Source: an uncultured bacterium (GTDB lineage Bacteria; Patescibacteriota; Minisyncoccia; Minisyncoccales; UBA5738). From it: a DNA stretch of 64,000 bases. Positions 1-64,000 of this stretch are shown here, piece by piece. The position numbers and the translations under genes were made by a program. Numbering within the stretch: the first letter of the stretch is position 1; each line of letters begins with the position of its first letter. The notes under the pieces were generated by a model. That model had not been told where the DNA came from and ran no database searches. It saw only the letters and a program-made list of their open reading frames with translations. The stretch lies in NCBI GenBank assembly GCA_903847095.1, contig CAINCQ010000024.1, forward strand, positions 126,618 through 190,617, read 5' to 3'.

Positions 1-432
1 TCGATCATCGGGTTGATCGCCGCGACTTTTTATGCCGTAGCCAAACAGGATCAGCACGAAGAAGCCGCTTTGATGGAAAAGTTAAAGCTAAAGGGTTATA
101 TGTGGAAAAGAAAGACCGCCCAAATATTATTTTATCTGGCGGCGATCACGGCGGTATTAATCATAGCTGGGGTAATGAGGTCGGGTATGTACATGAGCGA
201 AGGGTCGCTGATCTTCATGTATTTACCGGTCATTATCGGGCTTTTCGGCTGGCGTGCGGCCAGTGTTCGATATGAAGATATGCCGTTGTTCGCCGAGTTG
301 GAAGCTAAAGGATATTCGACCTGGACGATGCGCAAGATTGGTCAAAGCAAAAAGCTATTCATTGTTTTCTTCTCCCTGCTGTTTTTGGCAATTTCCTGGC
401 TGACGGTAGCTTTGTTGATGCTCACTGTTTAG
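1..432 (+). CDS. Hypothetical multi-pass membrane protein (5-prime partial; frame stays open to the window edge)
   Basis: ORF track 13..432; hydrophobic segments; the frame is open upstream of position 13. Confidence 0.4.
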   Translation, partial: SIIGLIAATFYAVAKQDQHEEAALMEKLKLKGYMWKRKTAQILFYLAAITAVLIIAGVMRSGMYMSEGSLIFMYLPVIIGLFGWRAASVRYEDMPLFAELEAKGYSTWTMRKIGQSKKLFIVFFSLLFLAISWLTVALLMLTV

Positions 433-576
433 GTTTTAAGGCAGGGGAGCGCGTAAAGGATGTCGAATCGCAATTCGGCGTCCTTTTTTGTTTTTTCATT
501 TTACGGCCGGTAGAAAATAAGCTATGAATATGTTAATGATATTGTTCTTTTAAATTAATTAGGACCGGAGGAAGAA

Positions 577-858
577 TTGTTGAAGCTGAATTGTTTTAGC
601 CGAACCAAGCATGATTCCACAGCCTCAATAATAAAGGCTTTGCCGCGCGATATACCCCTTAAAGAGCTGGACATTCTTTATTATGACCGGACGATCAAAC
701 AGAGTAGGCGGTACGTTCTTTTTAGCGGCATGATAAGCATGGGGAAGGACGGTTTGGAAGTATTAGAGCTGGATCAGGGCAAAAAGGTAAGGTGTTTTTT
801 CAGTAGCCTGGATATCAAAAATATGAAGATCGAGGAAGTTTCTTACTTGGAGTCATGA
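577..858 (+). CDS. Hypothetical protein
   Basis: 93-aa ORF followed by a hairpin; no recognisable motif. Confidence 0.3.
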   Translation: MLKLNCFSRTKHDSTASIIKALPRDIPLKELDILYYDRTIKQSRRYVLFSGMISMGKDGLEVLELDQGKKVRCFFSSLDIKNMKIEEVSYLES

Positions 859-952
859 ACCGCTTTTCCCAAAGCGGTTTTTTCTTACTAAGCATGTTTT
901 CTTGCGCAAAAGGCGGAATCAAGATAAATTATGGCAAAGGAGGTCTTTAACA

Positions 953-1264
953 ATGGAGATCAAAGTAGAAAGGGAGAGGGTTTGGAATGGTTTGCGGGCC
1001 GCGGGCTACGCCGAGGGCCCGATTTTTCTCGCGGCCAAGGTTTTTGAGTTGAGCGACGGGGATTTGGATATATTGGTGGGCGATCTTATAAGCAAAGGCA
1101 AGGCTCTCACGCCCCTAGAGGAATGGATCGCGGTTTATGCCAAGCACGCGACTTGGGAAAGGGGCAAAATTGTTGCCCGGAAAAGACAGGCGAAAGAAGA
1201 TCATCCTTACCGCCAGATCACCGCGAGGGAGGCGCGCCGGGCGCGTAGCCAGCGTCCTCGGTAG
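953..1264 (+). CDS. Hypothetical protein
   Basis: ATG at 953 preceded by AAGGAGG (936-942); the track start at 902 lacks an RBS; terminator follows. Confidence 0.4.
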   Translation: MEIKVERERVWNGLRAAGYAEGPIFLAAKVFELSDGDLDILVGDLISKGKALTPLEEWIAVYAKHATWERGKIVARKRQAKEDHPYRQITAREARRARSQRPR

Positions 1265-1289
1265 CATATTTTTTGAAATCACCGATCAA

Positions 1290-1320
1290 AACCCCGTAGA
1301 AAGCGGGGTTTTCTTTTTTT
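1290..1320 (+). terminator. Rho-independent terminator (CCCCG-N-CGGGG hairpin plus T-run)
   Basis: aaccccgtagaaagcggggttttcttttttt. Confidence 0.6.
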
Positions 1321-1389
1321 CTATGTTTTCCTTGACTTTTCCTAATTATAATATATGATATTGGTGAAAACAAAAAAAGGAGAGATACG

Positions 1390-1704
1390 ATGCTGGAAGA
1401 TAATACATCGGATTTGGCGGATACGGATTTAAGGAAGAGTTTGGCAATCCGGATCATAAATGGCGAGATCGTGGAAGTTTTACAGCGGCTTTGCTTAGCG
1501 CCGCTTAGCGAAATCGTTTCGCTGTATTATGCAAGTTTTTTTACGATGGATCTTGCGGAATATTCCGACGAGGATCAGTGGGCGATTCGTAATACCGCTG
1601 ACGAGTTGGATTATTTTGTAGCGATTGAGCTTCGGCGTAAGGCTATCGAGGCCGGAGCTAAAGATAATGCGATGGACTATCTAATCAAAAACCCCGGCAG
1701 ATAA
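1390..1704 (+). CDS. Hypothetical protein
   Basis: 104-aa ORF with upstream AAGGAGAG RBS-like sequence and a downstream terminator. Confidence 0.4.
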   Translation: MLEDNTSDLADTDLRKSLAIRIINGEIVEVLQRLCLAPLSEIVSLYYASFFTMDLAEYSDEDQWAIRNTADELDYFVAIELRRKAIEAGAKDNAMDYLIKNPGR

Positions 1705-1722
1705 GCGGGGTTTTCTTTTTGA
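1688..1722 (+). terminator. Rho-independent terminator
   Basis: aaaaaccccggcagataagcggggttttctttttg. Confidence 0.6.
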
Positions 1723-1734
1723 TAAAAATAATTA

Positions 1735-2082
1735 CTATCCTTTCGCTTTTTCGACGATTTTTACGAACACTTCCGGATAGAGAGTCGTAAGTTCGGAAAG
1801 GATCTTCCTATCGATGATGATATTGTTCTTTTTCAGGGATCCCATCAAGCGGCTGTAAGACATGCCGTTTTGGCGGCTCAAGGCGTTGATGTGGATGCTC
1901 CACAAGGCGCGATTGTTCCGTTTTTTGGTTTTCCGGTCCCGGAAAGCGTAAGACCAGGCTTTATAAACGCCTTGTTTGGCCGCGGCCAATTTTGACTTCC
2001 GGCCCCAGCGGAAACCTTTCGCATATTCGATAAGATGTTTTCTTTTCTTGTGATGGATTGTGCCTCTTTTTACGCGTGTCAT
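1735..2082 (-). CDS. rplT: 50S ribosomal protein L20
   Basis: MTRVKRG...HKKRKH...AKGFRWGRK... is the typical L20 N-terminus; about 115 aa; downstream of rpmI and infC. Confidence 0.9.
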   Translation of the reverse strand: MTRVKRGTIHHKKRKHLIEYAKGFRWGRKSKLAAAKQGVYKAWSYAFRDRKTKKRNNRALWSIHINALSRQNGMSYSRLMGSLKKNNIIIDRKILSELTTLYPEVFVKIVEKAKG

Positions 2083-2177
2083 ATTAATAAATAAAGTTTA
2101 TTAAGCCTTTTAAGCGCCTTATGTTAGGTATTGCTCAAAAGACTTAACCGGCTTATTAAGCTTAACCGGCCGATTTG

Positions 2178-2363
2178 TTACTTGATGATCAGCTTCTTGA
2201 TCTTTTTGGCTTCCGATTTGTTGACCAAAACCCATTTGCGTCCCTTTCTTATCCTATTTCCGGATTTTTTGACGCGGTAATGGTTAGCGCCCGAAAGTCT
2301 CCTTAAAAGTTTACCGGTCTTGGTCAATTTGAACCGTTTGGTGATCGATTTTCTTGTTTTCAT
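2178..2363 (-). CDS. rpmI: 50S ribosomal protein L35
   Basis: MKTRKSITKRFKLTKTGK... is L35-like; lysine/arginine-rich, 61 aa from the internal Met; the track start at 2390 would overlap infC. Confidence 0.8.
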   Translation of the reverse strand: MKTRKSITKRFKLTKTGKLLRRLSGANHYRVKKSGNRIRKGRKWVLVNKSEAKKIKKLIIK

Positions 2364-2370
2364 GATTTTA

Positions 2371-2877
2371 TTAGGCTTGCTTTGAAACAATCATTGTGAA
2401 GCCGTGTTGCTCTCTTTTTAATTCCTTATCGATCTTGCAGGGGATAAGTTTTCCCAACATTTCGAGGAATTGGCTTACTTTTTCCTTCGATATATTTCCA
2501 AAGGCTTTTTCCCGGCCCCTTAAACGCAACTCGATCTTTACTTTATCGCCTTTCTTCAGGAATTTTTCCGCCTGCGTAGCCCTCATTTCCATGTCGTGCG
2601 GGGAAATATTGTAGCTTAACCTTATTCCTTTGACCTCGCTTGTTTTTTTCGGGCTTTTATCTTTTTTTTGCAAAGCGTAAAGGTACTTTCCGTATTCCGT
2701 GATCTTTACGACCGGCGGAACGGTTTTTTCCGTGACCTGGACAAGGTCCAGGTTTTTCGCCCAAGCGGCTTCCAGGGCTTCTTTCAGTGTAATGACCCCA
2801 ATTTGGTGGTCGTTCTCATCGATCAATCTTACCTGCGAAGCTCTTATTTGGTTGTTTACTAATGGTTTTTTGAACAC
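2371..2877 (-). CDS. infC: Translation initiation factor IF-3
   Basis: N- and C-domain motifs (IRASQVRLIDENDHQIGVITLKEALEAA...DLV; C-terminal KIELRLRGRE...); canonical infC-rpmI-rplT order. Confidence 0.9.
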   Translation of the reverse strand: MFKKPLVNNQIRASQVRLIDENDHQIGVITLKEALEAAWAKNLDLVQVTEKTVPPVVKITEYGKYLYALQKKDKSPKKTSEVKGIRLSYNISPHDMEMRATQAEKFLKKGDKVKIELRLRGREKAFGNISKEKVSQFLEMLGKLIPCKIDKELKREQHGFTMIVSKQA

Positions 2878-2967
2878 TCTTTAAATCGGTTAATTAATTT
2901 TTGTTAAGTCGGTTAAGGTTTTTAAGTAAAATACTCGATTCTCTTAAAAAACTTAAAAGACCATTGC

Positions 2968-3328
2968 TGTGGAGAAGACGGGACTTGAACCCGTATCTGG
3001 AAAACGAACGGCTGAAAAAGGTGATACAAGCTTAGTCCGATTTGATAGGGATCATAAGATAGAAACCGGACAAAATTCTTATGAGCCTAGCCCCTGAATT
3101 TCGGCTGGTTTGCCGGAGCCAAAACTTACAGCCTATCTCCCGTGAATTATACCCGAAAAGCTTAAGAGAGATTCAGCCGACCGGATAGCATTATACTAAC
3201 GGTTAAGCGAAAGCTAATGCGGGTTGTTCAAATAAGTTATTGACACTTATAGGTTTGCCGGTTTTTACAAGATCCAGCTACTTGGCTTGTCTGTTTCAGG
3301 TCGTAATCCATCGAATCCTTTCATCCCC
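2968..3328 (-). ncRNA. ssrA: tmRNA (SsrA)
   Basis: minus-strand 5-prime end GGGGAUGAAAGGAUUCGAUGG matches the tmRNA consensus; 3-prime tRNA-like end CGGGUUCAAGUCCCGUCUUCUCCA with a G3:U acceptor pair; internal tag frame ...NNLFEQPALAFA-UAA; immediately downstream of smpB. Confidence 0.85.
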
Positions 3329-3419
3329 ATAAAAACAACCGATACGGCTTATTAAGTTTGTTGAGCCGATTAAGCCTTTTAAGCAAAAACGCTTAAAAAA
3401 CCTAAAGGATTTAACACGC

Positions 3420-3881
3420 TTAATACGTTTTTAGCGTGCGCTGGATTTCCCGCAGGGTTTCGCGTTTTTTTATCGATTCGCGCTTGTCGTACTTCTTTTT
3501 TCCGCGCGCTACGCCAAACTCAAGCTTGATCTTTCCAGAGCCGTCATCACGTCCTTTAGTATATAACTTAAGAGGCACAAAAGTCAAGCCTCTTTCGCTT
3601 GTTTTGCCGATAAGGTAGTCGATTTCCTTCTTTTTAAGCAGGAGTTTGCGCGTTCTCTCCGGGTCGTATGACAGGGAAACGTTGTTTGGCTGGTAGGGCG
3701 GGATTTTGACGCCGATCCAAAAAATTCCATCGGTTTTAGCCAAAACATAAGAGCCCGCGAGACTGATGCCTCTCGTTTTCAACGACTTTACCTCCTGTCC
3801 CGAAAGTATTATTCCAGCTTCGAATTTTTCGCCGATTTCATAGTTGAACCGGGCTTTTTTGTTTTCCGCCAATAATTTCAT
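3420..3881 (-). CDS. smpB: SsrA-binding protein SmpB
   Basis: MKLLAENKKARFNYEI...GQEVKSLK...GISLAGSYV... are typical SmpB motifs; adjacent to tmRNA. Confidence 0.9.
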   Translation of the reverse strand: MKLLAENKKARFNYEIGEKFEAGIILSGQEVKSLKTRGISLAGSYVLAKTDGIFWIGVKIPPYQPNNVSLSYDPERTRKLLLKKKEIDYLIGKTSERGLTFVPLKLYTKGRDDGSGKIKLEFGVARGKKKYDKRESIKKRETLREIQRTLKTY

Positions 3882-3963
3882 CCGTTTTTCGTTCTTTTAT
3901 TTTAGCAGAGTTTGGGCTAAACTGATAAAAAAGAACGGGTTCATATAACACATCATAAAAGAA

Positions 3964-5571
3964 ATGATTCGTCAAGAAATAAAGACAGCGGTTTTTAACG
4001 CGGTTCAGTCTCTGGCTCGTGATAAATCGATATCGGTAGACGGTTTTGACCTAAGGGTTGACGCGATAGCCATGGATTTTTCGAAAGATCGCAGTCATGG
4101 AGATTACGCTTCCAATGTTGCTTTGCAGATCGCCAAAGCGACCGGTAAGAATCCGAAAGATCTCGCGGGACTGGTCAAGATGAGGATCGAGGATAGTGTC
4201 GGCAAGGGCTTTTTTGAAAAGATCGAGGTTGCGGGTCCCGGTTTCATCAATTTTTACGTGTCAAACAAATATTTTCAAAAGGAAGTTTCCCGGATCTTAA
4301 AAGAAAAAGAAAAGTTCGGTTCTTTGGATATCGGGCGAAAAAGGAAAACGCAGGTTGAGTTCATCTCGGCCAATCCTTCGGGCCAGTTGCATATCGGACA
4401 TGGCCGGGGCGCTTTTTTTGGCGATGTTTTGGCGCGAATACTGGCCAAAGCCGGGTATAAGACCGAAAAAGAATTCTATGTCAACGATGCCCGGGTTTCC
4501 AATCAGATCCAGGAATTAGGTAAAACGGCGATGGGCCGCGGCGAGACCTACCTTTCTCCGTATTTGAAAAACTTGATCGAAAAATTGGCGCCCCGGCTTT
4601 CGGGTATGGTTTCGGAAACCGAAGCCGGTTATTACTTGGCCCAAGCGGTGTTAAAGGATCTGAAGGCGTTCATTACGGATAAACTCGGCATTAAGTTCGA
4701 TTATTGGATATCCGAAGAAAGCCTGTATAAAGAAAGCCTGGTCATAGCCACTTACGACATTCTCAAGAAGAAAAATCTGGTTTTCGAAAAAGACGATGCC
4801 TATTGGCTTCGATTGTCGGATTTTGGCGAAAAAGACGAGGTTTTACTGCGGAAGAACGGAAGTCCGACTTATTTTCTTTCGGATATCGCTTATCACCGCT
4901 ACAAGATCGAACGGGGCTACCAAAAGATCATCGATGTCTGGGGGGCTGACCACCAAGGGCACATTCCCCGCATGAAGACAGTGATGCAGATTCTAAGTTA
5001 TAAAGGAGAATACCAGGTTTTAATTTCGCAATTGGTGCGTCTTAAAGGAGGCAAGATGTCGAAGAGGGAAGGCAATATTGTTACTTTGGAGTCATTGATC
5101 GATGAAGTCGGGTTGGATGCCGGCAGGTTTTTTTACTTGGTTAAATCGCTGGACACGCAGATGGAATTCGATGTGGATCTGGCCAAGGAAAAAAGCGAGA
5201 AGAGTCCGGTTTTTTACGCCCAATACGCTTATGCCCGGATATCAAGTATTTTAAGAAAGGCCAAAGGCAATACCCTCGATTCCCGTTCGGTATTGGGATC
5301 ATTGGTTTATTCAAGCGAGATCGAGCTTATCAAAGAGCTTTTACGCCTTCAGGAAGTGGTTGAAGATACGGCCGCCGATTGCCAGGTGCAGCGTCTGTTC
5401 CAGTATTCCCTGGACGTGGCCACCAGTTTTCATAAGTTCTACGGCGAATGCCGGGTAATCTCCGAAGATAAAAAACTGACTGCTGCTCGGTTGCAACTGG
5501 TAAGAGCGACTAAAATCGTTTTGAAAAATACTTTTGACCTGATGGGTATTTCCGCCCCGGAAAAGATGTAA
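3964..5571 (+). CDS. argS: Arginine--tRNA ligase
   Basis: class I HIGH (SANPSGQLHIGHGRGA) and KMSK (GGKMSKREGN); 535 aa. Confidence 0.9.
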   Translation: MIRQEIKTAVFNAVQSLARDKSISVDGFDLRVDAIAMDFSKDRSHGDYASNVALQIAKATGKNPKDLAGLVKMRIEDSVGKGFFEKIEVAGPGFINFYVSNKYFQKEVSRILKEKEKFGSLDIGRKRKTQVEFISANPSGQLHIGHGRGAFFGDVLARILAKAGYKTEKEFYVNDARVSNQIQELGKTAMGRGETYLSPYLKNLIEKLAPRLSGMVSETEAGYYLAQAVLKDLKAFITDKLGIKFDYWISEESLYKESLVIATYDILKKKNLVFEKDDAYWLRLSDFGEKDEVLLRKNGSPTYFLSDIAYHRYKIERGYQKIIDVWGADHQGHIPRMKTVMQILSYKGEYQVLISQLVRLKGGKMSKREGNIVTLESLIDEVGLDAGRFFYLVKSLDTQMEFDVDLAKEKSEKSPVFYAQYAYARISSILRKAKGNTLDSRSVLGSLVYSSEIELIKELLRLQEVVEDTAADCQVQRLFQYSLDVATSFHKFYGECRVISEDKKLTAARLQLVRATKIVLKNTFDLMGISAPEKM

Positions 5572-5587
5572 TTTTTTGCGGACCGCG

Positions 5588-5908
5588 CTAAATCCGAGAA
5601 TAAAAGGCTAAAGAATAAAAAGCTCGGAGATATTTCTCCGGCTGTTGGACTATGCTTACAATATTCGCGAGCCCCGGTTTTTGGCCGTTGGGCTCAAGAA
5701 AATAAGTCGCTTTTTCTGTTTTCACCAACACCAGATTTCCGTCTGGCCTGGCGTCGAAGTTATGGGTAGCCAGGACGAACGCGAGATCCGGAGCGTCTAT
5801 AAGGCGGTCTTCATGACCTGCCAAATAGAGTATGAGTTCGTTGTCGGTACAAGCGGCGGTAGTTGACACCAAGATCAAAACCGCCATAATTACCCGTATT
5901 AAATCCAT
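5588..5908 (-). CDS. Hypothetical secreted protein or lipoprotein
   Basis: N-terminal signal-like MDLIRVIMAVLILVSTTAAC (lipobox-like); start taken at the internal Met. Confidence 0.35.
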   Translation of the reverse strand: MDLIRVIMAVLILVSTTAACTDNELILYLAGHEDRLIDAPDLAFVLATHNFDARPDGNLVLVKTEKATYFLEPNGQKPGLANIVSIVQQPEKYLRAFYSLAFYSRI

Positions 5909-6181
5909 TGTCGTGCCTCGCTGTATTCTTATATTATATAATATATTATTGTCAATAGGTAGAGTATCGGATTGTCCCAATAAGGCGAAGCAAAAAACTT
6001 AGTTTTTTTGTGTAACGCGGCTATTGCGGAGACATCCTGACCATGCGTGTTTTCAAGACCGGCTTCTTCCACGCCCGGTTTGCTATATTGCCAGAAAGTT
6101 CCCACCGGAGTTTTTTTTCTTAGCCGGATCTGCTAAAATTTAAATATTAGTAAGCCAAACCAACATTTGGTATTTTAACTT

Positions 6182-9100
6182 ATGGAAAGCAATTTCAACC
6201 AAAAAGAAAAAGAAATTATTGCTTTTTGGAATCAAAACAAGATTTTCGAAAGATCGGTCGCGGCCCGGGCGCGCGCCAAGGATTTTGTTTTTTTTGAAGG
6301 GCCGCCCACTGCCAATGCCAAACCCGGATTCCACCATGTCCTAACGCGGATCTTCAAGGACATTATTTGCCGTTACAAAACAATGGAGGGTTTTCGGGTC
6401 ATCCGCCGCGCCGGATGGGACACTCACGGTTTACCCGTGGAACTTCAGGTTGAAAAAAAACTGGGATTCACGCAGAAAAAAGATATTGAAAAATACGGAA
6501 TAGCCGAATTCAACAAAAAGTGCAAAGAATCGGTTTGGGAATACAAAAAAGATTTTGAGGCCCTCACCGAGCGCGTCGGTTTTTGGGTGGACATGTCCGA
6601 TCCTTACATTACATATGATCGCCGCTACATGGAATCGGTCTGGTTCCTTTTGAAAACGGCTTGGGACAAAAAGCTTCTTTTTCAGGATTACAAGGTGGTG
6701 CCTTATTGTCCGCGTTGCGGAACTCCTTTGTCGAGCCATGAGGTGGCGCAGGGATACAAGTTGGTGAAGGAGCCTTCGATCTTCGTAAAATTCCGGATCA
6801 TTAATTCCGAATATAAAAACTGTTCCTTGTTGATTTGGACCACGACGCCTTGGACCTTGCCGGGTAATGTGGCTGTGGCCGTGAATGAAAAATTCCAGTA
6901 CGTGAAAGTACGGCTGAACAGCCAACCGGACGAGATTTTAATCTTGGCCAAGGAACGGTTGGCGGTACTGGGTTCCGAATATGAAGTCTTGGCCGAATTC
7001 CCGGGAAAGGACTTGGCTGGCTTGCGATACGAACCGATTTTTCCCTTTTCGGAAGAAGCCGGCCAGAATGCTTATAAAGTGATCATGGCGGATTTCGTTT
7101 CTTTGCAGGATGGTTCCGGTTTGGTCCATATCGCGCCGGCCTTCGGCGAAGACGATATGAATGTTATTAAAGATCAAAACAAGGTCTTAAAGCAGAAGGG
7201 CGAACCGGAATTCCCGGTGATTATGACCGTCAACGAAGATGGAAAATTCAGTCTCGATACCAAGCAATGGGCGGGGCTGTTCGTCAAGGCGGCCGACCCG
7301 CTGATCATCGAAGACCTTAAAAAACGCAATCTGCTTTTCAAGGTAGAACTTTACGAGCATGACTATCCTTTCTGCTGGCGTTGTAAGACGCCCTTGATCT
7401 ATTACGCCAAAAAAAGCTGGTTCATCGAAATGTCAAAATTACGCGGCGAACTGATTGCCAATAACAAATTGATTAACTGGGTTCCGGCCTATATCAAAGA
7501 TGGCCGTTTTGGGGAATGGCTTAAGGAGGCCAAGGATTGGGCGATCTCCCGCGAACGATATTGGGGAACGCCCTTGCCGATCTGGCAATGTTTGAGTTGC
7601 GGCCAAAATACGGTGATCGGTTCGGTTGGCGATCTTTTGTCCCAGAAATATTCGACCAATCGTTATTTTCTTTTCCGGCACGGAGATTCCGAGCGACAGC
7701 TTAAAAAAATATCCAGTTGCTGGCCGGAGGTTAAGCCTCTTTCTTTAACGGCCGAGGGGAAGGCCGAGGTTCAAAAAAGAGCCCAAAAACTCTCTAAGGA
7801 AAAGATTGACTTGATTATATCCTCCGATCTTGAACGGACCAAGCAGACGGCCCAAATGATCGCGTCAGAAACGGGTGCTAAGGTTATTTACGATAAACGG
7901 TTAAGGGAATTCAATGTCGGGGTTTTCAACGGAAAGGACCCCAAGACGGTTTGGGATTTTTTGAACAGTCAGGAGAAGCCTTTGGAAACGAACGTGCCTA
8001 AGGGTGAAAGCTTGAATGCTATCAGAAAAAGGGTTTATGATCTCATAAACTCTGTGAACGCAAAATATCATGATCAGAATATCGTCTTTGTTTCCCATGA
8101 AATCCCGCTCACAGTTCTTCAAGGGACATTAAACGGCCTTGACCTTAAAGAAATCGTTGAATCAAGATATTTAAAGCCCAAAGCCAAGATCGCGACCGCC
8201 GAGTGGCGCGAGATTGAATTCCGCAAGCTGCCGTTCAACGAAAACATGGAGATCGATCTGCACCGTCCTTATGTGGACGGAGTGGATTTTGCGTGTCCCA
8301 AGTGTTCGGGTACGGCTAAGAAGATTCCTGACGTGGTGGATGTCTGGTTTGATTCCGGGGCAATGCCTTTTGCCCAGGCTCATTGGCCTTGGCTTACCGG
8401 ATCCTCCGGCGCGGGCGGTCCTTTCGAAGATTCCAAAGCGGGGTCAAAAAGCGGAAAATTAAAACCTCCCGCGCATTTTCCGGCTGATTTCATATCGGAA
8501 GCGATTGACCAGACCCGCGGCTGGTTTTACACTCTGCTGGCGATTTCCACGTTTTTGGGGTTTGGCGCTCCCTACAAGAACGTCATTTCGCTTGGGCACG
8601 TGCTTGACGCCAAAGGCGAGAAGATGTCCAAGTCAAAAGGCAATATCGTCGATCTTTGGCAGTTGACCGAAAAATACAGCGCCGATGCCATCAGATGGTA
8701 TTTTTACACGGTGAACAATCCCGGCGAATACAAACTTTTTGCCGAAAGAGATATTGACCAGGCGATGAAAAAGTTCATTCTGACCGTTTTTAACTGCCGC
8801 GTTTTTTTAGAGACTTACGCCCCGGGGGTCAAGGCGCCTAAAATCGTGATACCCAGACATGTGCTTGACCGTTGGATCGTGTCGCGGCTTGCCCAAGTGG
8901 CCGGGGAGGTTAAACAGCTTTTGGATACTTACGATATCACGACCGCCGCTCGGAAGCTTGATGATTTTGCCGTCAAAGACTTGTCTCTTTGGTATGTTCG
9001 CCGCTCCCGGCGCCGCTTGCAGCAACCAAAGGTTGCCATGGAGCTCCGCCAGGCTTCCCAGGTATTCGCTTATGTTTTGATGGAATTCGCGAAGATCGCG

Positions 9101-9724
9101 GCTCCCTTCGTTCCTTTTTTGAGCGAGGATGTTTACCAGAGTCTGAGCGCCAACTTTTACCAAAAACCAAAATCCGTGCATTTGGAACTTTGGCCGGTTT
9201 TTCCCAAGGGATCGATTGACCGCGCTCTAAGTGCCGATATGGAAAAAGTGCGGCAAATTGTGACCAACGCGTTGGCTGATCGGGCTAAGCACGGCGTAAA
9301 GATCCGTCAACCTTTGGCCAAAATCACAATTGCCTTGAAAAAAAAGCTGAGTGAAGAACTGTGTTTTTTGCTCAAAGAAGAGCTGAACGTGAAAGTCGTG
9401 GCTTTTGGCCCGGTAGCTCTTGGGGAAATGGAATTGGACTACGTTCTGACGCCGGAGTTGAAGGAAGAAGGGATGGTGCGCGAGATTTTGCGCCATTTGC
9501 AGGATGCCCGAAAAATTGCCGGTTATACCCCGAGGGATCTGATCAATATTTATCTCGAAACATCCGTTGAGTTGCAGGCGATTGTCGTAAAAAACCAAAA
9601 ACAGATCACATCGGATACCAAAACCAAGAATATTTTTTTCAAAGCCCCTCCCAAAGGAGCGGTTGTCGACAAGTTCAAGATGGAGCTCGGCGAATTATCG
9701 CTGGCGATCAAAAAAACCAAGTGA
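6182..9724 (+). CDS. ileS: Isoleucine--tRNA ligase carrying an inserted histidine-phosphatase (PGAM/SixA-like) domain
   Basis: PTANAKPGFHHV (HIGH-like), KMSKSKGN and a Zn-ribbon CPKCSG; 1180 aa is about 130-250 aa longer than typical IleRS; residues encoded by about 7646-8230 carry RHG, SDLERTKQTA, PKGES and VSHE motifs. Confidence 0.85.
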   Translation: MESNFNQKEKEIIAFWNQNKIFERSVAARARAKDFVFFEGPPTANAKPGFHHVLTRIFKDIICRYKTMEGFRVIRRAGWDTHGLPVELQVEKKLGFTQKKDIEKYGIAEFNKKCKESVWEYKKDFEALTERVGFWVDMSDPYITYDRRYMESVWFLLKTAWDKKLLFQDYKVVPYCPRCGTPLSSHEVAQGYKLVKEPSIFVKFRIINSEYKNCSLLIWTTTPWTLPGNVAVAVNEKFQYVKVRLNSQPDEILILAKERLAVLGSEYEVLAEFPGKDLAGLRYEPIFPFSEEAGQNAYKVIMADFVSLQDGSGLVHIAPAFGEDDMNVIKDQNKVLKQKGEPEFPVIMTVNEDGKFSLDTKQWAGLFVKAADPLIIEDLKKRNLLFKVELYEHDYPFCWRCKTPLIYYAKKSWFIEMSKLRGELIANNKLINWVPAYIKDGRFGEWLKEAKDWAISRERYWGTPLPIWQCLSCGQNTVIGSVGDLLSQKYSTNRYFLFRHGDSERQLKKISSCWPEVKPLSLTAEGKAEVQKRAQKLSKEKIDLIISSDLERTKQTAQMIASETGAKVIYDKRLREFNVGVFNGKDPKTVWDFLNSQEKPLETNVPKGESLNAIRKRVYDLINSVNAKYHDQNIVFVSHEIPLTVLQGTLNGLDLKEIVESRYLKPKAKIATAEWREIEFRKLPFNENMEIDLHRPYVDGVDFACPKCSGTAKKIPDVVDVWFDSGAMPFAQAHWPWLTGSSGAGGPFEDSKAGSKSGKLKPPAHFPADFISEAIDQTRGWFYTLLAISTFLGFGAPYKNVISLGHVLDAKGEKMSKSKGNIVDLWQLTEKYSADAIRWYFYTVNNPGEYKLFAERDIDQAMKKFILTVFNCRVFLETYAPGVKAPKIVIPRHVLDRWIVSRLAQVAGEVKQLLDTYDITTAARKLDDFAVKDLSLWYVRRSRRRLQQPKVAMELRQASQVFAYVLMEFAKIAAPFVPFLSEDVYQSLSANFYQKPKSVHLELWPVFPKGSIDRALSADMEKVRQIVTNALADRAKHGVKIRQPLAKITIALKKKLSEELCFLLKEELNVKVVAFGPVALGEMELDYVLTPELKEEGMVREILRHLQDARKIAGYTPRDLINIYLETSVELQAIVVKNQKQITSDTKTKNIFFKAPPKGAVVDKFKMELGELSLAIKKTK

Positions 9725-9940
9725 TTCGTTAAAAGAAAAGGTTTGATCCCGACAGCGGGTCGTTGTAAGTTAATCCGGCCCGGAGATATGCGGGGTTTTA
9801 GAAAAGCGAACAGAGCTTAGCTTACCGGGTTTAACCTGGACAAGTTTGTTTTTAAAGTTTGCCGGGATGTTATTGGCGGAAAATTAGTGTTAAAATAGTA
9901 ACGAACACGAATATTTATTAGCCGTTTCAGCCAAATTTCA

Positions 9941-10966
9941 ATGCTTTTATTTTTTTGGTCATTGGTTTTTGCCGTATCACTTCTGCTTTTGGTAAAGTCG
10001 GCCGATTTTTTGACCGAGTCTTTGGTAAAATTAGCTTCCGACCTTAAGATACCGGCTTTCATAATGGGATTGACCGTGGTGTCGCTTGGCACTTCGTTGC
10101 CGGAATTATCCGCCAGTATTGCCGCGGTGATGCGCGGCCGGGGGGAATTGGCGGCTTCGCTGGCTATAGGTTCCACGATCGCCGGAATATTACTGGTGGT
10201 GGGGATGAGCGTCATTTCCGCCAGGGTGTTATTGGTAAGGAAAAGACTTATCGATATTGACGCTTCTTTGTTCGCGATCAGCCTCGTTCTTTTTTATTTT
10301 GTGGCGCGCGATGGAGGGATTAACGCGCTTGAAGGCGTTGTTCTTCTCGCGGGATTTCTGGTTTGTGTTTTTTACGTCATTACGGAAAAAAAGGATGACG
10401 ATCTGACTTCCGACACTTTGATAACTCCCGACCTGCTTGATTCAAAGAACGAAGCCAGGCTTGTCGAAATATTACCGTCAAGGTTGGAGAAAAGCCTGGC
10501 TCGCAAACAGGATTCGGATTTTTCTCTGAGATCTTTTTTGCTTTTGGTCTTTGGTTTCGTGGGGCTGGCGATAGGGGCCAAGCTTACCGTTGACTCGCTG
10601 GTGGGCATTTCCGATTTGTTGAATATCGAAGGGACGGTTCTGGCCATGACGATGCTGGCGATCGGCACCGCCTTACCCGAACTCTTTGTGGCCGTGAGCG
10701 CGGTGGCCAGAAAGAACGGTGGTTTGGCGCTTGGAAATGTTTTTGGTTCCAGCATTATCAATCTTTCGTTGGTTTTGGGATTAAGTTCCATGTTCGGGAG
10801 GGTTGATTTGGATACGGTCACTTACACCGTTGGCTTGCCTTTCCTGCTGGCTTCCGCGGCTTTACTGATAGTGTCCGGGATATCAAGAAGGATCCATTAT
10901 TGGGAAGGGATAATGTATCTGCTTGTTTATTTCCTCTTTATCGTCAAAGTATTCGGCCTATTTTAA
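9941..10966 (+). CDS. Ca2+/cation antiporter (CaCA family, YrbG-like)
   Basis: two alpha-repeat motifs GTSLPELSASI and GTALPELFVAVSA; about 10 TM helices. Confidence 0.7.
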   Translation: MLLFFWSLVFAVSLLLLVKSADFLTESLVKLASDLKIPAFIMGLTVVSLGTSLPELSASIAAVMRGRGELAASLAIGSTIAGILLVVGMSVISARVLLVRKRLIDIDASLFAISLVLFYFVARDGGINALEGVVLLAGFLVCVFYVITEKKDDDLTSDTLITPDLLDSKNEARLVEILPSRLEKSLARKQDSDFSLRSFLLLVFGFVGLAIGAKLTVDSLVGISDLLNIEGTVLAMTMLAIGTALPELFVAVSAVARKNGGLALGNVFGSSIINLSLVLGLSSMFGRVDLDTVTYTVGLPFLLASAALLIVSGISRRIHYWEGIMYLLVYFLFIVKVFGLF

Positions 10967-10989
10967 TTAATCATTACTATTTAGATATT

Positions 10990-11727
10990 ATGTCTCCAAT
11001 CGCAGATAATCGTAACCTTTCGGGGGATAAACCGATCGACTTCAAAAACCTGGAACAGGCCAACCAGCCCGCGCGCCACGAACAAGCGAAAAGCAGTATG
11101 GAGCGCGGCTTAGAGACCGGCGCGAACGTTAACGGTGTGCCGGTTGTTCCGTCGGTTCCGCCAAATACGGAAGTGAGGTCAAGTATCTTTTCGCGCCTGG
11201 AGCGACCAAAAGCCGCGGAACCCGCTGATCCTTTCGACGCGCCGGAGTTTAAAGAGAAGAAAGAGAATAAGGAAGAGAAAAAGGAAATAAGCCGGCCGGA
11301 GGAACGGAGCAGCTCGGAGGAAAAAACAAAAGAACAGATAAAGGCGGCAATGACTAAAACCCCGGCTATCGCCGCGGGATCGGCGCAAAAAAAACAAGCC
11401 GAACCGGTAAAGAAGGTTGAGCTTCCCAAGACGGTTTTTGGGGAAAAGGCGTACGTAAAAAAAGATCTTTTGAAATATTCTTTATGGAAAAGCGACGATT
11501 TGAAGAAAATGACCAAACTTGGCCGGCACGATCGGTCGGAATTGGCGCAGGAATTTTTTCCCAATAGGAACTTTGTTAGAAAGGATGATGTCCAGATGAA
11601 AATTCGCAAGATAGAGAGCGGTAAAGACAAGCCTCCAAAAGCGCTCGGTACGGGCCGGATAGCCAGGACCCGGGCTGCCAATGTTTTACGCGGGATGATC
11701 GGAGAAAAGCAAAAGAGGGTGTTTTAG
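10990..11727 (+). CDS. Hypothetical K/E-rich protein
   Basis: ATG at 10990 just after the CaCA stop; low-complexity Lys/Glu-rich middle; no recognised domain. Confidence 0.35.
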   Translation: MSPIADNRNLSGDKPIDFKNLEQANQPARHEQAKSSMERGLETGANVNGVPVVPSVPPNTEVRSSIFSRLERPKAAEPADPFDAPEFKEKKENKEEKKEISRPEERSSSEEKTKEQIKAAMTKTPAIAAGSAQKKQAEPVKKVELPKTVFGEKAYVKKDLLKYSLWKSDDLKKMTKLGRHDRSELAQEFFPNRNFVRKDDVQMKIRKIESGKDKPPKALGTGRIARTRAANVLRGMIGEKQKRVF

Positions 11728-11751
11728 GATAGGTTTTTATTAAAAAAAGCA

Positions 11752-12459
11752 ATGTTTGTTAATTATAAGACCAGTGGAATATTCTTAAAGAAAATTGACA
11801 AAGGAGAGGCCAATCAGCTATTTACAATCTATACCAAGGATTTCGGCCGTTTGGAGGTGATGGGTAAGGGGATAAGAAAAATGGCTTCCAAGCTAAGGTC
11901 GCAAACCCGGATTTTAAGCTTTTCCGATATTGAATTCATCCAGGGCAAGGCCGGTAAAACACTCACTGATTCCAGGATCAAGGAAAAATTTGAAAAAATC
12001 AGCCTGGATCTTGATAAAACGGAAACCGCCGAAAAGATCGTTGGTCTGGTGGCGTTGACGGTCAGGGGTCAGGAACGCGATGAAAAATCCTGGCAGTTGC
12101 TCTTGGAAACCCTATATTTTTTAAAAAAAACGGAACTTCGGGAGTCTCACGCGGTCTACCAGTATTTTTTTTGGAATTTTATGGCGGGCCTGGGCTATCG
12201 CCCTCAACTTGATGTATGCTGTTTTTGTTTAAGGAAGCTAGCCAATGAAATTTATTTTGAGCCAGCCGAGGGCGGCATAAGCTGCAAATCCTGCCGTCCA
12301 AAAGGAGAAAGAGATTGCCCGATAGACGCCGGGATCTTAAGGATTTTAAGGGTTTTTGAAAAAAGCGATTTGGAGGCCGCCGCGAGGATCAAATTTTCAC
12401 TCAATCAAAAAAACAAATTGGAAACGATATCGACAAGTTTCCTATCAACAATTCTATGA
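11752..12459 (+). CDS. recO: DNA repair protein RecO
   Basis: N-terminal OB-like region GIFLKKIDKGEANQLFTIYTKDFGRL plus C-terminal 4-Cys zinc motif CCFC...CKSC. Confidence 0.65.
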   Translation: MFVNYKTSGIFLKKIDKGEANQLFTIYTKDFGRLEVMGKGIRKMASKLRSQTRILSFSDIEFIQGKAGKTLTDSRIKEKFEKISLDLDKTETAEKIVGLVALTVRGQERDEKSWQLLLETLYFLKKTELRESHAVYQYFFWNFMAGLGYRPQLDVCCFCLRKLANEIYFEPAEGGISCKSCRPKGERDCPIDAGILRILRVFEKSDLEAAARIKFSLNQKNKLETISTSFLSTIL

Positions 12460-14129
12460 GCAAATTAATCAAAGTCTTGGTCTTTCTTGTTTTGATCCTT
12501 GCTGTGGTGGGATACGTCCTTTTTGAACGGAACAGTTATTCCAAGGAAGGTTTGAAGCTGGAGATCATTGGTCCCCAGGAAATAAATTTAGGCGAGGAGA
12601 CCGAATACATCGTTAAATATAAAAACAACGGTGATTTCCGGCTGGAAAACCCGACCCTCCTTTTTGAGCCGCCCGCCTTTTCCATTAAGGATGACAAGAT
12701 ATATCAAAAAGAGATTTTAACCTCCGATAAGCTTGGCGGGGCGATCTATCCGGGCGAAGAAAAAACTTTTTCTTTCAAGATGAGGTTGGTCGGGAAGGAA
12801 GGGGAGGCAAAGATCGCCAAGGCGACTTTGAATTATCAGCCGAAGAATCTAAAAACCACGTACGAATCCGCGACCAGCTTTACTACCGTGATCAAGTCGG
12901 TTCCTCTTACTTTCGAGTACGACCTTCCTTCCAAACTCGAAGCCGATAAGGACTTTAGTTTTAAATTGAATTATTCCTCCAGTATCCCTTGGTTGCTTAC
13001 GGATTTGCGCGTCCAAGTCGAGTATCCTTCGGGATATGAATTCATCGAATCGACGCCCAAGTCCCTGGATAAAACGGAATGGGACATCCCGGTTTTAAAT
13101 AATAATGAAGCGGGGAGTATTGACGTGGTCGGGCGTATTTCGGGGAATATCGGCGATGCCAAGGTTTTTCGCGCCAAGCTCGGCATTTGGAAGGACGGGG
13201 AATTTACCTTGCTTAAAGAGATCGAAAAGGGTGTGGAAATCCAGAAGCCTTCGGTGTCGATCCGCCAGGATATAAACGGCAATCCGAAGTACGTGGCCAA
13301 ACCGGGGGACTGGCTTCATTACGAAATTTATTTTAAAAACATTTCCGGAGAAGATCAGTATAATTTATACATGATCAACAAACTGGACGGCGATCTCTTT
13401 GATTTCAACGCCATCAAATCCGAGACCGGGAGCTTCGAACAAGGTGATAATTCCATTATTTTCGATTGGCGGAAAAACTCGAAATTGCAATATTTGGCTC
13501 CAATGGACGAAGGGAAGGCGGAATTTTGGATAAAACTGAAAGACGATCTTAGCCAGATCAAAAAACCTTCACTATCGAACAGCGTGATGATCGGTCAGGC
13601 GAGCCAGTATTTCACGACCAAGATCAGTTCCAAACTGGAATTAGTCCAAAAAACCTATTATAGCGACGAGATCTTCGGTAATAGCGGACCCATTCCCCCG
13701 GTTGTCGGCCAAACTACGACTTATACTGTTACCTGGCAGGCCAAGAATTATTATTCGGACGTAAAGAACGCGGTGGCTACGGCCATGATTCCTAAAAACG
13801 TCAAATTTACCGGGCAGGTTTTTCCTGAACAGCAAACCGGAAAATTGATCTATGACGCTGATTCAGGCAAGCTCACTTGGAATATCGGGGACCTTAAAAC
13901 GGGCCAGGGGGTGATAACGGCTCCGGAAAACGTATCTTTCCAGGTATCGATCACGCCTTCAAGCGACGATATCGCCAAAAGCGTCCAGCTGGTGGGTGCG
14001 GCAAGGATTTCCGGGGATGACAATTGGACCGCCATGGTTTTAGAGGCCGAAACGGCGGCTCTTGACACGGTTTCCCTTTCCGACCAGAATATGACCGAAG
14101 ACAAAGGGAAAGTGATAAATTCAAATTAA
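12456..14129 (+). CDS. Hypothetical membrane-anchored extracellular protein
   Basis: single N-terminal TM (LIKVLVFLVLILAVVGYV) followed by a 530-aa beta-rich, Cys-free domain. Confidence 0.4.
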   Translation: MSKLIKVLVFLVLILAVVGYVLFERNSYSKEGLKLEIIGPQEINLGEETEYIVKYKNNGDFRLENPTLLFEPPAFSIKDDKIYQKEILTSDKLGGAIYPGEEKTFSFKMRLVGKEGEAKIAKATLNYQPKNLKTTYESATSFTTVIKSVPLTFEYDLPSKLEADKDFSFKLNYSSSIPWLLTDLRVQVEYPSGYEFIESTPKSLDKTEWDIPVLNNNEAGSIDVVGRISGNIGDAKVFRAKLGIWKDGEFTLLKEIEKGVEIQKPSVSIRQDINGNPKYVAKPGDWLHYEIYFKNISGEDQYNLYMINKLDGDLFDFNAIKSETGSFEQGDNSIIFDWRKNSKLQYLAPMDEGKAEFWIKLKDDLSQIKKPSLSNSVMIGQASQYFTTKISSKLELVQKTYYSDEIFGNSGPIPPVVGQTTTYTVTWQAKNYYSDVKNAVATAMIPKNVKFTGQVFPEQQTGKLIYDADSGKLTWNIGDLKTGQGVITAPENVSFQVSITPSSDDIAKSVQLVGAARISGDDNWTAMVLEAETAALDTVSLSDQNMTEDKGKVINSN

Positions 14130-14148
14130 CAAATCCGTTCCCACTCCC

Positions 14149-15567
14149 ATGTTGGACTTAACGCAAAAAATAATTTCTCTTACCAAACAAAAAGGCTTTA
14201 TCTTCCCGTCTTCGGAAATTTATGGCGGCATCCAGGGTTTTTACGACTACGGCCCTTTGGGCGTTCAATTGAAGAATAATATCAAGTCCGCTTGGTGGCG
14301 GGCGATGGTGCAGGAGCGGGATGATATTTTTGGTTTGGACGCCGCGATCATCATGAATCCGACGGCTTGGGTAGCCTCGGGCCACGTATCCAATTTTACC
14401 GATCCGCTAGTGGAGTGTAAGTCTTGCCATAAGCGCTTCCGAGCCGACCATCTGGCCGATAAGGTCAAAGAAAGCAAAGAATTCAAGGAGCGGGGCGTAA
14501 GCGAGGAGGATGCCAAAGATTGGGCCAAGGTCTTGGAGGGAGTTAAATGTTTTGAATGTAAGGGTGAACTTACCGCTCCGCGTCTTTTTAATTTGATGTT
14601 TAAAACCTACGCGGGTCCCGCCGAAGACAGCGCGTCCCAGGTTTATTTGCGTCCCGAAACCGCTCAGGGGATCTTCACCAATTACAAGAACATCCTTGAT
14701 ACCCAGCGGGTTAAGATTCCTTTCGGTATCGCGCAAATCGGCAAGGCTTTCCGCAACGAGATTACGCCGGGTAATTTTATTTTCCGCCAGCGCGAGTTCG
14801 AACAGATGGAGATGGAATATTTTTGCCAGCCCGGCGACGACGAAAAGGTCCACGAAGAATGGATCAAACGCCGGTTTGACTGGTATGTCCAAGCACTTGG
14901 CTTAAAGAAAGATAATTTACGGATCAGGACGCACGAAAAATCGGAACTCGCGCATTATGCCAAGGCTTGCGTGGACGTTGAATATAAATTTCCGTTCGGC
15001 TGGTCCGAAATCGAAGGCATCGCCAATCGGCAAGCCCACGACCTGACCCAGCATCAAAAATTTTCGGGGGTCGATCTTAACTATTTTGACGAAACGACCA
15101 AGGAAAAATATATTCCTTACGTGATCGAGCCGTCCTGCGGGGTGGAGCGTTTGATGTTCGCGGTGATCTGCGACGCGTATCAGGAGATCGAGGGCGGACG
15201 GACGACAACGACCGAGTCAACCAAGGAAGCAGAAGTGGTTTTGAGGTTTTCCAAGGCGATGGCTCCCATTAAAATCGCGGTTCTGCCTTTACTGAAGAAT
15301 AAACCCGATCTGGTCAATAAGGCAAAAGAGGTTTACCAAATGCTGAAACCGGTTTTTATGTGCAAATACGATGAGGCCGGCACCATCGGAAGAAGGTATC
15401 GACGCCAGGATGAGATCGGAACGCCTTATTGTATTACGATAGATTTTGATACGTTAGAAAAAGGAGATGTTACGGTTCGTGACCGCGACACAATGGCGCA
15501 GGTAAGGATACCGGTCTCGGAATTATTGAAATATTGCCAGGAAGGCATAACGACGAATAAAAATTAA
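14149..15567 (+). CDS. glyQS: Glycine--tRNA ligase (alpha2 dimeric type)
   Basis: N-terminus GFIFPSSEIYGGIQGFYDYGPLGVQLKNNI is the hallmark of eukaryote/archaeal-like GlyRS; class II motifs present. Confidence 0.9.
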   Translation: MLDLTQKIISLTKQKGFIFPSSEIYGGIQGFYDYGPLGVQLKNNIKSAWWRAMVQERDDIFGLDAAIIMNPTAWVASGHVSNFTDPLVECKSCHKRFRADHLADKVKESKEFKERGVSEEDAKDWAKVLEGVKCFECKGELTAPRLFNLMFKTYAGPAEDSASQVYLRPETAQGIFTNYKNILDTQRVKIPFGIAQIGKAFRNEITPGNFIFRQREFEQMEMEYFCQPGDDEKVHEEWIKRRFDWYVQALGLKKDNLRIRTHEKSELAHYAKACVDVEYKFPFGWSEIEGIANRQAHDLTQHQKFSGVDLNYFDETTKEKYIPYVIEPSCGVERLMFAVICDAYQEIEGGRTTTTESTKEAEVVLRFSKAMAPIKIAVLPLLKNKPDLVNKAKEVYQMLKPVFMCKYDEAGTIGRRYRRQDEIGTPYCITIDFDTLEKGDVTVRDRDTMAQVRIPVSELLKYCQEGITTNKN

Positions 15568-15568
15568 T

Positions 15569-16834
15569 ATGTATAAAAAAGTCACATTAAAAAACGGGTT
15601 GCGGATATTGGTCGTGCCCGCGAAAAGTACCAAGGCCGTTACTGTAATGGCGCTGGTCGGGACCGGATCGAAATACGAAACAAAAGAAATAAGCGGTATT
15701 TCCCATTTTCTGGAACATATGTTTTTCAAGGGGACGAAAAAGAGGCCCGATAAGGTCCAGATCGCCGAAGACTTGGATAAGGTCGGCGGCAACTTCAACG
15801 CTTTTACCGGGACCGATTTTACGGGTTATTGGGCAAAAGTGGCAAGCGATAAATTCGATCTGGCCATGGATTGGGTCTCCGATATCTACCTTAATTCTTT
15901 GTTGCCCGCCGACGAGCTTGATAAGGAGCGGGGAGTGATCATCGAAGAGATCAATATGTATTACGACCATCCGATGCGCTACATCGGCAATCTTTGGCAG
16001 GAATTGCTTTATGGCGATCAACCGGCCGGATGGGATATTGCCGGTACCAAGGACACGGTTTCAAAAATGACCCGGACGCAAATGTTCGATTACCGGGCGC
16101 GCCAGTATGTGGCTTCGAACACGATCGTGGTGGTAGCCGGGAACGTCACTGTTCCCAAGGCCATAGCAATGGCTAAGAAGCAGTTTGCTTCGATCAAAAG
16201 CGATAAGCCGCAAAAAAAAGCGGCGGTAATGGAATCGCAGGACAAGCCAGGATTTTTATTGCAAAAAAGGAAATGCGACCAGACCCAGATCGCGCTGGGT
16301 GTCCGTGGATATAATATTTTCCATCCCAAGCGTTATGCTTTGGAAGTGATGGCAACGATCCTGGGCGGAATGATGAGTTCCCGTTTGTTCATCGAGGTGC
16401 GGGAAAAACTGGGCTTGGCTTATCATATCCACGTTGACAATACGATGGATCCGGAAACCGGCAGTTTTGCCGTAATGGCGGGCTTGGATTCAAAAAGGAT
16501 CGATTTGGGAATAACCACGATTTTAAAGGAATTCAAAAAGATCAAAGAGGTAAGGGTAGCGGCCGAAGAGTTAAAAAGGGCCAAGGATAATATGATCGGA
16601 AGGACGATTTTGGCCCTGGAATCTTCAGATGCTTTAGCTTCATTTTACGCCGAACAGGAATTGATGGAGGGAAAGATCGAAACACCGGAAAAGATCTTTA
16701 ACCGGATCAGGAAAGTAACCGCCAAGGATATCCAGGAAGTGGCCCAGGACCTGTTCCGCCCCGAAATTTTGAATCTGGCCATGATCGGGTCTTTCGACGA
16801 TGAAAAAAGGTTTAAAGATATGCTCGAAGTCTAA
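15569..16834 (+). CDS. M16 family zinc peptidase (insulinase-like)
   Basis: inverted zinc motif HFLEHMFFKGT (HxxEH); 421 aa. Confidence 0.8.
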   Translation: MYKKVTLKNGLRILVVPAKSTKAVTVMALVGTGSKYETKEISGISHFLEHMFFKGTKKRPDKVQIAEDLDKVGGNFNAFTGTDFTGYWAKVASDKFDLAMDWVSDIYLNSLLPADELDKERGVIIEEINMYYDHPMRYIGNLWQELLYGDQPAGWDIAGTKDTVSKMTRTQMFDYRARQYVASNTIVVVAGNVTVPKAIAMAKKQFASIKSDKPQKKAAVMESQDKPGFLLQKRKCDQTQIALGVRGYNIFHPKRYALEVMATILGGMMSSRLFIEVREKLGLAYHIHVDNTMDPETGSFAVMAGLDSKRIDLGITTILKEFKKIKEVRVAAEELKRAKDNMIGRTILALESSDALASFYAEQELMEGKIETPEKIFNRIRKVTAKDIQEVAQDLFRPEILNLAMIGSFDDEKRFKDMLEV

Positions 16835-16883
16835 AAGAGAAATCAGCTAACCGCCAGGAACGATCTTAAGATATCATAGTCAT

Positions 16884-17915
16884 ATGCTGCCGAATATTTT
16901 TTCAAAACAAGAAGCCGGCAAACTCGATATTTCTTGGACGGCTATATCGAAGCTAGTGGTTGTTTTTTTTGCCGCTTACATCATTTGGATCGTCAAGGAT
17001 ATTTTGATCCTGTTTTTGTTCGGATTGGTTATTTCGGTGCTGGTAAGCCCGGTCATCGACTTTTTGCAGCGGTTGCGCGTTGCCAGGACGTTAGCGGTTT
17101 TTTTGGTCTACTTTGCGATCTTGGTGATGCTTGGCCTGTTTGTTTATCTTATCGTTCCGGTTTTCGTTGTGGAGATAAAACAGTTTTCGATCCTTTTCCC
17201 GGTCTATTTCGAAAAAATATCGCCGTTTTTCGCGGGATTGGGTTTTGAAGTTTTTGAAAACATGCAAGCGTTCACGGAAGCCGTGCGCATGTGGTTCGTG
17301 GGTTCAACGTCCAGCATAGTCAGTTCCATAGCCGGGATCTTCGGAAAGCTGTTTTTGGCAATAACGGTTTTTACGATCGCGACTTTCTTTTCACTGGAGG
17401 AGCGCGGGGTCGAGAAACTGGTTAATTTGGCTTCTCCGAAAAGACACGAGGAATTCCTTTTGGAAGTTTGGAGACGAACCAAGGTCAAAATTTCGGGATG
17501 GTTCGCGGCTAAATTCATAATGATGGCGCTGGTCGGGGTATCGACAAGCGTCGCGTGTTTTGCTTTCGGCATCAAATATCCGATAATTTTCGGTTTCATC
17601 GGCGGGGTTTTGGACATCATTCCTTTTATCGGTCCTGTTTTCGCCGGGTTCATGATCGGGCTTTTTACCCTTACTTATTCTTGGCAAAAGGCCGCGCTCA
17701 TCGTTTTGGTTTTTACCTTGATCCAGCAAATCGAAAGCAATATTCTGACGCCCATTTTGGCCAAAAAATTTACCGAACTACCTCCGATCCTGGTTTTAGC
17801 CTCGATATTGGTTGGAGAAAGGCTTATGGGTCTCGCGGGCGCCATCCTGGCAATTCCGCTTTTTGGAATATTTTTCGATCTAACCCGTTATTTTCTGGAA
17901 AAAAATAAAAACTGA
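16884..17915 (+). CDS. AI-2E family transporter (PerM/UPF0118-like)
   Basis: about 8 TM helices; conserved C-terminal region FGFIGGVLDIIPFIGPVFAG. Confidence 0.55.
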   Translation: MLPNIFSKQEAGKLDISWTAISKLVVVFFAAYIIWIVKDILILFLFGLVISVLVSPVIDFLQRLRVARTLAVFLVYFAILVMLGLFVYLIVPVFVVEIKQFSILFPVYFEKISPFFAGLGFEVFENMQAFTEAVRMWFVGSTSSIVSSIAGIFGKLFLAITVFTIATFFSLEERGVEKLVNLASPKRHEEFLLEVWRRTKVKISGWFAAKFIMMALVGVSTSVACFAFGIKYPIIFGFIGGVLDIIPFIGPVFAGFMIGLFTLTYSWQKAALIVLVFTLIQQIESNILTPILAKKFTELPPILVLASILVGERLMGLAGAILAIPLFGIFFDLTRYFLEKNKN

Positions 17916-17921
17916 TTCTTT

Positions 17922-18620
17922 ATGATTCCGGGTAATTTATATATCATCGCAACTCCGATCGGGAATTTGGGCGACATAACATTTCGGGCGATTGAGACGC
18001 TGAAAAGCGTTGATTTGGTTTTATGCGAAGATACGCGCGTAGCCAAACGATTGCTCGATCATTTTAAAATCGAAAGAACCACCGAAAGCTATCACCAGCA
18101 TTCATCGCTTAAAAAAACCGGCCACATTGCCGATCTCCTGCGGGAGGGGAAAAACCTGGCTTTAGTTTCGGATGCCGGAACGCCCGGGATATCCGATCCG
18201 GGCAATAAACTTATCGAGAGCTTGATTTCGATATTCGGCAATGATCTTAAGGTCGTGCCCGTACCCGGTCCTTCGGCGGTTGCCGCAGCTTTGAGTATCT
18301 GCGGTTTTCCAAGTGACCGGTTTGTTTTTGTGGGTTTTCCGCCGGCCAAGAACAAAAGGAAGAAATTTTTTGAAGGGGCCATGGGCTATTCTTTTACGAC
18401 CGTTTTTTACGAATCGACCCATCGGATAATCAGGACTCTTGAGGAGATAGGTTCTTTTGAGCCCGATAAGTTAAGGCGTGTTGTGGTGTGCCGCGAGCTT
18501 ACCAAGCAGTTCGAAACGATTTACCGGGGGACGGTAGCGGAGGCGGCTAACATTTTAAAAAAAGGGATCATTAAAGGGGAATTTGTTTTTGTGATCGAGG
18601 GTCGTTTGACGGGGAATTAA
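17922..18620 (+). CDS. rsmI: 16S rRNA (cytidine1402-2'-O)-methyltransferase RsmI
   Basis: N-terminus LYIIATPIGNLGDITFRAIETLKSVDLVLCEDTR is typical of RsmI (tetrapyrrole methylase fold). Confidence 0.85.
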   Translation: MIPGNLYIIATPIGNLGDITFRAIETLKSVDLVLCEDTRVAKRLLDHFKIERTTESYHQHSSLKKTGHIADLLREGKNLALVSDAGTPGISDPGNKLIESLISIFGNDLKVVPVPGPSAVAAALSICGFPSDRFVFVGFPPAKNKRKKFFEGAMGYSFTTVFYESTHRIIRTLEEIGSFEPDKLRRVVVCRELTKQFETIYRGTVAEAANILKKGIIKGEFVFVIEGRLTGN

Positions 18621-18744
18621 GGATGGGGTATTAAATAAGAGAGCATGAAATACGCGGTAAACAATATTAATCAAATTATTATCGACCTTCTTCTTGAGGG
18701 ATGTTTTTTCGAATAACAAAGCACCGAACATATCGAAGACACAC

Positions 18745-18768
18745 CCCTCCAAAAGAGGGTTTTTTGTT
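18745..18768 (+). terminator. Rho-independent terminator (CCCTC-CAAAAG-AGGG hairpin plus T-run)
   Basis: cccctccaaaagagggttttttg downstream of rsmI. Confidence 0.55.
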
Positions 18769-18819
18769 CTTTAGAGGAGTAAAGCTCGTTCACAATTAAA
18801 TATAATGAGGAGGATTGTT

Positions 18820-20355
18820 ATGGGTATTGAATTGAGTATTTTGGATACGACCTTTCGAGATGGAATGCAATCTTCGTTGATCGAAGCCGCGGGACCAAAA
18901 GACGCTCTTAAAGTTTTGCGGCTTTTGGATGAACTTGGTTGTTTTGAATATCTTGAGGCGGGATTTGCCGTTTCAAACAACGGGGATGGGGAACGGATAA
19001 AAGCCGCGCTAAAGCTCGGTTTGAAAGCTAAGATCGCCGCTTTTGGCTGGGCCACGCCGGACACCGCGAAACAAATGATCGCGGTTGCCGTGCCGGTTGC
19101 CGTATTGGTGGCAAAAGCCAGAAAGCGCGATGTCGAGATCGCCTTGCGCCGGGATCCGGAGGAATATTTAAGCGTAGTCAAACAAGCGGTCGAGCTGCTG
19201 GTTGAAAACGGGATCGAGGTAATTCTTGACATCGAACACGCGTTCCAGGCGGTTTTCGAAGACAATCAAGAATATGTTTTGCGGCTTTTGCGCGAATGCC
19301 ATGAGGCGGGCGCGAGATGGCTTGTTTTGTGCGATACCAACGGTAAAGCTTCGGTAGGTGTCGTAGAAGCCGTGATCAAGATCGTCTCAAAAGAGATTCC
19401 ACTTGGCGTCATCGGGGTTCATTTCCATAATGATCGCGGCCGGGCTGTTGTTTTGGCCGAAATTGCTTATGAGCAAGGAATCCGTCATATCCAAGGGGTT
19501 TTTGGCGGGTTTGGGGAAAGAGCCGGGAATACCGACTTATCCGTTTTGATTCCCAATCTGTACCTGGATTCCGACTGCCGGTTTTTTTCGCGAACGGCGT
19601 TTAAAAAGTTCACCGCGACATACCGAAGCGTCAGCGAAATACTGAACATTCCGGCTGATCCAACCCACCCCTGGGTTGGCGAAAAGGTTTTTTATAGTAA
19701 GGCAGGGATGCATGCTTCGGGTGAAAACCTCGATCCGGGAAGTTATCTCCACTTTGATCCGGAATTCACCGGCAACCATATTAGTTTCGGGTTGTCAGGA
19801 ATTTCGGGAAAAGCCAATTTATCGATAAAGGCCAGGGAGATCGGTATTGAAATACCGGAAAATAAATTACCGGAGATCGCGGCGCGCCATAAAGAACTTG
19901 CGGATAGAGGGATAAGTTTTGAGCGCGCCGAAGCATCGTTCGAACTCTGGCTTTTACGGGAGCTCGGGTCGTTAAAAATGCCTTTCTCGTTCATTGGCTG
20001 GAGGATCGTTGACGAATGTCAGCCTGGAGGACAGATTAAGTCCGAAGCAAGTTTGGCGATGATCGTTAGCGGCCGGGAATGCTTGTCGAATGCCCGGGGA
20101 GAAGGGCCGGTAAACGCGCTGGAAAAAGTTTTGCGTAAGATCTTAGAGAAAGAATTCCCGGCCATCAAACAGGTAAGGATGTCGGAATTTTCTTTTAAGA
20201 CCGTTGATATGAGAAAAGGATCGGCCGCGTTGGTGAGGATCCTTTGTGTTTTCACCGATGGTTGCCGCACCTGGACAACGGTCGGGGTTAACGAAGATTT
20301 TCTTTGGGCCGCTTGGCAAGCGATGTTGGATGGTTATTTATACCGGATCGCGTGA
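18820..20355 (+). CDS. 2-isopropylmalate/(R)-citramalate synthase family protein (LeuA/CimA-like, DRE-TIM metallolyase)
   Basis: LDTTFRDGMQS and HFHNDRG motifs plus a C-terminal LeuA-type regulatory domain; AGGAGG RBS 7 nt upstream of the ATG at 18820. Confidence 0.7.
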   Translation: MGIELSILDTTFRDGMQSSLIEAAGPKDALKVLRLLDELGCFEYLEAGFAVSNNGDGERIKAALKLGLKAKIAAFGWATPDTAKQMIAVAVPVAVLVAKARKRDVEIALRRDPEEYLSVVKQAVELLVENGIEVILDIEHAFQAVFEDNQEYVLRLLRECHEAGARWLVLCDTNGKASVGVVEAVIKIVSKEIPLGVIGVHFHNDRGRAVVLAEIAYEQGIRHIQGVFGGFGERAGNTDLSVLIPNLYLDSDCRFFSRTAFKKFTATYRSVSEILNIPADPTHPWVGEKVFYSKAGMHASGENLDPGSYLHFDPEFTGNHISFGLSGISGKANLSIKAREIGIEIPENKLPEIAARHKELADRGISFERAEASFELWLLRELGSLKMPFSFIGWRIVDECQPGGQIKSEASLAMIVSGRECLSNARGEGPVNALEKVLRKILEKEFPAIKQVRMSEFSFKTVDMRKGSAALVRILCVFTDGCRTWTTVGVNEDFLWAAWQAMLDGYLYRIA

Positions 20356-20450
20356 AATTTCCGTCGATCACGCCAGTCTTTTATAGGCTGGTTTTTTTTG
20401 CGTGAACGGCCGATTTGTGATAAAGCAAAAGTAAATGACAGGATGTTTTT

Positions 20451-21908
20451 TTGCAAATTTCAAAAGATATGGCTAAAGAAAAATATTATATTACTACCGC
20501 TATCGATTATGTGAACGCCAATCCCCATTTGGGCCACGCGATGGAGAAGATCCAAGCGGATGTGCTGGCTCGTTATTATCGTTCCATTGGGGAGGAGGTG
20601 CGTTTTGTGTCGGGAACCGACGAGAACAGCCTTAAGAACGTGCAGGCTGCCGAACGCGCGGGGAAACCCGTGCAAGAGGTTGTGGACGCCAATGCCGGTA
20701 TATTTCGCGCTATGAGTGGGGCACTCGAGCTGTCGTACGACGATTTTATCCGTACCACCGAAAAACGCCATATCGGCGCGGCGCAAAAGTTATGGCAGGC
20801 GTGCGCCAGGGATATTTATAAAAAAACCTATAGCGGTTTGTATTGCGTGGGGTGCGAAGAATATTATAAAGTCGAGGATCTGGAAAATGGATTATGCCCG
20901 GAGCATAAAAAAAAGCTCGAGTTGGTGGAAGAAGAAAATTATTTCTTCAGACTTTCCGCGTACCAGGGCCGGATCAAGGAACTTATCGAAAACGGCTCTA
21001 TCCGGATAATTCCCAAAGGCCGCGAGAACGAGGTGACCAGTTTCATTGATTCGGGCGTGGAAGATATCTGCGTGTCTCGTTCGAGTGTCCGAGCGAAGGG
21101 TTGGGGTATTCCCGTTCCGGGAGATCCAACGCAAATCATGTGGGTATGGTTCGATGCTCTTAGCAGCTATATCGGTGTTTTGGGTTATGGTGCCGATGAG
21201 GCGCTGTTTGAACAATGGTGGCAGAATAATCCGCACATTACCCATGTTATCGGTAAAGGGATTGTGCGTTTCCACGCGGTTTACTGGATCGGAATGCTTT
21301 TGTCGGCGGGTTTACGGGTTCCCAGCCGGATTTTTGTCCATGGTTATATTACCAGCGAAGGACAGAAAATGTCGAAGAGCTTGGGTAATGTGGTTGATCC
21401 GTTCGCGCTTGTTGAACGGTATGGGGCCGACGCGGTGCGTTATTTTTTGTTGCGGGAGATCCCATCCACCGAGGACGGCGATTTCAGCGTAGCGCGTTTC
21501 GAAGACCGTTATAACGCTGATTTGGCTAAGGGGCTGGGAAATTTCGCTTCGCGCGTTGTCACTATCGCGGCGAAAATGGAGGCGTTGAACATCCGTGATT
21601 TCGGTGATGTCTCAAAAGAAGTTGCCAAAGCGAAAGAGTGTTGCGGCTTGGCCTTGCGGGAATGCAAATTCAACGAAGCGCTCGCGTCGATTTGGGAATT
21701 GATCGGATTTTGCGACCGCTACATCGAAAAAAAACAGCCTTGGAAGACCAACGACAAAACCAGTGTTGCCAACTTGATGTACGCGTTGGAAGAAATAGGG
21801 AAATTGATCGAGCCTTTTATGCCCGAAACTTCACAAAAGATTGTGAGAATGGCCAGAGGGGAGAAAATGGTTTTATTCCCCAGGATCGAAAAAATCGGCC
21901 AAACATAG
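20451..21908 (+). CDS. metG: Methionine--tRNA ligase
   Basis: HLGH (NANPHLGHAME) and KMSKSLGN; 4-Cys knuckle CVGCEEYY...CPEHK. Confidence 0.9.
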   Translation: MQISKDMAKEKYYITTAIDYVNANPHLGHAMEKIQADVLARYYRSIGEEVRFVSGTDENSLKNVQAAERAGKPVQEVVDANAGIFRAMSGALELSYDDFIRTTEKRHIGAAQKLWQACARDIYKKTYSGLYCVGCEEYYKVEDLENGLCPEHKKKLELVEEENYFFRLSAYQGRIKELIENGSIRIIPKGRENEVTSFIDSGVEDICVSRSSVRAKGWGIPVPGDPTQIMWVWFDALSSYIGVLGYGADEALFEQWWQNNPHITHVIGKGIVRFHAVYWIGMLLSAGLRVPSRIFVHGYITSEGQKMSKSLGNVVDPFALVERYGADAVRYFLLREIPSTEDGDFSVARFEDRYNADLAKGLGNFASRVVTIAAKMEALNIRDFGDVSKEVAKAKECCGLALRECKFNEALASIWELIGFCDRYIEKKQPWKTNDKTSVANLMYALEEIGKLIEPFMPETSQKIVRMARGEKMVLFPRIEKIGQT

Positions 21909-21964
21909 ACGCAAACCGCCGATCGCTTAGCTTGACAGAATAACATATTTAATTTATAGTAAGG

Positions 21965-22294
21965 ATGGTGATCATCTTGACGACAAGTCTTTTGGATTTT
22001 GGTTTAAATCTTGATCCCGACGGGGTGTTTCCCGGATTAGGCAGATTGGAAAAAGAGGAATGGCGCAAAAAAATCCTCGTAAAATATTTTATGAATATCG
22101 GGCCTTTTTTTGCGGGTTTGATTCTGATTTTACTGACCTCGGATTTAGGTAGTATTAGCGGCGTTAACCTGTTTTATTCCGCCATTATCTTTTTGTTGTG
22201 TGTTGGTGCGTCCTTTTATTTTACAAGAAAAGACGCTTTAAATTATCGGACCCTGGTTTGGATGGCAAGTACTGTGGAACAAATTAAAGATTAA
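21965..22294 (+). CDS. Hypothetical small membrane protein
   Basis: two predicted TM helices; followed by a terminator. Confidence 0.3.
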   Translation: MVIILTTSLLDFGLNLDPDGVFPGLGRLEKEEWRKKILVKYFMNIGPFFAGLILILLTSDLGSISGVNLFYSAIIFLLCVGASFYFTRKDALNYRTLVWMASTVEQIKD

Positions 22295-22324
22295 CAGCGG
22301 AATTTGATAGCCGCTGTTTTTTTG
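22295..22324 (+). terminator. Rho-independent terminator
   Basis: cagcggaatttgatagccgctgttttttt. Confidence 0.6.
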
Positions 22325-22586
22325 ACTTGTATTTTTTGATATTATTTGATAAATTGATTCTGTTAAGATTTATTAAAATTTTTAACGGAAAAAATGAATT
22401 CTTTGACCAAACAAAATTTTTGGTTTAGCAATTACTTTATTCGGACTCGTTGTCCGGGAACTTTTCGTTTGTAATCGCTAAATCAACACTGGCAAACGGC
22501 AAATTCTCAGACAATGAGAATTTTTTGTTTTTTACGTTCATTGCCTGGGATCAGAACCTTAATAATCGAATAAGAGGGGGAAGGAA

Positions 22587-23057
22587 ATGAAAAACAGACA
22601 AATAAGCCGTTTTGGACAAGTGGCAAGAATTTTGAATCGCGAAAACAGCATTGTGGTCGATCCGCGAGGCGTTGAAGGTAATGTTTCCGGCGACGTCAAA
22701 GCCGCTTGGTATTTGGGCAAGGAAGGCGGTTACCAGAGGCGCATTACCGCGCCCTGGCTGGTTGATCCGCTCCTTGCGATCACGGGTGAACTACGGATGA
22801 AATTGTTCATTTTAAAGCCGCGCGATCTTCAAGGCGCGCATTATCTTGCTTGCCTCATAGGCCGGGATAAGAATTTCGGCTTGGGTTATTACCGCCTGGA
22901 TATTGCGGGATTAACGCACGATCAGAAGGTTGCTTTGCCGATCATCAAGCAGGCGGCGCGGGAGGCTAAAGGGAATTACCAAGCCGGTATCTCGATATGG
23001 GTTCGCGATAAGTATTATCCGACCATGGTTGAAATACGGGATTCATTGTTGGCATAG
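22587..23057 (+). CDS. Hypothetical protein
   Basis: 156-aa ORF preceded by GGGGGAAGG RBS-like sequence. Confidence 0.4.
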   Translation: MKNRQISRFGQVARILNRENSIVVDPRGVEGNVSGDVKAAWYLGKEGGYQRRITAPWLVDPLLAITGELRMKLFILKPRDLQGAHYLACLIGRDKNFGLGYYRLDIAGLTHDQKVALPIIKQAAREAKGNYQAGISIWVRDKYYPTMVEIRDSLLA

Positions 23058-23129
23058 GCTGGATACAAATTCAGCCTTTTTTATTGGGAAATACCGATCG
23101 CGGAGTCAAATGAAAAATATAAAATTTTC

Positions 23130-23158
23130 TTGACAGGGCGGGGCGTATTCGATATATT
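23130..23158 (+). promoter_or_regulatory. Sigma-70-like promoter (TTGACA-17 bp-TATATT)
   Basis: exact consensus -35 hexamer at 23130-23135 and -10 TATATT at 23153-23158 with 17-bp spacing; no protein gene directly downstream. Confidence 0.5.
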
Positions 23159-23165
23159 GAATTAT

Positions 23166-23335
23166 AGTCAAAGAATTCATGAAAAGCCTAAACCGCCAAT
23201 TTAACAACAACGTCTTGTTGTTGGTGCTGGGAGTCCTTATTAACGAGGAGGGTTTTCTTTTTGGCGAAAGTTAGACAAAATAAGTGCTTCAGCCGAAAAG
23301 AAAGCCCTTCCAAAAGAAGGGTTTTCTGTTTTTAA
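23166..23335 (+). ncRNA. Candidate small noncoding RNA (unknown family) from the consensus promoter to a hairpin/T-run terminator
   Basis: promoter at 23130-23158; internal hairpins (caacaacgtcttgttgttg); terminator gcccttccaaaagaagggttttctgttttt at 23304-23335; only a 33-codon ORF present. Confidence 0.35.
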
Positions 23336-23679
23336 TCTCCGCCGGAATTAATCTTGGCGGAGATGAAAGATAGAAAAAAGGGGTAGTTTAACAAAACCGC
23401 AGCCGCCCACAAGCGGCCCGCGGTAAGCCGGGGGAAACCTTACTTCGGCAGAGAACGCCTTTCCCATCATAGAAAGGAAGTGAGGGTAAGCTCGTTTTGA
23501 GCAGGCCCTTCTACCTTGCCTTCCAAAAGAAGGCTATAGCACTTTTAGTATCAGCACCCATCATATATTAAAGTCCCTTCCGGGGACTTTAGTTTTTTTT
23601 GATCCTTTAATGCGGCAGCCAGCCGGAAGATTGGCACGATTGAATTATTGGCCAAATCATTTAAAATAAATTTAAATCT

Positions 23680-24954
23680 ATGGGAAAAGAAAACTCCAGG
23701 GGTATTAAAAAACAATGTGTTTTCATTGGCAGATTCCAGCCGTTTCATAACGGTCATTTGGAAGTGATTAAATGGATTCTTAAACAGAATTTGAATCTGT
23801 CGATTGTCATCGGCAGCCTTCAGGAATATGGGACCTTTAAAAATCCACTTAAATTTTTTGAACGCAAAATTATCCTCGAGCGCGTCTTGAAAGCGGAAGG
23901 CATCAAAGGAGTGGAGATTTTTGGCTTGCCGGATTTTAAAAATGACGTTGCCTGGGGAAAAAAGCTTGGAGAAATAATAAACAAGGATCCAAAAGAAACA
24001 TCGGTTGTGACCCTGAATCCTTGGCCGGCGGCCGCCGCGAAAGCGGCCGGATTTTCCGGATCGGAACATCCGGTTTTTTTTGATGGTCTTTCGGCGACCG
24101 CTGTCCGGGATAAGATCTTTAAGGGTGAAGTTTGGGAGGATCTCGTTCCGCCCCAAGTAGTTTCTTATTTAAAGGAAACCGGAGGCGTCGAAAAGATCAA
24201 AGTATCTCAGCTACCTCTTGACCAAAGGATCGCGGAATTCATTTTAAAAAGCATGGAGCAGTCAAAAACCAGGGGCGCTGTTTTGGCGGTGTCGGGAGGG
24301 ATCGATTCGGCCTTGGTGGCGGCTATAGCCAAAAAAGCGCTGGGGAAAAAGGTTAATTTTGTTTTTCTGCCCTTTTTTAAAACCTGCCCTTTCAGGAAGA
24401 ATGTGATTTTACTTGAAGAGTCCTTGAAAATACGGGTAAGAAAGATCCATTTGGAAAAGATCATGGATGATTTTGTCAAATTAATGCCTTCCGGAGGAAA
24501 TTTAGTCTACGGAAATTTGAAGCCAAGGATCAGAATGGCCGTGGTTTATTATCTGGCCAATTTGAAAAAATTGCTGGTTTTGGGAACTACCAACCGTTCG
24601 GAACTGGAAATAGGTTATTTTACCAAGTACGGGGACGGAGGGGTTGACATCGAACCGATCGCCGATCTTTACAAAACCGAAGTGTTTGAATTGGCCAAGG
24701 AACTCAAGATCCCTTCCGATATCATCGCCACCGCTCCGACCGCGGCTTTATGGCCCGGCCAGACCGACGAGAAAGAATTGGGGGTGACTTATTTCGAGCT
24801 CGATACGGTGCTGAAAATGATCAATTTGGGCTTTGAAAAAAAAGAAATCCTTTATTTGACCGGCGTTAAAGAGGCAAAACTGGAAAAGATCCTGGCCAGA
24901 AAAATCGCGAATGCCCATAAGCTTGTTTCTCCTCCAAAGTGCATTTTGAAATAA
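23680..24954 (+). CDS. nadE: Bifunctional protein: archaeal-type NMN adenylyltransferase (NadM-like) fused to NH3-dependent NAD+ synthetase (NadE)
   Basis: N-terminal GRFQPFHNGH nucleotidyltransferase motif (NadM-like); C-terminal PP-loop SGGIDSALVAAIAKKALG and NadE-like region. Confidence 0.7.
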   Translation: MGKENSRGIKKQCVFIGRFQPFHNGHLEVIKWILKQNLNLSIVIGSLQEYGTFKNPLKFFERKIILERVLKAEGIKGVEIFGLPDFKNDVAWGKKLGEIINKDPKETSVVTLNPWPAAAAKAAGFSGSEHPVFFDGLSATAVRDKIFKGEVWEDLVPPQVVSYLKETGGVEKIKVSQLPLDQRIAEFILKSMEQSKTRGAVLAVSGGIDSALVAAIAKKALGKKVNFVFLPFFKTCPFRKNVILLEESLKIRVRKIHLEKIMDDFVKLMPSGGNLVYGNLKPRIRMAVVYYLANLKKLLVLGTTNRSELEIGYFTKYGDGGVDIEPIADLYKTEVFELAKELKIPSDIIATAPTAALWPGQTDEKELGVTYFELDTVLKMINLGFEKKEILYLTGVKEAKLEKILARKIANAHKLVSPPKCILK

Positions 24955-24955
24955 C

Positions 24956-25897
24956 ATGGATATTTTAAGCGCTTTAGTGATTATAATCGGGTTGATTGTT
25001 TTTGAGATCGTAAACAGTGTAGACAATGCCATCGTCAATGCTCATGTTTTAAAGACGATGAACCAGCGATGGCGGAAGATTTTTCTTTTCTGGGGCTTAC
25101 TTATCGCGGTTGTCGTCGTCCGCGGGATCCTGCCTTTTTTGGTGGTTTGGCTCACTGTTCCCGGGATAGGATTTGTCGAAGCGTTCCAAGCCATGTTTTC
25201 CGGTTCTCCTTATGTGGCTGGGGCAATCGATTCGGGAAAACCGTTGATCCTTATGGGGGCGGGGGTATTTCTTTTTTTACTCTATTTGCACTGGCTGTTT
25301 TTGGAGGAAAAGCGGCCGTTTTTCGTTACCGATAAATTCATCAAGCCAAATTACGGGATCTGGTTTTTTGCCTGTACCGCATTGCTCCTGGTAGGTCTTT
25401 TATACATGGCGCGCCAAAATCCGGTCTTGATGCTTTCAGCTTCCATCGGTAATGCCGCCTTTTTCATTCTTTATGGTTTTCGGGAGCAAGCGGAAAAACA
25501 ATCGGAGGTTTTAAAAGAGAAAGCGGTCGAGATGAGCAATTTTTCCAAGTTTTTATATCTGGAAGTGCTTGACGCTTCATTTTCTTTCGATGGCGTTTTG
25601 GGTGCTTTTGCTTTTACCACTGCCGTTCCGTTGATTCTGATCGGCAACGGCATAGGCGCTTTGATAGTAAGGGAGCTTACGATCAGGGGGGTCGATAGGG
25701 TGGCCAGTTATAAGTTTTTGAAAAACGGAGCTATGACCTCGATCGGATTTTTGGGATTGATTATTATCTCGGAAAGCTTTGGCTTGGAATTTCCCGGTTT
25801 TCTGCCGACAGCGATAACTTTACTATTCGTCGGAGTCGCTTTTTTTGCCTCCCGGAGTTTGAATCAGAAGGAAAATAATTTATCCATACCGTTATGA
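24956..25897 (+). CDS. TerC/DUF475-like integral membrane protein
   Basis: two repeats of the E-x-x-S-x-D-N/G motif (EIVNSVDNAIV; EVLDASFSFDGVLGAF); multi-pass membrane protein. Confidence 0.45.
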   Translation: MDILSALVIIIGLIVFEIVNSVDNAIVNAHVLKTMNQRWRKIFLFWGLLIAVVVVRGILPFLVVWLTVPGIGFVEAFQAMFSGSPYVAGAIDSGKPLILMGAGVFLFLLYLHWLFLEEKRPFFVTDKFIKPNYGIWFFACTALLLVGLLYMARQNPVLMLSASIGNAAFFILYGFREQAEKQSEVLKEKAVEMSNFSKFLYLEVLDASFSFDGVLGAFAFTTAVPLILIGNGIGALIVRELTIRGVDRVASYKFLKNGAMTSIGFLGLIIISESFGLEFPGFLPTAITLLFVGVAFFASRSLNQKENNLSIPL

Positions 25898-26745
25898 GAA
25901 TCATTGATTCCCACGCTCATCTTAATTTTACGGATTTTGCCAAAGACTATAAGCAGGTGATCGAAAAATGCCGCGATGAAGGTATTTCGATCGTTAATGT
26001 GGGTACTAACTATTTAACCTCGGAAAAAGCCGTAAAAATCGCCAAAACCGAAAAAGATGTTTACGCGGCAATCGGTTTGCACGCGTTAAACATCAGCCAT
26101 TCGGAAGTTGAAAAGAAGGTTTGCGAACATTCGGACGGTTCGGTTCTTGAAAAACCGGAAGATTTTCTGGAATGCGAATTCGATTACGAATTATACAAAA
26201 ATTTGGCGCGATCGGATAAAGTGGTGGCAATAGGGGAGGTTGGCCTCGATTATTATTACAAACCAAAAGCCAACATCGATCCGGAGGCATTCAAAAAAAA
26301 GCAGCTGGAAATTATGAAGCGGCAAGTTAAGCTGGCACGGGAATTGGATCTGCCGGTCATATTTCACGTGCGGATGGCTCATGCCGACTTGATCCAATTT
26401 CTGGAGGACGAACGAAAATCGGGGAAAAAGATCCGCGGGGTCATCCATTGTTTCACCGGGACGCCGGAGCAGGCAAAAACTTATCTTGATTTCGGTTTAT
26501 TCATCGGTTTAAACGGCATAATTTTTAAAATGGATCTCGATCGGGTGATCGCTAAACTTCCGAGCGATCGCATTGTCGTTGAGACCGATTGTCCTTATCT
26601 TGCGCCGCTAAAGAGCGGAGGAAGAAACGAGCCGTCGAATATAAAATACGTGATTGAGAGAATCGCAAAAATCCGGAATGAAGAGATCGCAAAGATCGAG
26701 AAATATTCAAGCGAAAACACAAAAAAATTGTTTTCGATCGTTTAA
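25894..26745 (+). CDS. tatD: TatD family metal-dependent hydrolase (DNase)
   Basis: N-terminal IDSHAHL, internal GEVGLDYYY and HCFTG motifs. Confidence 0.8.
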   Translation: MRIIDSHAHLNFTDFAKDYKQVIEKCRDEGISIVNVGTNYLTSEKAVKIAKTEKDVYAAIGLHALNISHSEVEKKVCEHSDGSVLEKPEDFLECEFDYELYKNLARSDKVVAIGEVGLDYYYKPKANIDPEAFKKKQLEIMKRQVKLARELDLPVIFHVRMAHADLIQFLEDERKSGKKIRGVIHCFTGTPEQAKTYLDFGLFIGLNGIIFKMDLDRVIAKLPSDRIVVETDCPYLAPLKSGGRNEPSNIKYVIERIAKIRNEEIAKIEKYSSENTKKLFSIV

Positions 26746-26761
26746 AGAAAAAACTGCTGGT

Positions 26762-27268
26762 TCAGCAGTTGTGTCGGGAATTTATCTTTTCGATAAATCC
26801 TCCATAAAAGCGGAGATGGGCCATTGTCCGGTCGTTGGTTTCCTCTATTTGAGGTTTGATGATCTTCTCGTAGCCTTCTACCTGGTCAATGCGGAATCCA
26901 GATTGGCGGGGATTGATATAAACGTATTTTTTTCCTTCAAACCGTTCTGGACCCCGGGCGCCCAAGCTTGTTCCGTTTCTAAAGGCTTTTGATAAAACGT
27001 TGTTAAGGAATGATTTGGCTTGTTTTTCGCAGAACCCCAGATAGTGGAACGTCCAAATCGGTTCTTCGTCTTTAAAAATATTTATCATGCCCGAAAGGCC
27101 GTTGGTCAAAGAGTTTTCGCAATATGTTTCGGCGAGAAAATAGTCTCCCTTACGGAAAACAAACATTTTGTGACCGGGAACGACACTTCCTGTTTCGGTT
27201 TTGGTTCCCGAAGACCAGCGCTTTGCCATGGCCTTCCAGTAAAATTCCCTTATTTCTTTTTCGTTCAA
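26762..27268 (-). CDS. Hypothetical protein
   Basis: 168-aa ORF, no recognisable motif. Confidence 0.35.
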   Translation of the reverse strand: MNEKEIREFYWKAMAKRWSSGTKTETGSVVPGHKMFVFRKGDYFLAETYCENSLTNGLSGMINIFKDEEPIWTFHYLGFCEKQAKSFLNNVLSKAFRNGTSLGARGPERFEGKKYVYINPRQSGFRIDQVEGYEKIIKPQIEETNDRTMAHLRFYGGFIEKINSRHNC

Positions 27269-27387
27269 CGTTTTGATGCCTCCAAAGGAGCTGATAAAAA
27301 ACTAGTACGGATTGGCAAAAGAGTCAAGGTTGGCCGCCGTTGATCGGTATCGCAAATTTTTCAAGAATGATTCCGTCATATTTGTCG

Positions 27388-27945
27388 TTAATTAGGATTA
27401 TCAGAGCCAGATCTCGCCTCATTTTTTATAAAGTCGATAGTTTTATACGTGAGCCAGCCCGTAACTATTCCCAGCAGGGCGCCGGCCAAAATATCGGATG
27501 GCCAGTGTACTCCGACAAAGATTCTGGCCAAGCTTATGGTCGCGGCGGCGGCGAAAAAAAACACTCCCATTTTTTTGTCGTAACAATAAATGGCGGTCGC
27601 GGCGGAGAAAAAGAACAAAGCGTGGCCGGAAGGAAAGGACTGGAAATCTTCGCCGGGCGTGGCAACCAGCTGATGAGCCAAAAAATCTCCGGCGTAAGGC
27701 CGAGGATTGGAATAAAATATTAGGATCAAGCCTTTGACCGCAAAGCGGGCCAGGAGGGCGGCCAAGACCGCGGTGAAGGCCATAAAAACCTTCTTTGTTT
27801 TTTTTGTTGAGAATACAACAAAAACAAGGAATAGCCCCAAAAGATATTGAAAATATTCGGCAAAAAAAATCCCGGCTTGATCCAAAATAGGCCAATGACC
27901 GGCCAAGCCGTTGATCGAGTTGAAAATGACTAGGTTTAAGTCCAT
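27388..27945 (-). CDS. PAP2 family membrane phosphatase
   Basis: PAP2 motifs KxxxxxxRP-like, PSGH (FPSGHALF) and SRxxxxxHxxxD (LARIFVGVHWPSD). Confidence 0.7.
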   Translation of the reverse strand: MDLNLVIFNSINGLAGHWPILDQAGIFFAEYFQYLLGLFLVFVVFSTKKTKKVFMAFTAVLAALLARFAVKGLILIFYSNPRPYAGDFLAHQLVATPGEDFQSFPSGHALFFFSAATAIYCYDKKMGVFFFAAAATISLARIFVGVHWPSDILAGALLGIVTGWLTYKTIDFIKNEARSGSDNPN

Positions 27946-28391
27946 TTAAAGCTTTGTCGTTAAAACCGTTTCGTATTTTTTGGAAAAAATCGAGTTTAGG
28001 GTAATATCAATACAAAATGCCTTGACTCGTGTTGGTGATTGACTCCGCCCGCCCTTTATCGGGTTTCGGCAAGACAAAATTGCCGAAACGGACCTTCGGC
28101 GGTGTAGCTCTGCTTCGGCGGACCAAAGGCGGCAAGCGAATATTTTTTGGAAAAAACTGCTGAAAACTAATTTGGAGTCGGCAGGGCAAACTTGCCTGTC
28201 CGCCTTTGGAGGAGAATTGTCCTGCCTTGGTTTCTGTTTTGCCCGCAGGAGGGGTCTGACGAGGAATTCGGGCGGTTTTTTTAACCTTTTCTTTTTTCGT
28301 TTCCGAATTGTGGGCCAGTGGAGCTGGTGCGCAAAATAAAAAACCTAATCAAAAAATTGAAATGTAAATAATATACCAAGCAAGCTAAAAA

Positions 28392-28601
28392 TTATGCTTT
28401 ACGGCAAAGTTGTCCCAGGGCCACAGTAACATAAACAGCGCTCAAACCAACAAGCGCGTATACTCCGCGGGATAATGCCGACATATCGCCGAAAATTGTT
28501 GCGACAAGATCAAAATTAAATAGGCCTACCAACCCCCAATTTAATCCCCCCACAACAACAAGTACTAAGGCAACCCAGTCAAACACATTTAGATTTTTCA
28601 T
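28392..28601 (-). CDS. DUF378 family small membrane protein
   Basis: 69 aa; LVVVGGLNWGLVGLFNFDLVA... is typical of DUF378. Confidence 0.5.
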   Translation of the reverse strand: MKNLNVFDWVALVLVVVGGLNWGLVGLFNFDLVATIFGDMSALSRGVYALVGLSAVYVTVALGQLCRKA

Positions 28602-28753
28602 ATTTTTATTTCTTAAATTAATTTATCAATTTTTGACCTTATATCGACTTTATAAAGCCTTTTTTAATTATAAATTATTTTTTTATAATTATCTACGCTT
28701 GTAATTTTTCTGTTTCCTGATATCCCAAAAAAGTCGGGTATGCGCGCCATCTA

Positions 28754-29095
28754 TCAAATATCAATCCGGCATTCGCACGGCTTTCTGTTGAGAATTATTT
28801 TTTGATCGTTTATCGCGTTAATGAAAACTCGCTGACTGCCGGAACCGGTGGCGAATTTTTTATCAAGCGGGGTATGGTGTTTATACCCACGTCGAGAAAA
28901 CTCTTTTACCAATATCTCATGACGATTGTAGAGAGCTTTTTGTTTACCCGTCCAACGCAAGGTTTCCGGATGCCTTGAGTAGCCTCCTTTACTTTTGTGT
29001 TTAGTCAGAATATTCCAAAGTCCATGAAGTTCGCGATGTTCGGCAAGCAAGTGTTTTCGGCACAAATATTTTGGATGTATGTCCCAGATGCGCAT
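28754..29095 (-). CDS. Pyrimidine-dimer DNA glycosylase family protein (T4 endonuclease V-like)
   Basis: N-terminus MRIWDIHPKYLCRKHLLAEHRELHGLWNIL matches the conserved Pyr_excise signature. Confidence 0.55.
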   Translation of the reverse strand: MRIWDIHPKYLCRKHLLAEHRELHGLWNILTKHKSKGGYSRHPETLRWTGKQKALYNRHEILVKEFSRRGYKHHTPLDKKFATGSGSQRVFINAINDQKIILNRKPCECRIDI

Positions 29096-29191
29096 CGGCG
29101 TTAATTTATTTTTTATAAATAATTCTTCCCGTAAAAAATATAAACAACATTAAGCAAGCCATTACTGCGCTAATTACGCTTGTATTGCCCA

Positions 29192-29784
29192 TCAAAACCA
29201 CCAACGGACAGGTGCTTGAGTATTATTCCCAAACGAGTGCCAAACATAGTCGCCAATGCCAAATCCGTTCCAGCCAATACTCACCCAAAATACCGCGAAA
29301 TTAGCAATGGCCGTCACCGTAATCCAGCCAAAGTAGACGCCAAAAGAGTAGAAACGAATATTTTTTCCCGCATCGTTATTTGTTCCACGCAAAGATTATC
29401 GGCAATCTTAATAAGGAGGATGAGGAGTACCGCCATAATCAGCACCGATGGGCCGATCAAATCGTAATGCTAGGCAAAGATCCGCGAGATATTGGAGAAG
29501 CGAAGTGCCGATAAAAAAATATTAACCTTCTTCAAAATATCTTCTTTCTTTTGATTGCTCTCTTTTTCAGATGATAAGAATTGATAGAGAAAATATCCGG
29601 CAAGCAGAAGGTAGATCAAGCCCCAAATGGAAAACGTCAGCCCAGCCGGCGCGAATAGATTGGAATAAGCGTTTATCGCGCCGGTTGACCGGTTATTGAT
29701 CGGCAAACCGTTGGCCAAAAAATTCACTACCACCACGGCGACATAAGCCAACCCGGCAATAATTTTGATAAGCACATTTTTCAT
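29192..29784 (-). pseudogene. Possible disrupted TspO/MBR-like tryptophan-rich membrane protein gene (in-frame TAG plus frameshift)
   Basis: ORF 29470..29784 (TM1-TM2) ends at TAG; its frame continues as a hydrophobic helix (HYDLIGPSVLIMAVLLILLIKIA) before stopping; a different frame then encodes a Trp-rich C-terminal segment (29192..29392). Confidence 0.35.
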
Positions 29785-29814
29785 ATTATTATTGGCTGGT
29801 TGTCTTATATAAGA

Positions 29815-30447
29815 TTAATTACTAATTTCCACCAACACTTCGCTACGGTTCATCCATGGCGGAGTCCAAGGAGCGTTGTATCCTGCGTATGCGGTGCTTC
29901 CTTGCACCATTACTCCGTCGCGAGCAAGAGTTGAGAGCAATTTTTTTTGCATTTTTTTCACCCGCGTATCTGAGTGATACCATGAGAATCGCAGTACTGC
30001 ATATTTCTTAGTAGGAATCATCACAATTTTCACTCTTGGATCATTTGGTGTTGGCAGTGTCTCCATAGTATAGGAGCGAGGCATACCAAAAGATATGATC
30101 TGTGAATTACCCTCGGATGTCGCCATTACGGGGGCGGTCATGGCAATACTTTCTGATGTTTTGTCGTTTTTTTGCGCGACGACCGGAGCAGTCATGGCGA
30201 TACTTTCTTTTTTTGTATTCCCTCCGAAAATATATCCAGCTACAATACTAAAACCTTTTTCCATCGATTTTTCATAAGAACCCTGCACGGTCGTCTGCGC
30301 CACGATATGCGCCGGATATTCCCGTATTTCATATCCATTCATTTTCTTTACCACGGTATAGTCAGCTTGCTCAACGCGAGAACCAAAGAATCCCCAAACA
30401 GACCAAAGCGCAGCAATGACGACGAGAACGATAAGTATATTAATCAT
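29815..30447 (-). CDS. SOUL heme-binding family protein
   Basis: YEIREYPAHIVAQTTV... and SFGMP... are typical SOUL/HBP; N-terminal TM or signal; internal 17-aa tandem duplication. Confidence 0.6.
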   Translation of the reverse strand: MINILIVLVVIAALWSVWGFFGSRVEQADYTVVKKMNGYEIREYPAHIVAQTTVQGSYEKSMEKGFSIVAGYIFGGNTKKESIAMTAPVVAQKNDKTSESIAMTAPVMATSEGNSQIISFGMPRSYTMETLPTPNDPRVKIVMIPTKKYAVLRFSWYHSDTRVKKMQKKLLSTLARDGVMVQGSTAYAGYNAPWTPPWMNRSEVLVEISN

Positions 30448-30461
30448 AGTTTTATGAATAA

Positions 30462-30971
30462 TTATAAATAGCTTTCAAACCATATCGCATGACAAGTGTA
30501 GCTACCTTTATTTTTTTGAAGATAATCTTGGTGATAATCTTCGGCTTTATAAAACACTTGGAGCGGTTCAAGCGTTGTTGCGACGGGGTCTTTCCACCGT
30601 TTGGATTTGTTTACGATCTGAATAAAATCTTCACCTTCTTTTTTCTCCTCTTCATTTCCATAAAAAATAGCGGATCGATAGGATGTTCCTCTATCATTTC
30701 CTTGCTGATTTAGAGTAGTTGGATTATGAATCTGAAAGAAAAAATCTAAGAGCTTTTTGTATGATGTTTTTGTCGGGTCATATTCAATTTCTACCGCCTC
30801 GGCGTGACCCGGGTGATTTTCGTAGGTCGGATTATCGTTTGCGCCGCCAGTGTAGCCGACTTCTGTGTTCAACACCCCAGGTTGATTTCTAATAAGAGAT
30901 TCAATCCCCCAGAAACAGCCTCCCGCAAGCACGATTTTCTTATTCATATTATTTATCATTGAAATCTTCAA
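30462..30971 (-). CDS. msrA: Peptide-methionine (S)-S-oxide reductase MsrA
   Basis: active-site GCFWG motif. Confidence 0.9.
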   Translation of the reverse strand: MKISMINNMNKKIVLAGGCFWGIESLIRNQPGVLNTEVGYTGGANDNPTYENHPGHAEAVEIEYDPTKTSYKKLLDFFFQIHNPTTLNQQGNDRGTSYRSAIFYGNEEEKKEGEDFIQIVNKSKRWKDPVATTLEPLQVFYKAEDYHQDYLQKNKGSYTCHAIWFESYL

Positions 30972-31344
30972 AGCAGGCCGAATTCATACAGTACCTTTTT
31001 CCCGTTTTCGTCGGACCGTCATCGAACATATGACCAAGATGTGAATTGCAAACCGCGCAGACGGTCTCAATTCTCTTCATGTTCCCGGAGTTATCCTCTA
31101 TATTTTTTACCGCTCCGGGAAGTGTCTCGTCAAAGCTTGGCCAGCCGGTGCCCGAGTCAAACTTTGCTTCCGCCTTAAAGAGCGGATTGCCACAGGCGGC
31201 ACATTTGTAAAAGCCGTCTTTGTCAGGATGAATAAGCTTCCCGGAAAAAGCAGCTTCCGTGCCTTTTTGTCGAAGGACAGCATACTGCTCTGCTGTCAAC
31301 TTCCTCTTAAATTCTTCTTCGTTTTTTGGTATGCCAGAGTTCAT
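30949..31344 (-). CDS. msrB: Peptide-methionine (R)-S-oxide reductase MsrB
   Basis: CxxC...CxxC zinc motifs and the SelR domain (GWPSF, RxExxCxxCxxHLGHVF). Confidence 0.9.
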   Translation of the reverse strand: MNSGIPKNEEEFKRKLTAEQYAVLRQKGTEAAFSGKLIHPDKDGFYKCAACGNPLFKAEAKFDSGTGWPSFDETLPGAVKNIEDNSGNMKRIETVCAVCNSHLGHMFDDGPTKTGKRYCMNSACFEDFNDK

Positions 31345-31469
31345 TTATTTTCCTGTTTTTTTGATTATCGTCTTTGCATAACCTTTGACAATTCATTGCA
31401 GTCGTTTACCCACCCTCGTGCCAAGGGGTTATGTGAGCGGTTTCCATTTACGATTTCACAAAAGAAAAT

Positions 31470-31558
31470 TGGCGGAGGGGGCGGGAATCGAACCCACGGA
31501 CAGCTTTAAGACCGTCAGAGGTTAGCAACCTCTTGCAATGCCATTATGCGACCCCTCC
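31470..31558 (-). tRNA. tRNA-Ser (anticodon GCU), long variable arm, CCA encoded
   Basis: reverse complement GGAGGGGTCGCATAATGGCATTGCAAGAGGTTGCTAACCTCTGACGGTCTTAAAGCTGTCCGTGGGTTCGATTCCCGCCCCCTCCGCCA; anticodon loop TTGCTAA; T-loop GGTTCGATTCC. Confidence 0.85.
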
Positions 31559-31662
31559 AAATAGTTAAAAAATGCAAATGGATATTCCAATATTAGCGTT
31601 AAACCGGTCTTGGGTCAATGATTTTTTCCATTTATCGAAACGAGACCGGTACTGGTATTTGC

Positions 31663-31691
31663 TTGACATTTTAATTAAACGATGATATAAA
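31663..31691 (+). promoter_or_regulatory. Sigma-70-like promoter (TTGACA-17-TATAAA)
   Basis: cttgacattttaattaaacgatgatataaaat upstream of the ORF at 31712. Confidence 0.45.
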
Positions 31692-31711
31692 ATAAACGGT
31701 GGAATACATCC

Positions 31712-31993
31712 ATGATATCGGGAAAAGATGGGAATCGCTATGATTTTAAGATAATCAAAAAAGCGAGCTTGAAAGACGGAAAATTAGTGATCATTGTGAA
31801 CGGCCTTGAAGGCGTTTCGGAGATTCGGCTAAACGAACCGAGCAAAAAGGATATAGAAAAGTTTATGGCCGGAAAACCGATCATCGTAATTACGAGAGGG
31901 CTCTTTGAGGTCGTTGGCTTAGTGGAAGTGCTGATGGGGCACACAAGATTAGATTATTCGTGCGAAGGAATTAAGATAGAGCCCGTTGATTGA
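31712..31993 (+). CDS. Hypothetical protein
   Basis: 93-aa ORF between a promoter and a terminator. Confidence 0.4.
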   Translation: MISGKDGNRYDFKIIKKASLKDGKLVIIVNGLEGVSEIRLNEPSKKDIEKFMAGKPIIVITRGLFEVVGLVEVLMGHTRLDYSCEGIKIEPVD

Positions 31994-32011
31994 ATCTTGG
32001 ATTGAAGCTTT

Positions 32012-32040
32012 GACCTGCCTTTAGGCGGGTTTTCTTTTTT
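32012..32040 (+). terminator. Rho-independent terminator
   Basis: acctgcctttaggcgggttttctttttt. Confidence 0.55.
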
Positions 32041-32175
32041 CTTTTTGACTTTTTGTGAAAAAATGCTATAATCTATAGCATAAACCCGAAGAAAGACGTA
32101 TTATATTGTTGAGTTTTAGGGTAAGAAAATAGGGACGAAAAGGAGGAATGCGATACGAAAATAGGAGTAAGCGCT

Positions 32176-33000
32176 ATGGTGGGCATTCCTGCCTACCGGG
32201 ATAGATACCTGTTGTTCCTGGGTGTTTCCAGGGCTTCCCTCGCGAACCTGGGCTATACCCAAAAAACCGCGAAGAATTACGGTTTAAAGTGGGTGGAACT
32301 GGCGTTCCCCTGGCCTTATGGGAGTGTTGCGGACTTTGACCAGCTTGTTGACCGCAAAGTGGACGAGATGATGGCAAAATTAAACATCACCGTCCATCTG
32401 CCCATGGCCCCCATTTATACCGACGAGGGGTTCGCCGAAATCTTGGCTGGATTGGAGTACGCCAGGATTCACGATGCCAAGCAGGTCGTGGTCCATTGCG
32501 CGGATTACGAGCGGGGTTGGTTTGGGAGAAAAATCGCTTCCAAGCTGAGCCCGGCGGAAATCCGGGAAAGATCTTTAGCCAATCTGGAAAAGATCATTCT
32601 TGATCCCCGATATGCCGATATGACGATCGGGATCGAGAATATGGCCGGAGACGATGTGCCGGAATTCGCCAAAACTCCGGAAGGATTCGCCCGTCTTTTC
32701 CGGAAGGACGCGAACAGGATAGTCGGTTGGTGCCTGGATATCGCCCACGCGGTGAACGCCGGGATCGATATCCTGGCGATGCTTGAGAAATACGGCGAGT
32801 ATCTGGTGGAGGTTCATCTGGCCGACACCAAGATCATCGAGGGACCGGACAAGCACTGTGCTCTCGGAGAGGGAAAGGCAAAGCTTTTAATCATCCTTGC
32901 GGCAGTGAAGAAGTTCGATGTTCCCGTCATCATTGAGGTGGGCAAGAAAGAATTTGCCCCAAGCCACAAATGGTTGACGGAGAACATCGAAAAAATTTAA
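32176..33000 (+). CDS. Sugar phosphate isomerase/epimerase (xylose isomerase-like TIM barrel) family protein
   Basis: IGIEN and HLADT metal-ligand motifs of the AP-endonuclease 2/xylose isomerase-like TIM barrel fold. Confidence 0.5.
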   Translation: MVGIPAYRDRYLLFLGVSRASLANLGYTQKTAKNYGLKWVELAFPWPYGSVADFDQLVDRKVDEMMAKLNITVHLPMAPIYTDEGFAEILAGLEYARIHDAKQVVVHCADYERGWFGRKIASKLSPAEIRERSLANLEKIILDPRYADMTIGIENMAGDDVPEFAKTPEGFARLFRKDANRIVGWCLDIAHAVNAGIDILAMLEKYGEYLVEVHLADTKIIEGPDKHCALGEGKAKLLIILAAVKKFDVPVIIEVGKKEFAPSHKWLTENIEKI

Positions 33001-33003
33001 AAG

Positions 33004-33032
33004 ACCTCGCGGAAAAACCGCGAGCTTTTTTC
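33004..33032 (+). terminator. Rho-independent terminator
   Basis: cctcgcggaaaaaccgcgagcttttttc. Confidence 0.6.
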
Positions 33033-33124
33033 TTGACGTCTTTCAATGGAAGTACTTTAATTGCTTTAAAGGTGCCTGGCTGTTCGCCGGGGTGATTTGC
33101 GCGCAACGGATAATAACTATTCTC

Positions 33125-33775
33125 ATGATTAAACTAGTGGTAATTGATTTTGACGATACTCTTACCATGTCCGAGGAGGCTTGTTTTGCGATCGAAAATC
33201 GGATCGTGGAATTGATGGGGTATTCGGCTATGACGAGAGCGGTTCACCGGGGCAATTGGGGGAAGCCGATCAGGGAGGCGATTGTCGAGAGAATTCCGGG
33301 AATCAACGCGGAAAAATTCATGGAGTTGCACCGGGAACTCTGGCCCGGTTTTGTGAAAGCCGGGAATATGGATGTAGCCGATAAAAACATAGAAACATTG
33401 AAATTACTTAAGGACCGCGGTAAAGACTTAGCTATTTTAACGGCTCGTAGTTTGTATACGATTAAGCCCTTATTGGATGAAAACCAGCGCATCGGCAAAT
33501 GGATCGAAAAAATTTACCATCTCGACAATTCGAAGTATCCAAAACCGGACCCAAGGGCTTTCGATCAAATACTTAAAGATTTTGGAGTTAATCCGCAAGA
33601 AACGGTTTATGTCGGCGATTCCATATCAGACGGGATATGCGCCAAAGGAGCGGGGCTTAATTTTATCGCTTCACTCGAAAGCGGTTTAAGAACAAAAAAC
33701 GATTTTGAATCGGTCGCGGTGGATTTTTTTGCCGATACTTTTTCCGACATTCTTGATTATTTTACAGAATACTGA
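33125..33775 (+). CDS. HAD superfamily hydrolase
   Basis: motif I at the N-terminus (VVIDFDDTL), motif III/IV region (VYVGDSISDGICAKGAG). Confidence 0.7.
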   Translation: MIKLVVIDFDDTLTMSEEACFAIENRIVELMGYSAMTRAVHRGNWGKPIREAIVERIPGINAEKFMELHRELWPGFVKAGNMDVADKNIETLKLLKDRGKDLAILTARSLYTIKPLLDENQRIGKWIEKIYHLDNSKYPKPDPRAFDQILKDFGVNPQETVYVGDSISDGICAKGAGLNFIASLESGLRTKNDFESVAVDFFADTFSDILDYFTEY

Positions 33776-33894
33776 TTATTATCGAATAAGGAAAAATCAA
33801 TAATTTAGCGCTGCTTTGAATAACAAAAAGCCTTATCGCGCGATAAGACCCTTTGTTACTCATTTTATCCTATAAAATAAAACCATTTTGACAA

Positions 33895-34443
33895 TTAGTT
33901 GACGGTGGGAGCTAAAGCCGATCCGGATTTTTGACCTTTGCAGCCAAAACGGCCAAGGGAGATCGAGGTCGCGGTAACGTTGGTACCGCTGGTTGTTCCC
34001 TGCACGAATATTTTGTCGCCAACTTTAAGAGCCGAGAGATCGGCGGCAGCGCCGTTATTGGTTATCGTGGCGTTGCCGGCATTCACGGTATAGATAGCGC
34101 CGCCTTCATCGGCCTCTTCTTGCATGGTAATGGTTGTGCCATCAATAGCTGTGACAGCGCCATCGCCGCCGAGCGGGGCATGGCTTTTGGTTTTAGCATC
34201 AGGCGTTGTCGCTGTTCCGGTTGTTGCGCCAGCCGCAGTGTCCGTATCGCCGGTTTGTGATATAACAGCTGCTGTCGGGTTTGCGGTCGTCACGGACCCG
34301 GCAGTGGCGTCCGCAGCATGGGTTTGTATGGCTATGGCTCCCGCTATTCCGCTGATAAGCCCTAAACCAACCAACAACATTGCGTTTTGTTTTATGTTCT
34401 GCATATTTTTTTCGTTAATTTTTTTATTTGATCTTATTTCCAA
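33895..34443 (-). CDS. Hypothetical secreted Thr/Ala/Gly-rich protein
   Basis: signal/TM (LLVGLGLISGIAGAIA) then a low-complexity T/A/G-rich region and a beta-rich C-terminal domain. Confidence 0.4.
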   Translation of the reverse strand: MEIRSNKKINEKNMQNIKQNAMLLVGLGLISGIAGAIAIQTHAADATAGSVTTANPTAAVISQTGDTDTAAGATTGTATTPDAKTKSHAPLGGDGAVTAIDGTTITMQEEADEGGAIYTVNAGNATITNNGAAADLSALKVGDKIFVQGTTSGTNVTATSISLGRFGCKGQKSGSALAPTVN

Positions 34444-34710
34444 GCCGACCTTATGTTTTGGATACCTATTACTACAAGCCCAATATTCAAAAATTTCAGT
34501 TTATGGTCAAATGGTTTCCCGAAAAGGCGGCAAACAGAGGCAACTTCCGTTTGCATCGGGGTATAAAAAAATTATTTCCGGTGAGGAAATAATTCTATTG
34601 ACCGATCTGAAAAATTCTTGGTATTCGACCGGGCCGTTGGTGGCGATTGTCAACCGCACACCGGGTTTTGATGGCGGCCGGGACGAGCGCATCCCATGCG
34701 CAATGGGGTT

Positions 34711-36234
34711 TTATTCTATCATTAATTCGACTTTTTGTTGTTGGTGTCCGGTTTTGATCCAGAGGGCGGTGATAGCGCCGACGAGCAAAAAGATCGCGGC
34801 AGTGGTATAAACGGCGCCGTAAGCGGCGACTTGGGCTTTTAATTCCATAAGAGCTATCGCTTGGCCGTAGCCAGCTTTGTCGATAATGTTTACGGTGCTG
34901 TAGCGGGTAATCGCCATTAGTTTATTTTCGGTTCCGTTGCTAAGGATGGTGGTGAACAAGGCTATGCCGAAAGCGCCGGCAATATTGCGTACCAAAGCCA
35001 AAATCGAAGAAGCGATGCCGATTTCTTGTATGGGAACCGCGGAAGCGATGACGTTCGTCCGTTGCGCCATTCCAAAGCCCATGCCAAAAGCCATGACCAT
35101 CAAAGGTATTATGATGTCTAGCGCCGTTGACCTTGGGTCCAAAAAAGAGAACATATAAATTCCGATCGCGGCGACCAGGGTGCTTAAAGCGATAACATAA
35201 CGCGGTTGGATTTTGCCGGTAAGCGAAGCGCCAAGCGGAGCCGCCGCAAGCATCATAACCGCCATAGGGATGAAAAGATAACCGGTTTGCGTCGCGCCGT
35301 ATCCGAGAAAGGTGGAGGCAAAAATAGGAATGAGCAAAATTCCGCCCATCATGGCCATAAAAACGACGAAGTTATTAAGCAGGGTATTCACGAAAACCAT
35401 ATTCTTAAAAAATTTAAAATCAACTATGGGGTCCGGATGTTTTTTTTCGATGAAATAAAAGAAAATCGAAAATATGACCGTAGCGGCGTAGCACAGCAGG
35501 CTGTTGTCGGAGCTCCATCCCCATTCATATCCTTTATCCAGTACCAGTACCAACGATGAGAGCGCGAAGCCCAGCATGACCGCGCCCCAGACGTCAAAGT
35601 TCACTGTTTTCTTTTCCGATGTCGATTCCTTGATGAATTTCCAGGCCATAAAAAGGCCGATTAAGCCGATGGGCAAATTTATCAAAAAAATGGAACGCCA
35701 GCCAAAATTGTCTATCAGCGGCCCGCCGATAAGAGGTCCGAAAACCGCGGCGGCGGCGAACGCCGAGGACCAGATTCCCATTGCTTGGGCGCGTCTTTTC
35801 CCGTGCGGGAAGGTTAGGGCAAGAATGGCCATTGCCGACGGATAATCCGCGGAAACCGCGATTGCCTGGATTATCCTGAATACGATCATTGAGGGAAAAT
35901 TCCATGATAATCCGGCCAAAACCGATCCGACGATAAAGATGATAAAACCAGCCAGGTACACTTTTTTGCGTCCGATCGTATCTCCCAGCTTTCCCCAGAT
36001 AGGCACAAATACCGCGTTGGCCAGAATATACGCGGTAGCGATCCAGCCCGCGGTTGATACCGTAAGGGAAAAATCATTTATCATTTTTGGCAGTGCCAGA
36101 TTGACGATCGTTGAATCAAGACGGCCTAAAAATGTCCCGATAATGACGGTTAAAAGCACCAGCCACGAACCTCCGTCGTTTTTTACGATATTATTGGTCA
36201 TTGGTATATATCCAGACTTTGGCTGACATACCAT
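34711..36234 (-). CDS. emrB: MFS transporter, DHA2 (EmrB/QacA) family, 14-TM drug:H+ antiporter
   Basis: N-terminal DHA2 signature LVLLTVIIGTFLGRLDSTIVNLALP...; about 14 TM helices; the start may be the internal Met at 36201. Confidence 0.8.
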   Translation of the reverse strand: MVCQPKSGYIPMTNNIVKNDGGSWLVLLTVIIGTFLGRLDSTIVNLALPKMINDFSLTVSTAGWIATAYILANAVFVPIWGKLGDTIGRKKVYLAGFIIFIVGSVLAGLSWNFPSMIVFRIIQAIAVSADYPSAMAILALTFPHGKRRAQAMGIWSSAFAAAAVFGPLIGGPLIDNFGWRSIFLINLPIGLIGLFMAWKFIKESTSEKKTVNFDVWGAVMLGFALSSLVLVLDKGYEWGWSSDNSLLCYAATVIFSIFFYFIEKKHPDPIVDFKFFKNMVFVNTLLNNFVVFMAMMGGILLIPIFASTFLGYGATQTGYLFIPMAVMMLAAAPLGASLTGKIQPRYVIALSTLVAAIGIYMFSFLDPRSTALDIIIPLMVMAFGMGFGMAQRTNVIASAVPIQEIGIASSILALVRNIAGAFGIALFTTILSNGTENKLMAITRYSTVNIIDKAGYGQAIALMELKAQVAAYGAVYTTAAIFLLVGAITALWIKTGHQQQKVELMIE

Positions 36235-36862
36235 TTTTCAATTCGGGATAGATGCCGATATTGAAGCGTATCTTAACGTCGAACTGCGCGGTTTTTCTCT
36301 TGTCGGAAATATTGAACACGATATCTTGAGCGCGGGAAGTGGAACTTACTTCGTCAACCACTCCGCTATATCTTTTTGGTCCGAAGGCGTCGACCGTAAA
36401 TTCGACTCTTTGTCCCGCTTGGATGTTTTTCAATCCTTTGTTTTCGTCTATTTGAGCGATGATACGCAACTCGTCCGGGTTAATTATCGTTACTACGCTT
36501 TCGCCGGCATTAATTATTTTACCGGTATCTTCCGTAGTAGCCACGACCAGTCCCGAAGTTTTTGTTTTTATCAATTGATTGCCTACGCGCGCCACTACCT
36601 CGTTCGAAGCGATAATGTCGCCTTCTTGGACGAAAACTTTTTCCAGGGTTCCGGGATTTGACGGTGCCAAGATAATTTCGGGAGCGAAAACTTGCGCTTT
36701 GTCGGTATATATTCTGTCTTTTGTAACCAGCCAATAGCCATATACCGATACAGCCGCTACGATGGCGAAAAAGGCCAGTCCAAAAAATACGAACGGTTTT
36801 CGTTTTGCTTTATCCGGAATTTGGTTGGTCTGATTTGTTGTTGATTCTTGGGTTGTTTCCAT
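36191..36862 (-). CDS. HlyD/EmrA-like membrane fusion (periplasmic adaptor) protein, short form
   Basis: N-terminal TM, then beta-barrel/lipoyl-like segments (VFVQEGDIIASNEVVARV); within the efflux operon. Confidence 0.55.
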   Translation of the reverse strand: METTQESTTNQTNQIPDKAKRKPFVFFGLAFFAIVAAVSVYGYWLVTKDRIYTDKAQVFAPEIILAPSNPGTLEKVFVQEGDIIASNEVVARVGNQLIKTKTSGLVVATTEDTGKIINAGESVVTIINPDELRIIAQIDENKGLKNIQAGQRVEFTVDAFGPKRYSGVVDEVSSTSRAQDIVFNISDKRKTAQFDVKIRFNIGIYPELKNGMSAKVWIYTNDQ

Positions 36863-36863
36863 T

Positions 36864-38384
36864 TTAATAATTGATTATCGTTTCGCCTTCTTTTAAACCA
36901 GCGATGACCTCGATATAACCATTTTGGCCGGTAATTCCGGTGGTTATTTCCCGTTCTTCGCTTCTTTGGTCATCGATTTTTACCATGACGAAGCTTTTAT
37001 CGTTCTTTTTGATTATCGAGCGGGCGGGGATAGCAACTACGTTATCCCGCTGGCTAACGTCAATATTGACGTTAGCGGTCATTCCCAGTTTTATATCGCC
37101 GATATTTTGATCGAGTTGAAGGGTGATTTTATAGCTTTGGGCCGAGCCTATTTTTTGGGATCCGGGGTCAGTGCCGATAACATGCGCCCCAAAGGTTTTT
37201 CCGCCGATAGCGTCCATTGTCACCGTCGCGGTTTGGCCGGTTTTGATCTTGGCGATATCGGATTCCGCCAGATAAACATCGATTTGCGGACGGGAATTCG
37301 AAAAAATACCGATCAAAGGAATGCCGGCCGACGCGGTCTCGCCGGTCTTCGCGTTTTGCATGCTAACGATGCCATCAATAGGCGAAAAGATCGTTGATTC
37401 GGCGATTTGGTTTTGGATAAAACCAAGCTGGTTTTCGGTATTAGAAACGGCGATTTCCTGTATTTTCACGTTGTCGGGATTAGCGCTCGCCTTTGAACTG
37501 TTATAAATCTGCTTGGACGATAAAATGCCGGCCAAAGTCGAATCAATGGCGATTCGGGAGTTTTGGATGGCCGTTTTGTAAGCGCTATAAACGAGATTAT
37601 CGCTGGCGCTGGTTGAATTGTAAGAATTGATAATAACCGCCAGATCGGTAAGCAAAGACTGGATTTTTCCCAACGAAGTTTCGGCATCGCTTTGGGCTCC
37701 GTCGATATTTTCTTGATCGATATTGCCAAGATCTTTTTCCCATTTATTCATCGAGTCAGTAATATCGCGGCGTTTTTTGTTTAAATCAAAGGACGCTTCA
37801 TAGGGAGCGTTGATCATATAAACTGAATTTCCCTGGGAAACGGTCAAGCCGAACATCGGGTGATCGCTTTCAGGCTGGCTAAAAAACTGGTCTATCGAAG
37901 AACCCATTATTCCATCGGTGGCAATATAAGATTCCTTGATTTTATTGGTCGCGTTTTCCAAGCTATTGTCAATCGCGGTTTTGATTTCCGTTGATCCGCC
38001 GGCGGCGGAATCGGCCGCATTTTCGAGCTGGTTTAATTTGATCCGGGCCCCATCCAAGGAATTTTGGGCTAAACGAAGCTGGATTTCAAGATCGGAAGTA
38101 TCGAGGCTGGCCAAGGCTTGGCCAAGACGCACCGTTTGGCCGATTTTAACGTTGGTGTTGGCAATCTTGCCGCCATGTTCGAACGAAAGGGAAAGATCGT
38201 TTTCGGCTTTAACTTGTCCGCTAGCCGTTACGGTTTCGGTAAGGTCCGCTTTTTTTGCGGTTGCGTAATCAAGCGGTTGCGGGCTGGCATTCGCCCGGCC
38301 AAAATAAATGTAAATGGCGGCCGCTCCGCCGACGATCGCGATCGACAGTACCGCGGTAAATAAGTTTTTTTTGGATATTTTCAT
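36864..38384 (-). CDS. HlyD family periplasmic adaptor protein with an extended coiled-coil
   Basis: N-terminal TM, long alpha-helical hairpin region, C-terminal beta domain (GQTATVTMDAIGGKTFGAHV...). Confidence 0.6.
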   Translation of the reverse strand: MKISKKNLFTAVLSIAIVGGAAAIYIYFGRANASPQPLDYATAKKADLTETVTASGQVKAENDLSLSFEHGGKIANTNVKIGQTVRLGQALASLDTSDLEIQLRLAQNSLDGARIKLNQLENAADSAAGGSTEIKTAIDNSLENATNKIKESYIATDGIMGSSIDQFFSQPESDHPMFGLTVSQGNSVYMINAPYEASFDLNKKRRDITDSMNKWEKDLGNIDQENIDGAQSDAETSLGKIQSLLTDLAVIINSYNSTSASDNLVYSAYKTAIQNSRIAIDSTLAGILSSKQIYNSSKASANPDNVKIQEIAVSNTENQLGFIQNQIAESTIFSPIDGIVSMQNAKTGETASAGIPLIGIFSNSRPQIDVYLAESDIAKIKTGQTATVTMDAIGGKTFGAHVIGTDPGSQKIGSAQSYKITLQLDQNIGDIKLGMTANVNIDVSQRDNVVAIPARSIIKKNDKSFVMVKIDDQRSEEREITTGITGQNGYIEVIAGLKEGETIINY

Positions 38385-38788
38385 GCGATTATTTTATTTA
38401 AAATCGTTCTCAAGTCTTCTTTTTCTTTTTTACTTAATTTGGAAAGAATTTTTTCCATACGCTTGGACAGATCCTTGATCCCGTATTCGTACGCGATTTT
38501 TCCTTTATCGGTCAATACCAGGCGGACGATCCGGCGATCGTTCGCGTCGGGAACGCGGCTGATGTTATCCAATTCCACCAGCCGTTCGATAACCGCGGTT
38601 GCCGAAGGGGAAGTGATGCAAAAATTATCGGCGATATCTTTCATCGTAGGCTCCTTGTTCGAATCGATAAAACTCAGCACTTTTATCTGAAAAAACGAAA
38701 AGTTATGCTTATCTCCGAGCGGGGTTTTTTCGCGCATCAGGCGGCCTATTTTGAATATCAGCGAGATGAGTTGTTCTTGCGTGTTCAT
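38381..38788 (-). CDS. MarR family transcriptional regulator
   Basis: winged-helix region FQIKVLSFIDSNKEPTMKDIADNFCITSPSATAVIERLVEL...DRRIVRLVLTDKG; first gene of the efflux operon. Confidence 0.8.
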   Translation of the reverse strand: MNTQEQLISLIFKIGRLMREKTPLGDKHNFSFFQIKVLSFIDSNKEPTMKDIADNFCITSPSATAVIERLVELDNISRVPDANDRRIVRLVLTDKGKIAYEYGIKDLSKRMEKILSKLSKKEKEDLRTILNKIIA

Positions 38789-39066
38789 TTTTAAGCTCCC
38801 GGTTTTTTTGGAAAATCGGGAATTATTAGATTATCTAACTATTAAACATCAGAAGTATATTCTTGTTTGCCTTTTTTGTCAAACAGAGATGCGGGGTCGG
38901 CCGGGCCGAAGTTTTTTTATGGTTTAAGCCAATGGCAATCGTATCCGGGAAGAATAAAATGGTTTGCGGGTATTTGATCCATACCGGCAAAAATATTCCT
39001 CTTTTTTTAAAATAATATTCATTTGAAAATAAGCGGAAAAAAAGATACATTGGATAAAATAGGTTT

Positions 39067-40287
39067 TTGACGGACATGAAAAAATATACTTTATTCACCG
39101 GTGCCGATTTCAGGGTTTTTTTGGCGGAAATGGCGATGCTTGGCGGGTATGACGACTTGGTTTTTTTACATAGCCGGCCTTTTGGCGGTATTTATATTTC
39201 GGAGGCCAATCAAAAGAAAACGGCTTCGGCCGGTTTCGAATTGTATTCCGATACCAAGGCGTTCAAGGATTTGATCAAAAAAGGCAATGACTATTCGGAG
39301 CGGGTGAAAGAATCGATCGCGCGCTATCCGGAAGCGGAATTCAATAATAAGACTTCGACGGAGCTAAAGCGGATCTTGAATGAATATTACGCCGTAGGGA
39401 TTCCGTTCCTTAAAATTTACAGCTTTACCGAGGGAATTTATTCGCCGCTGATCGATAGGACGATAAGGAGCTTTGTTTTTCAAAACATCAAAGAGGAAGA
39501 TCAAGCGGCGCGCGCGTTCGGGCTCTTATTGAATCCCATTGATAAGAAAAAAATCAGGGGCGAACGGGAGCGGATTTTCAAAGTTACGGCGGCGCCCGGT
39601 ATCATAATAGGCTTGTGCCGGTCGGTCCGGGAAATGGGGAAGGCCAAATTCGCGATGCGCAAAACGCTCAATCAAAGCTACGGATTTTTAACTTCTTTGC
39701 TCAAAGTTATTGCCCATAGGAATTATTTTTCCGAAGCGCAACTACAGGCGTGCAAGCATTGCGAAACCAACGCGATTCTGAATAAAAAAAAGATTGATAT
39801 CGGAGAGATCAATCAACGGGTAAAGTGTTTCGTGGCTCTTTGCCAAAACGGAAAACCCGAGTTTTTTACCGGAAAGGCCGCGCAAAAAATCATTAACCAG
39901 GTTAAATTCACTGTTCCAAAAAATTTAACGGAGTTTAAAGGAGATCCCGCGAGCGCGGGGCGGGCAGTCGGTCGGGTAAAGATCATTCCGGTGATCATGG
40001 CCAAGAGCGGCCAGGGGGTGCTTTGGGCGAAGATCAGGGAAATGGAAAAAGGGGATATCTTGGTTGCCAATACCACCGGACCGGAAATGGTGATGGCTTG
40101 CAAGAAGGCCGGGGCGATCGTGGCCAATGAAGGAGGGATCAATTCCCACGCGGCAATCGTTTCCCGCGAGCTGGGAATTCCCGGAATAGTGAATACCAAG
40201 ATCGCCACCCAAGTGTTGAAAGACGGTGATATCGTTGAAGTGGACGCGAACAGCGGAACCGTAAAGATCATTAATAAAGCAGCCTAG
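39067..40287 (+). CDS. PEP-utilizing enzyme mobile (phosphohistidine) domain protein with a novel N-terminal region
   Basis: C-terminus GDILVANTTGPEMVMACKKAGAIVANEGGINSHAAIVSRELGIPGIV matches the PEP-utilizing enzyme phospho-His signature exactly. Confidence 0.7.
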   Translation: MTDMKKYTLFTGADFRVFLAEMAMLGGYDDLVFLHSRPFGGIYISEANQKKTASAGFELYSDTKAFKDLIKKGNDYSERVKESIARYPEAEFNNKTSTELKRILNEYYAVGIPFLKIYSFTEGIYSPLIDRTIRSFVFQNIKEEDQAARAFGLLLNPIDKKKIRGERERIFKVTAAPGIIIGLCRSVREMGKAKFAMRKTLNQSYGFLTSLLKVIAHRNYFSEAQLQACKHCETNAILNKKKIDIGEINQRVKCFVALCQNGKPEFFTGKAAQKIINQVKFTVPKNLTEFKGDPASAGRAVGRVKIIPVIMAKSGQGVLWAKIREMEKGDILVANTTGPEMVMACKKAGAIVANEGGINSHAAIVSRELGIPGIVNTKIATQVLKDGDIVEVDANSGTVKIINKAA

Positions 40288-40292
40288 TGCCC

Positions 40293-40552
40293 CATTAACT
40301 TAATTTCGTCGATTTAGAACATTCAAATCCGGCCAGTTTCAATGAACGACGACGAAATTGTACGCCTCGGCGGTACATTGAGGAGGAGTGAAGCGGAAAA
40401 TGGCCGAATTTCAATGTTCCCGAAGGGCGGAATCTATTTAGCCTGTCTTCGTCGTTGCTCGTCGCTAATGTACCGCACAGGGTACATTACGCTCCTCGCG
40501 CCTAGAATTCAGGCCAAATAGATTCCGCTAAATCGACGAAATTAAATTAATG
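40293..40552. repeat. 260-bp element bounded by about 30-bp imperfect terminal inverted repeats (MITE-like or long structured hairpin)
   Basis: left agtgcccCATTAACTTAATTTCGTCGATTTAG versus right CTAAATCGACGAAATTAAATTAATGtggcact (18-bp perfect core); the interior is also largely self-complementary. Confidence 0.5.
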
Positions 40553-40595
40553 TGGCACTGGGCAAAAAAAAAGAGGAAGGTTAATGCCTATCCTC

Positions 40596-41195
40596 TTATA
40601 CGTCTACGGCTATATCGAATACCAATGGTTTGGCATTCGGCACATTAACAGACAGGGCGGTGGTGAGCGGGATGCCGACCAAGCTCAAGAGAGCCAGATA
40701 GGTTTCCGAGTGTCCCACCAGGACCACGGGTCCGTCAGCCGTTTTGAGTATCTCCAAGATCGCTTGGGCAGTTTTGGAAACATAATCCCGGCATGATTCT
40801 AACCCGGGCCAGCCTTTTTCGTACCAGTACCATTGCCAAGTCATTCCGCTGGCTTCAACGGCTGCCAGAAGTTCTGCGACATTCACGCCGGAAGTATCCA
40901 GGCTCGCTATCGATTCTTTTTTTGTCCACGGGACATTCAGCCCCGCGGAAAGGGTTGTGGCGGTTTCTGCGGTTCGGTTCATCGAACTGGCTACGATAAT
41001 CGTGGGTTTATATCTTCCTACCTTTTCAATTATCGCCATTACCTGGAGCAGGCCATCGCGCGTGAGATGCGGGTCGGAACAGTCCTTGTATATATTGACC
41101 AATCCGACTGATCCATGTCTCACGAAGATAACCTTTACCCTTTTTTTCTTATTTTTCCTCGAATCAGTTTTCAATAGAGCCACCTCCTTAGGCAA
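40596..41195 (-). CDS. Histidine phosphatase superfamily protein (SixA/PGAM-like)
   Basis: VIFVRHG motif, SSMNRTAETA, second catalytic His in VLVGHSE. Confidence 0.7.
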   Translation of the reverse strand: MPKEVALLKTDSRKNKKKRVKVIFVRHGSVGLVNIYKDCSDPHLTRDGLLQVMAIIEKVGRYKPTIIVASSMNRTAETATTLSAGLNVPWTKKESIASLDTSGVNVAELLAAVEASGMTWQWYWYEKGWPGLESCRDYVSKTAQAILEILKTADGPVVLVGHSETYLALLSLVGIPLTTALSVNVPNAKPLVFDIAVDV

Positions 41196-41235
41196 CCTAA
41201 TTAATTATAAAATAAAATTATTAAAAAGTCAAGAT

Positions 41236-42180
41236 ATGGAAAATTATAAATTCATTAGTTTTTTTGAACAAATTTCGGGCAGCGACGCAAAAACAGCCGG
41301 GGGAAAGGCGGCTAATTTGGGCAAGTTGGCCAAAGCGGGCATTCCGGTGCCGGCCGGGTTTGTGATTTTAGCCCCAGCTTTTTTGGAGATTGAAAAAACC
41401 ACGGATATCGGCGAAAAAATAAGAGCGGCTAAGGCAGGGATAGAAATCGGCGATGCCGAGTCGGTAAGAAAGGGGTCGGCAGCGATCAAAAAAATCATTA
41501 TGGCTGCGAAGGCGGATGATTTGGAAGAAGAAGCGCTGGCCGCTTTTGCGGCCTTGGGCGCCAAACGCGTTTCCGTGCGCAGTTCGGCTACCTCGGAAGA
41601 TTCCAAAAGCGCTTCCTGGGCCGGCCAGCTGGAAACGAATTTGAATATCGCTAAATTTGATTTAATCGAAAACATTAAAAAATGCTGGGCATCCTTGTAT
41701 GGTGAAAGAGCGTTGTTGTACGCAGCGGAACAAAAGCTGGAAGAGAAAAAGAATTCCGTGGCTGTAATCGTCCAAACAATGGTTGATTCCGAAGTTTCCG
41801 GCGTTTGTTTTACCGTTCATCCGGTTACGCAAAATAAAAAACAAATGGTTATCGAAGCGGTGTGGGGATTGGGTGAGAGTTTGGTTCAAGGATCGGTAAC
41901 GCCCGACCGTTATGTGGTGGCGAAAATCGGCCGGATAATCGAGGAAGTCGATGCCAACGACCAGGAAAAGATGATTACCCAAACAGTTAAAGGTGCGGAT
42001 TGGGCCAAGGTGCCGGCGGCAAAGCGATCGGCGCAAAAGCTGGCCGGTAAAGAGATCATTGAGTTAGGCGATTTGTGTTTAAAGATCGAACGGCTCTATA
42101 AATCGCCGCAAGACATCGAATGGGCCAAAGAAAAGGGTAAATTCTATATTTTGCAGACGCGCCCGATCACGACTTTATAA
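41236..42180 (+). CDS. Pyruvate phosphate dikinase-like PEP/pyruvate-binding (ATP-grasp, PPDK_N) domain protein
   Basis: N-terminus FFEQISGSDAKTAGGKAANLGKLAKAGIPVPAGFVI is typical of the PEP synthase/PPDK/rifampin phosphotransferase N-domain; ATG at 41236 avoids overlap with the minus-strand phosphatase. Confidence 0.7.
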   Translation: MENYKFISFFEQISGSDAKTAGGKAANLGKLAKAGIPVPAGFVILAPAFLEIEKTTDIGEKIRAAKAGIEIGDAESVRKGSAAIKKIIMAAKADDLEEEALAAFAALGAKRVSVRSSATSEDSKSASWAGQLETNLNIAKFDLIENIKKCWASLYGERALLYAAEQKLEEKKNSVAVIVQTMVDSEVSGVCFTVHPVTQNKKQMVIEAVWGLGESLVQGSVTPDRYVVAKIGRIIEEVDANDQEKMITQTVKGADWAKVPAAKRSAQKLAGKEIIELGDLCLKIERLYKSPQDIEWAKEKGKFYILQTRPITTL

Positions 42181-42239
42181 AATTTTTTGAAAACAGTGCT
42201 AAAAAAAGATAAACTGAATAAAGTCAATATACGCGTTTA

Positions 42240-43175
42240 ATGATATTGCCTAAAAATATGGATAACAATTTTAATCAAGACATCGGAGGTTCGAAGGGCA
42301 GGTTGTTTATGGCGTTCCTTGGGCTGGTTATCGTGATTTTATCGTCGATCATGATTTTCCTCTTCACTTCGGAACGGCCTTCGCCCGACCCCTTGGAGAA
42401 ATACGTGGCTGGTTTTGTGCTTGTTGTTTTTGCGATAATAATTTTTGTTCCGGCTCTTCTTTTTAAGCCTCAGCCAGCTGTCAAAAAAATATTTTTTCGT
42501 TTTGAAATTTTAACAGGGTTGGCTTTTTTAGCGGTCGGGTTTTTTTATAAAGATTGGTCTGTGGCGGTCTTTTTGGGTCTTGGCACAATCATTGCCAGTT
42601 TGATAAGCAAGTTTAGGCAGAAAAGAATGGAAAAATCCAGCGAACCGCTTTCCGATCAAACAACAGTTAACAATATTTCTTCTAAGGAGCAAAAACAGGT
42701 CAGGATTTTTTTTATGGTATTGTACAGTCTTGCGGCCATTTGTTCTTTGCCGTTTTTGTATTTTAGGTATCTTTACGTTCAAAATAACGTACCAGAACCA
42801 ATTACGGAACCCAAAACAAGCTTGGATATGATGGAAGCTGTTGCGATCGCAGAAGAGTCATGTATTAAAGGCGAAGAATTTCTTGGCCTTCCAGTCTTTA
42901 ACAAAGAAATCGAGGCTTGGGTGTTCGATATAAATCTTAGCATTGCTAAAGAAGGGTGCGAGCCGGTGTGCGCGGTTTTTGAAGATTCGAAAAGCGCGGA
43001 AATCAAGTGGCGCTGCGCTGGAGTTATTTCAGCGGTTGGTGATGAAACGGGAGTGATAACCAATTTTGAAAAATGCTTGGCGGCCGGTAATCCGGTTATT
43101 GAAACTTATCCCCGGCAATGCCGCGCTAATGGTGAAGCGTTTGTTGAACAAATTGTCGGACAAGAAATTAAGTGA
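42240..43175 (+). CDS. Hypothetical membrane protein with a C-terminal Cys-rich extracytoplasmic domain
   Basis: about 5 N-terminal TM helices; C-terminal 140 aa with 7 Cys. Confidence 0.4.
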   Translation: MILPKNMDNNFNQDIGGSKGRLFMAFLGLVIVILSSIMIFLFTSERPSPDPLEKYVAGFVLVVFAIIIFVPALLFKPQPAVKKIFFRFEILTGLAFLAVGFFYKDWSVAVFLGLGTIIASLISKFRQKRMEKSSEPLSDQTTVNNISSKEQKQVRIFFMVLYSLAAICSLPFLYFRYLYVQNNVPEPITEPKTSLDMMEAVAIAEESCIKGEEFLGLPVFNKEIEAWVFDINLSIAKEGCEPVCAVFEDSKSAEIKWRCAGVISAVGDETGVITNFEKCLAAGNPVIETYPRQCRANGEAFVEQIVGQEIK

Positions 43176-43236
43176 ACATTACGCAATTTCCTGTACGGAT
43201 TAAGTTCCGGCTATCGAAAGAAGGAATTTTAAAATT

Positions 43237-44136
43237 ATGCATTGGATCATTCCGGCGCTTATCGCGCCATTTTTGAACGCGATCGTAAACTTCATCGATA
43301 AATATCTGGTTACCAGGCAAGTTAAAAATTGCCTGGCGATGCAATTGTATACCTCGATTGTGAGTTTTTGTTTTGGGGTGCTCGTTTGGGCAGGGCTTGG
43401 TTTTCCTTCTTTCGGCGGTCTGAGCGTTTTTTATGGGCTGGCCGCGGGCGTGTTGTTTTCGGTCGCGGGAATCGGTTATTATTATGTGCTTTCCCGAAAG
43501 GATGTGAGCGATATGATTTTTCTTTACGCTCTGACACCGGTGTTTGTTTTTCTTTTTGCAAATTTCATTCTTCGGGAGGCGATATCATATAGCCAGTTTC
43601 TCGGTTTTTTACTGATTTTGTCAGCTGCGATATCGGTATCGGCGAGAAAAAAGGCGAATATTCCGCTGCTTTCATTTACCGCTTTTCTAATATTGGGGAT
43701 GGATATATTGTTCGCGCTGGCGATCGTGATGGTGAAGCTGGCATTCAACGCAAGTTCTTTTGCCGTTATGCTGGTTTATGAAGGCTGGGGATTGGGCTTG
43801 GGTGGAATTTTGATTTATTTTTTTTCCGCCAGGATGAGGAGTGCGTTTTGGGAAAATTTTAAAACCACGTCGGTTAAGGCATTTGGCATTATAGGAATAA
43901 GCGAAACTTTAACGGTGTTGTTGAACTGGATCGGTTATTACGCGTTATCGATTGGCCCGGTGGCTCTGGTGAGCGTGGTCGGTGGAGTGCGTCCTTTTTT
44001 TGCCATAATCCTCGGTTATCTGTTGACCCTGTTTATTCCTTCGGCTATCAGCGAGGATATTTCCAAAGAAACGTTATCGCGGAAAATTCTCGCCGCCATA
44101 ATTTTAACTATCGGCTTGTATTTTACTTATACTTGA
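43237..44136 (+). CDS. EamA/DMT superfamily transporter
   Basis: 10 predicted TM helices arranged as two 5-TM repeats. Confidence 0.5.
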   Translation: MHWIIPALIAPFLNAIVNFIDKYLVTRQVKNCLAMQLYTSIVSFCFGVLVWAGLGFPSFGGLSVFYGLAAGVLFSVAGIGYYYVLSRKDVSDMIFLYALTPVFVFLFANFILREAISYSQFLGFLLILSAAISVSARKKANIPLLSFTAFLILGMDILFALAIVMVKLAFNASSFAVMLVYEGWGLGLGGILIYFFSARMRSAFWENFKTTSVKAFGIIGISETLTVLLNWIGYYALSIGPVALVSVVGGVRPFFAIILGYLLTLFIPSAISEDISKETLSRKILAAIILTIGLYFTYT

Positions 44137-44273
44137 TATTTTTGAGGCGAAAGAATGAATGGATTAATTCACGGTAATCCCAAAAAAAAGTATGTTGATT
44201 TCTGATCCCTGAATTCTTGACGTTTTTGGAATAATAGATAAGTATCTAAGAAGAACATTGAGGAGGTAAGAAT

Positions 44274-44792
44274 ATGTGCCAAGAAAAAGGAGCGGAAAAA
44301 CCGATTGAATATAAAATGGAGTGGCAGAAAAAAAGAGATGAGTTTCGGGAAAGATGGAGTTTTGTCAGAAAGATCGACGAATACTCGATGAAGCTGATTT
44401 CCCTGCAATGGCAGGGGGATAACGTTTTTCATACCGGAAAGCGGGTGGATATGACGATTCCCGGTCCGGTGATCGATTTGGCCAAGGGTATTGCCTGCTG
44501 GAACACCCCGGTGAAGATCTTTATCCTTGGGAGCGGAAAATGCCGCGTGACGGTTACTAACGATTTGGATTGGAAGATTCAAAAGATCATTGACGCGTAC
44601 AGCAGCCAGAACGGCCGAAATCCGCCCGAATGGGAAAGGCGCCGGCTCTATATGGGCTATGACGGGATTTGTTTGAAAGGAGGGCCCGACCATATTGCTG
44701 ACATGGAGAAAGCCCAGAAATTTGGATATTTCCTCTGGTATCTTGCCGATGATTTCAAATGGGGATATGCCGGTATTGTAGCGGGGATATGA
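44274..44792 (+). CDS. Hypothetical protein
   Basis: strong SD (GAGGAGG) 7 nt upstream of the ATG; the overlapping minus-strand ORF 44169..44693 is rejected. Confidence 0.45.
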   Translation: MCQEKGAEKPIEYKMEWQKKRDEFRERWSFVRKIDEYSMKLISLQWQGDNVFHTGKRVDMTIPGPVIDLAKGIACWNTPVKIFILGSGKCRVTVTNDLDWKIQKIIDAYSSQNGRNPPEWERRRLYMGYDGICLKGGPDHIADMEKAQKFGYFLWYLADDFKWGYAGIVAGI

Positions 44793-44807
44793 ATCTCCGC
44801 TTTTTAA

Positions 44808-45065
44808 TTGTCAAAGCGTCAAAATATTGACGAATCTAAAAAAACAATTTACAATATAAATAAGGTGATTTGGTTGCAAATAGGGTTGATTTTGGCTGCT
44901 ACGGTGGCTTTCGGACTTGCCGCGCTCCTGTTTGGAGCAGCGACTGCGATCTCATACCGGCAGCAGAGGAAGGGATTAGCCGGGATCATGGCTATTGCCA
45001 CGGCCGTGATGTTGGCAATGGGCTGGTGTATTTTCAGCCCGATAGCCTGGTTGCCCTTGAAATAG
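44808..45065 (+). CDS. Hypothetical small membrane protein
   Basis: 85 aa with two TM helices. Confidence 0.3.
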   Translation: MSKRQNIDESKKTIYNINKVIWLQIGLILAATVAFGLAALLFGAATAISYRQQRKGLAGIMAIATAVMLAMGWCIFSPIAWLPLK

Positions 45066-45138
45066 CGAGCTGGCAAAGCGGATAAACATCTCCGTTTTTA
45101 TTTTATTCATTTTTTGTACTATTATTTAAGAAATAATA

Positions 45139-46395
45139 ATGGCTAACGAAACAAAACAATTTGACGTGGCGGTGGTTGGGGCCGGGCCGGCCGGGATGAT
45201 GGCCGCGGTCGCGGCGGCCGAGCTTGGCGCTCGGGTCATCGTTTTGGAAAAGAACAGCCGGCCGGGGATCAAGCTTATGCTTACCGGTAATGGCCGGTGT
45301 AATTTTACCAATGCCGAACAAGACATTCGCAAGCTGGTTGGCGCCTATGGGGACAATGGATCGTTTCTGTTCCACGCGTTTTCGCGTTTTGGTTCCAAAA
45401 ATATCAGAGCTTTTTTTGAAGGTATGGGGGTTCGCTTAAAGATCGAAGACCGGTTCAGGGTATTTCCGGAAAGCGATAGGGCTAAAGATATTCTGGATGC
45501 TTTGGAAAACCGTTTAAGATGCGCCGCGGTCGCCATTAAATATGAAACCGCGGTAACGGGTTTTTTGCGCGAAGGGCGCTTGCTTAAAGAAGCGGTTTTA
45601 AACGACGGAGCGGTAAAGGCCCGTAATTTTGTTATTGCTTCCGGCGGAAGATCTTATGAATTGACCGGTTCAACCGGGGATGGCTATCGCTGGGCGCGGG
45701 ACCTTGGTCATAAGGTTATCAAGCCCAAGCCAATGCTGGTGCCGGTAAAGATCAAAGAATTTTGGGTTAAAAATTTGTCGGGCGTGAGCCTAAAGAGGGC
45801 GGGGATCAGGATAGTCGAGAATGGCAAGAAGAGTCCGATGGCGATCGGGGAATGTCTGTTTACCCATTTTGGTTTGAGTGGTCCGCTGGTTCTTGATTTA
45901 AGCGGCCGGATCGGGAATGCGCTCAAAGGGGGGCCGGTAAAACTTTTGATCAGTTTCTTCCCTCAAAAAAGCCCGGCAGAGATCGAGCAGGATATCATAG
46001 CCGATCTGAAGAATGGGAAAAACAAGGAATTAAAAAACTGCTTTACGGAATTAATGCCCAAAATTTTAACCTCGGCCATCTTATCGCTGGCCGGAGTTGA
46101 TCAAGAAAAACACGCCAACAGTTTAACCCGGGAGGAACGGCAGAAGATTGTTTCTTTATTATTCCAAACGCCGGTAACGGCTACGGGTTTATTGGGTTTT
46201 GATCTGGCGATCATAACCGGCGGCGGGATCGATCCAAAAGAGATTGATGCGAAAACCATGAGGTCAAAGCTGGTTGATAATCTGTTCTTTGCCGGCGAGA
46301 TCATTAATGTTCATGGTGTTACCGGGGGTTATAATTTGCAGCAATGCTGGAGCACCGGTTATCTGGCCGGAACAGCGGCCGCGAAAAACTTTTAA
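45139..46395 (+). CDS. HI0933/BaiN-like FAD-dependent flavoprotein
   Basis: N-terminal Rossmann DVAVVGAGPAGMMAA...VLEKNSRPGIKLMLTGNGRCNFTN is typical of the HI0933 family. Confidence 0.7.
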   Translation: MANETKQFDVAVVGAGPAGMMAAVAAAELGARVIVLEKNSRPGIKLMLTGNGRCNFTNAEQDIRKLVGAYGDNGSFLFHAFSRFGSKNIRAFFEGMGVRLKIEDRFRVFPESDRAKDILDALENRLRCAAVAIKYETAVTGFLREGRLLKEAVLNDGAVKARNFVIASGGRSYELTGSTGDGYRWARDLGHKVIKPKPMLVPVKIKEFWVKNLSGVSLKRAGIRIVENGKKSPMAIGECLFTHFGLSGPLVLDLSGRIGNALKGGPVKLLISFFPQKSPAEIEQDIIADLKNGKNKELKNCFTELMPKILTSAILSLAGVDQEKHANSLTREERQKIVSLLFQTPVTATGLLGFDLAIITGGGIDPKEIDAKTMRSKLVDNLFFAGEIINVHGVTGGYNLQQCWSTGYLAGTAAAKNF

Positions 46396-46432
46396 GAAAG
46401 CAGGAAAATAATAACCAAGAATAAAACGGCTT

Positions 46433-47062
46433 TTATGAGCCGTTTGGTTTTTCATCGGTTTCTTCCCAGCCGTCCAGTATGCGCTTGGTGCCGATGGCGA
46501 TGTTGTCGCAAACAGGGCACTGGCAGAAATTTCCCGCCAGGATCAGGTCGCGCAACGTGTTTTCGCAAATGCCTTCTCCCAGGTTTGACGCGACCTTGAT
46601 GATGGCTGCCGCCAAATTCTGGAAGGCGAAGAATTCGCAATTTTTTGCGCGCAACCGGATGTTCTTTATCAGGAATTCAGCCTCGTTTTCGTTGACGTAC
46701 GTAATCAGCCCTTCGGCCTTTTTATACATCAGATGGCTCATCCGCTGGCATAGGACGACATGCGCCAGGTCGATAGGAAATTCCGTATCGATCAAGGCTA
46801 GCTTTACCGATTCTTCGAAATGGTAGCCAAGCGCTCCCAAGATCGTCAAGCCGGATTTTTTGTTCTGCATCTGTTCGGCGATCGCAGCCAGGGCGATGAA
46901 GCGGGGAATTTCCGTTGCGTAAGCCGGGCTGCCCAGAAGTTCGGATATGCAGCCTGCCATTTTGAACGGTTCGTCCCTGATCATGAGGCGGCCGAGCTTT
47001 TCGATCGTTGGTTCCCGGTTTACAACCGAGATCGTGCCTTTTCTTTCGGGAATATCTTTCAT
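46433..47062 (-). CDS. Hypothetical protein with a C-terminal Cys4 zinc-ribbon-like motif
   Basis: GGAGG RBS 6 nt upstream of the ATG at 47062; C-terminal C-x7-C-Q-C-P-V-C. Confidence 0.4.
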   Translation of the reverse strand: MKDIPERKGTISVVNREPTIEKLGRLMIRDEPFKMAGCISELLGSPAYATEIPRFIALAAIAEQMQNKKSGLTILGALGYHFEESVKLALIDTEFPIDLAHVVLCQRMSHLMYKKAEGLITYVNENEAEFLIKNIRLRAKNCEFFAFQNLAAAIIKVASNLGEGICENTLRDLILAGNFCQCPVCDNIAIGTKRILDGWEETDEKPNGS

Positions 47063-47211
47063 TTGATTCCTCCGTATACAGTAATTATAGAACAAAATTT
47101 AAAAATGTCAAGGATAATTCAGGCTTTACATTCCCACTGGCCGTATTATCATTATTCCCAGTTTTATTAAAAAGAGGGTTGAAAACGGAAAGGCGGGAGA
47201 AAAGAAGACGT

Positions 47212-47661
47212 TTGCAATTGGAAGTCATCAAATCGCTGGCCGGGTTTTTCGAAAAAAATGTTTGTTGGCTGGCCGGCGGATGGGCAGTTGAGGCCATTAC
47301 CGGCGTCCGGTTTTTTCACGACGACATCGACCTGTATTTTTTGGACGAATTCCGGGGTTTGTTGCCGGCGGAGAACGATTTTCTGGACATCCATATTGTT
47401 TCGAAGAAGCCAGACGGTTCGTATCGGCAAGTTACGATGGGTGAGGTTTTGCGATTCTCGAGCCACGCGTTCGAACTGAAGCCGCGGATTATTGCCGGGC
47501 TGGAGGTGAGAACCGTATCGCCCGAACTGTTGTTCGCTTTTGCCGACGGTTCGCCCGACCCGCGTTTTCAGGAAAAACGGACTCTTCGGTTGCTCCGCGG
47601 CATAAATATGGAAAAGGTCGGAGGAATCATTCAATACCTGCCCGAAAAATCGATAAAATAG
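47212..47661 (+). CDS. Minimal nucleotidyltransferase (Pol-beta superfamily; aminoglycoside 2''-adenylyltransferase-like)
   Basis: GGWAVEAITGVRFFHDDIDLYF is a G[GS]...D-x-D NTase motif; the start codon is uncertain (no in-frame ATG; TTG at 47212 after GGGAG). Confidence 0.4.
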   Translation: MQLEVIKSLAGFFEKNVCWLAGGWAVEAITGVRFFHDDIDLYFLDEFRGLLPAENDFLDIHIVSKKPDGSYRQVTMGEVLRFSSHAFELKPRIIAGLEVRTVSPELLFAFADGSPDPRFQEKRTLRLLRGINMEKVGGIIQYLPEKSIK

Positions 47662-47772
47662 CGGCACCCAAGAAGGTGCTTTTTTGTACAACCGTTTAAA
47701 CAATATCAACGGTGAGATGCTTGATTTTCTGTCTCAATGGATTAAACTTAGGGGAAATTACTTTTTTGCGAT

Positions 47773-48891
47773 ATGGATTACGATAATTTCGGAGCAAATA
47801 TTTCGGCTGATGACGCGGTAATGGCAAAAATGGATAAAACCGGCTTTGGTCTGCCTTTCTACGATCCCGGCCGTCATTATAAGGATGTGGCGACAAAAGA
47901 CTATTTCTTCGCTTTGCTTACTTTAAGGCATTATATCAAGCTTGCCAGCGACCATTATTTCTCATCGATCGTCGGGGCCAAAAACGCGGATCTTTTCATG
48001 CTGACCCCGAGTATTTCTTCGCCGAGCGGTTCTGGTTCCGATTCGGCCGCGATCAAGATAAAATTCGGCGAACTGGATACTTATCTGGTCGATTCTTCAC
48101 AGTTCGGGTTCGAGCCTTTGCTGTTGAACCATTTTACGAAGGTTTATTGCTATCTTCCGTCAATGCGCGGTGAAGATCCCGATGCCCGGCATTTAAACCA
48201 ATTTTTCCATTGCGAGCTGGAAATGAGGGGAACACTGGACGATTTGGTTCCCGTGATCGAAGGCTACGTGAAATATCTTTGCGAAACCGTTCTCGCGATG
48301 GACGCCGTTATTGAACGGATCAGCGGGGATCCAGGCAAGACCCGGTCGGAGCTCAAGAAAGTCGTCCAAGCCGGATTGTTTCCGACAATATCTTTCGATG
48401 ACGCGGTAAAAACTTTGGCGGACAATAAACGATCGGAATGCGTCAATTATACGGACCAGGGCCGGGATATCAACAGCCGCGGCGAGATCGAGCTGATGAA
48501 GATACTTGGAACGGACGGGCCGGTCTGGCTGAAAAATTTCGACCGCGATCGCGTTCCGTTTTACCAAAAGCCGGATCCGGCCGATCCGGAGAAGACGATC
48601 AATGCCGACTTGCTTTTTCCGCCGCTTTTGGCGGAAGCCTTCGGAGGAGAAATCGCGGGAAGCGGCCAGCGGCAGGACGATCCGGCCCAGATGTACGGGT
48701 CTTTGAAAAGACAGGGTGTATCGTCGGAGCCTTATGAATGGTATATCGATCTGCGGAGAATGCCGGGTTATCTTTCCACGTCTGGATTTGGTTTGGGTAT
48801 CGAAAGGTTCCTGGCGTGGGCGCTGGCCAAGGAAAAGATCGGCGATGTGATCCCATATCCGCGTTTAAAAAACATTGAAACCAAGCCTTAA
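47773..48891 (+). CDS. Class II aaRS catalytic-core paralog (AsnRS/AspRS-like; archaeal-type asparagine synthetase A-like) lacking an anticodon-binding domain
   Basis: motif 2-like RGEDPDARHLNQFFHCELEMRG and motif 3-like SGFGLGIERFLAWALAKEKIGDVIPYPR (compare AsnRS GGFGLGxERL...RDVIPFPR); no N-terminal OB fold. Confidence 0.5.
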   Translation: MDYDNFGANISADDAVMAKMDKTGFGLPFYDPGRHYKDVATKDYFFALLTLRHYIKLASDHYFSSIVGAKNADLFMLTPSISSPSGSGSDSAAIKIKFGELDTYLVDSSQFGFEPLLLNHFTKVYCYLPSMRGEDPDARHLNQFFHCELEMRGTLDDLVPVIEGYVKYLCETVLAMDAVIERISGDPGKTRSELKKVVQAGLFPTISFDDAVKTLADNKRSECVNYTDQGRDINSRGEIELMKILGTDGPVWLKNFDRDRVPFYQKPDPADPEKTINADLLFPPLLAEAFGGEIAGSGQRQDDPAQMYGSLKRQGVSSEPYEWYIDLRRMPGYLSTSGFGLGIERFLAWALAKEKIGDVIPYPRLKNIETKP

Positions 48892-48909
48892 ATCAAACGA
48901 CAGACCAAC

Positions 48910-49749
48910 ATGGACAAAAAAGAATTCAAAGATTTTTTCGAACCTTATTCAAAAAACGTCGATAATGCCAACACGCAGGCCTTTTGGAAATTGTCGGACG
49001 CGTTGATCTTGGAAATCATCAAGCAAAATATTCCGGCGGATGATTCCCGCGATAGCGTTATTTTTGATGCCGGCGGCGGAACGGGCCGATGGATTTGCGA
49101 TCTGGCCAAGGTTTATGAAGCCGATTTTATTTTATACGATCTATCCGAAGACATGCTGGCTGTGGCAAAAAACAATATCGCTAAAGCCGGGATTGAGCCG
49201 CGCGTAAATTTAATTCAAGGCGATCTGGCCGATATCAAATCGGTGCCGGATTCATCGGTTGACCACATTATCAGTATTTACAGTCCAATCAGTTTTATAG
49301 AAAAAAAAGAGAGAGCGGCGGCCGAGCTTTTCCGGATCTTAAAGAAAGGCGGTACAATATTGATAATGGGGCATGGATATTGCAACGCCCTGGCTTCAAA
49401 GATCAACAACTATGCGGCCGGGCCCCGGGAGCTGCGGCAAATTGCCGCCGGATCCATGGTTAAATGGGGCGATTCCGTACCCAAGCTCAATATATTTTCG
49501 CAGGAATCGATGGAGGCGCTGCTGGCGGATGCCGGTTTTACGCCGGTTCGCACTTACGGCGTGCCGGTGTTCGTCCAGCCTGGCAACGAGGATTTTGACG
49601 CGGCCAATTCCGCGAAGAGCCGTATTTCGGCAGCGCTGGAAGATCCCGCTTTTTATAACCAGGTATTTCAAACAGAAATGGAATTCAATTGTAAAAAAAC
49701 AATTGCCAACCGCGGAATGAACATATTCTCGGTGGCTAAAAAACAATGA
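48910..49749 (+). CDS. Class I SAM-dependent methyltransferase
   Basis: motif I VIFDAGGGTGRW, motif II-like ILYDLSEDML, post-I acidic residue. Confidence 0.65.
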   Translation: MDKKEFKDFFEPYSKNVDNANTQAFWKLSDALILEIIKQNIPADDSRDSVIFDAGGGTGRWICDLAKVYEADFILYDLSEDMLAVAKNNIAKAGIEPRVNLIQGDLADIKSVPDSSVDHIISIYSPISFIEKKERAAAELFRILKKGGTILIMGHGYCNALASKINNYAAGPRELRQIAAGSMVKWGDSVPKLNIFSQESMEALLADAGFTPVRTYGVPVFVQPGNEDFDAANSAKSRISAALEDPAFYNQVFQTEMEFNCKKTIANRGMNIFSVAKKQ

Positions 49750-50777
49750 TAAGTCCGATAATTCCCGATAAATTAAAAATTGGCGATACGATTGCGCTGG
49801 TGAGTCCATCGGCGGGTTTGGCTCCTTTTGCCATGCATCGTATCGATTCGGCGGTATCTTTTTTCAAAGATCAGGGCTTTAAAGTAAAGATCGCCAAAAA
49901 CGCTTTGCAGAATGCCGGCTATGTTTCGGCTACGGCCAAAGAGAGGGCCAAGGATTTGAATGAAGTTTTTGCCGATCCTAAAGTCAAATGCGTGATGACT
50001 ACGATCGGCGGGAACCATTCCAACCAAATCTTGCCGTTTATCGATTGGATTACGATCAAAAACAATCCTAAAATATTCATTGGCTATTCCGATATCACGG
50101 TGTTGCACAGCGCGATCTTTGCCCAAACCGGCTTGCAGACTTATTATGGACCGTGCGCGATGACCCAATTCGGCGAGAACCCGAAAGTGTTCGATTACAC
50201 GTGGGAAAATTTTAAACGGGTGTTGTTCGCGGGACCGGCCGAAAAAAAGATCGAGGTTAAGCCGTCGGAATTTTTTTGCGAAGATACGTCTTTGGATTGG
50301 TTTAAAAGAGAAGACTTAATCCGTCCGCGAAAGATCGAAAAAAACGGGGGCTGGGCTTGGTGGCGGGAGGGCCGCGCGGAAGGGAGAATCGCGGGCGGTT
50401 GTGTTCCTTCAATCAATCATTTGTTGGGGACTAAATATTGGAACGACCCGAGGGGCTCGGTTTTTTTCATCGATATTCCGGAAGGCGCGTCTTATGATTT
50501 GGGGTTGGCGGTCAGCGAAGCGGATTCTTGTTTGGCCGACTTGGCCAACGCCGGGGTTTTTGACGATATCGCCGGTTTGGTCGTCGGGCGGCCCTACCGG
50601 TATTCGGAAGAGGAATCAAAAAAGCTCCGGGAGATCATCATCGGATACGCGCAAAACAAGGATTATCCGATTCTCGCGAACGTCAATATCGGTCACGTTG
50701 ATCCTATTATTACCTTGCCTTACGGGGCGCCGGCCGTTCTGGATTCGGAAGCCGGCAGATTTAGTTTCGAGCACTAG
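49746..50777 (+). CDS. S66 family LD-carboxypeptidase (LdcA/MccF-like)
   Basis: nucleophile motif GYSDITVLH, C-terminal His region NVNIGHVDPIITLPYG; ATGA overlap with the upstream methyltransferase. Confidence 0.7.
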   Translation: MISPIIPDKLKIGDTIALVSPSAGLAPFAMHRIDSAVSFFKDQGFKVKIAKNALQNAGYVSATAKERAKDLNEVFADPKVKCVMTTIGGNHSNQILPFIDWITIKNNPKIFIGYSDITVLHSAIFAQTGLQTYYGPCAMTQFGENPKVFDYTWENFKRVLFAGPAEKKIEVKPSEFFCEDTSLDWFKREDLIRPRKIEKNGGWAWWREGRAEGRIAGGCVPSINHLLGTKYWNDPRGSVFFIDIPEGASYDLGLAVSEADSCLADLANAGVFDDIAGLVVGRPYRYSEEESKKLREIIIGYAQNKDYPILANVNIGHVDPIITLPYGAPAVLDSEAGRFSFEH

Positions 50778-50814
50778 CCGTTTCCATTAAAAAAACCCCG
50801 GATTTTTTCCGAGG

Positions 50815-51924
50815 TTAAAATAGGCTGGCATAAAGCTGGGTGCCTAAACCGCTTACAAACAATCTTTCTTTTTGGTTACAGAGCAATTTCTTCATCCAGT
50901 CGCTGGCTCCTCCGTCTACGAGGGGATAGGTTGCGCCGCCGGAGTTTTTCGCGGTTATTTTAAAACAGAGGCCGCGATAGTATCCGATGCCGGCGCAACG
51001 GGCGAGGTTGTATTGGAACCGGATGTCCGGATACGCGAGGCGCATGGTTTCGATTTCTTTTTCTTCCAGCAGCTTGAGCCGTTTAAGTTCGTGTCCGATT
51101 TTTGATTTTGAGCTTGTTGGCATCGGCAATTTTTCGGTGATTTCGGGCAGGTCGATGCCGTACTGCTCAAACGGATGGAAGTCCGGATCTTGCGTCCGCC
51201 GCATCAATTCTTTTTTTTCAACCGAGCCTTGCGCCGCCAGTTGTTCTATGATGTTGATATTGGAGACAGCCACCGTGATTTCTTTTGGCGCGTAGCCCAG
51301 TCTTCTCGAATTCTGCAAAAATCGGATCCAGATCTCCAAATGGGCGGCCAGCGATACGGCGGCAAAATTTTCGCGTCCGTAATTCTTACCCGAACTGGCC
51401 AGGCAAAATGATCTGAAGTGAGGTTTGAAACCGGATTTATCGGTGAACAATTGCAGCCGCAAGGAGCGGTGGCTCGTAGCCAAATGTATTTCTTCGATGT
51501 CGTTTTGCTGCCTTCTTTTGCGGGCGCATTCCAACGCCAGCGCGGTGGTCGGGTCGGCGTTCACTTCGACGCTTCGGATGGTTTCCAGAACCACTTTGGG
51601 GCTGATCTTTGTCAGGGCGCAGTTTGAACCGATAGCGCTCACCGGCGATAATTCGATATCTTCGAACCGGTCCGGCAATATCTTATAAATCAAAGAGTCG
51701 ATTTCCAACAAGTCTCTCTGTCCGGTATTGGCCGGCTGGCACAAACGGTTATTCTCGTAATTTTTTATTACGTCCAGCGGGGTAAGTTTGGCGACCTTTT
51801 TTTCCATAATAGGGAGAAGCAAGGTCGTAAGGTCCCGCCAAGATAGTTGTCCCGCTGTTTTTATGACCGGGTAGCCGTTGAACGGCTCCAGTATCCTTTC
51901 CAGGATCTTTTTTTTATTCATCAT
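50815..51924 (-). CDS. Hypothetical protein with weak class II aaRS (HisRS/HisZ-like) motif resemblance
   Basis: AAGGAAGTGA RBS before the MM start; HFRSF...GRENF and GIGYYRGL...GG loosely resemble HisRS motifs 2 and 3; assignment is tentative. Confidence 0.3.
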   Translation of the reverse strand: MMNKKKILERILEPFNGYPVIKTAGQLSWRDLTTLLLPIMEKKVAKLTPLDVIKNYENNRLCQPANTGQRDLLEIDSLIYKILPDRFEDIELSPVSAIGSNCALTKISPKVVLETIRSVEVNADPTTALALECARKRRQQNDIEEIHLATSHRSLRLQLFTDKSGFKPHFRSFCLASSGKNYGRENFAAVSLAAHLEIWIRFLQNSRRLGYAPKEITVAVSNINIIEQLAAQGSVEKKELMRRTQDPDFHPFEQYGIDLPEITEKLPMPTSSKSKIGHELKRLKLLEEKEIETMRLAYPDIRFQYNLARCAGIGYYRGLCFKITAKNSGGATYPLVDGGASDWMKKLLCNQKERLFVSGLGTQLYASLF

Positions 51925-52075
51925 CTTCACTTCCTTTGGCTTTAAATGACAAGGTGCTTTTGTTGGTAACGATAATAGACCAAACATAAACCAAGTCAAG
52001 AAAAAATAATGGCCGTAAGCTTGACGCAATACTATTATTATGATTTAATAATTTGGAATCGAGGAGTGTGTTAAA

Positions 52076-52387
52076 GTGAGTCTTAAAGAAGGAATCGAGA
52101 AAGTTTTGGCCCTGCCTAATGCCGGGCGCGAAAGCGTAAACTTGGATGATCCGGAACACCAAGCGCTTGACGCCGACGGATTTCATTATTTAATGAATGA
52201 TGTGCGCAGCCGGAACGATATCGCCTTGGAAGCGTACGCCGTGGAAAGTATGCATGTGATATTAAGCGCCATACCCGGAATAGAATACAAGACGGCGCGT
52301 GCGTACGGCGAAGGTCTGAAGCGTATCCCGGAACAAGAGGGAGTTGTGAGTTTCTGGGTCAGGAGAAAGAAAGCACCTAAACAATAG
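52076..52387 (+). CDS. Hypothetical protein
   Basis: 103-aa ORF with GGAGTG RBS-like sequence. Confidence 0.35.
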   Translation: MSLKEGIEKVLALPNAGRESVNLDDPEHQALDADGFHYLMNDVRSRNDIALEAYAVESMHVILSAIPGIEYKTARAYGEGLKRIPEQEGVVSFWVRRKKAPKQ

Positions 52388-52396
52388 GAGGCTAAA

Positions 52397-52885
52397 ATGA
52401 AATTATTGCTGGAGCTGAGGGAAAACCGGTATTTTTCCGAAGAGAAGATCAAGGAACTTTACCGTCTTGTCAGAGAAATGGGATTGAAAGAAACGAACTT
52501 CCGGGAGCTTCGCGTGAGGCTGATATATCCGTCTAAAAACGCGGAGGGTAACCCCGGAGTTCCTTCGGAAAAAATCGTTTTCCAGGGAAAGTACCGGGAA
52601 ATTTACAGCGATGATACCTTGGCCAATGTTTGTACCCTTAGCGTGGTATTGCAGATAATCGGTGAAGAAATTTTCGGATCGTTTAACATAATCGATCCCT
52701 TGCATCCGGATAAATTCATCGCCAAAACCGAGAATATGCCCTATGGGGAGCTTTTAAAAATTCTCGCTAAGGCGCAAGACATCGGGGCGTTGCCCTGGGA
52801 GGCGAGATCAAGATGGCACAGGTATGATGGATGGAAATCGCTTTTGGGCAAAGTCCAGCATATTGACGACAGGAATGTTCAATAA
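52397..52885 (+). CDS. Hypothetical protein
   Basis: 162-aa ORF with AGGAGG RBS at 52387-52392. Confidence 0.4.
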   Translation: MKLLLELRENRYFSEEKIKELYRLVREMGLKETNFRELRVRLIYPSKNAEGNPGVPSEKIVFQGKYREIYSDDTLANVCTLSVVLQIIGEEIFGSFNIIDPLHPDKFIAKTENMPYGELLKILAKAQDIGALPWEARSRWHRYDGWKSLLGKVQHIDDRNVQ

Positions 52886-52889
52886 TCAA

Positions 52890-52914
52890 GCGGATCAAAA
52901 AATCCGTTTTTTAT
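52890..52914 (+). terminator. Rho-independent terminator
   Basis: gcggatcaaaaaatccgtttttt. Confidence 0.55.
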
Positions 52915-52976
52915 TTTCGGTCTTTGGTCGGCCGGATTCCCGGGAGGCCGGATCTTCACGGGTTTGCGTCTTAGTG

Positions 52977-53005
52977 CTTGACAAAATAATAGTATACTGT
53001 TATGT
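52977..53005 (+). promoter_or_regulatory. Sigma-70-like promoter (TTGACA-17-TATGTT)
   Basis: cttgacaaaataatagtatactgttatgtt upstream of the ORF at 53054. Confidence 0.4.
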
Positions 53006-53053
53006 TATTATTTGTTTCCGCCCGGTATGGCGGACGAAAAAGGAGTGTCAAAA

Positions 53054-53698
53054 ATGTCAGAGAAAGAGAAGGAAAAGAAAACAACGTTTGGCGGTATAAG
53101 GATAACGACTGAGTCAGAGAAAAAAGAAGACCCATTCGATAAGCTCTTCGATCTGGGTAAAGAGCGACCGGAAGCAGAAGAGGGGGAGGAGAAGGAGGAA
53201 GAAAGTCCTTTCCAGAAACAGCTCACCGGGATCCTGGATCTCCTCGGGAACATCGACGGGATGCCAGCGGAGATGCTCCAGGCTATGATTGAACCGGCCT
53301 ACGGCAGCATATCCGAAAAGGTCAAACCGCTTCTCGAGCTCCTGCCAATTTTGACGGAACTGGTTGGTAAAGACCTGGATCCGCTGATCCTTGCGGCTCT
53401 CAAGCTTTCCAACAATTCGGGGGAAAGCCCAGAAGTCAAAGCTGAACGCAAGATCAACCGGAAGCTTAAAGCGGAGGAAAGGAAGGAGCGATACGACGCC
53501 TATTTCCAGGTCGGATTCACGGAGGACCAGGCGATGACGTTGCTACTCAACGATATCGCCCGCAGCTCCGGCGGCCTGGTCGCGCAGTTTGCCTCAAAGG
53601 CTGCCGCATCGGCAGTAAGCGATGCATCGAATCCAGTGGTCAAAATCGTTAAGAACCAGGCAAAAGAAAAGATTCCAAGAAGCAGGGGTAAAAAATAG
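53054..53698 (+). CDS. Hypothetical acidic (Glu/Lys-rich) protein
   Basis: AAAGGAGTG RBS 7 nt before the ATG at 53054; highly charged N-terminus. Confidence 0.4.
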   Translation: MSEKEKEKKTTFGGIRITTESEKKEDPFDKLFDLGKERPEAEEGEEKEEESPFQKQLTGILDLLGNIDGMPAEMLQAMIEPAYGSISEKVKPLLELLPILTELVGKDLDPLILAALKLSNNSGESPEVKAERKINRKLKAEERKERYDAYFQVGFTEDQAMTLLLNDIARSSGGLVAQFASKAAASAVSDASNPVVKIVKNQAKEKIPRSRGKK

Positions 53699-54092
53699 GT
53701 CCTTAAAAAGGACAACCAGACAGGCAGATTAATGCCTGTTTTTTCGTTACCGGCCGGGGTATTTCCGGCGTTTTTTTGTCCAGATTTGAAAACCGGCGGG
53801 AAACCGGCTTTGGCTTTAAATATAAAATAAGAGCAATAAATCGAAATAAATACTATTAGCAGGCCGGAGAAGAGAGTGGGCCAAGCAGTCACTTTTCGCA
53901 AAAGATTATCCGTAAATATTGTATTTACTTTATTGCAGACCGCGTTCCGGTGCTTTCCAAACGGCTTGTATTGACAGAGTTATATTTTTATGATTAAATA
54001 TAAACAAAAGCCGGCAAATTTCGGGAGTGATTAAAGTGACAGAAAACAAAAAGGATGCAGGAACAGAAAAGACATTGGCAAGAGGAAAGATT

Positions 54093-54416
54093 ATGGAAAA
54101 TAAGGTCTACGCGGCAGCAGTGATCGGTTTCATTTTAGGCGTAGCGCTGACGGCAGTTTTCTTCATGGGGTCCCAGCATTATCAAGCTACAGAGGAGTTG
54201 AGGATGGCGGGGATCGTAATTTCGGATCTGCCCAGCCAGACGATAATTGATTTCCCGAAAGAGGAAACCGAGTTAGTCCGGTTTAAAGAGGGCGGAAGAA
54301 TCGATCTCGTTGCCAAGAGCCGCAATGGCGTATTTTTGGCCAGGACGCTAAACGGTAGCTCTCGGCTGCCATTGGCATACGTGATTACCTGGGAAATCCC
54401 AGCAACCGCAGCTTGA
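54093..54416 (+). CDS. Hypothetical single-pass membrane protein
   Basis: AGAGGAAAG RBS before the ATG at 54093; one TM helix (VYAAAVIGFILGVALTAVFFM). Confidence 0.35.
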   Translation: MENKVYAAAVIGFILGVALTAVFFMGSQHYQATEELRMAGIVISDLPSQTIIDFPKEETELVRFKEGGRIDLVAKSRNGVFLARTLNGSSRLPLAYVITWEIPATAA

Positions 54417-54434
54417 TCGGTTAGAGGTTAAGGA

Positions 54435-54668
54435 ATGAAAATAGAATTCTTGCCGCCTCCGGACAAAACGCTCTTCTTTATCGGTTTCGCCAAAATTCCC
54501 GTTTTCGTTCGGGGCAGAATTCTTATGAAAAGATTTGGCAAGGCTTATGCGACAAGCTCCGTCATAGAGGAGATTAAAAAGAGAAGGCCGAGCCGGATAA
54601 GAAAAAGGAGATTTCTGCTGGGTTTTGAAACGGAAGTGGTCTATCGCGGCGGTATCCGCCGCGTGTAA
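54435..54668 (+). CDS. Hypothetical basic small protein
   Basis: 77 aa, Arg/Lys-rich. Confidence 0.25.
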   Translation: MKIEFLPPPDKTLFFIGFAKIPVFVRGRILMKRFGKAYATSSVIEEIKKRRPSRIRKRRFLLGFETEVVYRGGIRRV

Positions 54669-54852
54669 GGAAGAAGCCTGTCTACGCGGAGTGGGAGGAA
54701 GAATATTGAGTCCAGTCGCATCGCGGCTGGTTTTTTGTTACCAAAAAAGCGTTTTGGAAGTGTGGAAAACCGTTGATGGATATTTTTTCTCCGTTCACGT
54801 ATAATCGAGGATAACGCGAGCGTATTTTTTTACGCCACCAAGAAGCGGAATC

Positions 54853-55767
54853 ATGAAAATCAAAGAAATAAGCCCGAATATTTGGAATTTTAAGGTGGTT
54901 GGCGGGCAAGACGCGTGGCAAGAGGTGGCTTATTCGGCGCGCATGAGCGGCGTTCCCGAATCGATTCCCGGCGAGCAAATTTTTACGATGATCTTGGAAA
55001 ACGATTACAGCTCGGCGTTGGAGCACGTGATCATCAAATTCGATCTTAAGATGAGCAAGGGCAACGCTCCCGAGTTGCTTGAGCATCGTATGGCCAGCCA
55101 TAGCGGTTTTTCGACCCGTTATATCGCGGCCAGCAAGGGAATGTTGCAGGGGCAATCCGGCCAAAAAGATCTTCTTTTGGAGTTTAAGCAGGAAGACGAA
55201 CTTCATGAGGTGATTATTCCGTGGCATTTGTTATCGGGCCGGCCCGAATTTGAAAAAGAAAAGGAGCGGCTTTTTGAAGCCATCGAAGAAAGCATTATTT
55301 CTTACGAAAGCATGCTTAACCGGGGAATTCCGCGCGAGTTGGCTCGGTACGCGTTGCCGTTTTGCCAGGCGGTGGGTATTTACCATTTTACGATTAACTT
55401 AAGATCGCTTTTAAACTTTTTATCTTTGAGACTATGCGTGCGCGCTTCGGTGGAAATGAGATGTTTGGCCGCGCAACTTTATTTTGCCCTGGAAAAAGAG
55501 TTGCCTATTTTGAAGGGGATGATCGGATGCCGCGGATTTATGCGCGGCGTTTGTCCCGAAAGCGGCGTTACCGGCGTGCGAGTCGGAAAACCGCTTACTT
55601 ATTATCCTGTTTGTCCTTTTCGCGCGGAGGGCAGTAAAACTTATATTCCCACCCAGAAAGAATTTTTAAAAAATGGAAAGGTTGGCGGTTTTGACCCGGA
55701 GGCCGCCCAAAAAATAAGGGAAGTTATTTATTGGCAATGGACCGAGTGGGGCGGAGTAGCGGGTTAA
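54853..55767 (+). CDS. thyX: Flavin-dependent thymidylate synthase ThyX
   Basis: ThyX motif LEHRMASHSGFSTRYI (RHRxxS...SxRY-like); upstream ALEHVIIKFDLKMS. Confidence 0.6.
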   Translation: MKIKEISPNIWNFKVVGGQDAWQEVAYSARMSGVPESIPGEQIFTMILENDYSSALEHVIIKFDLKMSKGNAPELLEHRMASHSGFSTRYIAASKGMLQGQSGQKDLLLEFKQEDELHEVIIPWHLLSGRPEFEKEKERLFEAIEESIISYESMLNRGIPRELARYALPFCQAVGIYHFTINLRSLLNFLSLRLCVRASVEMRCLAAQLYFALEKELPILKGMIGCRGFMRGVCPESGVTGVRVGKPLTYYPVCPFRAEGSKTYIPTQKEFLKNGKVGGFDPEAAQKIREVIYWQWTEWGGVAG

Positions 55768-55792
55768 TGAAAATCACCACACGGGGAATTTT

Positions 55793-57025
55793 ATGCAAAA
55801 AATAAACGAACTGGTAAAAAAACATAACGAATGGAGAAATAGTTGCGTCAATCTGATCGCGTCGGAGAACGTGATGTCGCCGGCGTGCGAAAAAATGTAC
55901 GTATCCGACTTGATGCACCGTTATGCCGAAGGCACACCGTTCCACCGTTTCTACCGGGGATTGAAATATGTTGACGAAATCGAAAGCTTGGTTCAGGAGG
56001 AATTCAAAAATCATTTTGGCGCCAATTTCGCCGACATCCGGCCGATTTCGGGAACCATTGCCAATTATGCCGCTTTTTCCGGTATTTCGGAGCGCCAAGA
56101 CAAGATCTTGTCGTTGGGCATCGAGAATGGGTCGCACGTATCCCACGAAAAAGCGGGTGCCGCCGGTTTCCTTGGATTGGAGGTTGATACTTTGTGTTAT
56201 GACAACGATCTTTCCATGGATTTGGAAAAAAGCGCGGAAAAAATCCTAGCCGTTAAACCTAGATTCATCGTGATCGGAGGTTCGGTGATCCTTTTCCCCC
56301 AGCCGGTGAAGGAATTGAAGGTTGTGTGCGATAAGGTGGGCGCGAAAATTATTTATGACGCGGCGCATGTGTTCGGCCTGATCGCCGCCGGGGTTTTTCA
56401 AGACCCCTTGAAAGAAGGCGCCGATATTATTACCACCTCCACCCACAAAACGTTTCCCGGTCCGCAGGGCGGATTGATTTTGGGAAATATTGACGAGTTT
56501 ACCGCTAAAACGATCCAGCTCCGGGTTTTTCCGGGCTTCTCGTCGAACCACCATCTGCACCGGATACCGGCGCTTTATTGCGCTTTAAAAGAAATGCAGG
56601 CGTATGGCTTGGATTACGCGGGCCAAATTGTGAAAAACAGCCAGGCGTTGGCGCGGGAACTTTTCGACAACGGATTCAAAGTGTTGGGGGAAAAGAAAGG
56701 TTTTACCCAAACGCACCAGGTTGTCGTGGACTTTGAAAGGCCGGGCGCGGGCCATGAAGCGGCGGCAAAATTGGAGGAGGTAAACATTATTTTGAATAAA
56801 AACATCATCCCGGGGTTAAACCAAAGCCCAAAAATGCCGCGCGGTATCCGGATCGGCGTCCAGGAAATGACGAGGTTCGGTATGAAAGAGGGGGAAATGA
56901 AAGAGATCGCCAGGCTGATCAAAGAAGCGATGCGCGACGAGCGGGGATTGGAAGAAATCAAAAAAGACGTGATCGGTTTGCGTTCGGGTTTTCAAATCGT
57001 CCGATATTGTTTCAATGAAGAGTGA
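55793..57025 (+). CDS. glyA: Serine hydroxymethyltransferase
   Basis: NLIASENVMS, PLP-Lys region TTSTHKTFPGPQGG. Confidence 0.8.
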   Translation: MQKINELVKKHNEWRNSCVNLIASENVMSPACEKMYVSDLMHRYAEGTPFHRFYRGLKYVDEIESLVQEEFKNHFGANFADIRPISGTIANYAAFSGISERQDKILSLGIENGSHVSHEKAGAAGFLGLEVDTLCYDNDLSMDLEKSAEKILAVKPRFIVIGGSVILFPQPVKELKVVCDKVGAKIIYDAAHVFGLIAAGVFQDPLKEGADIITTSTHKTFPGPQGGLILGNIDEFTAKTIQLRVFPGFSSNHHLHRIPALYCALKEMQAYGLDYAGQIVKNSQALARELFDNGFKVLGEKKGFTQTHQVVVDFERPGAGHEAAAKLEEVNIILNKNIIPGLNQSPKMPRGIRIGVQEMTRFGMKEGEMKEIARLIKEAMRDERGLEEIKKDVIGLRSGFQIVRYCFNEE

Positions 57026-57114
57026 CCGCTTTTGGTTGGCCTTGACATTGTGAGCGTTATGTGATAACATGCTGCTATTGAGTTGCTTGATAATAAACAA
57101 AGGAGGGCAAACGG

Positions 57115-57249
57115 ATGGAAAAAGAAGCCAAAGAAGCCAAAGAAGGACGGGCTGAAAATGGGCTTGATTGTCCCGACGGAGGCGGTTGCCGGTTCGCCAA
57201 TCCGGCGCTGGAAGAGGTCGCGAGACTTGCAGGGTCCAATAAACGTTAG
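57115..57249 (+). CDS. Hypothetical 44-aa Cys-containing small protein
   Basis: strong SD AAGGAGGG 6 nt upstream of the ATG; MEKEAKEAKEGRAENGLDCPDGGGCRFANPALEEVARLAGSNKR; too short for the ORF track. Confidence 0.3.
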   Translation: MEKEAKEAKEGRAENGLDCPDGGGCRFANPALEEVARLAGSNKR

Positions 57250-57439
57250 CAAGGGAGCGGACGCTCTCTTTTTTCATAACCCGGCGGAGTATTGCAATTC
57301 GATTAAAAATTTTTTAAGATAAGCTTGTAATCCAATTATTATCCCTAGAGGAAGTAGGTGTTCTCAACTGGTTCTTAAATTCGTTAGAACTTAAGTGAGC
57401 TAAGTGAGTGGTCGCCCTACTAAGTAAACAAACAAACAA

Positions 57440-57745
57440 ATGAACAAGAAATTATACGTTGGTGGTTTATCTTACAGCACCACTCAAGATGTTTTGAAAG
57501 AAGGATTTTCCAAGGCAGGGACCGTTGAATCGGCGATTGTTATCACCGATAAAATGTCCGGCCGCTCGAAAGGTTTTGGTTTTGTCGAGTTCGCGACCGA
57601 AGATGATGCCCAGAAAGCCATCGAAATGTTCAACGGAAACGATTTCGACGGACGCAAAGTCACCGTGAGCGAAGCAAGGCCCATGGAAGAACGTCCGAGA
57701 AGGAATTTTGACCGTGGAGAAAGAGGTTTTGGCAGAGACGAATAA
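57440..57745 (+). CDS. RRM-type RNA-binding protein (glycine/arginine-rich C-terminus)
   Basis: RNP2 LYVGGL and RNP1 KGFGFVEF. Confidence 0.85.
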   Translation: MNKKLYVGGLSYSTTQDVLKEGFSKAGTVESAIVITDKMSGRSKGFGFVEFATEDDAQKAIEMFNGNDFDGRKVTVSEARPMEERPRRNFDRGERGFGRDE

Positions 57746-57765
57746 GGTTGATCTTATTGGCAAAC

Positions 57766-57795
57766 TCCCCCGCATTTCGCGGGGGTTTTTGTTTT
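57766..57795 (+). terminator. Rho-independent terminator
   Basis: ctcccccgcatttcgcgggggtttttgtttt. Confidence 0.65.
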
Positions 57796-57905
57796 AATAC
57801 GCCTGGCAGTGCTATAATGTATAAATTAAAGAGCGAACGGGTCGTTTTAGGCGGGTTATTTCCGTTAAGCGCGGAAAATACCGCTGGATCCGTTTCCTAA
57901 ATATT

Positions 57906-58262
57906 ATGGAAGATACTCAAAAAACCGAAGCGGCTGTTGCCGCCGCAGAAGAAAAACCGCAGGAGAAAAAGATCAATGCCATGGCGTTGATCAGTTATAT
58001 CGGCGTCTTAAGCCTTGTTCCGTATCTGGCTCAGGAAAAGGACGGGTTCGCACGGTTTCATGCCAAACAGGGATTGGTGCTTTTTATCGGCGAGGCCGCT
58101 ACTTGGGTTTTATTGGTAGTTCCGTTTTTCGGGCTTTTGGCGGCCAATATTTTGAGTTTGGCGTGGCTCGTTCTTTCGGTGCTCGGTATTATCAATGTCG
58201 TTAACAATAAAAAGGAGAAATTGCCGGTGATCGGTGATCTGGCCGATCGGCTCAAGTTTTAA
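57906..58262 (+). CDS. DUF4870 family small membrane protein
   Basis: conserved RFHAKQG motif between TM helices. Confidence 0.5.
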   Translation: MEDTQKTEAAVAAAEEKPQEKKINAMALISYIGVLSLVPYLAQEKDGFARFHAKQGLVLFIGEAATWVLLVVPFFGLLAANILSLAWLVLSVLGIINVVNNKKEKLPVIGDLADRLKF

Positions 58263-58281
58263 AAAAGGGGAAAATAAATCA

Positions 58282-58665
58282 ATGTTTGTTTTTAAGTTTG
58301 GAAAGAAACAAGAGAAAAAGATAGTGGGTCCGGGAGCTAAACGGGTAAAATTGACCGCCTTGATCAGTTACCTGGGATTTTTTTGCCTGATCCCGTTATT
58401 TTCGGAAAACAAGCTGACGCGGTTTCACGCCAAACAAGGGCTGGCCATTCTTTTGGCGGAATTTATTTTTACCGCTGCGGTTTTGACAACCGCTTTTTTT
58501 GTGGAATACGGTTCTGTCTGGCATTCTATTCTGATATGGTCAACAATTTTATTTTGGTCGCTAACGACCGTTTTGCGGGTGATTGGGATTTCTTACGCCG
58601 CGAGGGATATGGACAGAGAAGTTCCCTTGGCCGGTTATTTGGCCGGGAAATTGTTCCGTTTTTAG
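58282..58665 (+). CDS. DUF4870 family small membrane protein (tandem paralog)
   Basis: second copy of the RFHAKQG motif; ATG at 58282. Confidence 0.5.
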   Translation: MFVFKFGKKQEKKIVGPGAKRVKLTALISYLGFFCLIPLFSENKLTRFHAKQGLAILLAEFIFTAAVLTTAFFVEYGSVWHSILIWSTILFWSLTTVLRVIGISYAARDMDREVPLAGYLAGKLFRF

Positions 58666-58880
58666 GATTAGCGACGCGGTTTCAACTAATCGATGTTATT
58701 CGATAGATCGATTGGCATGCGCCATATTCATCTTGGCGGTAATTTGGTTTATGAATAATCTAGTTTTTCCCTATTGTAAAAACGTGGCTTAGCTATTCTT
58801 TTCCTTGTTTTTAATGTTGGAGATTTGTTTTTTTGGCGGTATGATGAAAAAGTTAGCCGCTTTTTTCAGTCGCAAAAAAC

Positions 58881-61691
58881 ATGCCGATCGATCTCTCAAA
58901 ACTGAACAGCGAACAAAAGAAAGCCGTAAGCCATGAAGACGGTCCGCTTTTGATCGTGGCCGGAGCCGGTACGGGAAAAACGACTGTGATCACGAACCGC
59001 CTGGCCCGCTTGATCGAGGAAAAAGGGATAAAGCCGAACGAAATTCTTGCTTTGACGTTCACCGATAAAGCCTCGGGCGAAATGGATGACCGGATCAGTC
59101 AGTTGTTATCGATCGGTTATGCCGATCTTTGGGTATCGACTTTTCACGCTTTTTGCGAAAGGATTTTGCAAAACCACGGTTTGGATATCGGCCTTTCCAC
59201 CAATTTCAAACTGGTTGACCAGACGGCGGCCTGGCTTCTGGTGCGCCGCAACATCGACCGCTTCAAATTGAAATATTACAAGCCGCTGGGCAATCCGACC
59301 AAATTTATCCATGCGATGCTGGCGCACTTTTCTCACTGCAAGGACCAGGAGGTTTTTCCGGAGGATTATTTGAAATACAGCCGCGGTAAGATCGAGGAAA
59401 AAGAGAAGATCCGCGAGATTGCCCGCACTTATAAAATCTATCAGGAACTGCTTTTGGAAAACGACCTTTTGGATTTCGGCGATCTTCTTAATTACTGTTT
59501 AAGTCTTTTCCGCCGCCGCCCGGCCATTCTAAAAAAATACCGCGACCAATTCAAATATGTTTTAGTCGATGAATTCCAGGACACCAATTGGATTCAGTAT
59601 GAACTGGTAAAACTTTTGGCCCAGCCGAAAAACAATTTGACCGTTTGCGCCGATGACGACCAGGCGATCTATCGGTGGCGGGGGGCTTCTTTCGGCAATA
59701 TCATCCAGTTCAAAAAGGATTTTCCGGACGCGATGGAGGCGGTCCTTATAAAAAATTACCGGTCCTGTCAGAACATCCTTGACCTTTCGCACCGGTTCAT
59801 CCAGGCCAATAATCCCAACCGTCTGGAATATTTGAACAAGATCGATAAAAAACTGGTAGCCGTTTCCGGCTGTACCGGCATTATCAAGCATCTTCACTAT
59901 AAGACCTTGGATCAAGAGGTCCAGGGGACGGTGAGTTCCATTATCAATATATTAAAAGAGGAAAAAGACACTACTTTCGGGGATTTCGCTATCTTGGTAC
60001 GGGCCAATGAGAGCGCCAATTCGTACTCGCGCGCTTGCGAGCGAGCCGGTATCGCGTACCAGTTTCTGGCGTTAAAAGGCCTGTATTCGAAACCGGTGGT
60101 TTTGGATATCATTTCCTATTTCAAATTGCTCAATGACTATCATGAGGGGTCGGCGGTCTGGCGGGTATTGAACATGCCTTTTTTGAACATTCCAATGGAA
60201 GACGTTGCCAAGGCGACCCATTATAACGCCAAAAAATCACAATCCCTTTTTGAGTCGCTCAAGGAATTTAATGAGATTCCCGGTTTGAGCGAACCGGCTA
60301 AAATGACGATTGGAAATTTACTTTCGATGATCGAAAAACACTCGGCTATGACTGCGGAAAAAAACGTTTCCGAGATCATGGTATCGTTTTTATTCGATTC
60401 CGGTTATTTGAAATTCCTGGAAAAGCGGGCTAAAAAAGAGGATTTCGATTATATCAGCCAGCTTTTCAACAAGATCAAAGCTTTTGAGGACGCCAATCTT
60501 GATCCCAATCTCCGGCATTTCATGGAAGAGCTTGAATTGGAGCTTGAATCGGGCGAGGAAGGGAAGTTGGAGTTCGATCCAGGTTTGTCCGATACGGTGA
60601 AGATCATGACGGTACACGCGTCCAAGGGGCTGGAGTTCAAACACGTTTTTATGGTGAATTTGGTGGATCGGAAATTTCCGACCATCGAGCGGAAAGAGCA
60701 AATAGAATTGCCCAAAGCCTTGATCAAGGATATCGTACCCGAAGGCGATGTTCATCTACAGGAGGAACGGCGTTTGTTTTACGTGGGAATGACGCGGGCG
60801 AAAAGCGGGCTGTATTTCACGTCGGCTAAAGATTATGGCGGCGTCAATCAAAAAAAATTATCGTTGTTTTTGGCGGAGCTTGGCTATAAAAACGGCGAAC
60901 AAGAGGAGCCGGTGAAAAACATCAGGATCAGTAGCTATAAAAAACCCCAGACCAGGCTTCCTTTGCCCGATCATTTTTCCTTTACTCAGCTGGCGGCTTT
61001 CGAAAAATGTCCGCGACAGTACCAATACGCGCATATCTGGAAGATCAGGCCGCGCGGAAAAGCGGTTTTCAGCTTTGGAAAAACAATGCATAACACTCTC
61101 TACGAATCCTTGTTGGCAGGGGGAAAAGTGACGCTGGGCAAAATAAAGAAAGTGTACGAAAAGGAATGGATCAACGAATGGTTCGACGACCAGGCGGAAA
61201 AGGACAATTATCATAAACTTGGCTTAAAGTCTTTAAAGCTTTTCTGGCAGGATTATTCGCGCCGTTTGCCCAAGGTTCTTACTTTGAACAACGCGCCGGC
61301 TTTAGAGGTTGGGTTCAATCTAAAGATCAATGGCTACACGATCAACGGAAAAATCGACCGCATCGATGAGGCGGGCAAGGGAGTTGAGATCATCGACTAC
61401 AAAACCGGTACGGTCAAAGACAAGTTGCGGCCCGAAGAAAAGCAGCAGCTTTTGATCTACCAGATCGCGGCGCGGGAGGTTTTTGGATTAAAGCCGGAAA
61501 AACTTACTTATTTTTACCTTGAAAACGCGACGACCACTACATTTATAGGCAGTGAGGGTGATATCGAAAAACAAAAGGAAAAGATTGCCGGGCAGATCGA
61601 AAAGATCGAAAAAAGCAATTTTTACGCTACCCCGGGCTGGCATTGCGAGTGGTGCGACTACAAAGGGATATGCGAGTTCGCGAGAAAATAG
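58881..61691 (+). CDS. UvrD/PcrA-family SF1 DNA helicase fused to a C-terminal Cas4/AddB-type PD-(D/E)xK nuclease with a 4-Cys Fe-S motif
   Basis: Walker A AGAGTGKT, helicase motifs (DEFQDTN, VGMTRAK); C-terminal CPRQYQY...IDRID...EIIDYKTG...QLLIYQIAA...CEWCDYKGIC. Confidence 0.75.
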   Translation: MPIDLSKLNSEQKKAVSHEDGPLLIVAGAGTGKTTVITNRLARLIEEKGIKPNEILALTFTDKASGEMDDRISQLLSIGYADLWVSTFHAFCERILQNHGLDIGLSTNFKLVDQTAAWLLVRRNIDRFKLKYYKPLGNPTKFIHAMLAHFSHCKDQEVFPEDYLKYSRGKIEEKEKIREIARTYKIYQELLLENDLLDFGDLLNYCLSLFRRRPAILKKYRDQFKYVLVDEFQDTNWIQYELVKLLAQPKNNLTVCADDDQAIYRWRGASFGNIIQFKKDFPDAMEAVLIKNYRSCQNILDLSHRFIQANNPNRLEYLNKIDKKLVAVSGCTGIIKHLHYKTLDQEVQGTVSSIINILKEEKDTTFGDFAILVRANESANSYSRACERAGIAYQFLALKGLYSKPVVLDIISYFKLLNDYHEGSAVWRVLNMPFLNIPMEDVAKATHYNAKKSQSLFESLKEFNEIPGLSEPAKMTIGNLLSMIEKHSAMTAEKNVSEIMVSFLFDSGYLKFLEKRAKKEDFDYISQLFNKIKAFEDANLDPNLRHFMEELELELESGEEGKLEFDPGLSDTVKIMTVHASKGLEFKHVFMVNLVDRKFPTIERKEQIELPKALIKDIVPEGDVHLQEERRLFYVGMTRAKSGLYFTSAKDYGGVNQKKLSLFLAELGYKNGEQEEPVKNIRISSYKKPQTRLPLPDHFSFTQLAAFEKCPRQYQYAHIWKIRPRGKAVFSFGKTMHNTLYESLLAGGKVTLGKIKKVYEKEWINEWFDDQAEKDNYHKLGLKSLKLFWQDYSRRLPKVLTLNNAPALEVGFNLKINGYTINGKIDRIDEAGKGVEIIDYKTGTVKDKLRPEEKQQLLIYQIAAREVFGLKPEKLTYFYLENATTTTFIGSEGDIEKQKEKIAGQIEKIEKSNFYATPGWHCEWCDYKGICEFARK

Positions 61692-61968
61692 CAATTTCCA
61701 TTATTAATATCCGTTTCCGCATAAAGCAAGAGTCGTTTTTTTTGCTCCTAAAAAAACAGAAAAAACCGCTTATTACTCCTGTTCGCACGCGCAGTAGGCT
61801 GCTGAGCTGTGTTCATCGATCTGTCTGTGGTAGCGCAAATGGTCAAGGAGAATCTCTTTGATCTTTTAATAATTTTTTGAAACTAGCGGACTTGGGTTAA
61901 GAAGCTTTGTCTGGTTCGGGATTTTTTAAAAAATCCAATCAGTGTTATAATTTAGCCAAGAAATCAAT

Positions 61969-62187
61969 ATGAACGGGATATTAAAATTTATTTTTACGAT
62001 CTTTGGCGGGGTCCTGATCGGGTTCGGTCTTGGTATCTTTGTTCACAAAAGCGCTTTTTTGGGACAGGGGCAGTATGATATCGCCATGATCTTAAGCCTG
62101 ATTTTGGGCGGTTTTTTTATTGCCTTGGGGATTCCCGGCAAGCGGATGATGCGTATCGAAAAGGAACAAGCCGAACAGCAGGTGTAG
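61969..62187 (+). CDS. Hypothetical small membrane protein
   Basis: 72 aa, two TM helices. Confidence 0.3.
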   Translation: MNGILKFIFTIFGGVLIGFGLGIFVHKSAFLGQGQYDIAMILSLILGGFFIALGIPGKRMMRIEKEQAEQQV

Positions 62188-62197
62188 GATTTTGTCA

Positions 62198-62232
62198 AAG
62201 AAAACCCCGCGTGAGCGGGGTTTTCTTTTTTA
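62198..62232. terminator. Bidirectional rho-independent terminator (A-run/hairpin/T-run)
   Basis: aaagaaaaccccgcgtgagcggggttttctttttt between convergent genes. Confidence 0.65.
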
Positions 62233-62253
62233 ATTGGCCGTAAAATTTTTAAG

Positions 62254-63186
62254 TCAGTTCCCGAAAGCATTCATTAAAGGCGGGAGGAGGTCTTTTTTGC
62301 GCGACATCATCCCTTTGAGATAAACCAAATTGTTCGCCAGCTTCACGCCAAAGGCAATTTCTACCGGCGCTGGGTTGCCTGACACCAGAAGCTCCGATCC
62401 TTCTTTGATGATGTCGGTTTCCATCAGGGCGATGAATTCAAACTCGTTTTCATTCCTTATTTCTTCCATTCTCTTCCAAAGCTCTTCTTTTCTGCTTTTG
62501 GCTTCGTCGAGTTTGACCACTTCGATTTGGCCGATAGCGAATTTTTTGCCTCCGGCTTCGAATTCTTTGAAGTCCGATTTAATAATCTGGTCGGCGCTTA
62601 AGCCTTTTAAACTGGCTTTTTTTTCTTTGATCTCGATGCCGAATTTTTTGAGATCTTTGATCTTTGCTCTTTTGCCAAGCAATAAAGAGAGTTCTTTATC
62701 TTCCTTGGTTGTCGTAGCCGATTTGAAGACGACCGTGTCCGAAAGGATCGCGGAAACCAAGAGGCCGGCGGTCTGGGGCGTTATTTTGAACTTTTTATCG
62801 GCCCGCAAAATTTTAGCCACCAGCGTAGCGGTTGATCCGAGGGGTTCGGAGCGAAAAACAATAGGGTGGCCCAATTCAAAAGATACTTTGTGGTGATCGA
62901 GTACCTCGATGATCCTTGAGTCGCTGACGCCGTCGATGCTTTGACTTTTTTCGTTATGGTCAACCAGAACCAGCGATAATCCCGCGCCGGAATCGAGCTG
63001 GGCGGGCGTTTTTACCTTGAAAAAATCCAGAATGAATTTCGTTTCGGGATTGATTTCTCCAGCCACAACGGGAACGGCATTAACCCTTTTGGCTTTTTTC
63101 AAATAATCGGCGTAAACAATCGCCGAACATACCGAGTCGGTATCCGGAGATTTGTGACCGACAACGTAAATTTTTTCGTGAGGCAT
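62254..63186 (-). CDS. ppaC: Manganese-dependent inorganic pyrophosphatase (family II, DHH-DHHA2)
   Basis: N-terminus YVVGHKSPDTDSVCSAIVYA (DHH motif I), DHH at VLDHH, DHHA2 C-terminal domain. Confidence 0.75.
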   Translation of the reverse strand: MPHEKIYVVGHKSPDTDSVCSAIVYADYLKKAKRVNAVPVVAGEINPETKFILDFFKVKTPAQLDSGAGLSLVLVDHNEKSQSIDGVSDSRIIEVLDHHKVSFELGHPIVFRSEPLGSTATLVAKILRADKKFKITPQTAGLLVSAILSDTVVFKSATTTKEDKELSLLLGKRAKIKDLKKFGIEIKEKKASLKGLSADQIIKSDFKEFEAGGKKFAIGQIEVVKLDEAKSRKEELWKRMEEIRNENEFEFIALMETDIIKEGSELLVSGNPAPVEIAFGVKLANNLVYLKGMMSRKKDLLPPLMNAFGN

Positions 63187-63362
63187 GTTGGTTTTAATTT
63201 AGTTGTTATTATATTAGAATAAAGGGTGATTGTTGTCTAATTAAAAATTTAAAGCTCAGGATATAAAACGACAACGCAAAGTTTAAAATTTGAATAGAAT
63301 TGATGATTTTACCTTTTGCGGCGTCATTTTTATTTTTGATATTTACATTTTAAATTTGTTTT

Positions 63363-64000
63363 ATGGTTAACGCTTTAATCTACGCATTGCTTGGCGTTCT
63401 TCAGGGTATCTTTGAGTGGATTCCTGTTTCCAGCGAAGGGGTGGTGGCTTTGGCTGCTAAATTTTTGAAGACGGGTTTTAATCCGGTCGATCTGGCGCTT
63501 TTTTTGCATATCGGCACTTTAGCTTCCGCTTTGGTTTATTACCGGAAGGACTGGGCCGGGGTATTCACTTTCAAGGACCGGAAACTGATCATTTTTTTAA
63601 TGATCACTACCGTGGTTTCCTTGCCGCTCGGTTTTGTATTTTATAAGCTGATCGAACAGGCGGCGGTGGGTACCGGCCTTTTGGCTTTAACGGGGTTCGG
63701 GTTGCTTTTTACCGCTTACTTCCAGAAAAAGAAGATCCTTCTTGATATCCGTGAAGAAAAACTGGCGGCGATCGCCGGCGTATTGCAAGGCTTGGCGGTG
63801 ATCCCGGGATTTTCGCGATCGGGTTCCACGATCTTTGGTTTATCGCTCGCGAAATCCGATCCCAAAGAGATCTTAAGGCTTTCCTATCTGATGTCGGTAC
63901 CGGCCGTGACTGCTTCTACTTTATATTTTCTGGTTTTCAAGGGAGGGGATTTTTCGATTCAGCTTTGGCCGGGGGTTCTCGCGAGTTTTTTGTCGGGCCT
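63363..64000 (+). CDS. uppP: Undecaprenyl-diphosphatase UppP/BacA (3-prime partial)
   Basis: IPVSSEG and PGFSRSGSTI motifs, multiple TM helices; runs off the window end. Confidence 0.8.
   Translation, partial: MVNALIYALLGVLQGIFEWIPVSSEGVVALAAKFLKTGFNPVDLALFLHIGTLASALVYYRKDWAGVFTFKDRKLIIFLMITTVVSLPLGFVFYKLIEQAAVGTGLLALTGFGLLFTAYFQKKKILLDIREEKLAAIAGVLQGLAVIPGFSRSGSTIFGLSLAKSDPKEILRLSYLMSVPAVTASTLYFLVFKGGDFSIQLWPGVLASFLSG

What the first reader, a model, noticed from the sequence alone, without database searches (positions are those of the whole stretch)
7646..8230. IleRS with an embedded histidine-phosphatase (PGAM/SixA-like) domain
The single 1180-aa ileS ORF contains a ~190-aa insertion between the catalytic-core region (...WISRERYWGTPLPIW, CLSCG) and the downstream zinc-ribbon/KMSKS region (LHRPYVDG...CPKCSG...VWFDSG). 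The insertion carries the full signature set of the histidine phosphatase superfamily: LFRHGDSE (catalytic RHG), LSLTAEG, SSDLERTKQTA, RLREFNVGVFNG, PKGES and VFVSHE (second catalytic His). It is in frame with no stops, so it is a domain insertion, not a neighbouring gene, and it lacks intein hallmarks. A phosphatase module inside an aaRS could link aminoacylation to a phospho-signal or alarmone, or hydrolyse a phosphorylated intermediate; I do not know of an IleRS with this domain. A second, free-standing histidine phosphatase is encoded at 40596-41195.
Basis: partly seen in the sequence, partly recalled or inferred. Interest (0 to 1): 0.8.

Follow-up and report, generated by a model that had tools for sequence, protein, structure and literature searches.

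The report
Phosphatase domain nested inside IleRS
An otherwise complete isoleucyl-tRNA synthetase of a candidate-phyla-radiation bacterium carries a catalytically intact histidine-phosphatase enzyme inside one of its surface loops; hundreds of related species keep this pairing, either nested like this or as a separate gene fused end-to-start with ileS, and nobody appears to have described it or knows what it dephosphorylates.

Summary

It is not a chimera. The identical protein occurs on 12 contigs from four sources. All 120 closest full-length IleRS carry the domain, as do 71 of 80 species-representative genomes retrieved.

The catalytic residues R499, H500, R552, E609 and H639 are conserved in 80-81 of 81 species.

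New here: in sister lineages the orthologous phosphatase is a separate ~190-aa gene. In 14 of 14 cases it lies between argS and an insertion-less ileS, often overlapping the ileS start (ATGA). Insertion-type loci in the same synteny lack that gene.

Other CPR lineages nest the same domain, in one to four copies, at the homologous CP3 site of ValRS (Gracilibacteria/Peregrinibacteria) or at other IleRS loops.

This is therefore a dedicated, probably active phosphomonoesterase partner of class Ia synthetases. Its substrate is unknown. I infer a target bound at the synthetase (tRNA 3' end, the enzyme itself, or a nucleotide product).

Seven literature searches found no description.

The parts
3964..5571 (+). 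argS (ArgRS, 535 aa), the conserved upstream neighbour of the ileS / His_Phos unit
   Evidence: ORF. The same argS-[His_Phos]-ileS order holds in L001-L012 with Pfam Arg_tRNA_synt_N/tRNA-synt_1d/DALR_1.
5572..6181 (.). argS-ileS spacer, the position where sister lineages encode the free-standing His_Phos gene. Here there is no phosphatase remnant, only an unannotatable 130-aa ORF on the minus strand (5588-5980).
   Evidence: tblastn of 10 free-standing homologues against 5500-6300 gives nothing better than E 1.6. The minus-strand ORF has no Pfam hit.
6182..9724 (+). ileS: a single 1180-aa type-2 isoleucyl-tRNA synthetase ORF that contains the insert
   Evidence: TIGR00392, 877 bits; Foldseek E 8e-93 to P. 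megaterium IleRS2 8C8V.
6326..6337 (+). Class I signature motif in its swapped form G49-F-H-H52 (GxHH instead of HxGH)
   Evidence: Alignment to 1ILE 'PHVGH'. H51/H52 are near-invariant in 120 homologues. The GxHH variant is described for IleRS2 in PMC10485003.
6752..7369 (+). CP1 editing domain (aa ~191-396), with the TTTPWT and GxGxVHxAPxFGxxD motifs intact
   Evidence: Matches the solved IleRS editing-domain chains 1WK8/1WNY. T220-T225, H316 and D325 are invariant.
7589..7600 (+). First CxxC of the CP3 zinc knuckle (C470, C473)
   Evidence: Invariant in 120 homologues. Aligns to Tth C461/C464. CP3 of Tth IleRS carries a Zn motif (PMC7191050).
7643..8251 (+). Whole insert (aa 488-690): N-linker, His_Phos_1 domain and C-linker. 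It replaces the ~10-residue tip of CP3.
   Evidence: gap in insertion-less IleRS. Junction comparison.
7667..8221 (+). Histidine phosphatase superfamily branch-1 domain (aa 496-680)
7676..7684 (+). RHG motif: R499, nucleophile H500, G501
   Evidence: Invariant in 120 homologues. R is conserved in 81/81 and H in 80/81 species representatives.
7835..7837 (+). Second phosphate-binding arginine, R552
   Evidence: 81/81; invariant.
8006..8008 (+). Proton-donor glutamate E609 (GES motif)
   Evidence: 81/81; invariant in A1.
8096..8098 (+). Second catalytic histidine, H639 (VSHE)
   Evidence: 81/81; invariant.
8222..8251 (+). C-linker F-R-K-L-P-F-N-E-N-M-E-I (LPxNxxxE[ILF]D). It is specific to inserted forms and absent from the free-standing proteins.
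   Evidence: Junction comparison across clades. L683 and P684 are at least 90% conserved.
8294..8305 (+). Second CxxC of the CP3 zinc knuckle (C705, C708)
   Evidence: Invariant. Aligns to Tth C502/C504.
8390..8452 (+). Gly/Ser-rich disordered loop (aa 737-757) between WFDSG and FPADFI. It is absent from most homologues, and it is the same loop that holds a His_Phos copy in another IleRS lineage (P0296/P0331).
   Evidence: pLDDT below 50. Gap fraction 0.63. P0296/P0331 sequences.
8621..8635 (+). KMSKS motif (aa 814-818)
   Evidence: K814, M815, S816, K817 and S818 are invariant.
8867..9319 (+). Anticodon-binding domain (aa 896-1046)
   Evidence: PF08264, E 6e-28.
9431..9715 (+). Type-2 IleRS C-terminal domain (DUF5915, aa 1084-1178)
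   Evidence: PF19302, E 7e-15.

Best explanation
The insert is a complete, catalytically competent branch-1 histidine phosphatase (PhoE/CobC/PspA-like fold). It is nested at the tip of the CP3 zinc knuckle of a fully functional-looking type-2 IleRS. It is the orthologue of a ~190-aa phosphatase that sister Paceibacteria encode as a separate gene wedged between argS and ileS and translationally coupled to ileS. The phosphatase is therefore a dedicated partner of IleRS, delivered either in trans from the same operon or, as here, in cis inside the enzyme.

Shown: the domain, its insertion point, conservation of its catalytic residues, the complementary split/inserted distribution in one conserved synteny, and parallel insertions in ValRS and at other IleRS loops.

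Inferred: it hydrolyses a phosphomonoester (or terminal phosphate) through a phospho-His500 intermediate. Because its scaffold is that of broad-specificity small-molecule phosphatases, its specificity comes from being held next to the synthetase. CP3 springs from the C-terminal ends of two Rossmann-fold strands that line the adenylate pocket.

The likely target is something bound at or produced by the synthetase. My single best guess is a phosphorylated or pyrophosphorylated tRNA 3' end that must be cleared before aminoacylation (about 0.2). Next come a phospho-residue on the synthetase itself, such as in the KMSKS loop (about 0.15), and a nucleotide product such as AMP, NDP or PPi (about 0.15).
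For: Identity and integrity:
- Pfam, NCBIfam, PDB sequence and fold matches.
- The IleRS motifs GxHH, KMSKS, the CP1 editing motifs and both CxxC pairs are invariant in 120 homologues.
- AF2 full-length model: pLDDT 88.6, pTM 0.81, with linkers at pLDDT 92-96.

Purifying selection:
- The insert is as conserved as the editing and anticodon domains (majority frequency 0.67 against 0.71 and 0.68) and has 1% gaps.
- The catalytic R/H/R/E/H set is conserved in 80-81 of 81 species representatives.

Not an artefact:
- The identical protein is on 12 contigs from 4 sources.
- All 120 best full-length hits carry PF00300.
- A one-pattern scan of GTDB species genomes gave 210 confirmed loci. Of the 80 kept, 69 are single-ORF IleN+insert+IleC and 2 are partial.

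Partnership:
- 14 of 14 free-standing close homologues with context lie between argS and an insertion-less ileS, overlapping the ileS start by 4-10 nt in several loci (ATGA in L004).
- 4 of 4 insertion-type loci in the same synteny, including the window, lack the free gene.
- Free and inserted domains are up to 72% identical.

Generality:
- 69 of the 120 ValRS nearest to P0262 carry 1-3 copies. 63 of the 83 copies follow WGHxIPxW, the homologous CP3 site.
- Other IleRS lineages carry 2-3 copies at CP3, after WFDSG, or in the anticodon-domain loop.
Against: - No activity, substrate or interaction has been measured.
- AlphaFold coordinates could not be exported. The distance and orientation of H500 relative to the adenylate site, the KMSKS loop or a docked tRNA are therefore untested.
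- The nearest solved relatives are all small-molecule phosphatases, not nucleic-acid or protein phosphatases. Known protein phosphatases of the superfamily (SixA, PGAM5, Sts) are more distant.
- Insertions at several different loops and in tandem copies argue that exact geometry is not critical. That fits tethering in general but weakens any precise channelling model.
- Operon adjacency and fusion can also arise for co-expression alone in reduced genomes.
- The trees are NJ with few bootstraps. The direction and number of split/inserted transitions are unresolved.
Confidence: 0.6

Rival explanations
1. Hitch-hiking housekeeping enzyme. The domain is an ordinary small-molecule phosphatase (sugar-phosphate, phosphoserine, ribazole-like or nucleotide) whose function has nothing to do with aminoacylation. 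In these tiny genomes it sits in the argS-ileS operon for constitutive co-expression. It became fused into a permissive, structurally variable loop (CP3) without functional coupling.
For: The closest structures and profiles are all metabolic phosphatases: PspA, GpgP, CobC, a riboflavin-pathway HFP and PhoE. PMC7191050 describes CP3 as differing in topology among IleRSs, so it is a tolerant site. Insertions occur at several loops and in variable copy number.
Against: A neutral fusion of an upstream gene would be end-to-end, not nested. The same domain has been nested repeatedly into IleRS and, in another class of CPR, into ValRS at the homologous site. All 14 free forms stay glued to ileS. The linkers are conserved and confidently modelled.
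Confidence: 0.2
2. Non-catalytic module. The domain has been co-opted as a phosphate- or nucleotide-binding sensor, or as a structural or tRNA-binding appendage (compare the TFIIIC tau55 histidine-phosphatase domain), and modulates IleRS allosterically without turnover.
Against: In the IleRS family the nucleophile His, the proton-donor Glu and the second His are kept together in 80-81 of 81 species. That is the signature of catalysis rather than binding alone.
Confidence: 0.08
3. Cofactor-dependent phosphoglycerate mutase moonlighting inside IleRS. On this reading it supplies the glycolytic or nucleotide-salvage pathway (3-PGA to 2-PGA) of a minimal genome.
Against: The score is far below the model's cut-off (225). 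The domain has ~190 residues, and I did not see in it the C-terminal tail and extra segment that, from my own knowledge of the family, characterise dPGMs. Phosphatases outrank mutases in every search.
Confidence: 0.05
4. Selfish or mobile insertion (intein-like or cassette-like) that spreads between synthetase genes and is merely tolerated.
For: The distribution of split and inserted states on the IleRS tree is patchy. Free and inserted copies reach 66-72% identity. Junctions are identical across IleRS clades. Copies occur at several sites and in ValRS.
Against: There is no Hint, endonuclease or transposase domain and no splice-junction residues (the sequence shows this directly). The domain is never lost without a free copy next to ileS. 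Purifying selection on the catalytic residues is strong. Base composition is not anomalous (GC 0.42-0.47 against 0.45-0.54 in the rest of the gene).
Confidence: 0.04
5. Assembly or gene-calling artefact that joins two genes.
For: None, beyond the general risk in metagenome assemblies.
Against: The identical ORF is on 12 contigs from 4 sources, the longest 233 kb. At least 71 species-representative genomes and 120 protein clusters share the architecture. IleRS sequence continues in frame on both sides, completing the zinc knuckle.
Confidence: 0.01

Closest known systems
Type-2 (eukaryote-like, mupirocin-resistant) IleRS: T. thermophilus 1ILE, Priestia megaterium IleRS2 8C8U/8C8V
   Same: Full domain order: Rossmann/HUP core, CP core, CP1 editing, CP2, Zn-knuckle CP3, KMSKS, anticodon-binding domain and type-2 C-terminal domain. 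Scores are 38% identity to 1ILE over Foldseek's structural alignment of the model, phmmer E 2e-238, and Foldseek E 8e-93 with TM 0.82 to 8C8V. It also has the swapped GxHH signature that PMC10485003 links to mupirocin hyper-resistance.
   Different: About 203 residues forming an independent enzyme domain replace the ~9-residue tip of CP3. No solved or described IleRS has this.
Small branch-1 histidine phosphatases: PspA (4IJ5), glucosyl-3-phosphoglycerate phosphatase (6S2Q), CobC (6E4B), PhoE (1H2E)
   Different: Only 20-29% identity. It is below the curated cut-off of every characterised subfamily model. Those enzymes are free-standing and metabolic, whereas this one is nested in, or operon-coupled to, a tRNA synthetase.
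NCBIfam NF040702 'ileS_w_GNAT' (IleRS containing an N-acetyltransferase domain)
   Same: It is another IleRS class that NCBI recognises as carrying an extra catalytic domain. This shows that IleRS can host accessory enzymes (name seen).
   Different: A different accessory fold and chemistry. The window protein matches that model only through its IleRS part (304 bits against a cut-off of 1999). No equivalent curated model exists for the His_Phos architecture.
Histidine-phosphatase domains fused to nucleic-acid or nucleotide enzymes: bifunctional RNase H/acid phosphatase (NF005567, Rv2228c type) and Nudix-HPD MutT1 (Rv2985; 9CXX, 3FJY)
   Different: Those are terminal fusions, and the partner is not an aaRS. 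Scores are below family cut-offs.
Clade-specific domain insertions in class I synthetases, e.g. the cyanobacterial CAAD membrane anchor in ValRS and other aaRSs (PMC4893482, listed; details from my own knowledge)
   Same: One accessory domain was inserted recurrently into several class I synthetases within one phylum.
   Different: CAAD is a non-catalytic transmembrane anchor. Here the inserted module is an enzyme with an intact active site, and it alternates with a free-standing operonic form.

Membership tests
Isoleucyl-tRNA synthetase (TIGR00392 ileS), type 2 | Whole-protein score above the curated equivalog cut-off | tested here: met
   877.2 bits against a cut-off of 621.4, in two stretches split at aa 488.
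Isoleucyl-tRNA synthetase (TIGR00392 ileS), type 2 | Class I signature motifs HIGH and KMSKS | tested here: met
   KMSKS at aa 814-818 is invariant. HIGH is present as the swapped natural variant GFHH (aa 49-52), which is documented as functional in IleRS2.
Isoleucyl-tRNA synthetase (TIGR00392 ileS), type 2 | CP1 editing domain with the threonine-rich and GxGxVHxAP...D motifs | tested here: met
   WTTTPWT (aa 219-225) and GSGLVHIAPAFGEDD (aa 311-325) are invariant in 120 homologues. The region matches the solved editing-domain chains 1WK8/1WNY.
Isoleucyl-tRNA synthetase (TIGR00392 ileS), type 2 | Type-2 C-terminal domain rather than the type-1 zinc-binding domain | tested here: met
   PF19302 DUF5915 at aa 1084-1178. 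The best structural matches are IleRS2 entries.
Isoleucyl-tRNA synthetase (TIGR00392 ileS), type 2 | Isoleucine-specific aminoacylation of tRNA-Ile | not testable with these tools
   Requires biochemistry.
Histidine phosphatase superfamily, branch 1 (PF00300) | Profile score above the Pfam gathering threshold | tested here: met
   111.9 bits in context and 116.6 bits alone, against 21.7.
Histidine phosphatase superfamily, branch 1 (PF00300) | RHG motif with nucleophilic His, second Arg, second His, and a Glu proton donor (the branch-1 hallmark) | tested here: met
   R499, H500, G501, R552, E609 and H639. They are conserved in 80-81 of 81 species representatives and invariant in 120 homologues.
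Histidine phosphatase superfamily, branch 1 (PF00300) | The alpha/beta/alpha fold of the superfamily | tested here: met
Histidine phosphatase superfamily, branch 1 (PF00300) | Phosphatase or mutase activity through a phospho-histidine intermediate | not testable with these tools
   Requires enzymology.
Cofactor-dependent phosphoglycerate mutase (NF038349 dPGM_arch; TIGR01258 pgm_1) | Score above the curated cut-off | tested here: not met
   84.7 bits against 225, and 32.4 against 81.7.
Alpha-ribazole phosphatase CobC (TIGR03162) | Score above the curated cut-off | tested here: not met
   83.8 bits against 162.9.
Phosphoserine phosphatase PspA (NF045917) | Score above the curated cut-off | tested here: not met
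   81.9 bits against 350, although 4IJ5 is the nearest solved structure.
Phosphohistidine phosphatase SixA (TIGR00249) | Score above the curated cut-off | tested here: not met
Intein | Hint/splicing domain; Cys/Ser/Thr at the N-junction and His-Asn plus Cys/Ser/Thr at the C-junction | tested here: not met
   No Hint or endonuclease family at E <= 0.01 in the full ORF. The junctions read ...LLSQKYSTN... and ...NENMEIDLHRP....

The most novel reading that the evidence does not exclude
The nested phosphatase is a new kind of in-cis quality-control or repair activity of class Ia synthetases. One option is that it clears a blocking 3'-phosphate or pyrophosphate from the tRNA CCA end, such as the lesion left by RNase or toxSAS-type toxins. 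Another is that it reverses toxin-kinase phosphorylation of the synthetase. The most radical option is that it attacks released mis-activated aminoacyl-adenylates through its histidine nucleophile, as a third 'editing' site. Any of these would explain why the same domain has been recruited independently to IleRS and ValRS, the two classic editing synthetases, and why it alternates between a translationally coupled partner gene and a CP3 insert.
Probability: 0.2. Interest if true: 0.9.

Novelty: new variant of a known kind. Interest (0 to 1): 0.74.

Why it matters
Aminoacyl-tRNA synthetases are among the best-studied enzymes, and the known catalytic add-ons are essentially editing domains. Here a second, unrelated and apparently active enzyme sits next to the adenylate site of IleRS. 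It is conserved across at least ~200 species-level genomes of Paceibacteria. It is mirrored in the ValRS of Gracilibacteria/Peregrinibacteria, and it is interchangeable with an operon-coupled free protein. This points to an unrecognised phosphate-removal step linked to tRNA charging in the candidate phyla radiation, a large part of bacterial diversity that has minimal genomes and almost no biochemistry.

The question is directly testable. The split form gives a natural two-protein system for binding assays. The inserted form gives point mutants (H500A, E609A) for kinetics. The finding also documents an unusual evolutionary process: a whole ORF moving between 'upstream gene' and 'internal loop' of an essential gene. 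Finally, it flags a missing curated family model, since NCBI currently names these proteins only 'class I tRNA ligase family protein'.

Tried and rejected
1. The first homology search used only the 300-aa insert region. It returned only short, partial proteins, because the tool seems to limit hit length, so the full-length protein had to be searched again.
2. The window's other histidine phosphatase (40596-41195, minus strand) was tested as a possible donor or paralogue and rejected. It has no significant similarity (BLASTP E 5.2), and hmmsearch with the insert profile does not pick it up.
3. A decayed free-standing phosphatase gene in the argS-ileS spacer was looked for and not found.
4. Foldseek against AFDB50 was unavailable. 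AlphaFold coordinates are not exposed to scripts. The planned measurement of active-site distances and tRNA docking therefore could not be done.
5. Seven literature searches combining IleRS/ValRS/aaRS with histidine phosphatase, PGAM, CPR, Patescibacteria and the Pfam names found nothing relevant. The recent IleRS evolution preprint does not mention it.
6. Intein, chimera and dPGM readings were considered and rejected (see rivals).
7. A Biopython distance calculation timed out and was redone with numpy.
8. The domain tree has no bootstraps and long branches. I use it only to say that free and inserted forms interleave.
9. The promoter/terminator scan of the spacer gave nothing above shuffled expectation.
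Full report
**Observation.** The window encodes a single uninterrupted ORF at 6182-9724 (+) of 1180 aa. NCBIfam assigns it to ileS (TIGR00392, 877 bits against a cut-off of 621), but in two stretches that break at residue 488. Pfam places tRNA-synt_1 on both sides, with Anticodon_1 and DUF5915 at the C-terminus. Between the two halves it places His_Phos_1 (PF00300) at aa 496-680, with E 4e-32 and 112 bits against a gathering score of 21.7. The 'second' histidine phosphatase at 40596-41195 is real (PF00300, E 1.7e-18). It lies on the minus strand and is unrelated at the BLASTP level to the insert.

**Insertion point.** phmmer against PDB aligns query 2-487 to T. thermophilus IleRS 7-478 and query 691-1039 to 488-821. 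About 203 residues therefore replace about nine. The flanks are the two CxxC halves (C470/C473 and C705/C708) that correspond to the second zinc site of the Thermus enzyme. In the nomenclature of the Candida IleRS paper this is the CP3 subdomain. That paper notes that CP3 differs in topology between IleRSs and carries a zinc motif in Thermus (PMC7191050). CP3 connects two strands of the second Rossmann half (WGxPxPxW and DVWFDSG). From general knowledge of the fold, loops at the C-terminal ends of those strands border the adenylate pocket. This last point is inference, not a measurement.

**Integrity of the synthetase.** KMSKS, the CP1 editing motifs and both zinc knuckles are invariant in an alignment of 120 homologues. 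The HIGH motif is present as GFHH. This is the natural 'swapped' GxHH variant that Brkic et al. showed to be functional in IleRS2 and to confer mupirocin hyper-resistance (PMC10485003). The AlphaFold model of the whole protein is confident (pLDDT 88.6, pTM 0.81). The insert scores 94-97 and both linkers 92-96; only a Gly/Ser-rich loop (aa 737-757) is disordered. Foldseek finds IleRS2 structures first (8C8V, E 8e-93).

**Integrity of the phosphatase.**
- The isolated domain models at pLDDT 90.8.
- The protein phosphatases SixA (16.8), PGAM5 (14.6) and Sts-2 (13.8) come later.
- It is below the curated cut-off of every characterised subfamily model: dPGM, CobC, PspA, GpmB and SixA.
- R499, H500, R552, E609 and H639 are invariant or nearly so in 21 partial sequences, in 120 full-length sequences, and in 81 domains from species-representative genomes (81, 80, 81, 81 and 81 of 81).
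- Its column conservation (0.67) equals that of the editing (0.71) and anticodon (0.68) domains, and it has almost no gaps.

**Not an artefact.** The exact protein is in the public collection on 12 contigs from NCBI, JGI, ENA and Logan, the longest 233 kb. Cluster members at 90% identity or more are named Candidatus Nealsonbacteria and Vogelbacteria. All 120 best full-length hits (53-81% identity, 1142-1244 aa) combine PF00133, PF00300, PF08264 and PF19302.

A scan of one genome per GTDB species with a single peptide pattern gave 245 matches, of which 210 were confirmed. I classified the 80 loci kept:
- 69 are single-ORF IleN+insert+IleC.
- 2 are the same but cut by a contig end.
- 8 are free-standing genes.
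- 1 is a free gene without context.

Record titles include Nealsonbacteria, Paceibacterota, Minisyncoccales, Parcubacteria, Wolfe-, Wildermuth- and Jorgensenbacteria and Ca. Paceibacter normanii. Many records carry a generic 'uncultured Candidatus Saccharibacteria' label that I do not trust as taxonomy.

**The key new result: a split form.** The closest free-standing relatives of the insert (about 190 aa, 38-45% identical) are not scattered in their genomes. In six of six looked up (P0034, P0036, P0038, P0052, P0059, P0063), the gene lies directly after argS and directly before an ileS of 938-959 aa that has no PF00300. In L009 that ileS is called in two pieces of 725 and 213 aa. In L006 one extra ORF intervenes. 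The same holds for the eight free forms with context in the genome scan, giving 14 of 14.

The gap after argS is 2-3 nt in several loci. The phosphatase stop overlaps the ileS start by 4-10 nt in L001-L004 and L007; in L004 the overlap is ATGA.

The neighbourhood is the same as in the window and in three other insertion-type loci (L010-L012): L20/L35/IF3, SmpB, argS..., ileS, RecO, a DUF7619 protein and a class II synthetase. In those loci no free phosphatase gene lies between argS and ileS. In the window that spacer (5572-6181) holds no remnant.

The free proteins begin (MNNxYFILRHG) and end (...GExRKLxFK*) exactly where the inserted domain begins and ends. Inserted forms add a short N-linker and a conserved C-linker, LPxNxxxE[ILF]D. 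This is a Rosetta-stone relationship: the same phosphatase is supplied to IleRS either in trans from a coupled gene or in cis inside CP3.

**Evolutionary pattern.** I built an NJ tree of IleRS with the insert removed (80 taxa, 917 columns, 50 bootstraps). Split forms fall in at least three places. One of them (L007) is nested in a 100%-supported clade of inserted enzymes. Some free domains are 66-72% identical to inserted ones, yet all inserted IleRS share the same junctions. I cannot say whether this reflects repeated relocation, or exchange of the CP3 cassette between ileS alleles by homologous recombination. It is recorded as unexplained.

**Beyond this clade.** The representative search with the insert alone found 8780 proteins at E <= 1e-3. 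Among the top hits were synthetases with several copies:
- IleRS of another lineage (PPFATGLPHYGH type; contigs up to 1.06 Mb) carry one copy after WFESG and one at the start of the anticodon-binding domain (P0296, P0331), or two to three copies within CP3 (P0367, P0378).
- P0262 is a ValRS. Searching with it showed that 69 of its 120 closest ValRS relatives carry one to three copies. These are 1011-1626 aa, are named Ca. Gracilibacteria or Peregrinibacteria, and sit on contigs up to 1.37 Mb.
- 63 of the 83 copies lie directly after WGHxIPxW, the position homologous to the IleRS site. The catalytic residues are largely kept.

So the same enzyme has been nested in CP3 of the two sister editing synthetases in different CPR classes.

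**Mechanism.**
- Shown: an intact phosphatase active site under purifying selection, obligate genomic and physical association with IleRS, and parallel recruitment to ValRS.
- Inferred: the domain hydrolyses a terminal phosphate through phospho-His500. Because its scaffold is that of broad-specificity small-molecule phosphatases, tethering, sometimes in tandem, is what gives it a target. Tethering helps only if the substrate is bound to, or produced by, the synthetase.
- Candidates: a 3'-phosphorylated or pyrophosphorylated tRNA end (precedents, from my own knowledge and not checked here: RNase damage; toxSAS toxins, Kurata et al. 2021); a phospho-residue on the synthetase (precedent, again from my own knowledge: HipA/HipT kinases phosphorylating the KMSKS region of GltX and TrpS); or nucleotide products. 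The Nudix-HPD enzyme MutT1, a structural neighbour, shows that the fold can act on nucleotides.
- I rank the tRNA-end idea first, at only about 0.2. The general statement (a dedicated, active, synthetase-associated phosphatase) I hold at about 0.6-0.7.
- Main rival (0.2): a metabolic phosphatase that merely rides in the operon and in a permissive loop. Sensor, mutase, selfish-element and artefact readings are less likely, for the reasons given under rivals.

**Comparison and novelty.** As a synthetase it is a member of IleRS type 2. As a phosphatase it is a member of PF00300, but of no characterised subfamily. Conceptual relatives are other synthetases with clade-specific inserted or appended domains (NCBIfam ileS_w_GNAT; cyanobacterial CAAD), and His_Phos domains fused to RNase H or Nudix enzymes. 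None of these is a phosphatase nested in a synthetase. Seven full-text searches and two targeted paper look-ups found no description. Databases hold hundreds of examples, labelled only 'class I tRNA ligase family protein'. I rate it a new variant of a known kind, with high interest for the synthetase and CPR fields.

**Limits.** There is no biochemistry. Model coordinates could not be accessed. AFDB50 was unavailable. The trees are distance-based. The genome scan used one peptide pattern, so counts are lower bounds.

Noticed in passing
window 6326-6337 (IleRS aa 49-52): The class I HIGH motif is the swapped natural variant GFHH (GxHH). In P. megaterium IleRS2 this swap confers mupirocin hyper-resistance (PMC10485003). 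Most inserted and split relatives share GxHH, but one clade has the canonical HYGH.
   Followed up: partly
P0262, P0406-P0524: ValRS of Ca. Gracilibacteria/Peregrinibacteria carry 1-3 (P0262: 4) His_Phos_1 copies, mostly right after WGHxIPxW, the CP3 site homologous to the IleRS insert. 69 of the 120 nearest ValRS have the domain. In some tandem copies the second catalytic His is replaced by Asn.
   Followed up: partly
P0296, P0331, P0367, P0378, P0279, P0350: A different IleRS lineage (PPFATGLPHYGH type, contigs up to 1.06 Mb, taxonomy unknown) has 2-3 His_Phos copies at other places: after WFESGSMPYA, at the first loop of the anticodon-binding domain, or on both sides of the DLHK motif within CP3.
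   Followed up: partly
window 8390-8452 (IleRS aa 737-757): A Gly/Ser-rich, predicted-disordered loop (LTGSSGAGGPFEDSKAGSKSGKL) lies between WFDSG and FPADFI. It is missing from most homologues (63% gaps). The same loop hosts a phosphatase copy in P0296/P0331.
   Followed up: partly
window 5588-5980 (-): A 130-aa ORF with an N-terminal hydrophobic stretch followed by Cys (lipoprotein-like) and no Pfam hit. It occupies the argS-ileS spacer, where split lineages encode the free phosphatase.
   Followed up: partly
window 40596-41195 (-) and 40957-42180 (+): A second, unrelated histidine phosphatase (199 aa) sits head-to-head with, and overlaps the called start of, an ORF carrying a PPDK_N (PEP-utilising, ATP-binding) domain. 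This could be a metabolic or regulatory pair.
   Followed up: partly
window 2969-3328 (-) and 3420-3881 (-): A tmRNA gene (tag VNNLFEQPALAFA) lies next to smpB, immediately upstream and divergent from argS. The SmpB-argS-ileS synteny is conserved across Paceibacteria loci L001-L012.
   Followed up: partly
window 3964-21908: A cluster of synthetase genes within 18 kb: argS (3964-5571), ileS (6182-9724), a class II tRNA-synt_2b/HGTP_anticodon enzyme (14149-15567) and a short MetRS-like ORF (20451-21908, 485 aa).
   Followed up: no
window 18805-20355 (+): An HMGL-like + LeuA_dimer protein (2-isopropylmalate/citramalate synthase family). This is a branched-chain amino-acid biosynthesis-type enzyme, which I would not expect in a CPR genome with a reduced metabolism.
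   Followed up: no
window 58881-61691 (+): A 936-aa UvrD-type helicase fused to a PD-(D/E)XK nuclease (AddA/AddB-like).
   Followed up: no
L076 and L087: Two insertion-type IleRS loci come from MAGs titled 'Candidatus Binatia' and 'Acutalibacteraceae'. On the IleRS tree they cluster with each other, nested among the Patescibacteria sequences, so they are probably mis-binned CPR contigs.
   Followed up: no

Follow-up and report, generated by a model that had tools for sequence, protein, structure and literature searches.

The locus described here raises the question of what three neighbouring genes of an uncultured member of the Patescibacteria, called A, B and C in the following, accomplish together. 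An earlier note on this DNA, made from the letters alone, took A and C for the two halves of a phosphotransferase resembling phosphoenolpyruvate (PEP) synthase or rifampin phosphotransferase (RPH), with a histidine phosphatase lying between them, and suggested a reversible phosphorylation. All three open reading frames are present in the window, i.e. the whole 64-kb stretch of DNA that was analysed (Table 1), and their domain assignments are strong and not a matter of chance.

Table 1. Positions of the genes, domains and other sequence features of the locus within the window.
Feature	Position	Strand	Remarks
Putative sigma-70-like promoter of gene A, weak match	39023..39051	+	9/12 matches; consensus match only
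Gene A, dikinase carrier/acceptor subunit	39076..40287	+	403 aa
Gene A N-domain, compact, putative acceptor-binding	39076-39930 (aa 1-285)	+	
Gene A phosphohistidine swivel domain	aa 286-403	+	Predicted catalytic His358 at 40147-40149
Near-palindromic inverted-repeat element	40282..40563	.	282 nt; between A and B, which converge
Gene B, branch-1 histidine phosphatase	40596..41195	-	195-199 aa; His_Phos_1
Strong sigma-70-like promoter match directly upstream of gene B	41204..41232	-	TTGACT-17-TATAAT, 11/12; consensus match only
Gene C, nucleotide-binding dikinase subunit, stand-alone ATP-grasp (PPDK_N)	41236..42180	+	314 aa

Domain composition and family placement

[quoted passage not shown] For gene A, the reading frame does open at the TTG at 39067 given as its start in the earlier note, but homologues align from the ATG at 39076 (MKKYTLF...). 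The swivel domain expected at its C-terminus was verified by Pfam, where PEP-utilizers is the sole match (aa 327-397, E 2.4e-23) and the first ~290 amino acids remain without one; NCBIfam matches are confined to the C-terminal 120-170 amino acids and lie far under the cut-offs. Positions 40132-40182 encode GGINSHAAIVSRELGIP, which matches the phosphorylation-site signature of PEP-utilizing enzymes (PROSITE PS00370). The catalytic loop, A-N-E-G-G-I-N-S-H358, fits the pattern T/S-x-x-G-G-x-x-x-H by which swivel subunits are recognized; its first position is Ala in gene A and Thr in three differing family members. The His, the GG and the subsequent AAI(V/I)SRE are invariant in 25 members of the gene A family.

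The AF2 model of the full-length gene A product (pLDDT 92.5) finds its best fold match in the PDB in RPH (PDB 5FBS, 5FBT, 5HV1; E 1.6e-11), with a TMq of 0.47 as compared to ~0.24 for structures that match the swivel alone. On the sequence level, positions 226-404 of the gene A family profile align with RPH residues 701-866, that is, with the end of the rifampin (RIF)-binding domain and the swivel. The N-terminal region had been called novel throughout. This holds for the first ~225 amino acids, for which no sequence match was found, but not for the last ~60 residues, the part that aligns with the RIF-binding domain end. When the N-domain was modelled in isolation, no significant PDB fold match was obtained (best E 0.46). 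That the region serves as a substrate-binding module, as had been proposed, is plausible for an acceptor of the phosphoryl group. The acceptor domain family is small, numbering 565 among 1.84 billion representative proteins; Patescibacteria and DPANN archaea supply most of its members. In its compact form of 285 amino acids it appears to be new.

The histidine phosphatase on the opposite strand between A and C was confirmed by a Pfam match of gene B to His_Phos_1 (PF00300; E 1.7e-18, 67.4 bits versus a cut-off of 21.7) and by the motifs RHG (residues 26-28, about 41112-41120) and GHSE, which align with those of relatives together with SMNRTAETA (NR) and LES. With the catalytic residues R-H, R, E and H kept, gene B is predicted to encode an intact branch-1 enzyme. 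Its description as SixA-like was not supported by the sequence: there is no SixA model among the NCBIfam matches and no SixA chain among the PDB matches at E <= 0.01. The closest solved relatives are instead phosphatases and mutases of small molecules (small phosphomonoesters), and the best matches are enzymes of the CobC, PspA and dPGM types, all under the family cut-offs.

Taken together, A and C probably form a two-component dikinase of the RPH superfamily, with the architecture of PpsAB, CreHI, HpeHI and AcvAB. In all of these a separate PPDK_N subunit is combined with a partner consisting of an acceptor-binding domain and a C-terminal His-swivel, the genes are adjacent with the carrier gene first, and the catalytic step depends on a His conserved within a GGxxxH loop, which is found in A as well. 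Since these characterised systems already show both the split and the carrier-first order, neither is new; what the earlier note regarded as an unusual, swapped arrangement is the normal state. HpeHI (PMC12167813) as well as AcvAB/AcvF and PpsAB (bioRxiv 10.1101/2022.04.28.489975) provide the two-component precedent for the mechanism and for a phosphatase acting on the kinase product. Such operons may include a product phosphatase (AcvF, Ppc delta) comparable to gene B, but these belong to the HAD family and gene B to His_Phos_1. Further differences concern the acceptor domain, with ~285 amino acids in A versus roughly 480 before the HpeH swivel (catalytic His581), and the first ~225 residues of A, which have no detectable sequence similarity to the known two-component dikinases. 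The PRK08296-type models reach 44-80 bits here against cut-offs of 578-730, no carboxylase or oxygenase is encoded near A, B and C, and the hosts are Patescibacteria and DPANN archaea, whereas the known systems stem from aromatic-degrading Proteobacteria or Actinobacteria. RPH itself differs in being a single polypeptide of 865 amino acids, here split into two genes; its RIF-binding domain has 428 amino acids and comprises apex, arm-1 and arm-2 subdomains (PMC4844700).

Gene linkage, fusions and carrier arrays in related genomes

Because only two loci came out of a metagenome scan in which the N-domain alignment was used by itself, the analysis of synteny was based on 12 exact-protein look-ups and on 78 GTDB loci, for the most part from distant relatives, that had been retrieved via patterns of the swivel domain. 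In 9 of the 13 A-type lineages, genes of the A and PPDK_N types stand next to each other; both orders occur, and two relatives (P0145, P0207) carry them fused in the canonical order ATP-grasp, A-type N-domain and swivel, which is the domain order of RPH. The assignment of A and C as halves of one phosphotransferase is thereby supported. Other fusions comprise a carrier followed by the ATP-grasp (P0189) or one ATP-grasp with two to three carriers (P0150, P0191, P0206). Homologues of 680-704 amino acids were considered as carriers of PpsA/HpeH size and rejected, as each consists of two fused carrier units.

The related genomes show a single ATP-grasp gene accompanied by carrier genes in arrays of as many as seven, some of them fused; two or more carriers are present in 41 of the 78 sampled loci and four or more in 17. 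This multiplicity is found despite the very small genomes of Patescibacteria and DPANN archaea, many of which maintain several such paralogous carriers. The combination of a single ATP-grasp gene with multi-carrier arrays appears to be new, as does a recurrent His_Phos_1 partner of A-type carriers, and we found no published account of either.

Searches by tblastn with gene B gave no match in any locus, and therefore an iterative jackhmmer profile search over all ORFs was needed to find the phosphatases in the loci. Of the 13 A-type lineages, 7 have a His_Phos_1 gene directly 3' of the carrier, compared to 8 of 161 other carriers (Fisher p = 6e-5, calculated with 6/12 before the last A-type lineage was added). 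The two genes either converge or run in one direction, in which case the stop of the first overlaps the start of the second; 13 of the 15 His_Phos-like ORFs in the loci are located at a carrier 3' end. Gene B and the phosphatases beside other carriers have the motif W-x2-[YF]-W...G-x-E-[ST] in common. These observations support the view that the phosphatase stands beside the carrier for other reasons than chance. It does not recur in every related neighbourhood: in the closest clade (63-67% identity) A is directly followed by C and the locus has no phosphatase, so that the interposed gene is one variant among several.

The sister genome L093 has lost gene A through a clean deletion, but its B and C genes are intact and under purifying selection, with dN/dS values of 0.30 for gene B and 0.13 for gene C in comparison to the locus studied here. 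Since both genes are kept upon deletion of A, they may have roles that are independent of it. In another locus (L004), an ORF of 514-546 amino acids overlaps the start of the carrier gene. It was considered as a divergent ATP-grasp and rejected, having no Pfam match; since it is hydrophobic and has a QQRRW motif, the product looks like a membrane glycosyltransferase-like protein.

Proposed phosphoryl transfer and competing readings

We consider it probable that A and C form a two-subunit His-swivel dikinase which phosphorylates an acceptor and that B is the cognate phosphatase for the product or a derivative of it. Gene C would bind ATP in its ATP-grasp cleft and the beta,gamma-diphosphoryl group would be passed to His358 on the swivel of A, with loss of the gamma-phosphate as Pi and release of AMP. 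The swivel would then dock back on the 285-aa N-terminal domain of A itself, where the remaining phosphoryl group would be handed over to a hydroxyl-bearing acceptor, which we infer to be most likely a small molecule. Later, B would remove the phosphate from the product or its derivative, so that phosphorylation would mark the molecule for a limited time, in the manner of the Acv/Hpe, Pps and Cre pathways. There is no conserved intervening enzyme (carboxylase, oxygenase) next to the module, however, and a kinase and a phosphatase alone would result in a futile cycle.

The carrier arrays suggest, tentatively, a wider reading in which Patescibacteria and DPANN archaea possess a phosphoryl-distribution system. 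One ATP-grasp "charger" might serve many carriers, each with its own compact acceptor domain, whether these are encoded by up to seven tandem genes or fused in twos and threes to one ATP-grasp. Some carriers would be paired with a His_Phos_1 enzyme that removes the phosphate or takes it over from the carrier phosphohistidine. If this is true, minimal genomes would contain a modular and strain-variable network for the phosphorylation of host-derived or scavenged molecules, distinct from the known aromatic-catabolic and antibiotic-resistance roles of the superfamily.

It is also conceivable, if unlikely, that B acts on the carrier rather than on the product, hydrolysing (pyro)phosphohistidine on A to reset the carrier, to regulate it or to assist in gamma-phosphate removal, or taking over the phosphoryl group at its own catalytic His in a His-to-His relay. 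His_Phos_1 enzymes act via a phosphohistidine intermediate, the futile cycle would be avoided, and the place of the phosphatase gene is linked to the carrier 3' end rather than to the ATP-grasp gene; moreover, three loci (L004, L089, L095) have no PPDK_N gene within 4-6 kb of the carrier. A conceptual precedent for a small phosphatase acting on a phosphohistidine carrier is provided by SixA, a member of the His_Phos_1 superfamily which removes phosphate from the phosphohistidine of NPr (PMC7948535). Nevertheless, the sequence of B is not SixA-like and its nearest relatives act on small molecules. Moreover, neither the 120 homologues listed nor a Pfam scan of eight giant or fused proteins revealed a fusion of carrier and phosphatase.

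We regard it as rather improbable that the unit encodes a kinase inactivating xenobiotics or antibiotics in the manner of RPH, directed against a toxic molecule of the host or the community. Such a role would accord with RPH as best structural match to A, the RPH family being widespread small-molecule dikinases of which some act on antibiotics (PMC4844700), and with the strain-variable presence of A, which is typical of accessory resistance genes. The surroundings would also fit a single detoxification island: gene A and a MarR-HlyD-HlyD-MFS efflux operon diverge from a shared 290-nt intergenic region, an EamA transporter gene follows downstream in the window, and APH and EamA genes lie near the module in L091. 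However, neighbours differ in every other lineage, and the efflux operon and EamA were therefore rejected as conserved partners. The RPH equivalogs (NF041857 / NF000283) are far from being reached, with 46.5 bits for A and 238.9 for C against a cut-off of 999 in one model and 29.4 and 167.5 bits against 1700 in the other, and a cognate phosphatase would have no obvious use for resistance.

It is very improbable that the acceptor is a protein or polymer, with A and C acting as a non-canonical protein kinase or glycan dikinase that B opposes as phosphatase. PPDK-derived enzymes can be regulatory kinases (VadK), and glucan water dikinases phosphorylate polymers. The N-domain of A is modelled mostly as a long bundle of helices in which no match to a ligand pocket was recognised, and the overlap of the L004 carrier gene with that of an upstream membrane protein would agree with this reading. 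Against it, no conserved candidate target gene lies beside the module, the characterised RPH-type enzymes of the same domain layout compared here all act on small molecules, and so do the phosphatases that B resembles.

A central-metabolism PEP synthase or PPDK annotated in pieces, with an unrelated phosphatase as neighbour, is suggested by database names ("PEP-utilizing enzyme", "phosphoenolpyruvate synthase") and by the best NCBIfam names. These enzymes have the ATP-grasp and swivel phosphohistidine domains in common with A and C, but the reading is refuted by the missing third domain, as Pfam detects a TIM-barrel PEP/pyruvate-binding domain neither in A and C nor in their neighbours, and is further contradicted by 93 and 285 bits against the PEP-synthase equivalog cut-off of 598, by Asn356, which takes the place of the regulatory Thr two positions ahead of the His, and by the recurrent phosphatase linkage. 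The names "PEP synthase" and "PEP-utilizing enzyme" are misleading for genes of the A and C types.

For the preferred two-subunit dikinase with its cognate phosphatase, the three-gene unit offers a tractable entry point to what these episymbionts phosphorylate: it combines a high-confidence model, an obvious predicted catalytic His, a phosphatase partner and a natural deletion variant.

Upstream regions and the hairpin between A and B

A role in anti-phage defence was also considered and rejected, as PADLOC matched none of A, B, C and two neighbouring genes. The weak promoter match ahead of gene A lies in the 290-nt region that separates it from the efflux operon, where the number of sigma-70-like sites is not above the expectation from shuffled sequences.

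The left arm of the hairpin between A and B overlaps the stop codon of gene A. Its terminal arms of 36 nt are 92% complementary, and nested internal repeats are present besides. The predicted folding energy of -131 kcal/mol (MFE) is far below that of shuffled sequences (-75 +/- 5; z = -11), and Rfam has no family inside the element at E <= 1. The element had been called MITE-like. Its terminal inverted repeats agree with this designation, but dispersed copies and a target-site duplication were not found in the sequence searched: the flanks show no clear duplication, and apart from the orthologous site in L093/L094 there is no second copy in the window, in viral contigs or in related loci that add up to ~815 kb. 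In L093, the hairpin is 97.9% identical to the one described here, compared to ~87% for the flanking genes.

A probable two-component dikinase and its acceptor domain

The swivel, PPDK_N and histidine phosphatase domains claimed in the earlier note are all present, encoded by three separate ORFs with the Pfam matches listed in the table. The first start codon of the gene A ORF is a TTG at 39067; since 24 homologues begin their alignment at a downstream ATG (MKKYTLF...), we take this as the start of the product. The swivel domain is the sole Pfam match of gene A, and the sequence GGINSHAAIVSRELGIP at 40132-40182 places the catalytic His358 at 40147-40149. In gene C, PPDK_N spans nearly the whole protein, which aligns with the 387-aa stand-alone chain 9GOJ. 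Proteins identical or nearly identical to those of the window are found in MAGs named Candidatus Nealsonbacteria and Paceibacterota (Patescibacteria/CPR).

Coordinates of the genes, the hairpin and further features (window positions unless a locus from another genome is named)
Feature	Position	Strand	Description
Gene A	39076-40287	+	403 aa; PEP-utilizers mobile (swivel) domain, aa 327-397, E 2.4e-23
Hairpin	40282-40563		282 nt, near-palindrome between convergent genes A and B
Gene B	40596-41195	minus	195-199 aa; branch-1 histidine phosphatase, His_Phos_1 E 1.7e-18
Gene C	41236-42180	+	314 aa; PPDK_N ATP-grasp, E 1.9e-86
Tandem arrays, 4-7 genes	L033 1-8400; L066 400-6900; L012; L045; L016; L092 1-7700		Patescibacteria and DPANN MAGs

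Together, A and C very probably constitute a two-component dikinase of the rifampin phosphotransferase (RPH) superfamily. A subfamily of two-component small-molecule dikinases is known in which the ATP-grasp is a protein of its own and the acceptor-binding and swivel domains share a second one (PMC12167813). For HpeHI, the crystal structure of HpeI has been solved, HpeH was modelled as a RIF-binding-like plus a swivel domain, and mutation of the catalytic His of HpeH abolished activity; CreHI and PpsAB appear as HpeHI homologues among the works cited there (PMC12167813). AcvAB is a further example, described in Sphingobium, and the accepted mechanism is a transfer of the beta,gamma-diphosphoryl group of ATP to His, loss of the gamma-phosphate and transfer of the remaining phosphoryl group to the acceptor (bioRxiv 10.1101/2022.04.28.489975). 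The description of the enzyme as split and order-swapped was thus correct, but the arrangement is ordinary, because it is known from HpeHI, CreHI, PpsAB and AcvAB and because both orders occur among relatives of A: A precedes C in L001, L085 and L086, and C precedes A in L090, L091 and the P0036 locus. Fused proteins likewise show ATP-grasp, A-type N-domain and swivel (P0145 and P0207) or the carrier first and the ATP-grasp second (P0189). The split in itself is unremarkable.

PEP synthase and PPDK were ruled out, as no PEP/pyruvate-binding domain is detected by Pfam anywhere nearby, equivalog scores are far under the cut-offs and the position of the regulatory Thr is Asn356 in A. RPH proper was also ruled out, with scores below the RPH model cut-offs.

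The AlphaFold model of gene A (pLDDT 92.5, from an alignment of 25 family members) begins with a small beta unit, continues with a long helical bundle (aa 43-250) and a beta-hairpin and ends in the swivel domain. Its top PDB matches at full length are the RPH structures 5FBT, 5FBS and 5HV1 (E 1.6e-11, TMq 0.47), and for PPDK and pyruvate kinase, which match through nothing but the swivel domain, TMq is only ~0.24. The N-terminal ~290 aa, previously regarded as novel, indeed gave no match in the Pfam search; however, positions 226-404 of the A-family profile align with RPH residues 701-866, comprising the end of the RIF-binding (acceptor) domain and the swivel. The isolated N-domain model (pLDDT 93.0) yielded no significant Foldseek match in the PDB (best E 0.46); the first ~225 residues may plausibly be homologous to the RIF-binding domain. 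Compared with the 428-aa RIF-binding domain of RPH (PMC4844700), the acceptor domain of gene A has about two-thirds of the length. Judged from a search with a profile of the N-domain alone, the family is small and highly divergent: among 1.84 billion representative proteins only 565 match at E <= 1e-3, and 20 of them reach E <= 1e-30, the majority of the 565 being carriers of 360-510 aa and a few being fusions. According to source names, the family is found mostly in Patescibacteria and DPANN MAGs.

The histidine phosphatase as partner

Gene B has a complete catalytic set (RHG, second Arg, Glu and the GHSE His) when aligned with relatives, and a strong match to a sigma-70-like site (TTGACT-17-TATAAT) lies directly upstream on the minus strand. 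We checked its linkage in 12 further A-type lineages, 13 with the window. In the closest clade (63-67% identity), C comes directly after A, RNase T is next and the phosphatase is missing, whereas in more distant lineages a His_Phos_1 gene lies directly 3' of A, amounting to seven of the 13 lineages with the window included. It is convergent with A, with a 12-nt gap between the called genes, in P0008/L004 and P0021/L089; it is co-directional and close-packed, with stop and start overlapping or nearly abutting, in P0022/L090, L084, P0023/L095 and the P0036 locus. An iterative profile search of all ORFs of 92 loci detected 15 His_Phos-like ORFs, 13 of them at the 3' end of a swivel-carrier gene. 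Counted before the 13th lineage was added, a 3' phosphatase accompanies 6/12 A-type carriers but 8/161 carriers of other types (Fisher p = 6e-5). We regard the phosphatase as a genuine partner. Besides the catalytic residues, carrier-linked phosphatases have a W-x2-[YF]-W...G-x-E-[ST] motif in common.

On balance, we consider it rather probable that A and C would phosphorylate an acceptor, most likely a small molecule, and that B would be their cognate phosphomonoesterase. That B acts on the product of the dikinase is, taken by itself, a tentative assignment. With AcvF and Ppc delta, there are precedents for a phosphatase that is encoded in the operon of a two-component dikinase and acts on its product; however, both are HAD-family enzymes and operate alongside a carboxylase (bioRxiv 10.1101/2022.04.28.489975), whereas B is a His_Phos_1 protein, and no third enzyme of the carboxylase kind is conserved beside the module in A-type loci. 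The main alternative, action of B on the phospho-His of the carrier, is unlikely. The nearest solved relatives of B are the phosphoserine phosphatase PspA, a phosphoglycerate mutase and glucosyl-3-phosphoglycerate phosphatase; SixA is absent among them, and the former label "SixA-like" finds no support in the sequence.

At L004 3530-5170, a multi-pass membrane protein of 514-546 aa is encoded that contains a QQRRW motif but lacks a Pfam match; its stop overlaps the start of the A-type carrier gene of the P0008 lineage.

The hairpin and a natural deletion of gene A

The hairpin has terminal arms of 36 nt and nested internal repeats, folds with -131 kcal/mol versus -75 +/- 5 for shuffles (z = -11) and matched no family in an Rfam search. 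At the orthologous site of the sister-genome contig L093 (3395-3675) it is conserved with 97.9% identity (275/281 positions), compared with 90% for the A tail, 78% for the spacer and ~87% for B and C (dS 0.33-0.48). This conservation, far above that of the flanking synonymous sites, points to functional constraint, for instance if the element terminates transcription from both convergent genes or stabilises their RNA; alternatively, other copies may have homogenised it. Apart from the L093 site, no second copy was found in the 64-kb window, the loci or the viral contigs, and the classification as MITE is unproven.

L093 was recovered via its 81%-identical phosphatase. Window positions 39087-40211 are missing from it and with them nearly the whole of gene A, of which an out-of-frame remnant with the start region and the last 26 codons is left. 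In L093 3660-6240 (versus window 38885-40287), ~2.4 kb with three unrelated ORFs (302, 113 and 174 aa) lie between MarR and this remnant; no Pfam match is on record for these ORFs, and the 302-aa ORF also has no NCBIfam match. Owing to this deletion, gene A is accessory and strain-variable. Genes B and C have remained intact and evolve under purifying selection, with dN/dS of 0.30 and 0.13, respectively, similar to neighbouring genes (0.14-0.22). Either B and C have other partners or they lost A only recently.

Divergence between window and L093 is mosaic: identity is 95% across the MFS-HlyD-HlyD-MarR efflux operon (window 34711-38788; dS 0.11-0.18) versus 87-89% in the B-C segment (40212-42180; dS 0.33-0.48), which suggests recombination between strains around the A/B/C locus. 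Downstream of C (42240-44136), the window encodes a 311-aa membrane protein without family match and an EamA transporter; both are missing from the sister contigs L093 and L094, where a 134-aa putative secreted protein takes their place.

Carrier arrays and a phosphatase insert in IleRS

In 78 GTDB species loci (+/-5 kb around a swivel gene), at least two swivel domains occur in 41, at least three in 25 and at least four in 17, with a maximum of seven. None of the 25 loci with at least three has more than one PPDK_N gene, and in some proteins one ATP-grasp is joined to two or three carriers in a single polypeptide. Both observations suggest that one ATP-grasp charges many carriers. Each gene of the tandem arrays combines an unrelated N-domain with a swivel phosphohistidine domain; no more than one PPDK_N gene lies close to an array, and some arrays also have His_Phos-like or acylphosphatase genes close by. 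In the literature searched, we found no published account of one ATP-grasp serving many carriers or of the phosphatase pairing, publication elsewhere being possible. With its compact acceptor domain confined to few lineages, a His_Phos_1 partner that recurs, arrays of carriers and a natural deletion variant, the system offers a good experimental entry into CPR/DPANN biochemistry.

A further His_Phos_1 domain was observed at 6179-9721 (+), in a 1181-aa isoleucyl-tRNA-synthetase-like protein (tRNA-synt_1, Anticodon_1, DUF5915). It is complete (aa 497-681, E 4e-32), with RHG/R/E/H intact, and is inserted within the catalytic domain; a literature search found no paper on such an insert. Dozens of Patescibacteria IleRS clusters (35-59% identity) have it in common, and matches to IleRS from outside the CPR cover only ~23-30% of the query, most of them without the insert.

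Follow-up and report, generated by a model that had tools for sequence, protein, structure and literature searches.

The agrocin 84 (agn) cluster of plasmid pAgK84 in Rhizobium rhizogenes K84 is the closest described counterpart of the locus considered here. Its 17 genes include agnA, encoding a truncated asparaginyl-tRNA synthetase (AsnRS) without an anticodon domain; agnB1, a methyltransferase gene directly after agnA; and the genes for AgnC5 (MccF-like), AgnC1 (a class II aminoacyl-tRNA synthetase [aaRS]-like protein reported to be remotely ProRS-like), and AgnB2, a resistant LeuRS. AgnA has never been characterized biochemically, and the agrocin 84 pathway is described as "unknown" (PMC8323819). 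In the microcin C (mcc) system the linkage builder is E1-like. Phosphmidosine, from Streptomyces, is an aminoacyl-nucleotide with an N-acyl phosphoramidate and resembles Pro-AMP (PMC6429109, PMC11229370); no gene cluster for it was found in the published literature, so it cannot be compared with this locus at the gene level. Class IIb aaRS cores that have lost the anticodon domain and act independently of tRNA are also represented by archaeal AS-AR (Pyrococcus 3p8t/1nnh) and EpmA/GenX.

The window, a stretch of 64,000 nucleotides from an uncultured Patescibacteriota bacterium (contig CAINCQ010000024.1), carries a cassette of four genes, here called A, M, P, and E; no paper describing the A-M-P-E cassette was found. 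The features of the region are:

46433-47095: 220-aa ORF, inside the insertion 46410-47719
47212-47661, upstream of A: nucleotidyltransferase gene, PF10706 match
47663-47680, plus strand: terminator-like hairpin, GGCACCCAAGAAGGTGCT then TTTTTTG
47773-48891, plus strand: A, 372 aa, AgnA-like truncated AsnRS, class IIb catalytic core
48010-48045, plus strand: family signature of A, SISSPSGSGSDS
48160-48222, plus strand: motif 2 of A, SMRGEDPDARHLNQFFHCELE
48643-48675, plus strand: GGEIAGSGQRQ of A
48781-48810, plus strand: motif 3 of A, SGFGLGIERF
48910-49749, plus strand: M, 279 aa, class I SAM-dependent methyltransferase, subtype M1
49066-49089, plus strand: SAM motif of M, DAGGGTGR
49746-50777, plus strand: P, 343 aa, MccF/AgnC5-type S66 serine hydrolase
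50082-50093, plus strand: nucleophile Ser115 of P, in GYSD
50292-50303, plus strand: W185 of P, equivalent to MccF Trp186
50463-50480, plus strand: acidic triad residue Asp243 of P
50688-50705, plus strand: His317 of P, in IGHVDP
50794-50816, between convergent P and E: hairpin AACCCCGGATTTTTTCCGAGGTT with A and T runs on its flanks (scan and sequence)
50815-51924, minus strand: E, 369 aa, HisRS/HisZ-like class II aaRS catalytic-core paralogue, convergent to A-M-P
51999-51972: promoter-like site for E (scan)
RBS-like AAGGAAG for E, ending 5 nt upstream of the ATG at 51924

Organization of the cassette and its proposed product

A, M, and P form an operon (47773-50777), and the five ORFs of the region 47212-51924 lie at the coordinates listed; as the preliminary description had it, these three genes are co-directional and tightly packed, the last two overlapping by ATGA. 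The hairpin between P and E, whose minus strand fits the terminator pattern and whose plus strand also has a T run, may be a bidirectional terminator. The upstream nucleotidyltransferase that had been counted with the cluster does exist (PF10706, 25.3 bits against a cut-off of 21, residues 18-46 only), but was rejected as a cassette member: it and the 220-aa ORF sit in a 1.3-kb insertion (46410-47719) that is specific to the window and represented by 149 bp in the closest relatives (L007 and L015), and neither adjoins A in any of the 94 other loci compared. The hairpin at 47663-47680, itself within this insertion, separates the nucleotidyltransferase gene from A; being terminator-like, it would mark the end of that unrelated gene and the 5' boundary of the cassette. 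An EamA gene lies 3.6 kb upstream of the cassette and is not kept in L007.

The likeness to agn extends to gene order, with a methyltransferase gene directly downstream of A, and to a further class II aaRS-like protein, E, although E has no detectable similarity to AgnC1. In contrast to the 17 genes of agn, the cassette has four; the window is without homologues of agnC2-C4, C6, C7, D, E, F, and G and hence without genes for the side chain, the opine-like carrier, and an exporter, and its host is a Patescibacterium instead of a rhizobium. The cassette in the window contains no dedicated exporter and no full-length resistant target aaRS, nor does the window have the ThiF/E1-type MccB, the MFS protein MccC, or the MccE acetyltransferase of mcc.

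The reading preferred here, at a probability of about 60%, is that the cassette makes and self-detoxifies an aminoacyl-adenylate mimic that poisons a tRNA synthetase, which is most likely because the two core enzymes are homologous to agrocin 84 enzymes, one of them also to a microcin C immunity enzyme. The locus would then hold a minimal set of genes for making a nucleotide antimetabolite akin to agrocin 84, processed microcin C, or phosphmidosine. Its product would be a non-hydrolyzable aminoacyl-adenylate mimic, the product class of mcc as well, joined via an N-acyl phosphoramidate; we infer this N-P chemistry, which is supported by homology to clusters whose key enzyme is AgnA. A, with no tRNA anticodon domain, would build the acyl-N-P-adenosine linkage from ATP, the same role as is proposed for AgnA, making the linkage builder aaRS-derived in contrast to that of mcc. 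E (elsewhere an AlaRS-like core or LysRS paralogue) would supply or select the amino-acid part, and its choice of amino acid would determine which aaRS is targeted. M would methylate the product, possibly on the phosphate, an idea prompted by MccD, which alkylates a phosphate, and by phosphmidosine, in which the phosphoramidate is O-methyl; P would protect the producer from poisoning by cleaving the acyl-N bond. For a small free aminoacyl-nucleotide with one methyl, such as phosphmidosine, an aaRS-like ligase and one methyltransferase could suffice. Patescibacteria are generally poor in secondary metabolism, which counts against this reading, as do the lack of an exporter, a resistant aaRS, or MccB in the cassette and the restriction of the similarity between M1 and AgnB1/MccD to the generic SAM core. 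Further points against it are the dissimilarity of E to AgnC1 and to an AlaRS-like core (c4) of other loci, the possibly non-catalytic nature of E, and the even conservation of A next to a faster-changing P and E.

The AgnA-family enzyme and the S66 hydrolase

A matches Pfam tRNA-synt_2 (E 7.8e-31) and, among solved structures, is best matched by P. horikoshii AsnRS (1x54, E 6e-31); this alignment begins at residues ~43-46 of A, paired with ~128-130 of AsnRS, so the OB anticodon domain is missing. The top fold matches of its AF2 model (pLDDT 81) are AsnRS cores (26-27% identity, TMq 0.74). Sequence comparison places A in the AgnA family: it is 33% identical to AgnA, the "agrocin 84 synthetase," over 337 aa (BLASTP, E 7e-49) and 36% identical to a Xenorhabdus AgnA-like protein (E 5e-60), and it scores 266.8 bits on an AgnA-family HMM made from 119 relatives outside the CPR versus 152.9 bits on asnS TIGR00457. 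The signature S.SSP.G.GS[DN]S occurs in 80/85 CPR A proteins and 101/120 AgnA-like proteins, versus 0/11 full-length class IIb aaRSs. The ATP and motif 2/3 residues (R132, E134, R139, H140, F144, E148, E293, R300, and R345) are invariant among 25 homologues, and A is predicted to form an adenylate or N-acyl phosphoramidate.

The preliminary description was right that A is an aaRS core without an anticodon domain, but its label "AsnA-type" should read AgnA-type truncated AsnRS. A was rejected as an AsnA of the PF03590 type, since A scores no higher than 136 bits on the NCBIfam AsnA models, whose cut-offs are 309-389, archaeal AsnA ranks only 50 in the fold search (17% identity), and the AgnA family fits. 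AS-AR matches A weakly (PDB E 6e-7 to 3e-8, confined to the C-terminal third; fold rank 50) and EpmA hardly at all (E 0.09), and the neighborhoods of AS-AR and EpmA/GenX are unlike the cassette.

The assignment of P to the MccF type of S66 enzymes has held up. P matches Peptidase_S66 (1e-38) and S66C (3e-23); it is closest among solved structures to E. coli MccF (3tlb, E 6e-55, 33% identity) and is 33% identical to AgnC5 (E 2e-64). LdcA-type enzymes match at about 1e-12 to 6e-15 and over the N-terminal domain only, on which grounds a murein LdcA was rejected. The Ser and His are invariant in the P family; the acidic triad residue is Glu in 51/75 and Asp in 24/75, with P itself differing from MccF in having Asp. 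Trp186, kept as its equivalent in 72/75, stacks the adenine in MccF (PMC8323819). The predicted activity of P is cleavage of the acyl-N bond in an aminoacyl-phosphoramidate nucleotide, for self-protection or processing.

A plain housekeeping reading would make A an asparagine synthetase of the archaeal type (AsnA-like) and P the murein LD-carboxypeptidase LdcA, with M and E as unrelated neighbors. NCBI does name many AgnA relatives "asparagine synthetase A," PRK06462 AsnA models give sub-threshold matches to A, and LdcA belongs to the S66 family. Against the scores of both enzymes, the continued linkage of the four genes despite shuffling of gene order across phyla, and the small minority of genomes that carry the cassette, this explanation is highly improbable.

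The cassette might instead serve defense or salvage only, with foreign aminoacyl-nucleotide toxins or nutrients being taken up, modified, and hydrolyzed and no toxin of its own being made. CPR bacteria are known as auxotrophic scavengers, and the missing exporter and resistant aaRS would fit such a role. Stand-alone MccF homologues also give McC resistance (PMC8323819). However, resistance has no need of an ATP-using AgnA-type ligase combined with a second aaRS-like protein, no cassette gene is more conserved than A, which also defines the cassette, and the cassette matches no known defense families, all of which makes this quite unlikely.

The second aaRS-like protein and the methyltransferase

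The faint HisRS resemblance noted earlier for the downstream protein lies below the cut-off by sequence (PF13393, E 3e-4). Its AF2 model (pLDDT 93, pTM 0.91) has HisZ/HisRS cores as top Foldseek matches (E ~1e-14, probability 1.0, TM ~0.6, 10-16% identity), so that E can be modeled confidently as a HisRS/HisZ-like class II fold without an anticodon-binding domain. E is present in 29/88 loci, convergent next to A-M-P in L007-9, L012, L013, L015, and others, and co-directional in the order M-E-P-A in L033, L052, and L058. A Clostridia locus (L100) laid out as in the window has at this position a 406-aa HisZ/HisRS-like protein (hisZ, 95 bits) that aligns weakly but in register with E (E 6e-4). 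At the position of HisRS GGRYD, E reads DGGASDW, which we take to be loss of the motif 3 Arg, and E may thus be non-catalytic; it would supply or specify the amino-acid moiety, or regulate. The second aaRS-like gene varies among loci, being E, an AlaRS-like core (c4) with no detectable similarity to E, or a LysRS paralogue (K). K retains its anticodon-binding domain, scores 231 bits (cut-off 468), and in L035 adjoins a canonical LysRS (518 bits); by analogy with the resistant LeuRS AgnB2, it is an extra, full-length copy.

A is uniformly ~55% identical in all architecture types, with P (~30% between subtypes) and E changing far more quickly; the substrate of A is therefore probably constant. 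This equal conservation, and the pairing of an invariant A and P with a varying second aaRS-like gene, would also be accounted for if the product were of the same kind but P were biosynthetic instead of protective. A would turn Asn and ATP into an isoasparaginyl-N-AMP intermediate in MccB fashion, P would cut it to release adenosine 5'-phosphoramidate, and whichever second aaRS-like protein is present (E, AlaRS-like, or LysRS-like) would acylate this with its own activated amino acid. A keeps AsnRS-type residues, and aaRS-like enzymes naturally transfer aminoacyl-AMP onto an adenosine-bearing acceptor. AgnC5, moreover, is encoded in the agnC "side-chain" operon, apart from the immunity genes agnB2 and agnG (PMC8323819). 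P may be a biosynthetic and not an immunity enzyme. This scheme is wholly inferential, however, and the fast evolution of P is unexpected with a constant substrate. DGGASDW in E, with its presumed loss of the motif 3 Arg, also speaks against it. All characterized MccF enzymes are, furthermore, immunity hydrolases (PMC8323819), and we consider the scheme doubtful.

M is a SAM methyltransferase, as had been proposed (Methyltransf_25, E 1.5e-18), with a full-length homologue in L100 (24% over 274 aa, E 3e-31). It is neither an AgnB1 orthologue nor MccD-like, having in common with the AgnB1/MccD-type M2 only a ~120-aa generic SAM core. Under the antimetabolite reading, M is predicted to tailor the cassette product; its best NCBIfam match, the tRNA methyltransferase CmoM (55 bits, under cut-off), would suit a different role, in which A is a tRNA-independent aminoacyl ligase modifying a cellular macromolecule (a protein, tRNA nucleoside, or cell-wall precursor), as EpmA/GenX does on EF-P and GluQRS on tRNA. 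M and an RlmN-like enzyme would add methyls, with P trimming the modification back or undoing it. Known protein and tRNA modifiers include aaRS cores that lack anticodon domains, and the conservation of A is very strong (mean column identity 71%). Sister cassettes also have a radical SAM core resembling RlmN/Cfr (RlmN match at E 1e-35) and the LysRS paralogue with its anticodon-binding domain. Yet A is specifically AgnA-family, AgnA-like, methyltransferase, and S66 genes lie together in antibiotic-type clusters of four other phyla, some with exporters and spare aaRS genes, and the Trp with which MccF stacks the nucleotide is retained in P. With a patchy instead of lineage-wide spread and no conserved candidate target gene near cassette loci, such a role is unlikely.

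Distribution and sister clusters

Of 185,579 species genomes, at least 100 contain the cassette. Most of these are Patescibacteria, and one occurrence is on a Calothrix plasmid; this patchy cross-phylum spread argues for an accessory, horizontally mobile function. Among 47 loci flanked by at least 4 kb on either side, P and M are each present in 44 (about 94%) and a second aaRS-like gene in 38; A, M, and P thus stay together in nearly every related locus through several gene orders (A-M-P-E<, M-E-P-A, M-c4-P-A, A-M-P-R-K, and A-P-M-R). The aminoacyl-nucleotide with self-immunity suggested in the preliminary description is supported by homology, and none of the tests it had named (neighborhood, grouping of A and P, fold of E) refuted it.

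Sister loci encode AgnB1/MccD-like methyltransferases (206 and 115 bits, MccD-like ones reaching 115 bits), which in L022, L028, and L089 adjoin an MccE-N-terminal-domain-like PLP decarboxylase (E 7.6e-14), together matching the aminopropylation pair of mcc; judged by these similarities, the accessory genes mirror mcc and agn tailoring. AgnA-like genes outside the CPR evidently lie in secondary-metabolite clusters, two of which include MFS transporters. ProRS-like genes stand beside them in Myxococcus, Xenorhabdus, and Clostridia, but not in the window. The Xenorhabdus cluster reads A-MT-S66 followed by an extra LeuRS, a ProRS-like gene, and an MFS transporter; that of Myxococcus has A, GNAT, ProRS-like, and S66; that of Streptomyces is MT-A-ATP-grasp-decarboxylase-APH-MFS, then S66; and in the Clostridia cluster A-M1-S66 is convergent on a HisZ-like gene, with a short ProRS in addition.

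A candidate cassette and its genomic setting

Three co-directional genes and a fourth that converges on them encode proteins resembling AgnA, the truncated asparaginyl-tRNA synthetase (AsnRS) homologue of the agrocin 84 (agn) cluster (A), a SAM methyltransferase (M), an S66 hydrolase of the MccF type (P), and a HisRS/HisZ-like protein (E). The best-supported reading, to which we give a probability of about 0.6, is that they form a minimal cassette like those for agrocin 84 and microcin C, which would make an aminoacyl-adenylate mimic and hydrolyze the same compound for self-protection. The proposed activity of A is formation of an N-acyl phosphoramidate; P is predicted to hydrolyze the aminoacyl-adenylate mimic. 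An aminoacyl-nucleotide with matching self-immunity was already suggested in the preliminary description, and the homology of A to AgnA and of P to AgnC5 and MccF now makes it the best supported of the readings considered. The tight packing of the trio and the overlap of its last two genes, also described there, are confirmed by the ORF listing.

Features of the locus and of the rest of the window
46433-47095, minus strand: 220-aa ORF, no family match
47212-47661: nucleotidyltransferase-like ORF, 149 aa, GGWAV...HDDIDL, weak PF10706, ANT(2'') and Lnu similarity
47773-48891: A, 372 aa
48910-49749: M, 279 aa, starts 18 bp past A
49746-50777: P, 343 aa, ATGA overlap with M
50794-50816: terminator-like hairpin between P and E
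50815-51924: E, 369 aa, convergent on A-M-P
2969-3328, minus strand: tmRNA, tag peptide VNNLFEQPALAFA
31470-31558, minus strand: tRNA-Ser(GCT)
54853-57025: ThyX followed directly by serine hydroxymethyltransferase (SHMT), a thymidylate-cycle pair
58881-61691: UvrD-type helicase fused to a PD-(D/E)XK nuclease, 936 aa, AddA/AddB-like

E is preceded by a promoter-like site of its own and by a Shine-Dalgarno-like AAGGAAG that ends 5 nt before its ATG at 51924. The tmRNA, tRNA-Ser, ThyX, SHMT, and AddA-like helicase-nuclease identify the window as part of a cellular genome, and the nearest relatives of the locus are in Patescibacteria/Paceibacterota metagenome-assembled genomes (MAGs). At 39067-42180 a PEP-utilizers mobile domain (39067-40287) and a PPDK N-terminal ATP-binding domain (40957-42180) occupy two separate ORFs, which looks like a split or rearranged PEP synthase/pyruvate phosphate dikinase-like enzyme.

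The upstream nucleotidyltransferase, which the preliminary description had placed in the cluster, does not belong to it. Together with the 220-aa ORF it lies in a 1.3-kb insertion (46410-47719) at a position where the two closest relatives of the locus (L007 and L015) have 149 bp; neither ORF was found in any other locus when ORFs within 7 kb on either side of A were clustered, and a terminator-like hairpin stands 3' of the nucleotidyltransferase gene. Possibly the insertion is a small mobile module of two genes, such as a toxin-antitoxin-like one.

The radical SAM and LysRS-like genes that complete a five-gene form of the cassette elsewhere are absent from the window. Between 44000 and 54000, Rfam (E ≤ 1) gave no T-box or riboswitch from which the amino acid might be named, and a PADLOC search for defense systems returned only a generic methyltransferase match for M and a weak radical-SAM match (E = 0.0028) for the RlmN-like protein of a sister locus, L001.

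The four proteins

A has the catalytic core of a class IIb (Asp/Asn/Lys) aminoacyl-tRNA synthetase (aaRS; Pfam tRNA-synt_2, PF00152, E = 7.8e-31). Its motif 2 and motif 3 residues, which in class II synthetases bind ATP (R132, E134, R139, H140, F144, E148, E293, R300, and R345), do not vary among 25 homologues. The N-terminal OB-fold anticodon-binding domain is missing: in this 372-aa protein the alignment to AsnRS starts at residue 43-46, matching AsnRS 128-130, and the AF2 model (pLDDT 81 for the whole protein) has short helices at the N-terminus. The closest solved proteins are AsnRSs, with the alignment starting past their anticodon domain; a fold search likewise places AsnRS cores first and archaeal AsnA 50th. 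NCBIfam asnS is the best model of that collection at 152.9 bits (cut-off 342.6), and the AsnA equivalog models all stay below their cut-offs (136.3 bits against 389, 118 against 322, 85 against 368, and 69 against 309). Archaeal-type asparagine synthetase A is rejected on these scores, and with it the AsnA part of the earlier AsnRS/AsnA-like description.

A instead resembles AgnA, with 33% identity over 337 residues (BLASTP, E = 7e-49), including the N-terminal region that AsnRS lacks. An HMM of the AgnA family, built from 119 relatives from outside the candidate phyla radiation (CPR), gives A 266.8 bits, compared with 21-76 bits for the full-length AspRS and LysRS proteins of the same loci. 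The signature S.SSP.G.GS[DN]S, present in A as SSPxGxGSDS, occurs in 80 of 85 CPR A proteins, 101 of 120 AgnA relatives, and none of 11 full-length class IIb synthetases. By these sequence measures A is an AgnA-like truncated AsnRS, closer to AgnA relatives than to AsnRS, AspRS, or AsnA. At E ≤ 1e-5, A has matches in about 1,400 protein clusters, a number that includes ordinary aaRSs lower in the list; among the matches listed (120 of more than 1,400) identity is about 60% and the source mostly Patescibacteria, and no relative was found in viral contigs. Given a synthetase core that has lost its anticodon-binding domain, EpmA-like modification of a macromolecule comes into consideration, a reading that we hold to be decidedly unlikely beside synthesis of a small aminoacyl-adenylate mimic.

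P contains both S66 domains (PF02016 and PF17676, N- and C-terminal). It aligns over its full length with E. coli and Bacillus MccF (E = 6e-55 to 1e-50), whereas LdcA-type enzymes match only its N-terminal domain (E = 6e-15 to 1e-9), and it is 33% identical to AgnC5 (E = 2e-64). Among 75 family members compared, the nucleophile serine and the catalytic histidine are present in all; at the acidic position of the triad 51 have Glu and 24, P among them, have Asp. The equivalent of MccF Trp186, which stacks on adenine (PMC8323819), is found in 72 of the 75, again including P. The MccF-type assignment made in the preliminary description is thus upheld by sequence comparison over the LdcA type, and with A below the AsnA cut-offs a housekeeping pair of AsnA and LdcA is extremely improbable.

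The identity of A is uniform at about 55% within and between cassette architectures, which suggests an unvarying substrate for A; that of P ranges from 30% to 55%. If P sees the variable part of the product this would fit immunity, and if it sees a constant intermediate this would fit biosynthesis. In the latter case P would yield adenosine 5'-phosphoramidate, which a second aaRS-like enzyme would then acylate; we regard this order of events as unlikely and prefer self-protection as the role of P.

M is a class I SAM methyltransferase whose best named match, CmoM, is below threshold. Its family comprises subtype M1, to which M belongs and which has a more divergent sub-branch (M1b), subtype M2, and a short type found alongside an AlaRS-like core; M1 and M2 have only a SAM core of about 120 residues in common. 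M2 proteins resemble AgnB1, with scores of up to 206 bits, and MccD, with up to 115 bits, and AgnB1-like M2 proteins are encoded in about 20 sister loci. M itself aligns with AgnB1 at E = 2e-4 over the SAM core only, and is not classed as AgnB1-type.

E was noted earlier for a faint HisRS-like resemblance, and structure prediction bears this out. With the AF2 model (pLDDT 93) as query, the top 50 Foldseek matches in the PDB are all HisZ, HisRS, or the HisRS-like domain of GCN2 (E about 1e-14, TM about 0.6, 10-16% identity), and E is accordingly predicted to have the fold of a class IIa HisRS-type catalytic core. Sequence scores are low (PF13393 20.4 bits against a cut-off of 25, hisZ 15 against 272, hisS 12 against 287), and a profile of E found nothing among PDB sequences. 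The 369 residues make up the core only, without the C-terminal anticodon-binding domain of HisRS. At what we take to be the place of HisRS GGRYD, E reads DGGASDW, so E may be non-catalytic, like HisZ.

Recurrence and gene order in other genomes

Look-ups of genomic context, together with a scan in which each species was represented by one genome, yielded 94 loci with relatives of A, and ORFs within 7 kb on either side of A were called and clustered. The families recur as follows.

Gene families among 88 loci with a relative of A
P family (S66): 80
M family (methyltransferase): 79
E: 29
AlaRS-like core (c4; PF01411, E = 2.4e-6): 23
LysRS paralogue (K): about 8

Where A is flanked by at least 4 kb on either side (47 loci), P and M are each found in 44, and one of the three second aaRS-like genes in 38; the genes do co-occur elsewhere. 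Gene order differs among lineages (A-M-P with E convergent, M-E-P-A, M-c4-P-A, A-M-P-R-K, and A-P-M-R, where R is a radical SAM gene), as do the flanking genes. Linkage that is kept despite shuffled gene order is more readily explained by a common function than by synteny passed down. The triad of AgnA, methyltransferase, and MccF homologues is found in at least 100 species genomes. A system for resistance or salvage only is very unlikely compared with one that makes and hydrolyzes the mimic.

K usually accompanies the radical SAM gene, which encodes an RlmN/Cfr-like methyl synthase core of about 301 aa (L001:9026-9931, also L003, L005, L010, L034, L053, and L069) embedded in the cassette and usually adjoining K. 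This core lacks the RlmN N-terminal domain and matches RlmN 6fz6 at E = 1e-35, below all NCBIfam cut-offs; it could act on the adenine of a small nucleotide and not on RNA. K itself, divergent and placed inside the cassette (regions L035:13084-15794 and L043:12940-15743), keeps the anticodon-binding domain and scores 231-268 bits against a LysRS cut-off of 468. In L035 a canonical LysRS (518 bits, cut-off 468) directly follows K (231 bits), and in L043 a second LysRS-like match lies downstream; K is a further copy and not the housekeeping LysRS, and the arrangement recalls pairs of a resistant and a sensitive synthetase. Neighboring housekeeping AspRS, LeuRS, and LysRS genes were also considered as clues to the target, but about 12 among roughly 700 flanking genes is, by our estimate, the chance level for small genomes, and they are not used as evidence.

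Other recurrent accessories in sister CPR loci are a second methyltransferase, an HD-domain phosphohydrolase, and an APH-type kinase. The phosphohydrolase (about 215 aa; PF01966, E = 6e-10) regularly stands 5' of the M-AlaRS-like-P-A cassette (L031, L032, L044, L046, L050, L054, L060, L066, and L094), and the kinase (about 363 aa; PF01636) occurs in cassettes that have no second aaRS-like gene (L034, L040, L045, L051, L064, L067, and L074).

Relation to agrocin 84 and microcin C

A tblastn search of plasmids with P matches agnC5 ("MccF-like protein") on the agrocin 84 plasmid pAgK84, in which agnA ("agrocin 84 synthetase") is followed by the SAM methyltransferase gene agnB1 and by agnB2 for a resistant LeuRS. 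The pAgK84 sequence was reportedly published by Kim and colleagues in 2006. AgnA is described as a truncated AsnRS homologue, and the making of agrocin 84's phosphoramidate bond is proposed as its role (PMC4392301, PMC8323819); N-acyl phosphoramidate formation is only a proposal even for AgnA itself (PMC8323819). The window is like the agn cluster in carrying AgnA and AgnC5 homologues in one locus, a pair linked in 44 of 47 well-flanked loci. It differs in that M is not of the AgnB1 type and in that the cassette holds neither a resistant target aaRS (AgnB2-type) nor a dedicated exporter (AgnG-type). AgnC1 is described as remotely ProRS-like (PMC8323819); E has a predicted class II aaRS fold, and shows no similarity by BLAST or hhalign to AgnC1 nor by BLASTP or hhalign to the AlaRS-like c4.

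Unlike the microcin C system, none of the 88 neighborhoods contains a homologue of MccB, the ThiF-like adenylyltransferase that in that system goes with a short MccA precursor ending in Asn. MccD and the MccE N-terminal domain are the aminopropylation pair of microcin C, and three sister loci (L022, L028, and L089), though not the window, have a counterpart in an MccD-like M2 beside a PLP decarboxylase that resembles the MccE N-terminal domain (E = 7.6e-14).

A 2021 review lists only one Ensifer cluster and actinobacterial clusters found through AgnC1 (PMC8323819). AgnA relatives are numerous outside rhizobia (741 matches at E ≤ 1e-10), and the four non-CPR contexts inspected all have S66 and methyltransferase genes and spare aaRS-type genes.

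Gene content of four non-CPR loci
Xenorhabdus bovienii (L098): A, methyltransferase, S66, nucleoside phosphorylase, two glyoxalases, LeuRS (1,090 bits), ProRS-like protein of 383 aa, MFS
Myxococcus xanthus (L097): A, GNAT, divergent ProRS-like protein, S66
Streptomyces virginiae (L099): methyltransferase, A, ATP-grasp, Orn/Arg decarboxylase, NUDIX, APH, MFS, then S66
Clostridia MAG (L100): A, methyltransferase, and S66 convergent on a 406-aa HisZ/HisRS-like gene, then a short ProRS

The layout of the Clostridia locus is that of the window; its methyltransferase is a full-length homologue of M (E = 3e-31), and its HisZ-like protein has weak in-register similarity to E (E = 6e-4). The APH-type kinase and decarboxylase of sister CPR loci are also present in the Streptomyces cluster.

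It is possible, and we offer it tentatively, that Patescibacteria and scattered Cyanobacteria, Clostridia, Myxococcota, Actinomycetota, and Gammaproteobacteria have in common a modular, hitherto undescribed family of cassettes for tRNA-synthetase inhibitors, in which an AgnA-type ligase and an MccF-type hydrolase would be the invariant chassis and a swapped-in class II aaRS-like protein (HisZ-, AlaRS-, LysRS-, or ProRS-like) would set the amino acid mimicked, hence the synthetase hit. Agrocin 84 would then belong to a large natural library, and ultra-small symbionts would own a chemical weapon or host-control molecule.

Our literature search found no description of the cassette in Patescibacteria, of a general AgnA-methyltransferase-MccF triad, or of AgnA biochemistry; the parts are recognizable, and the compact four-gene form, the spread in CPR bacteria, and the interchangeable second aaRS-like module are apparently undescribed. 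Natural aminoacyl-adenylate mimics are rare and valued leads. One review (PMC6429109) lists no more than a few phosphoramidate nucleotide antibiotics, namely agrocin 84, the phosphmidosines, and the microcin C family. If the preferred reading holds, the triad would be a search handle for many more such compounds, and the four-gene version is compact enough for a test of AgnA-type enzyme function; a translation poison from CPR bacteria would be unexpected and would bear on the dealings of episymbionts with hosts and competitors.

Many MAG records with the cassette are labeled Gammaproteobacteria, Micavibrio, Bdellovibrionales, or Methanosarcinales (e.g., L020, L029, L032, L043, L046, and L071); we suspect that some of these labels are unreliable, and all were left out of the host-range evidence. 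The M-AlaRS-like-P-A cassette is also carried by a plasmid of a cultured cyanobacterium, Calothrix parasitica NIES-267 plasmid2 (AP018229.1: 48915-69958; L037, with which L024 is listed), a tractable non-CPR host.
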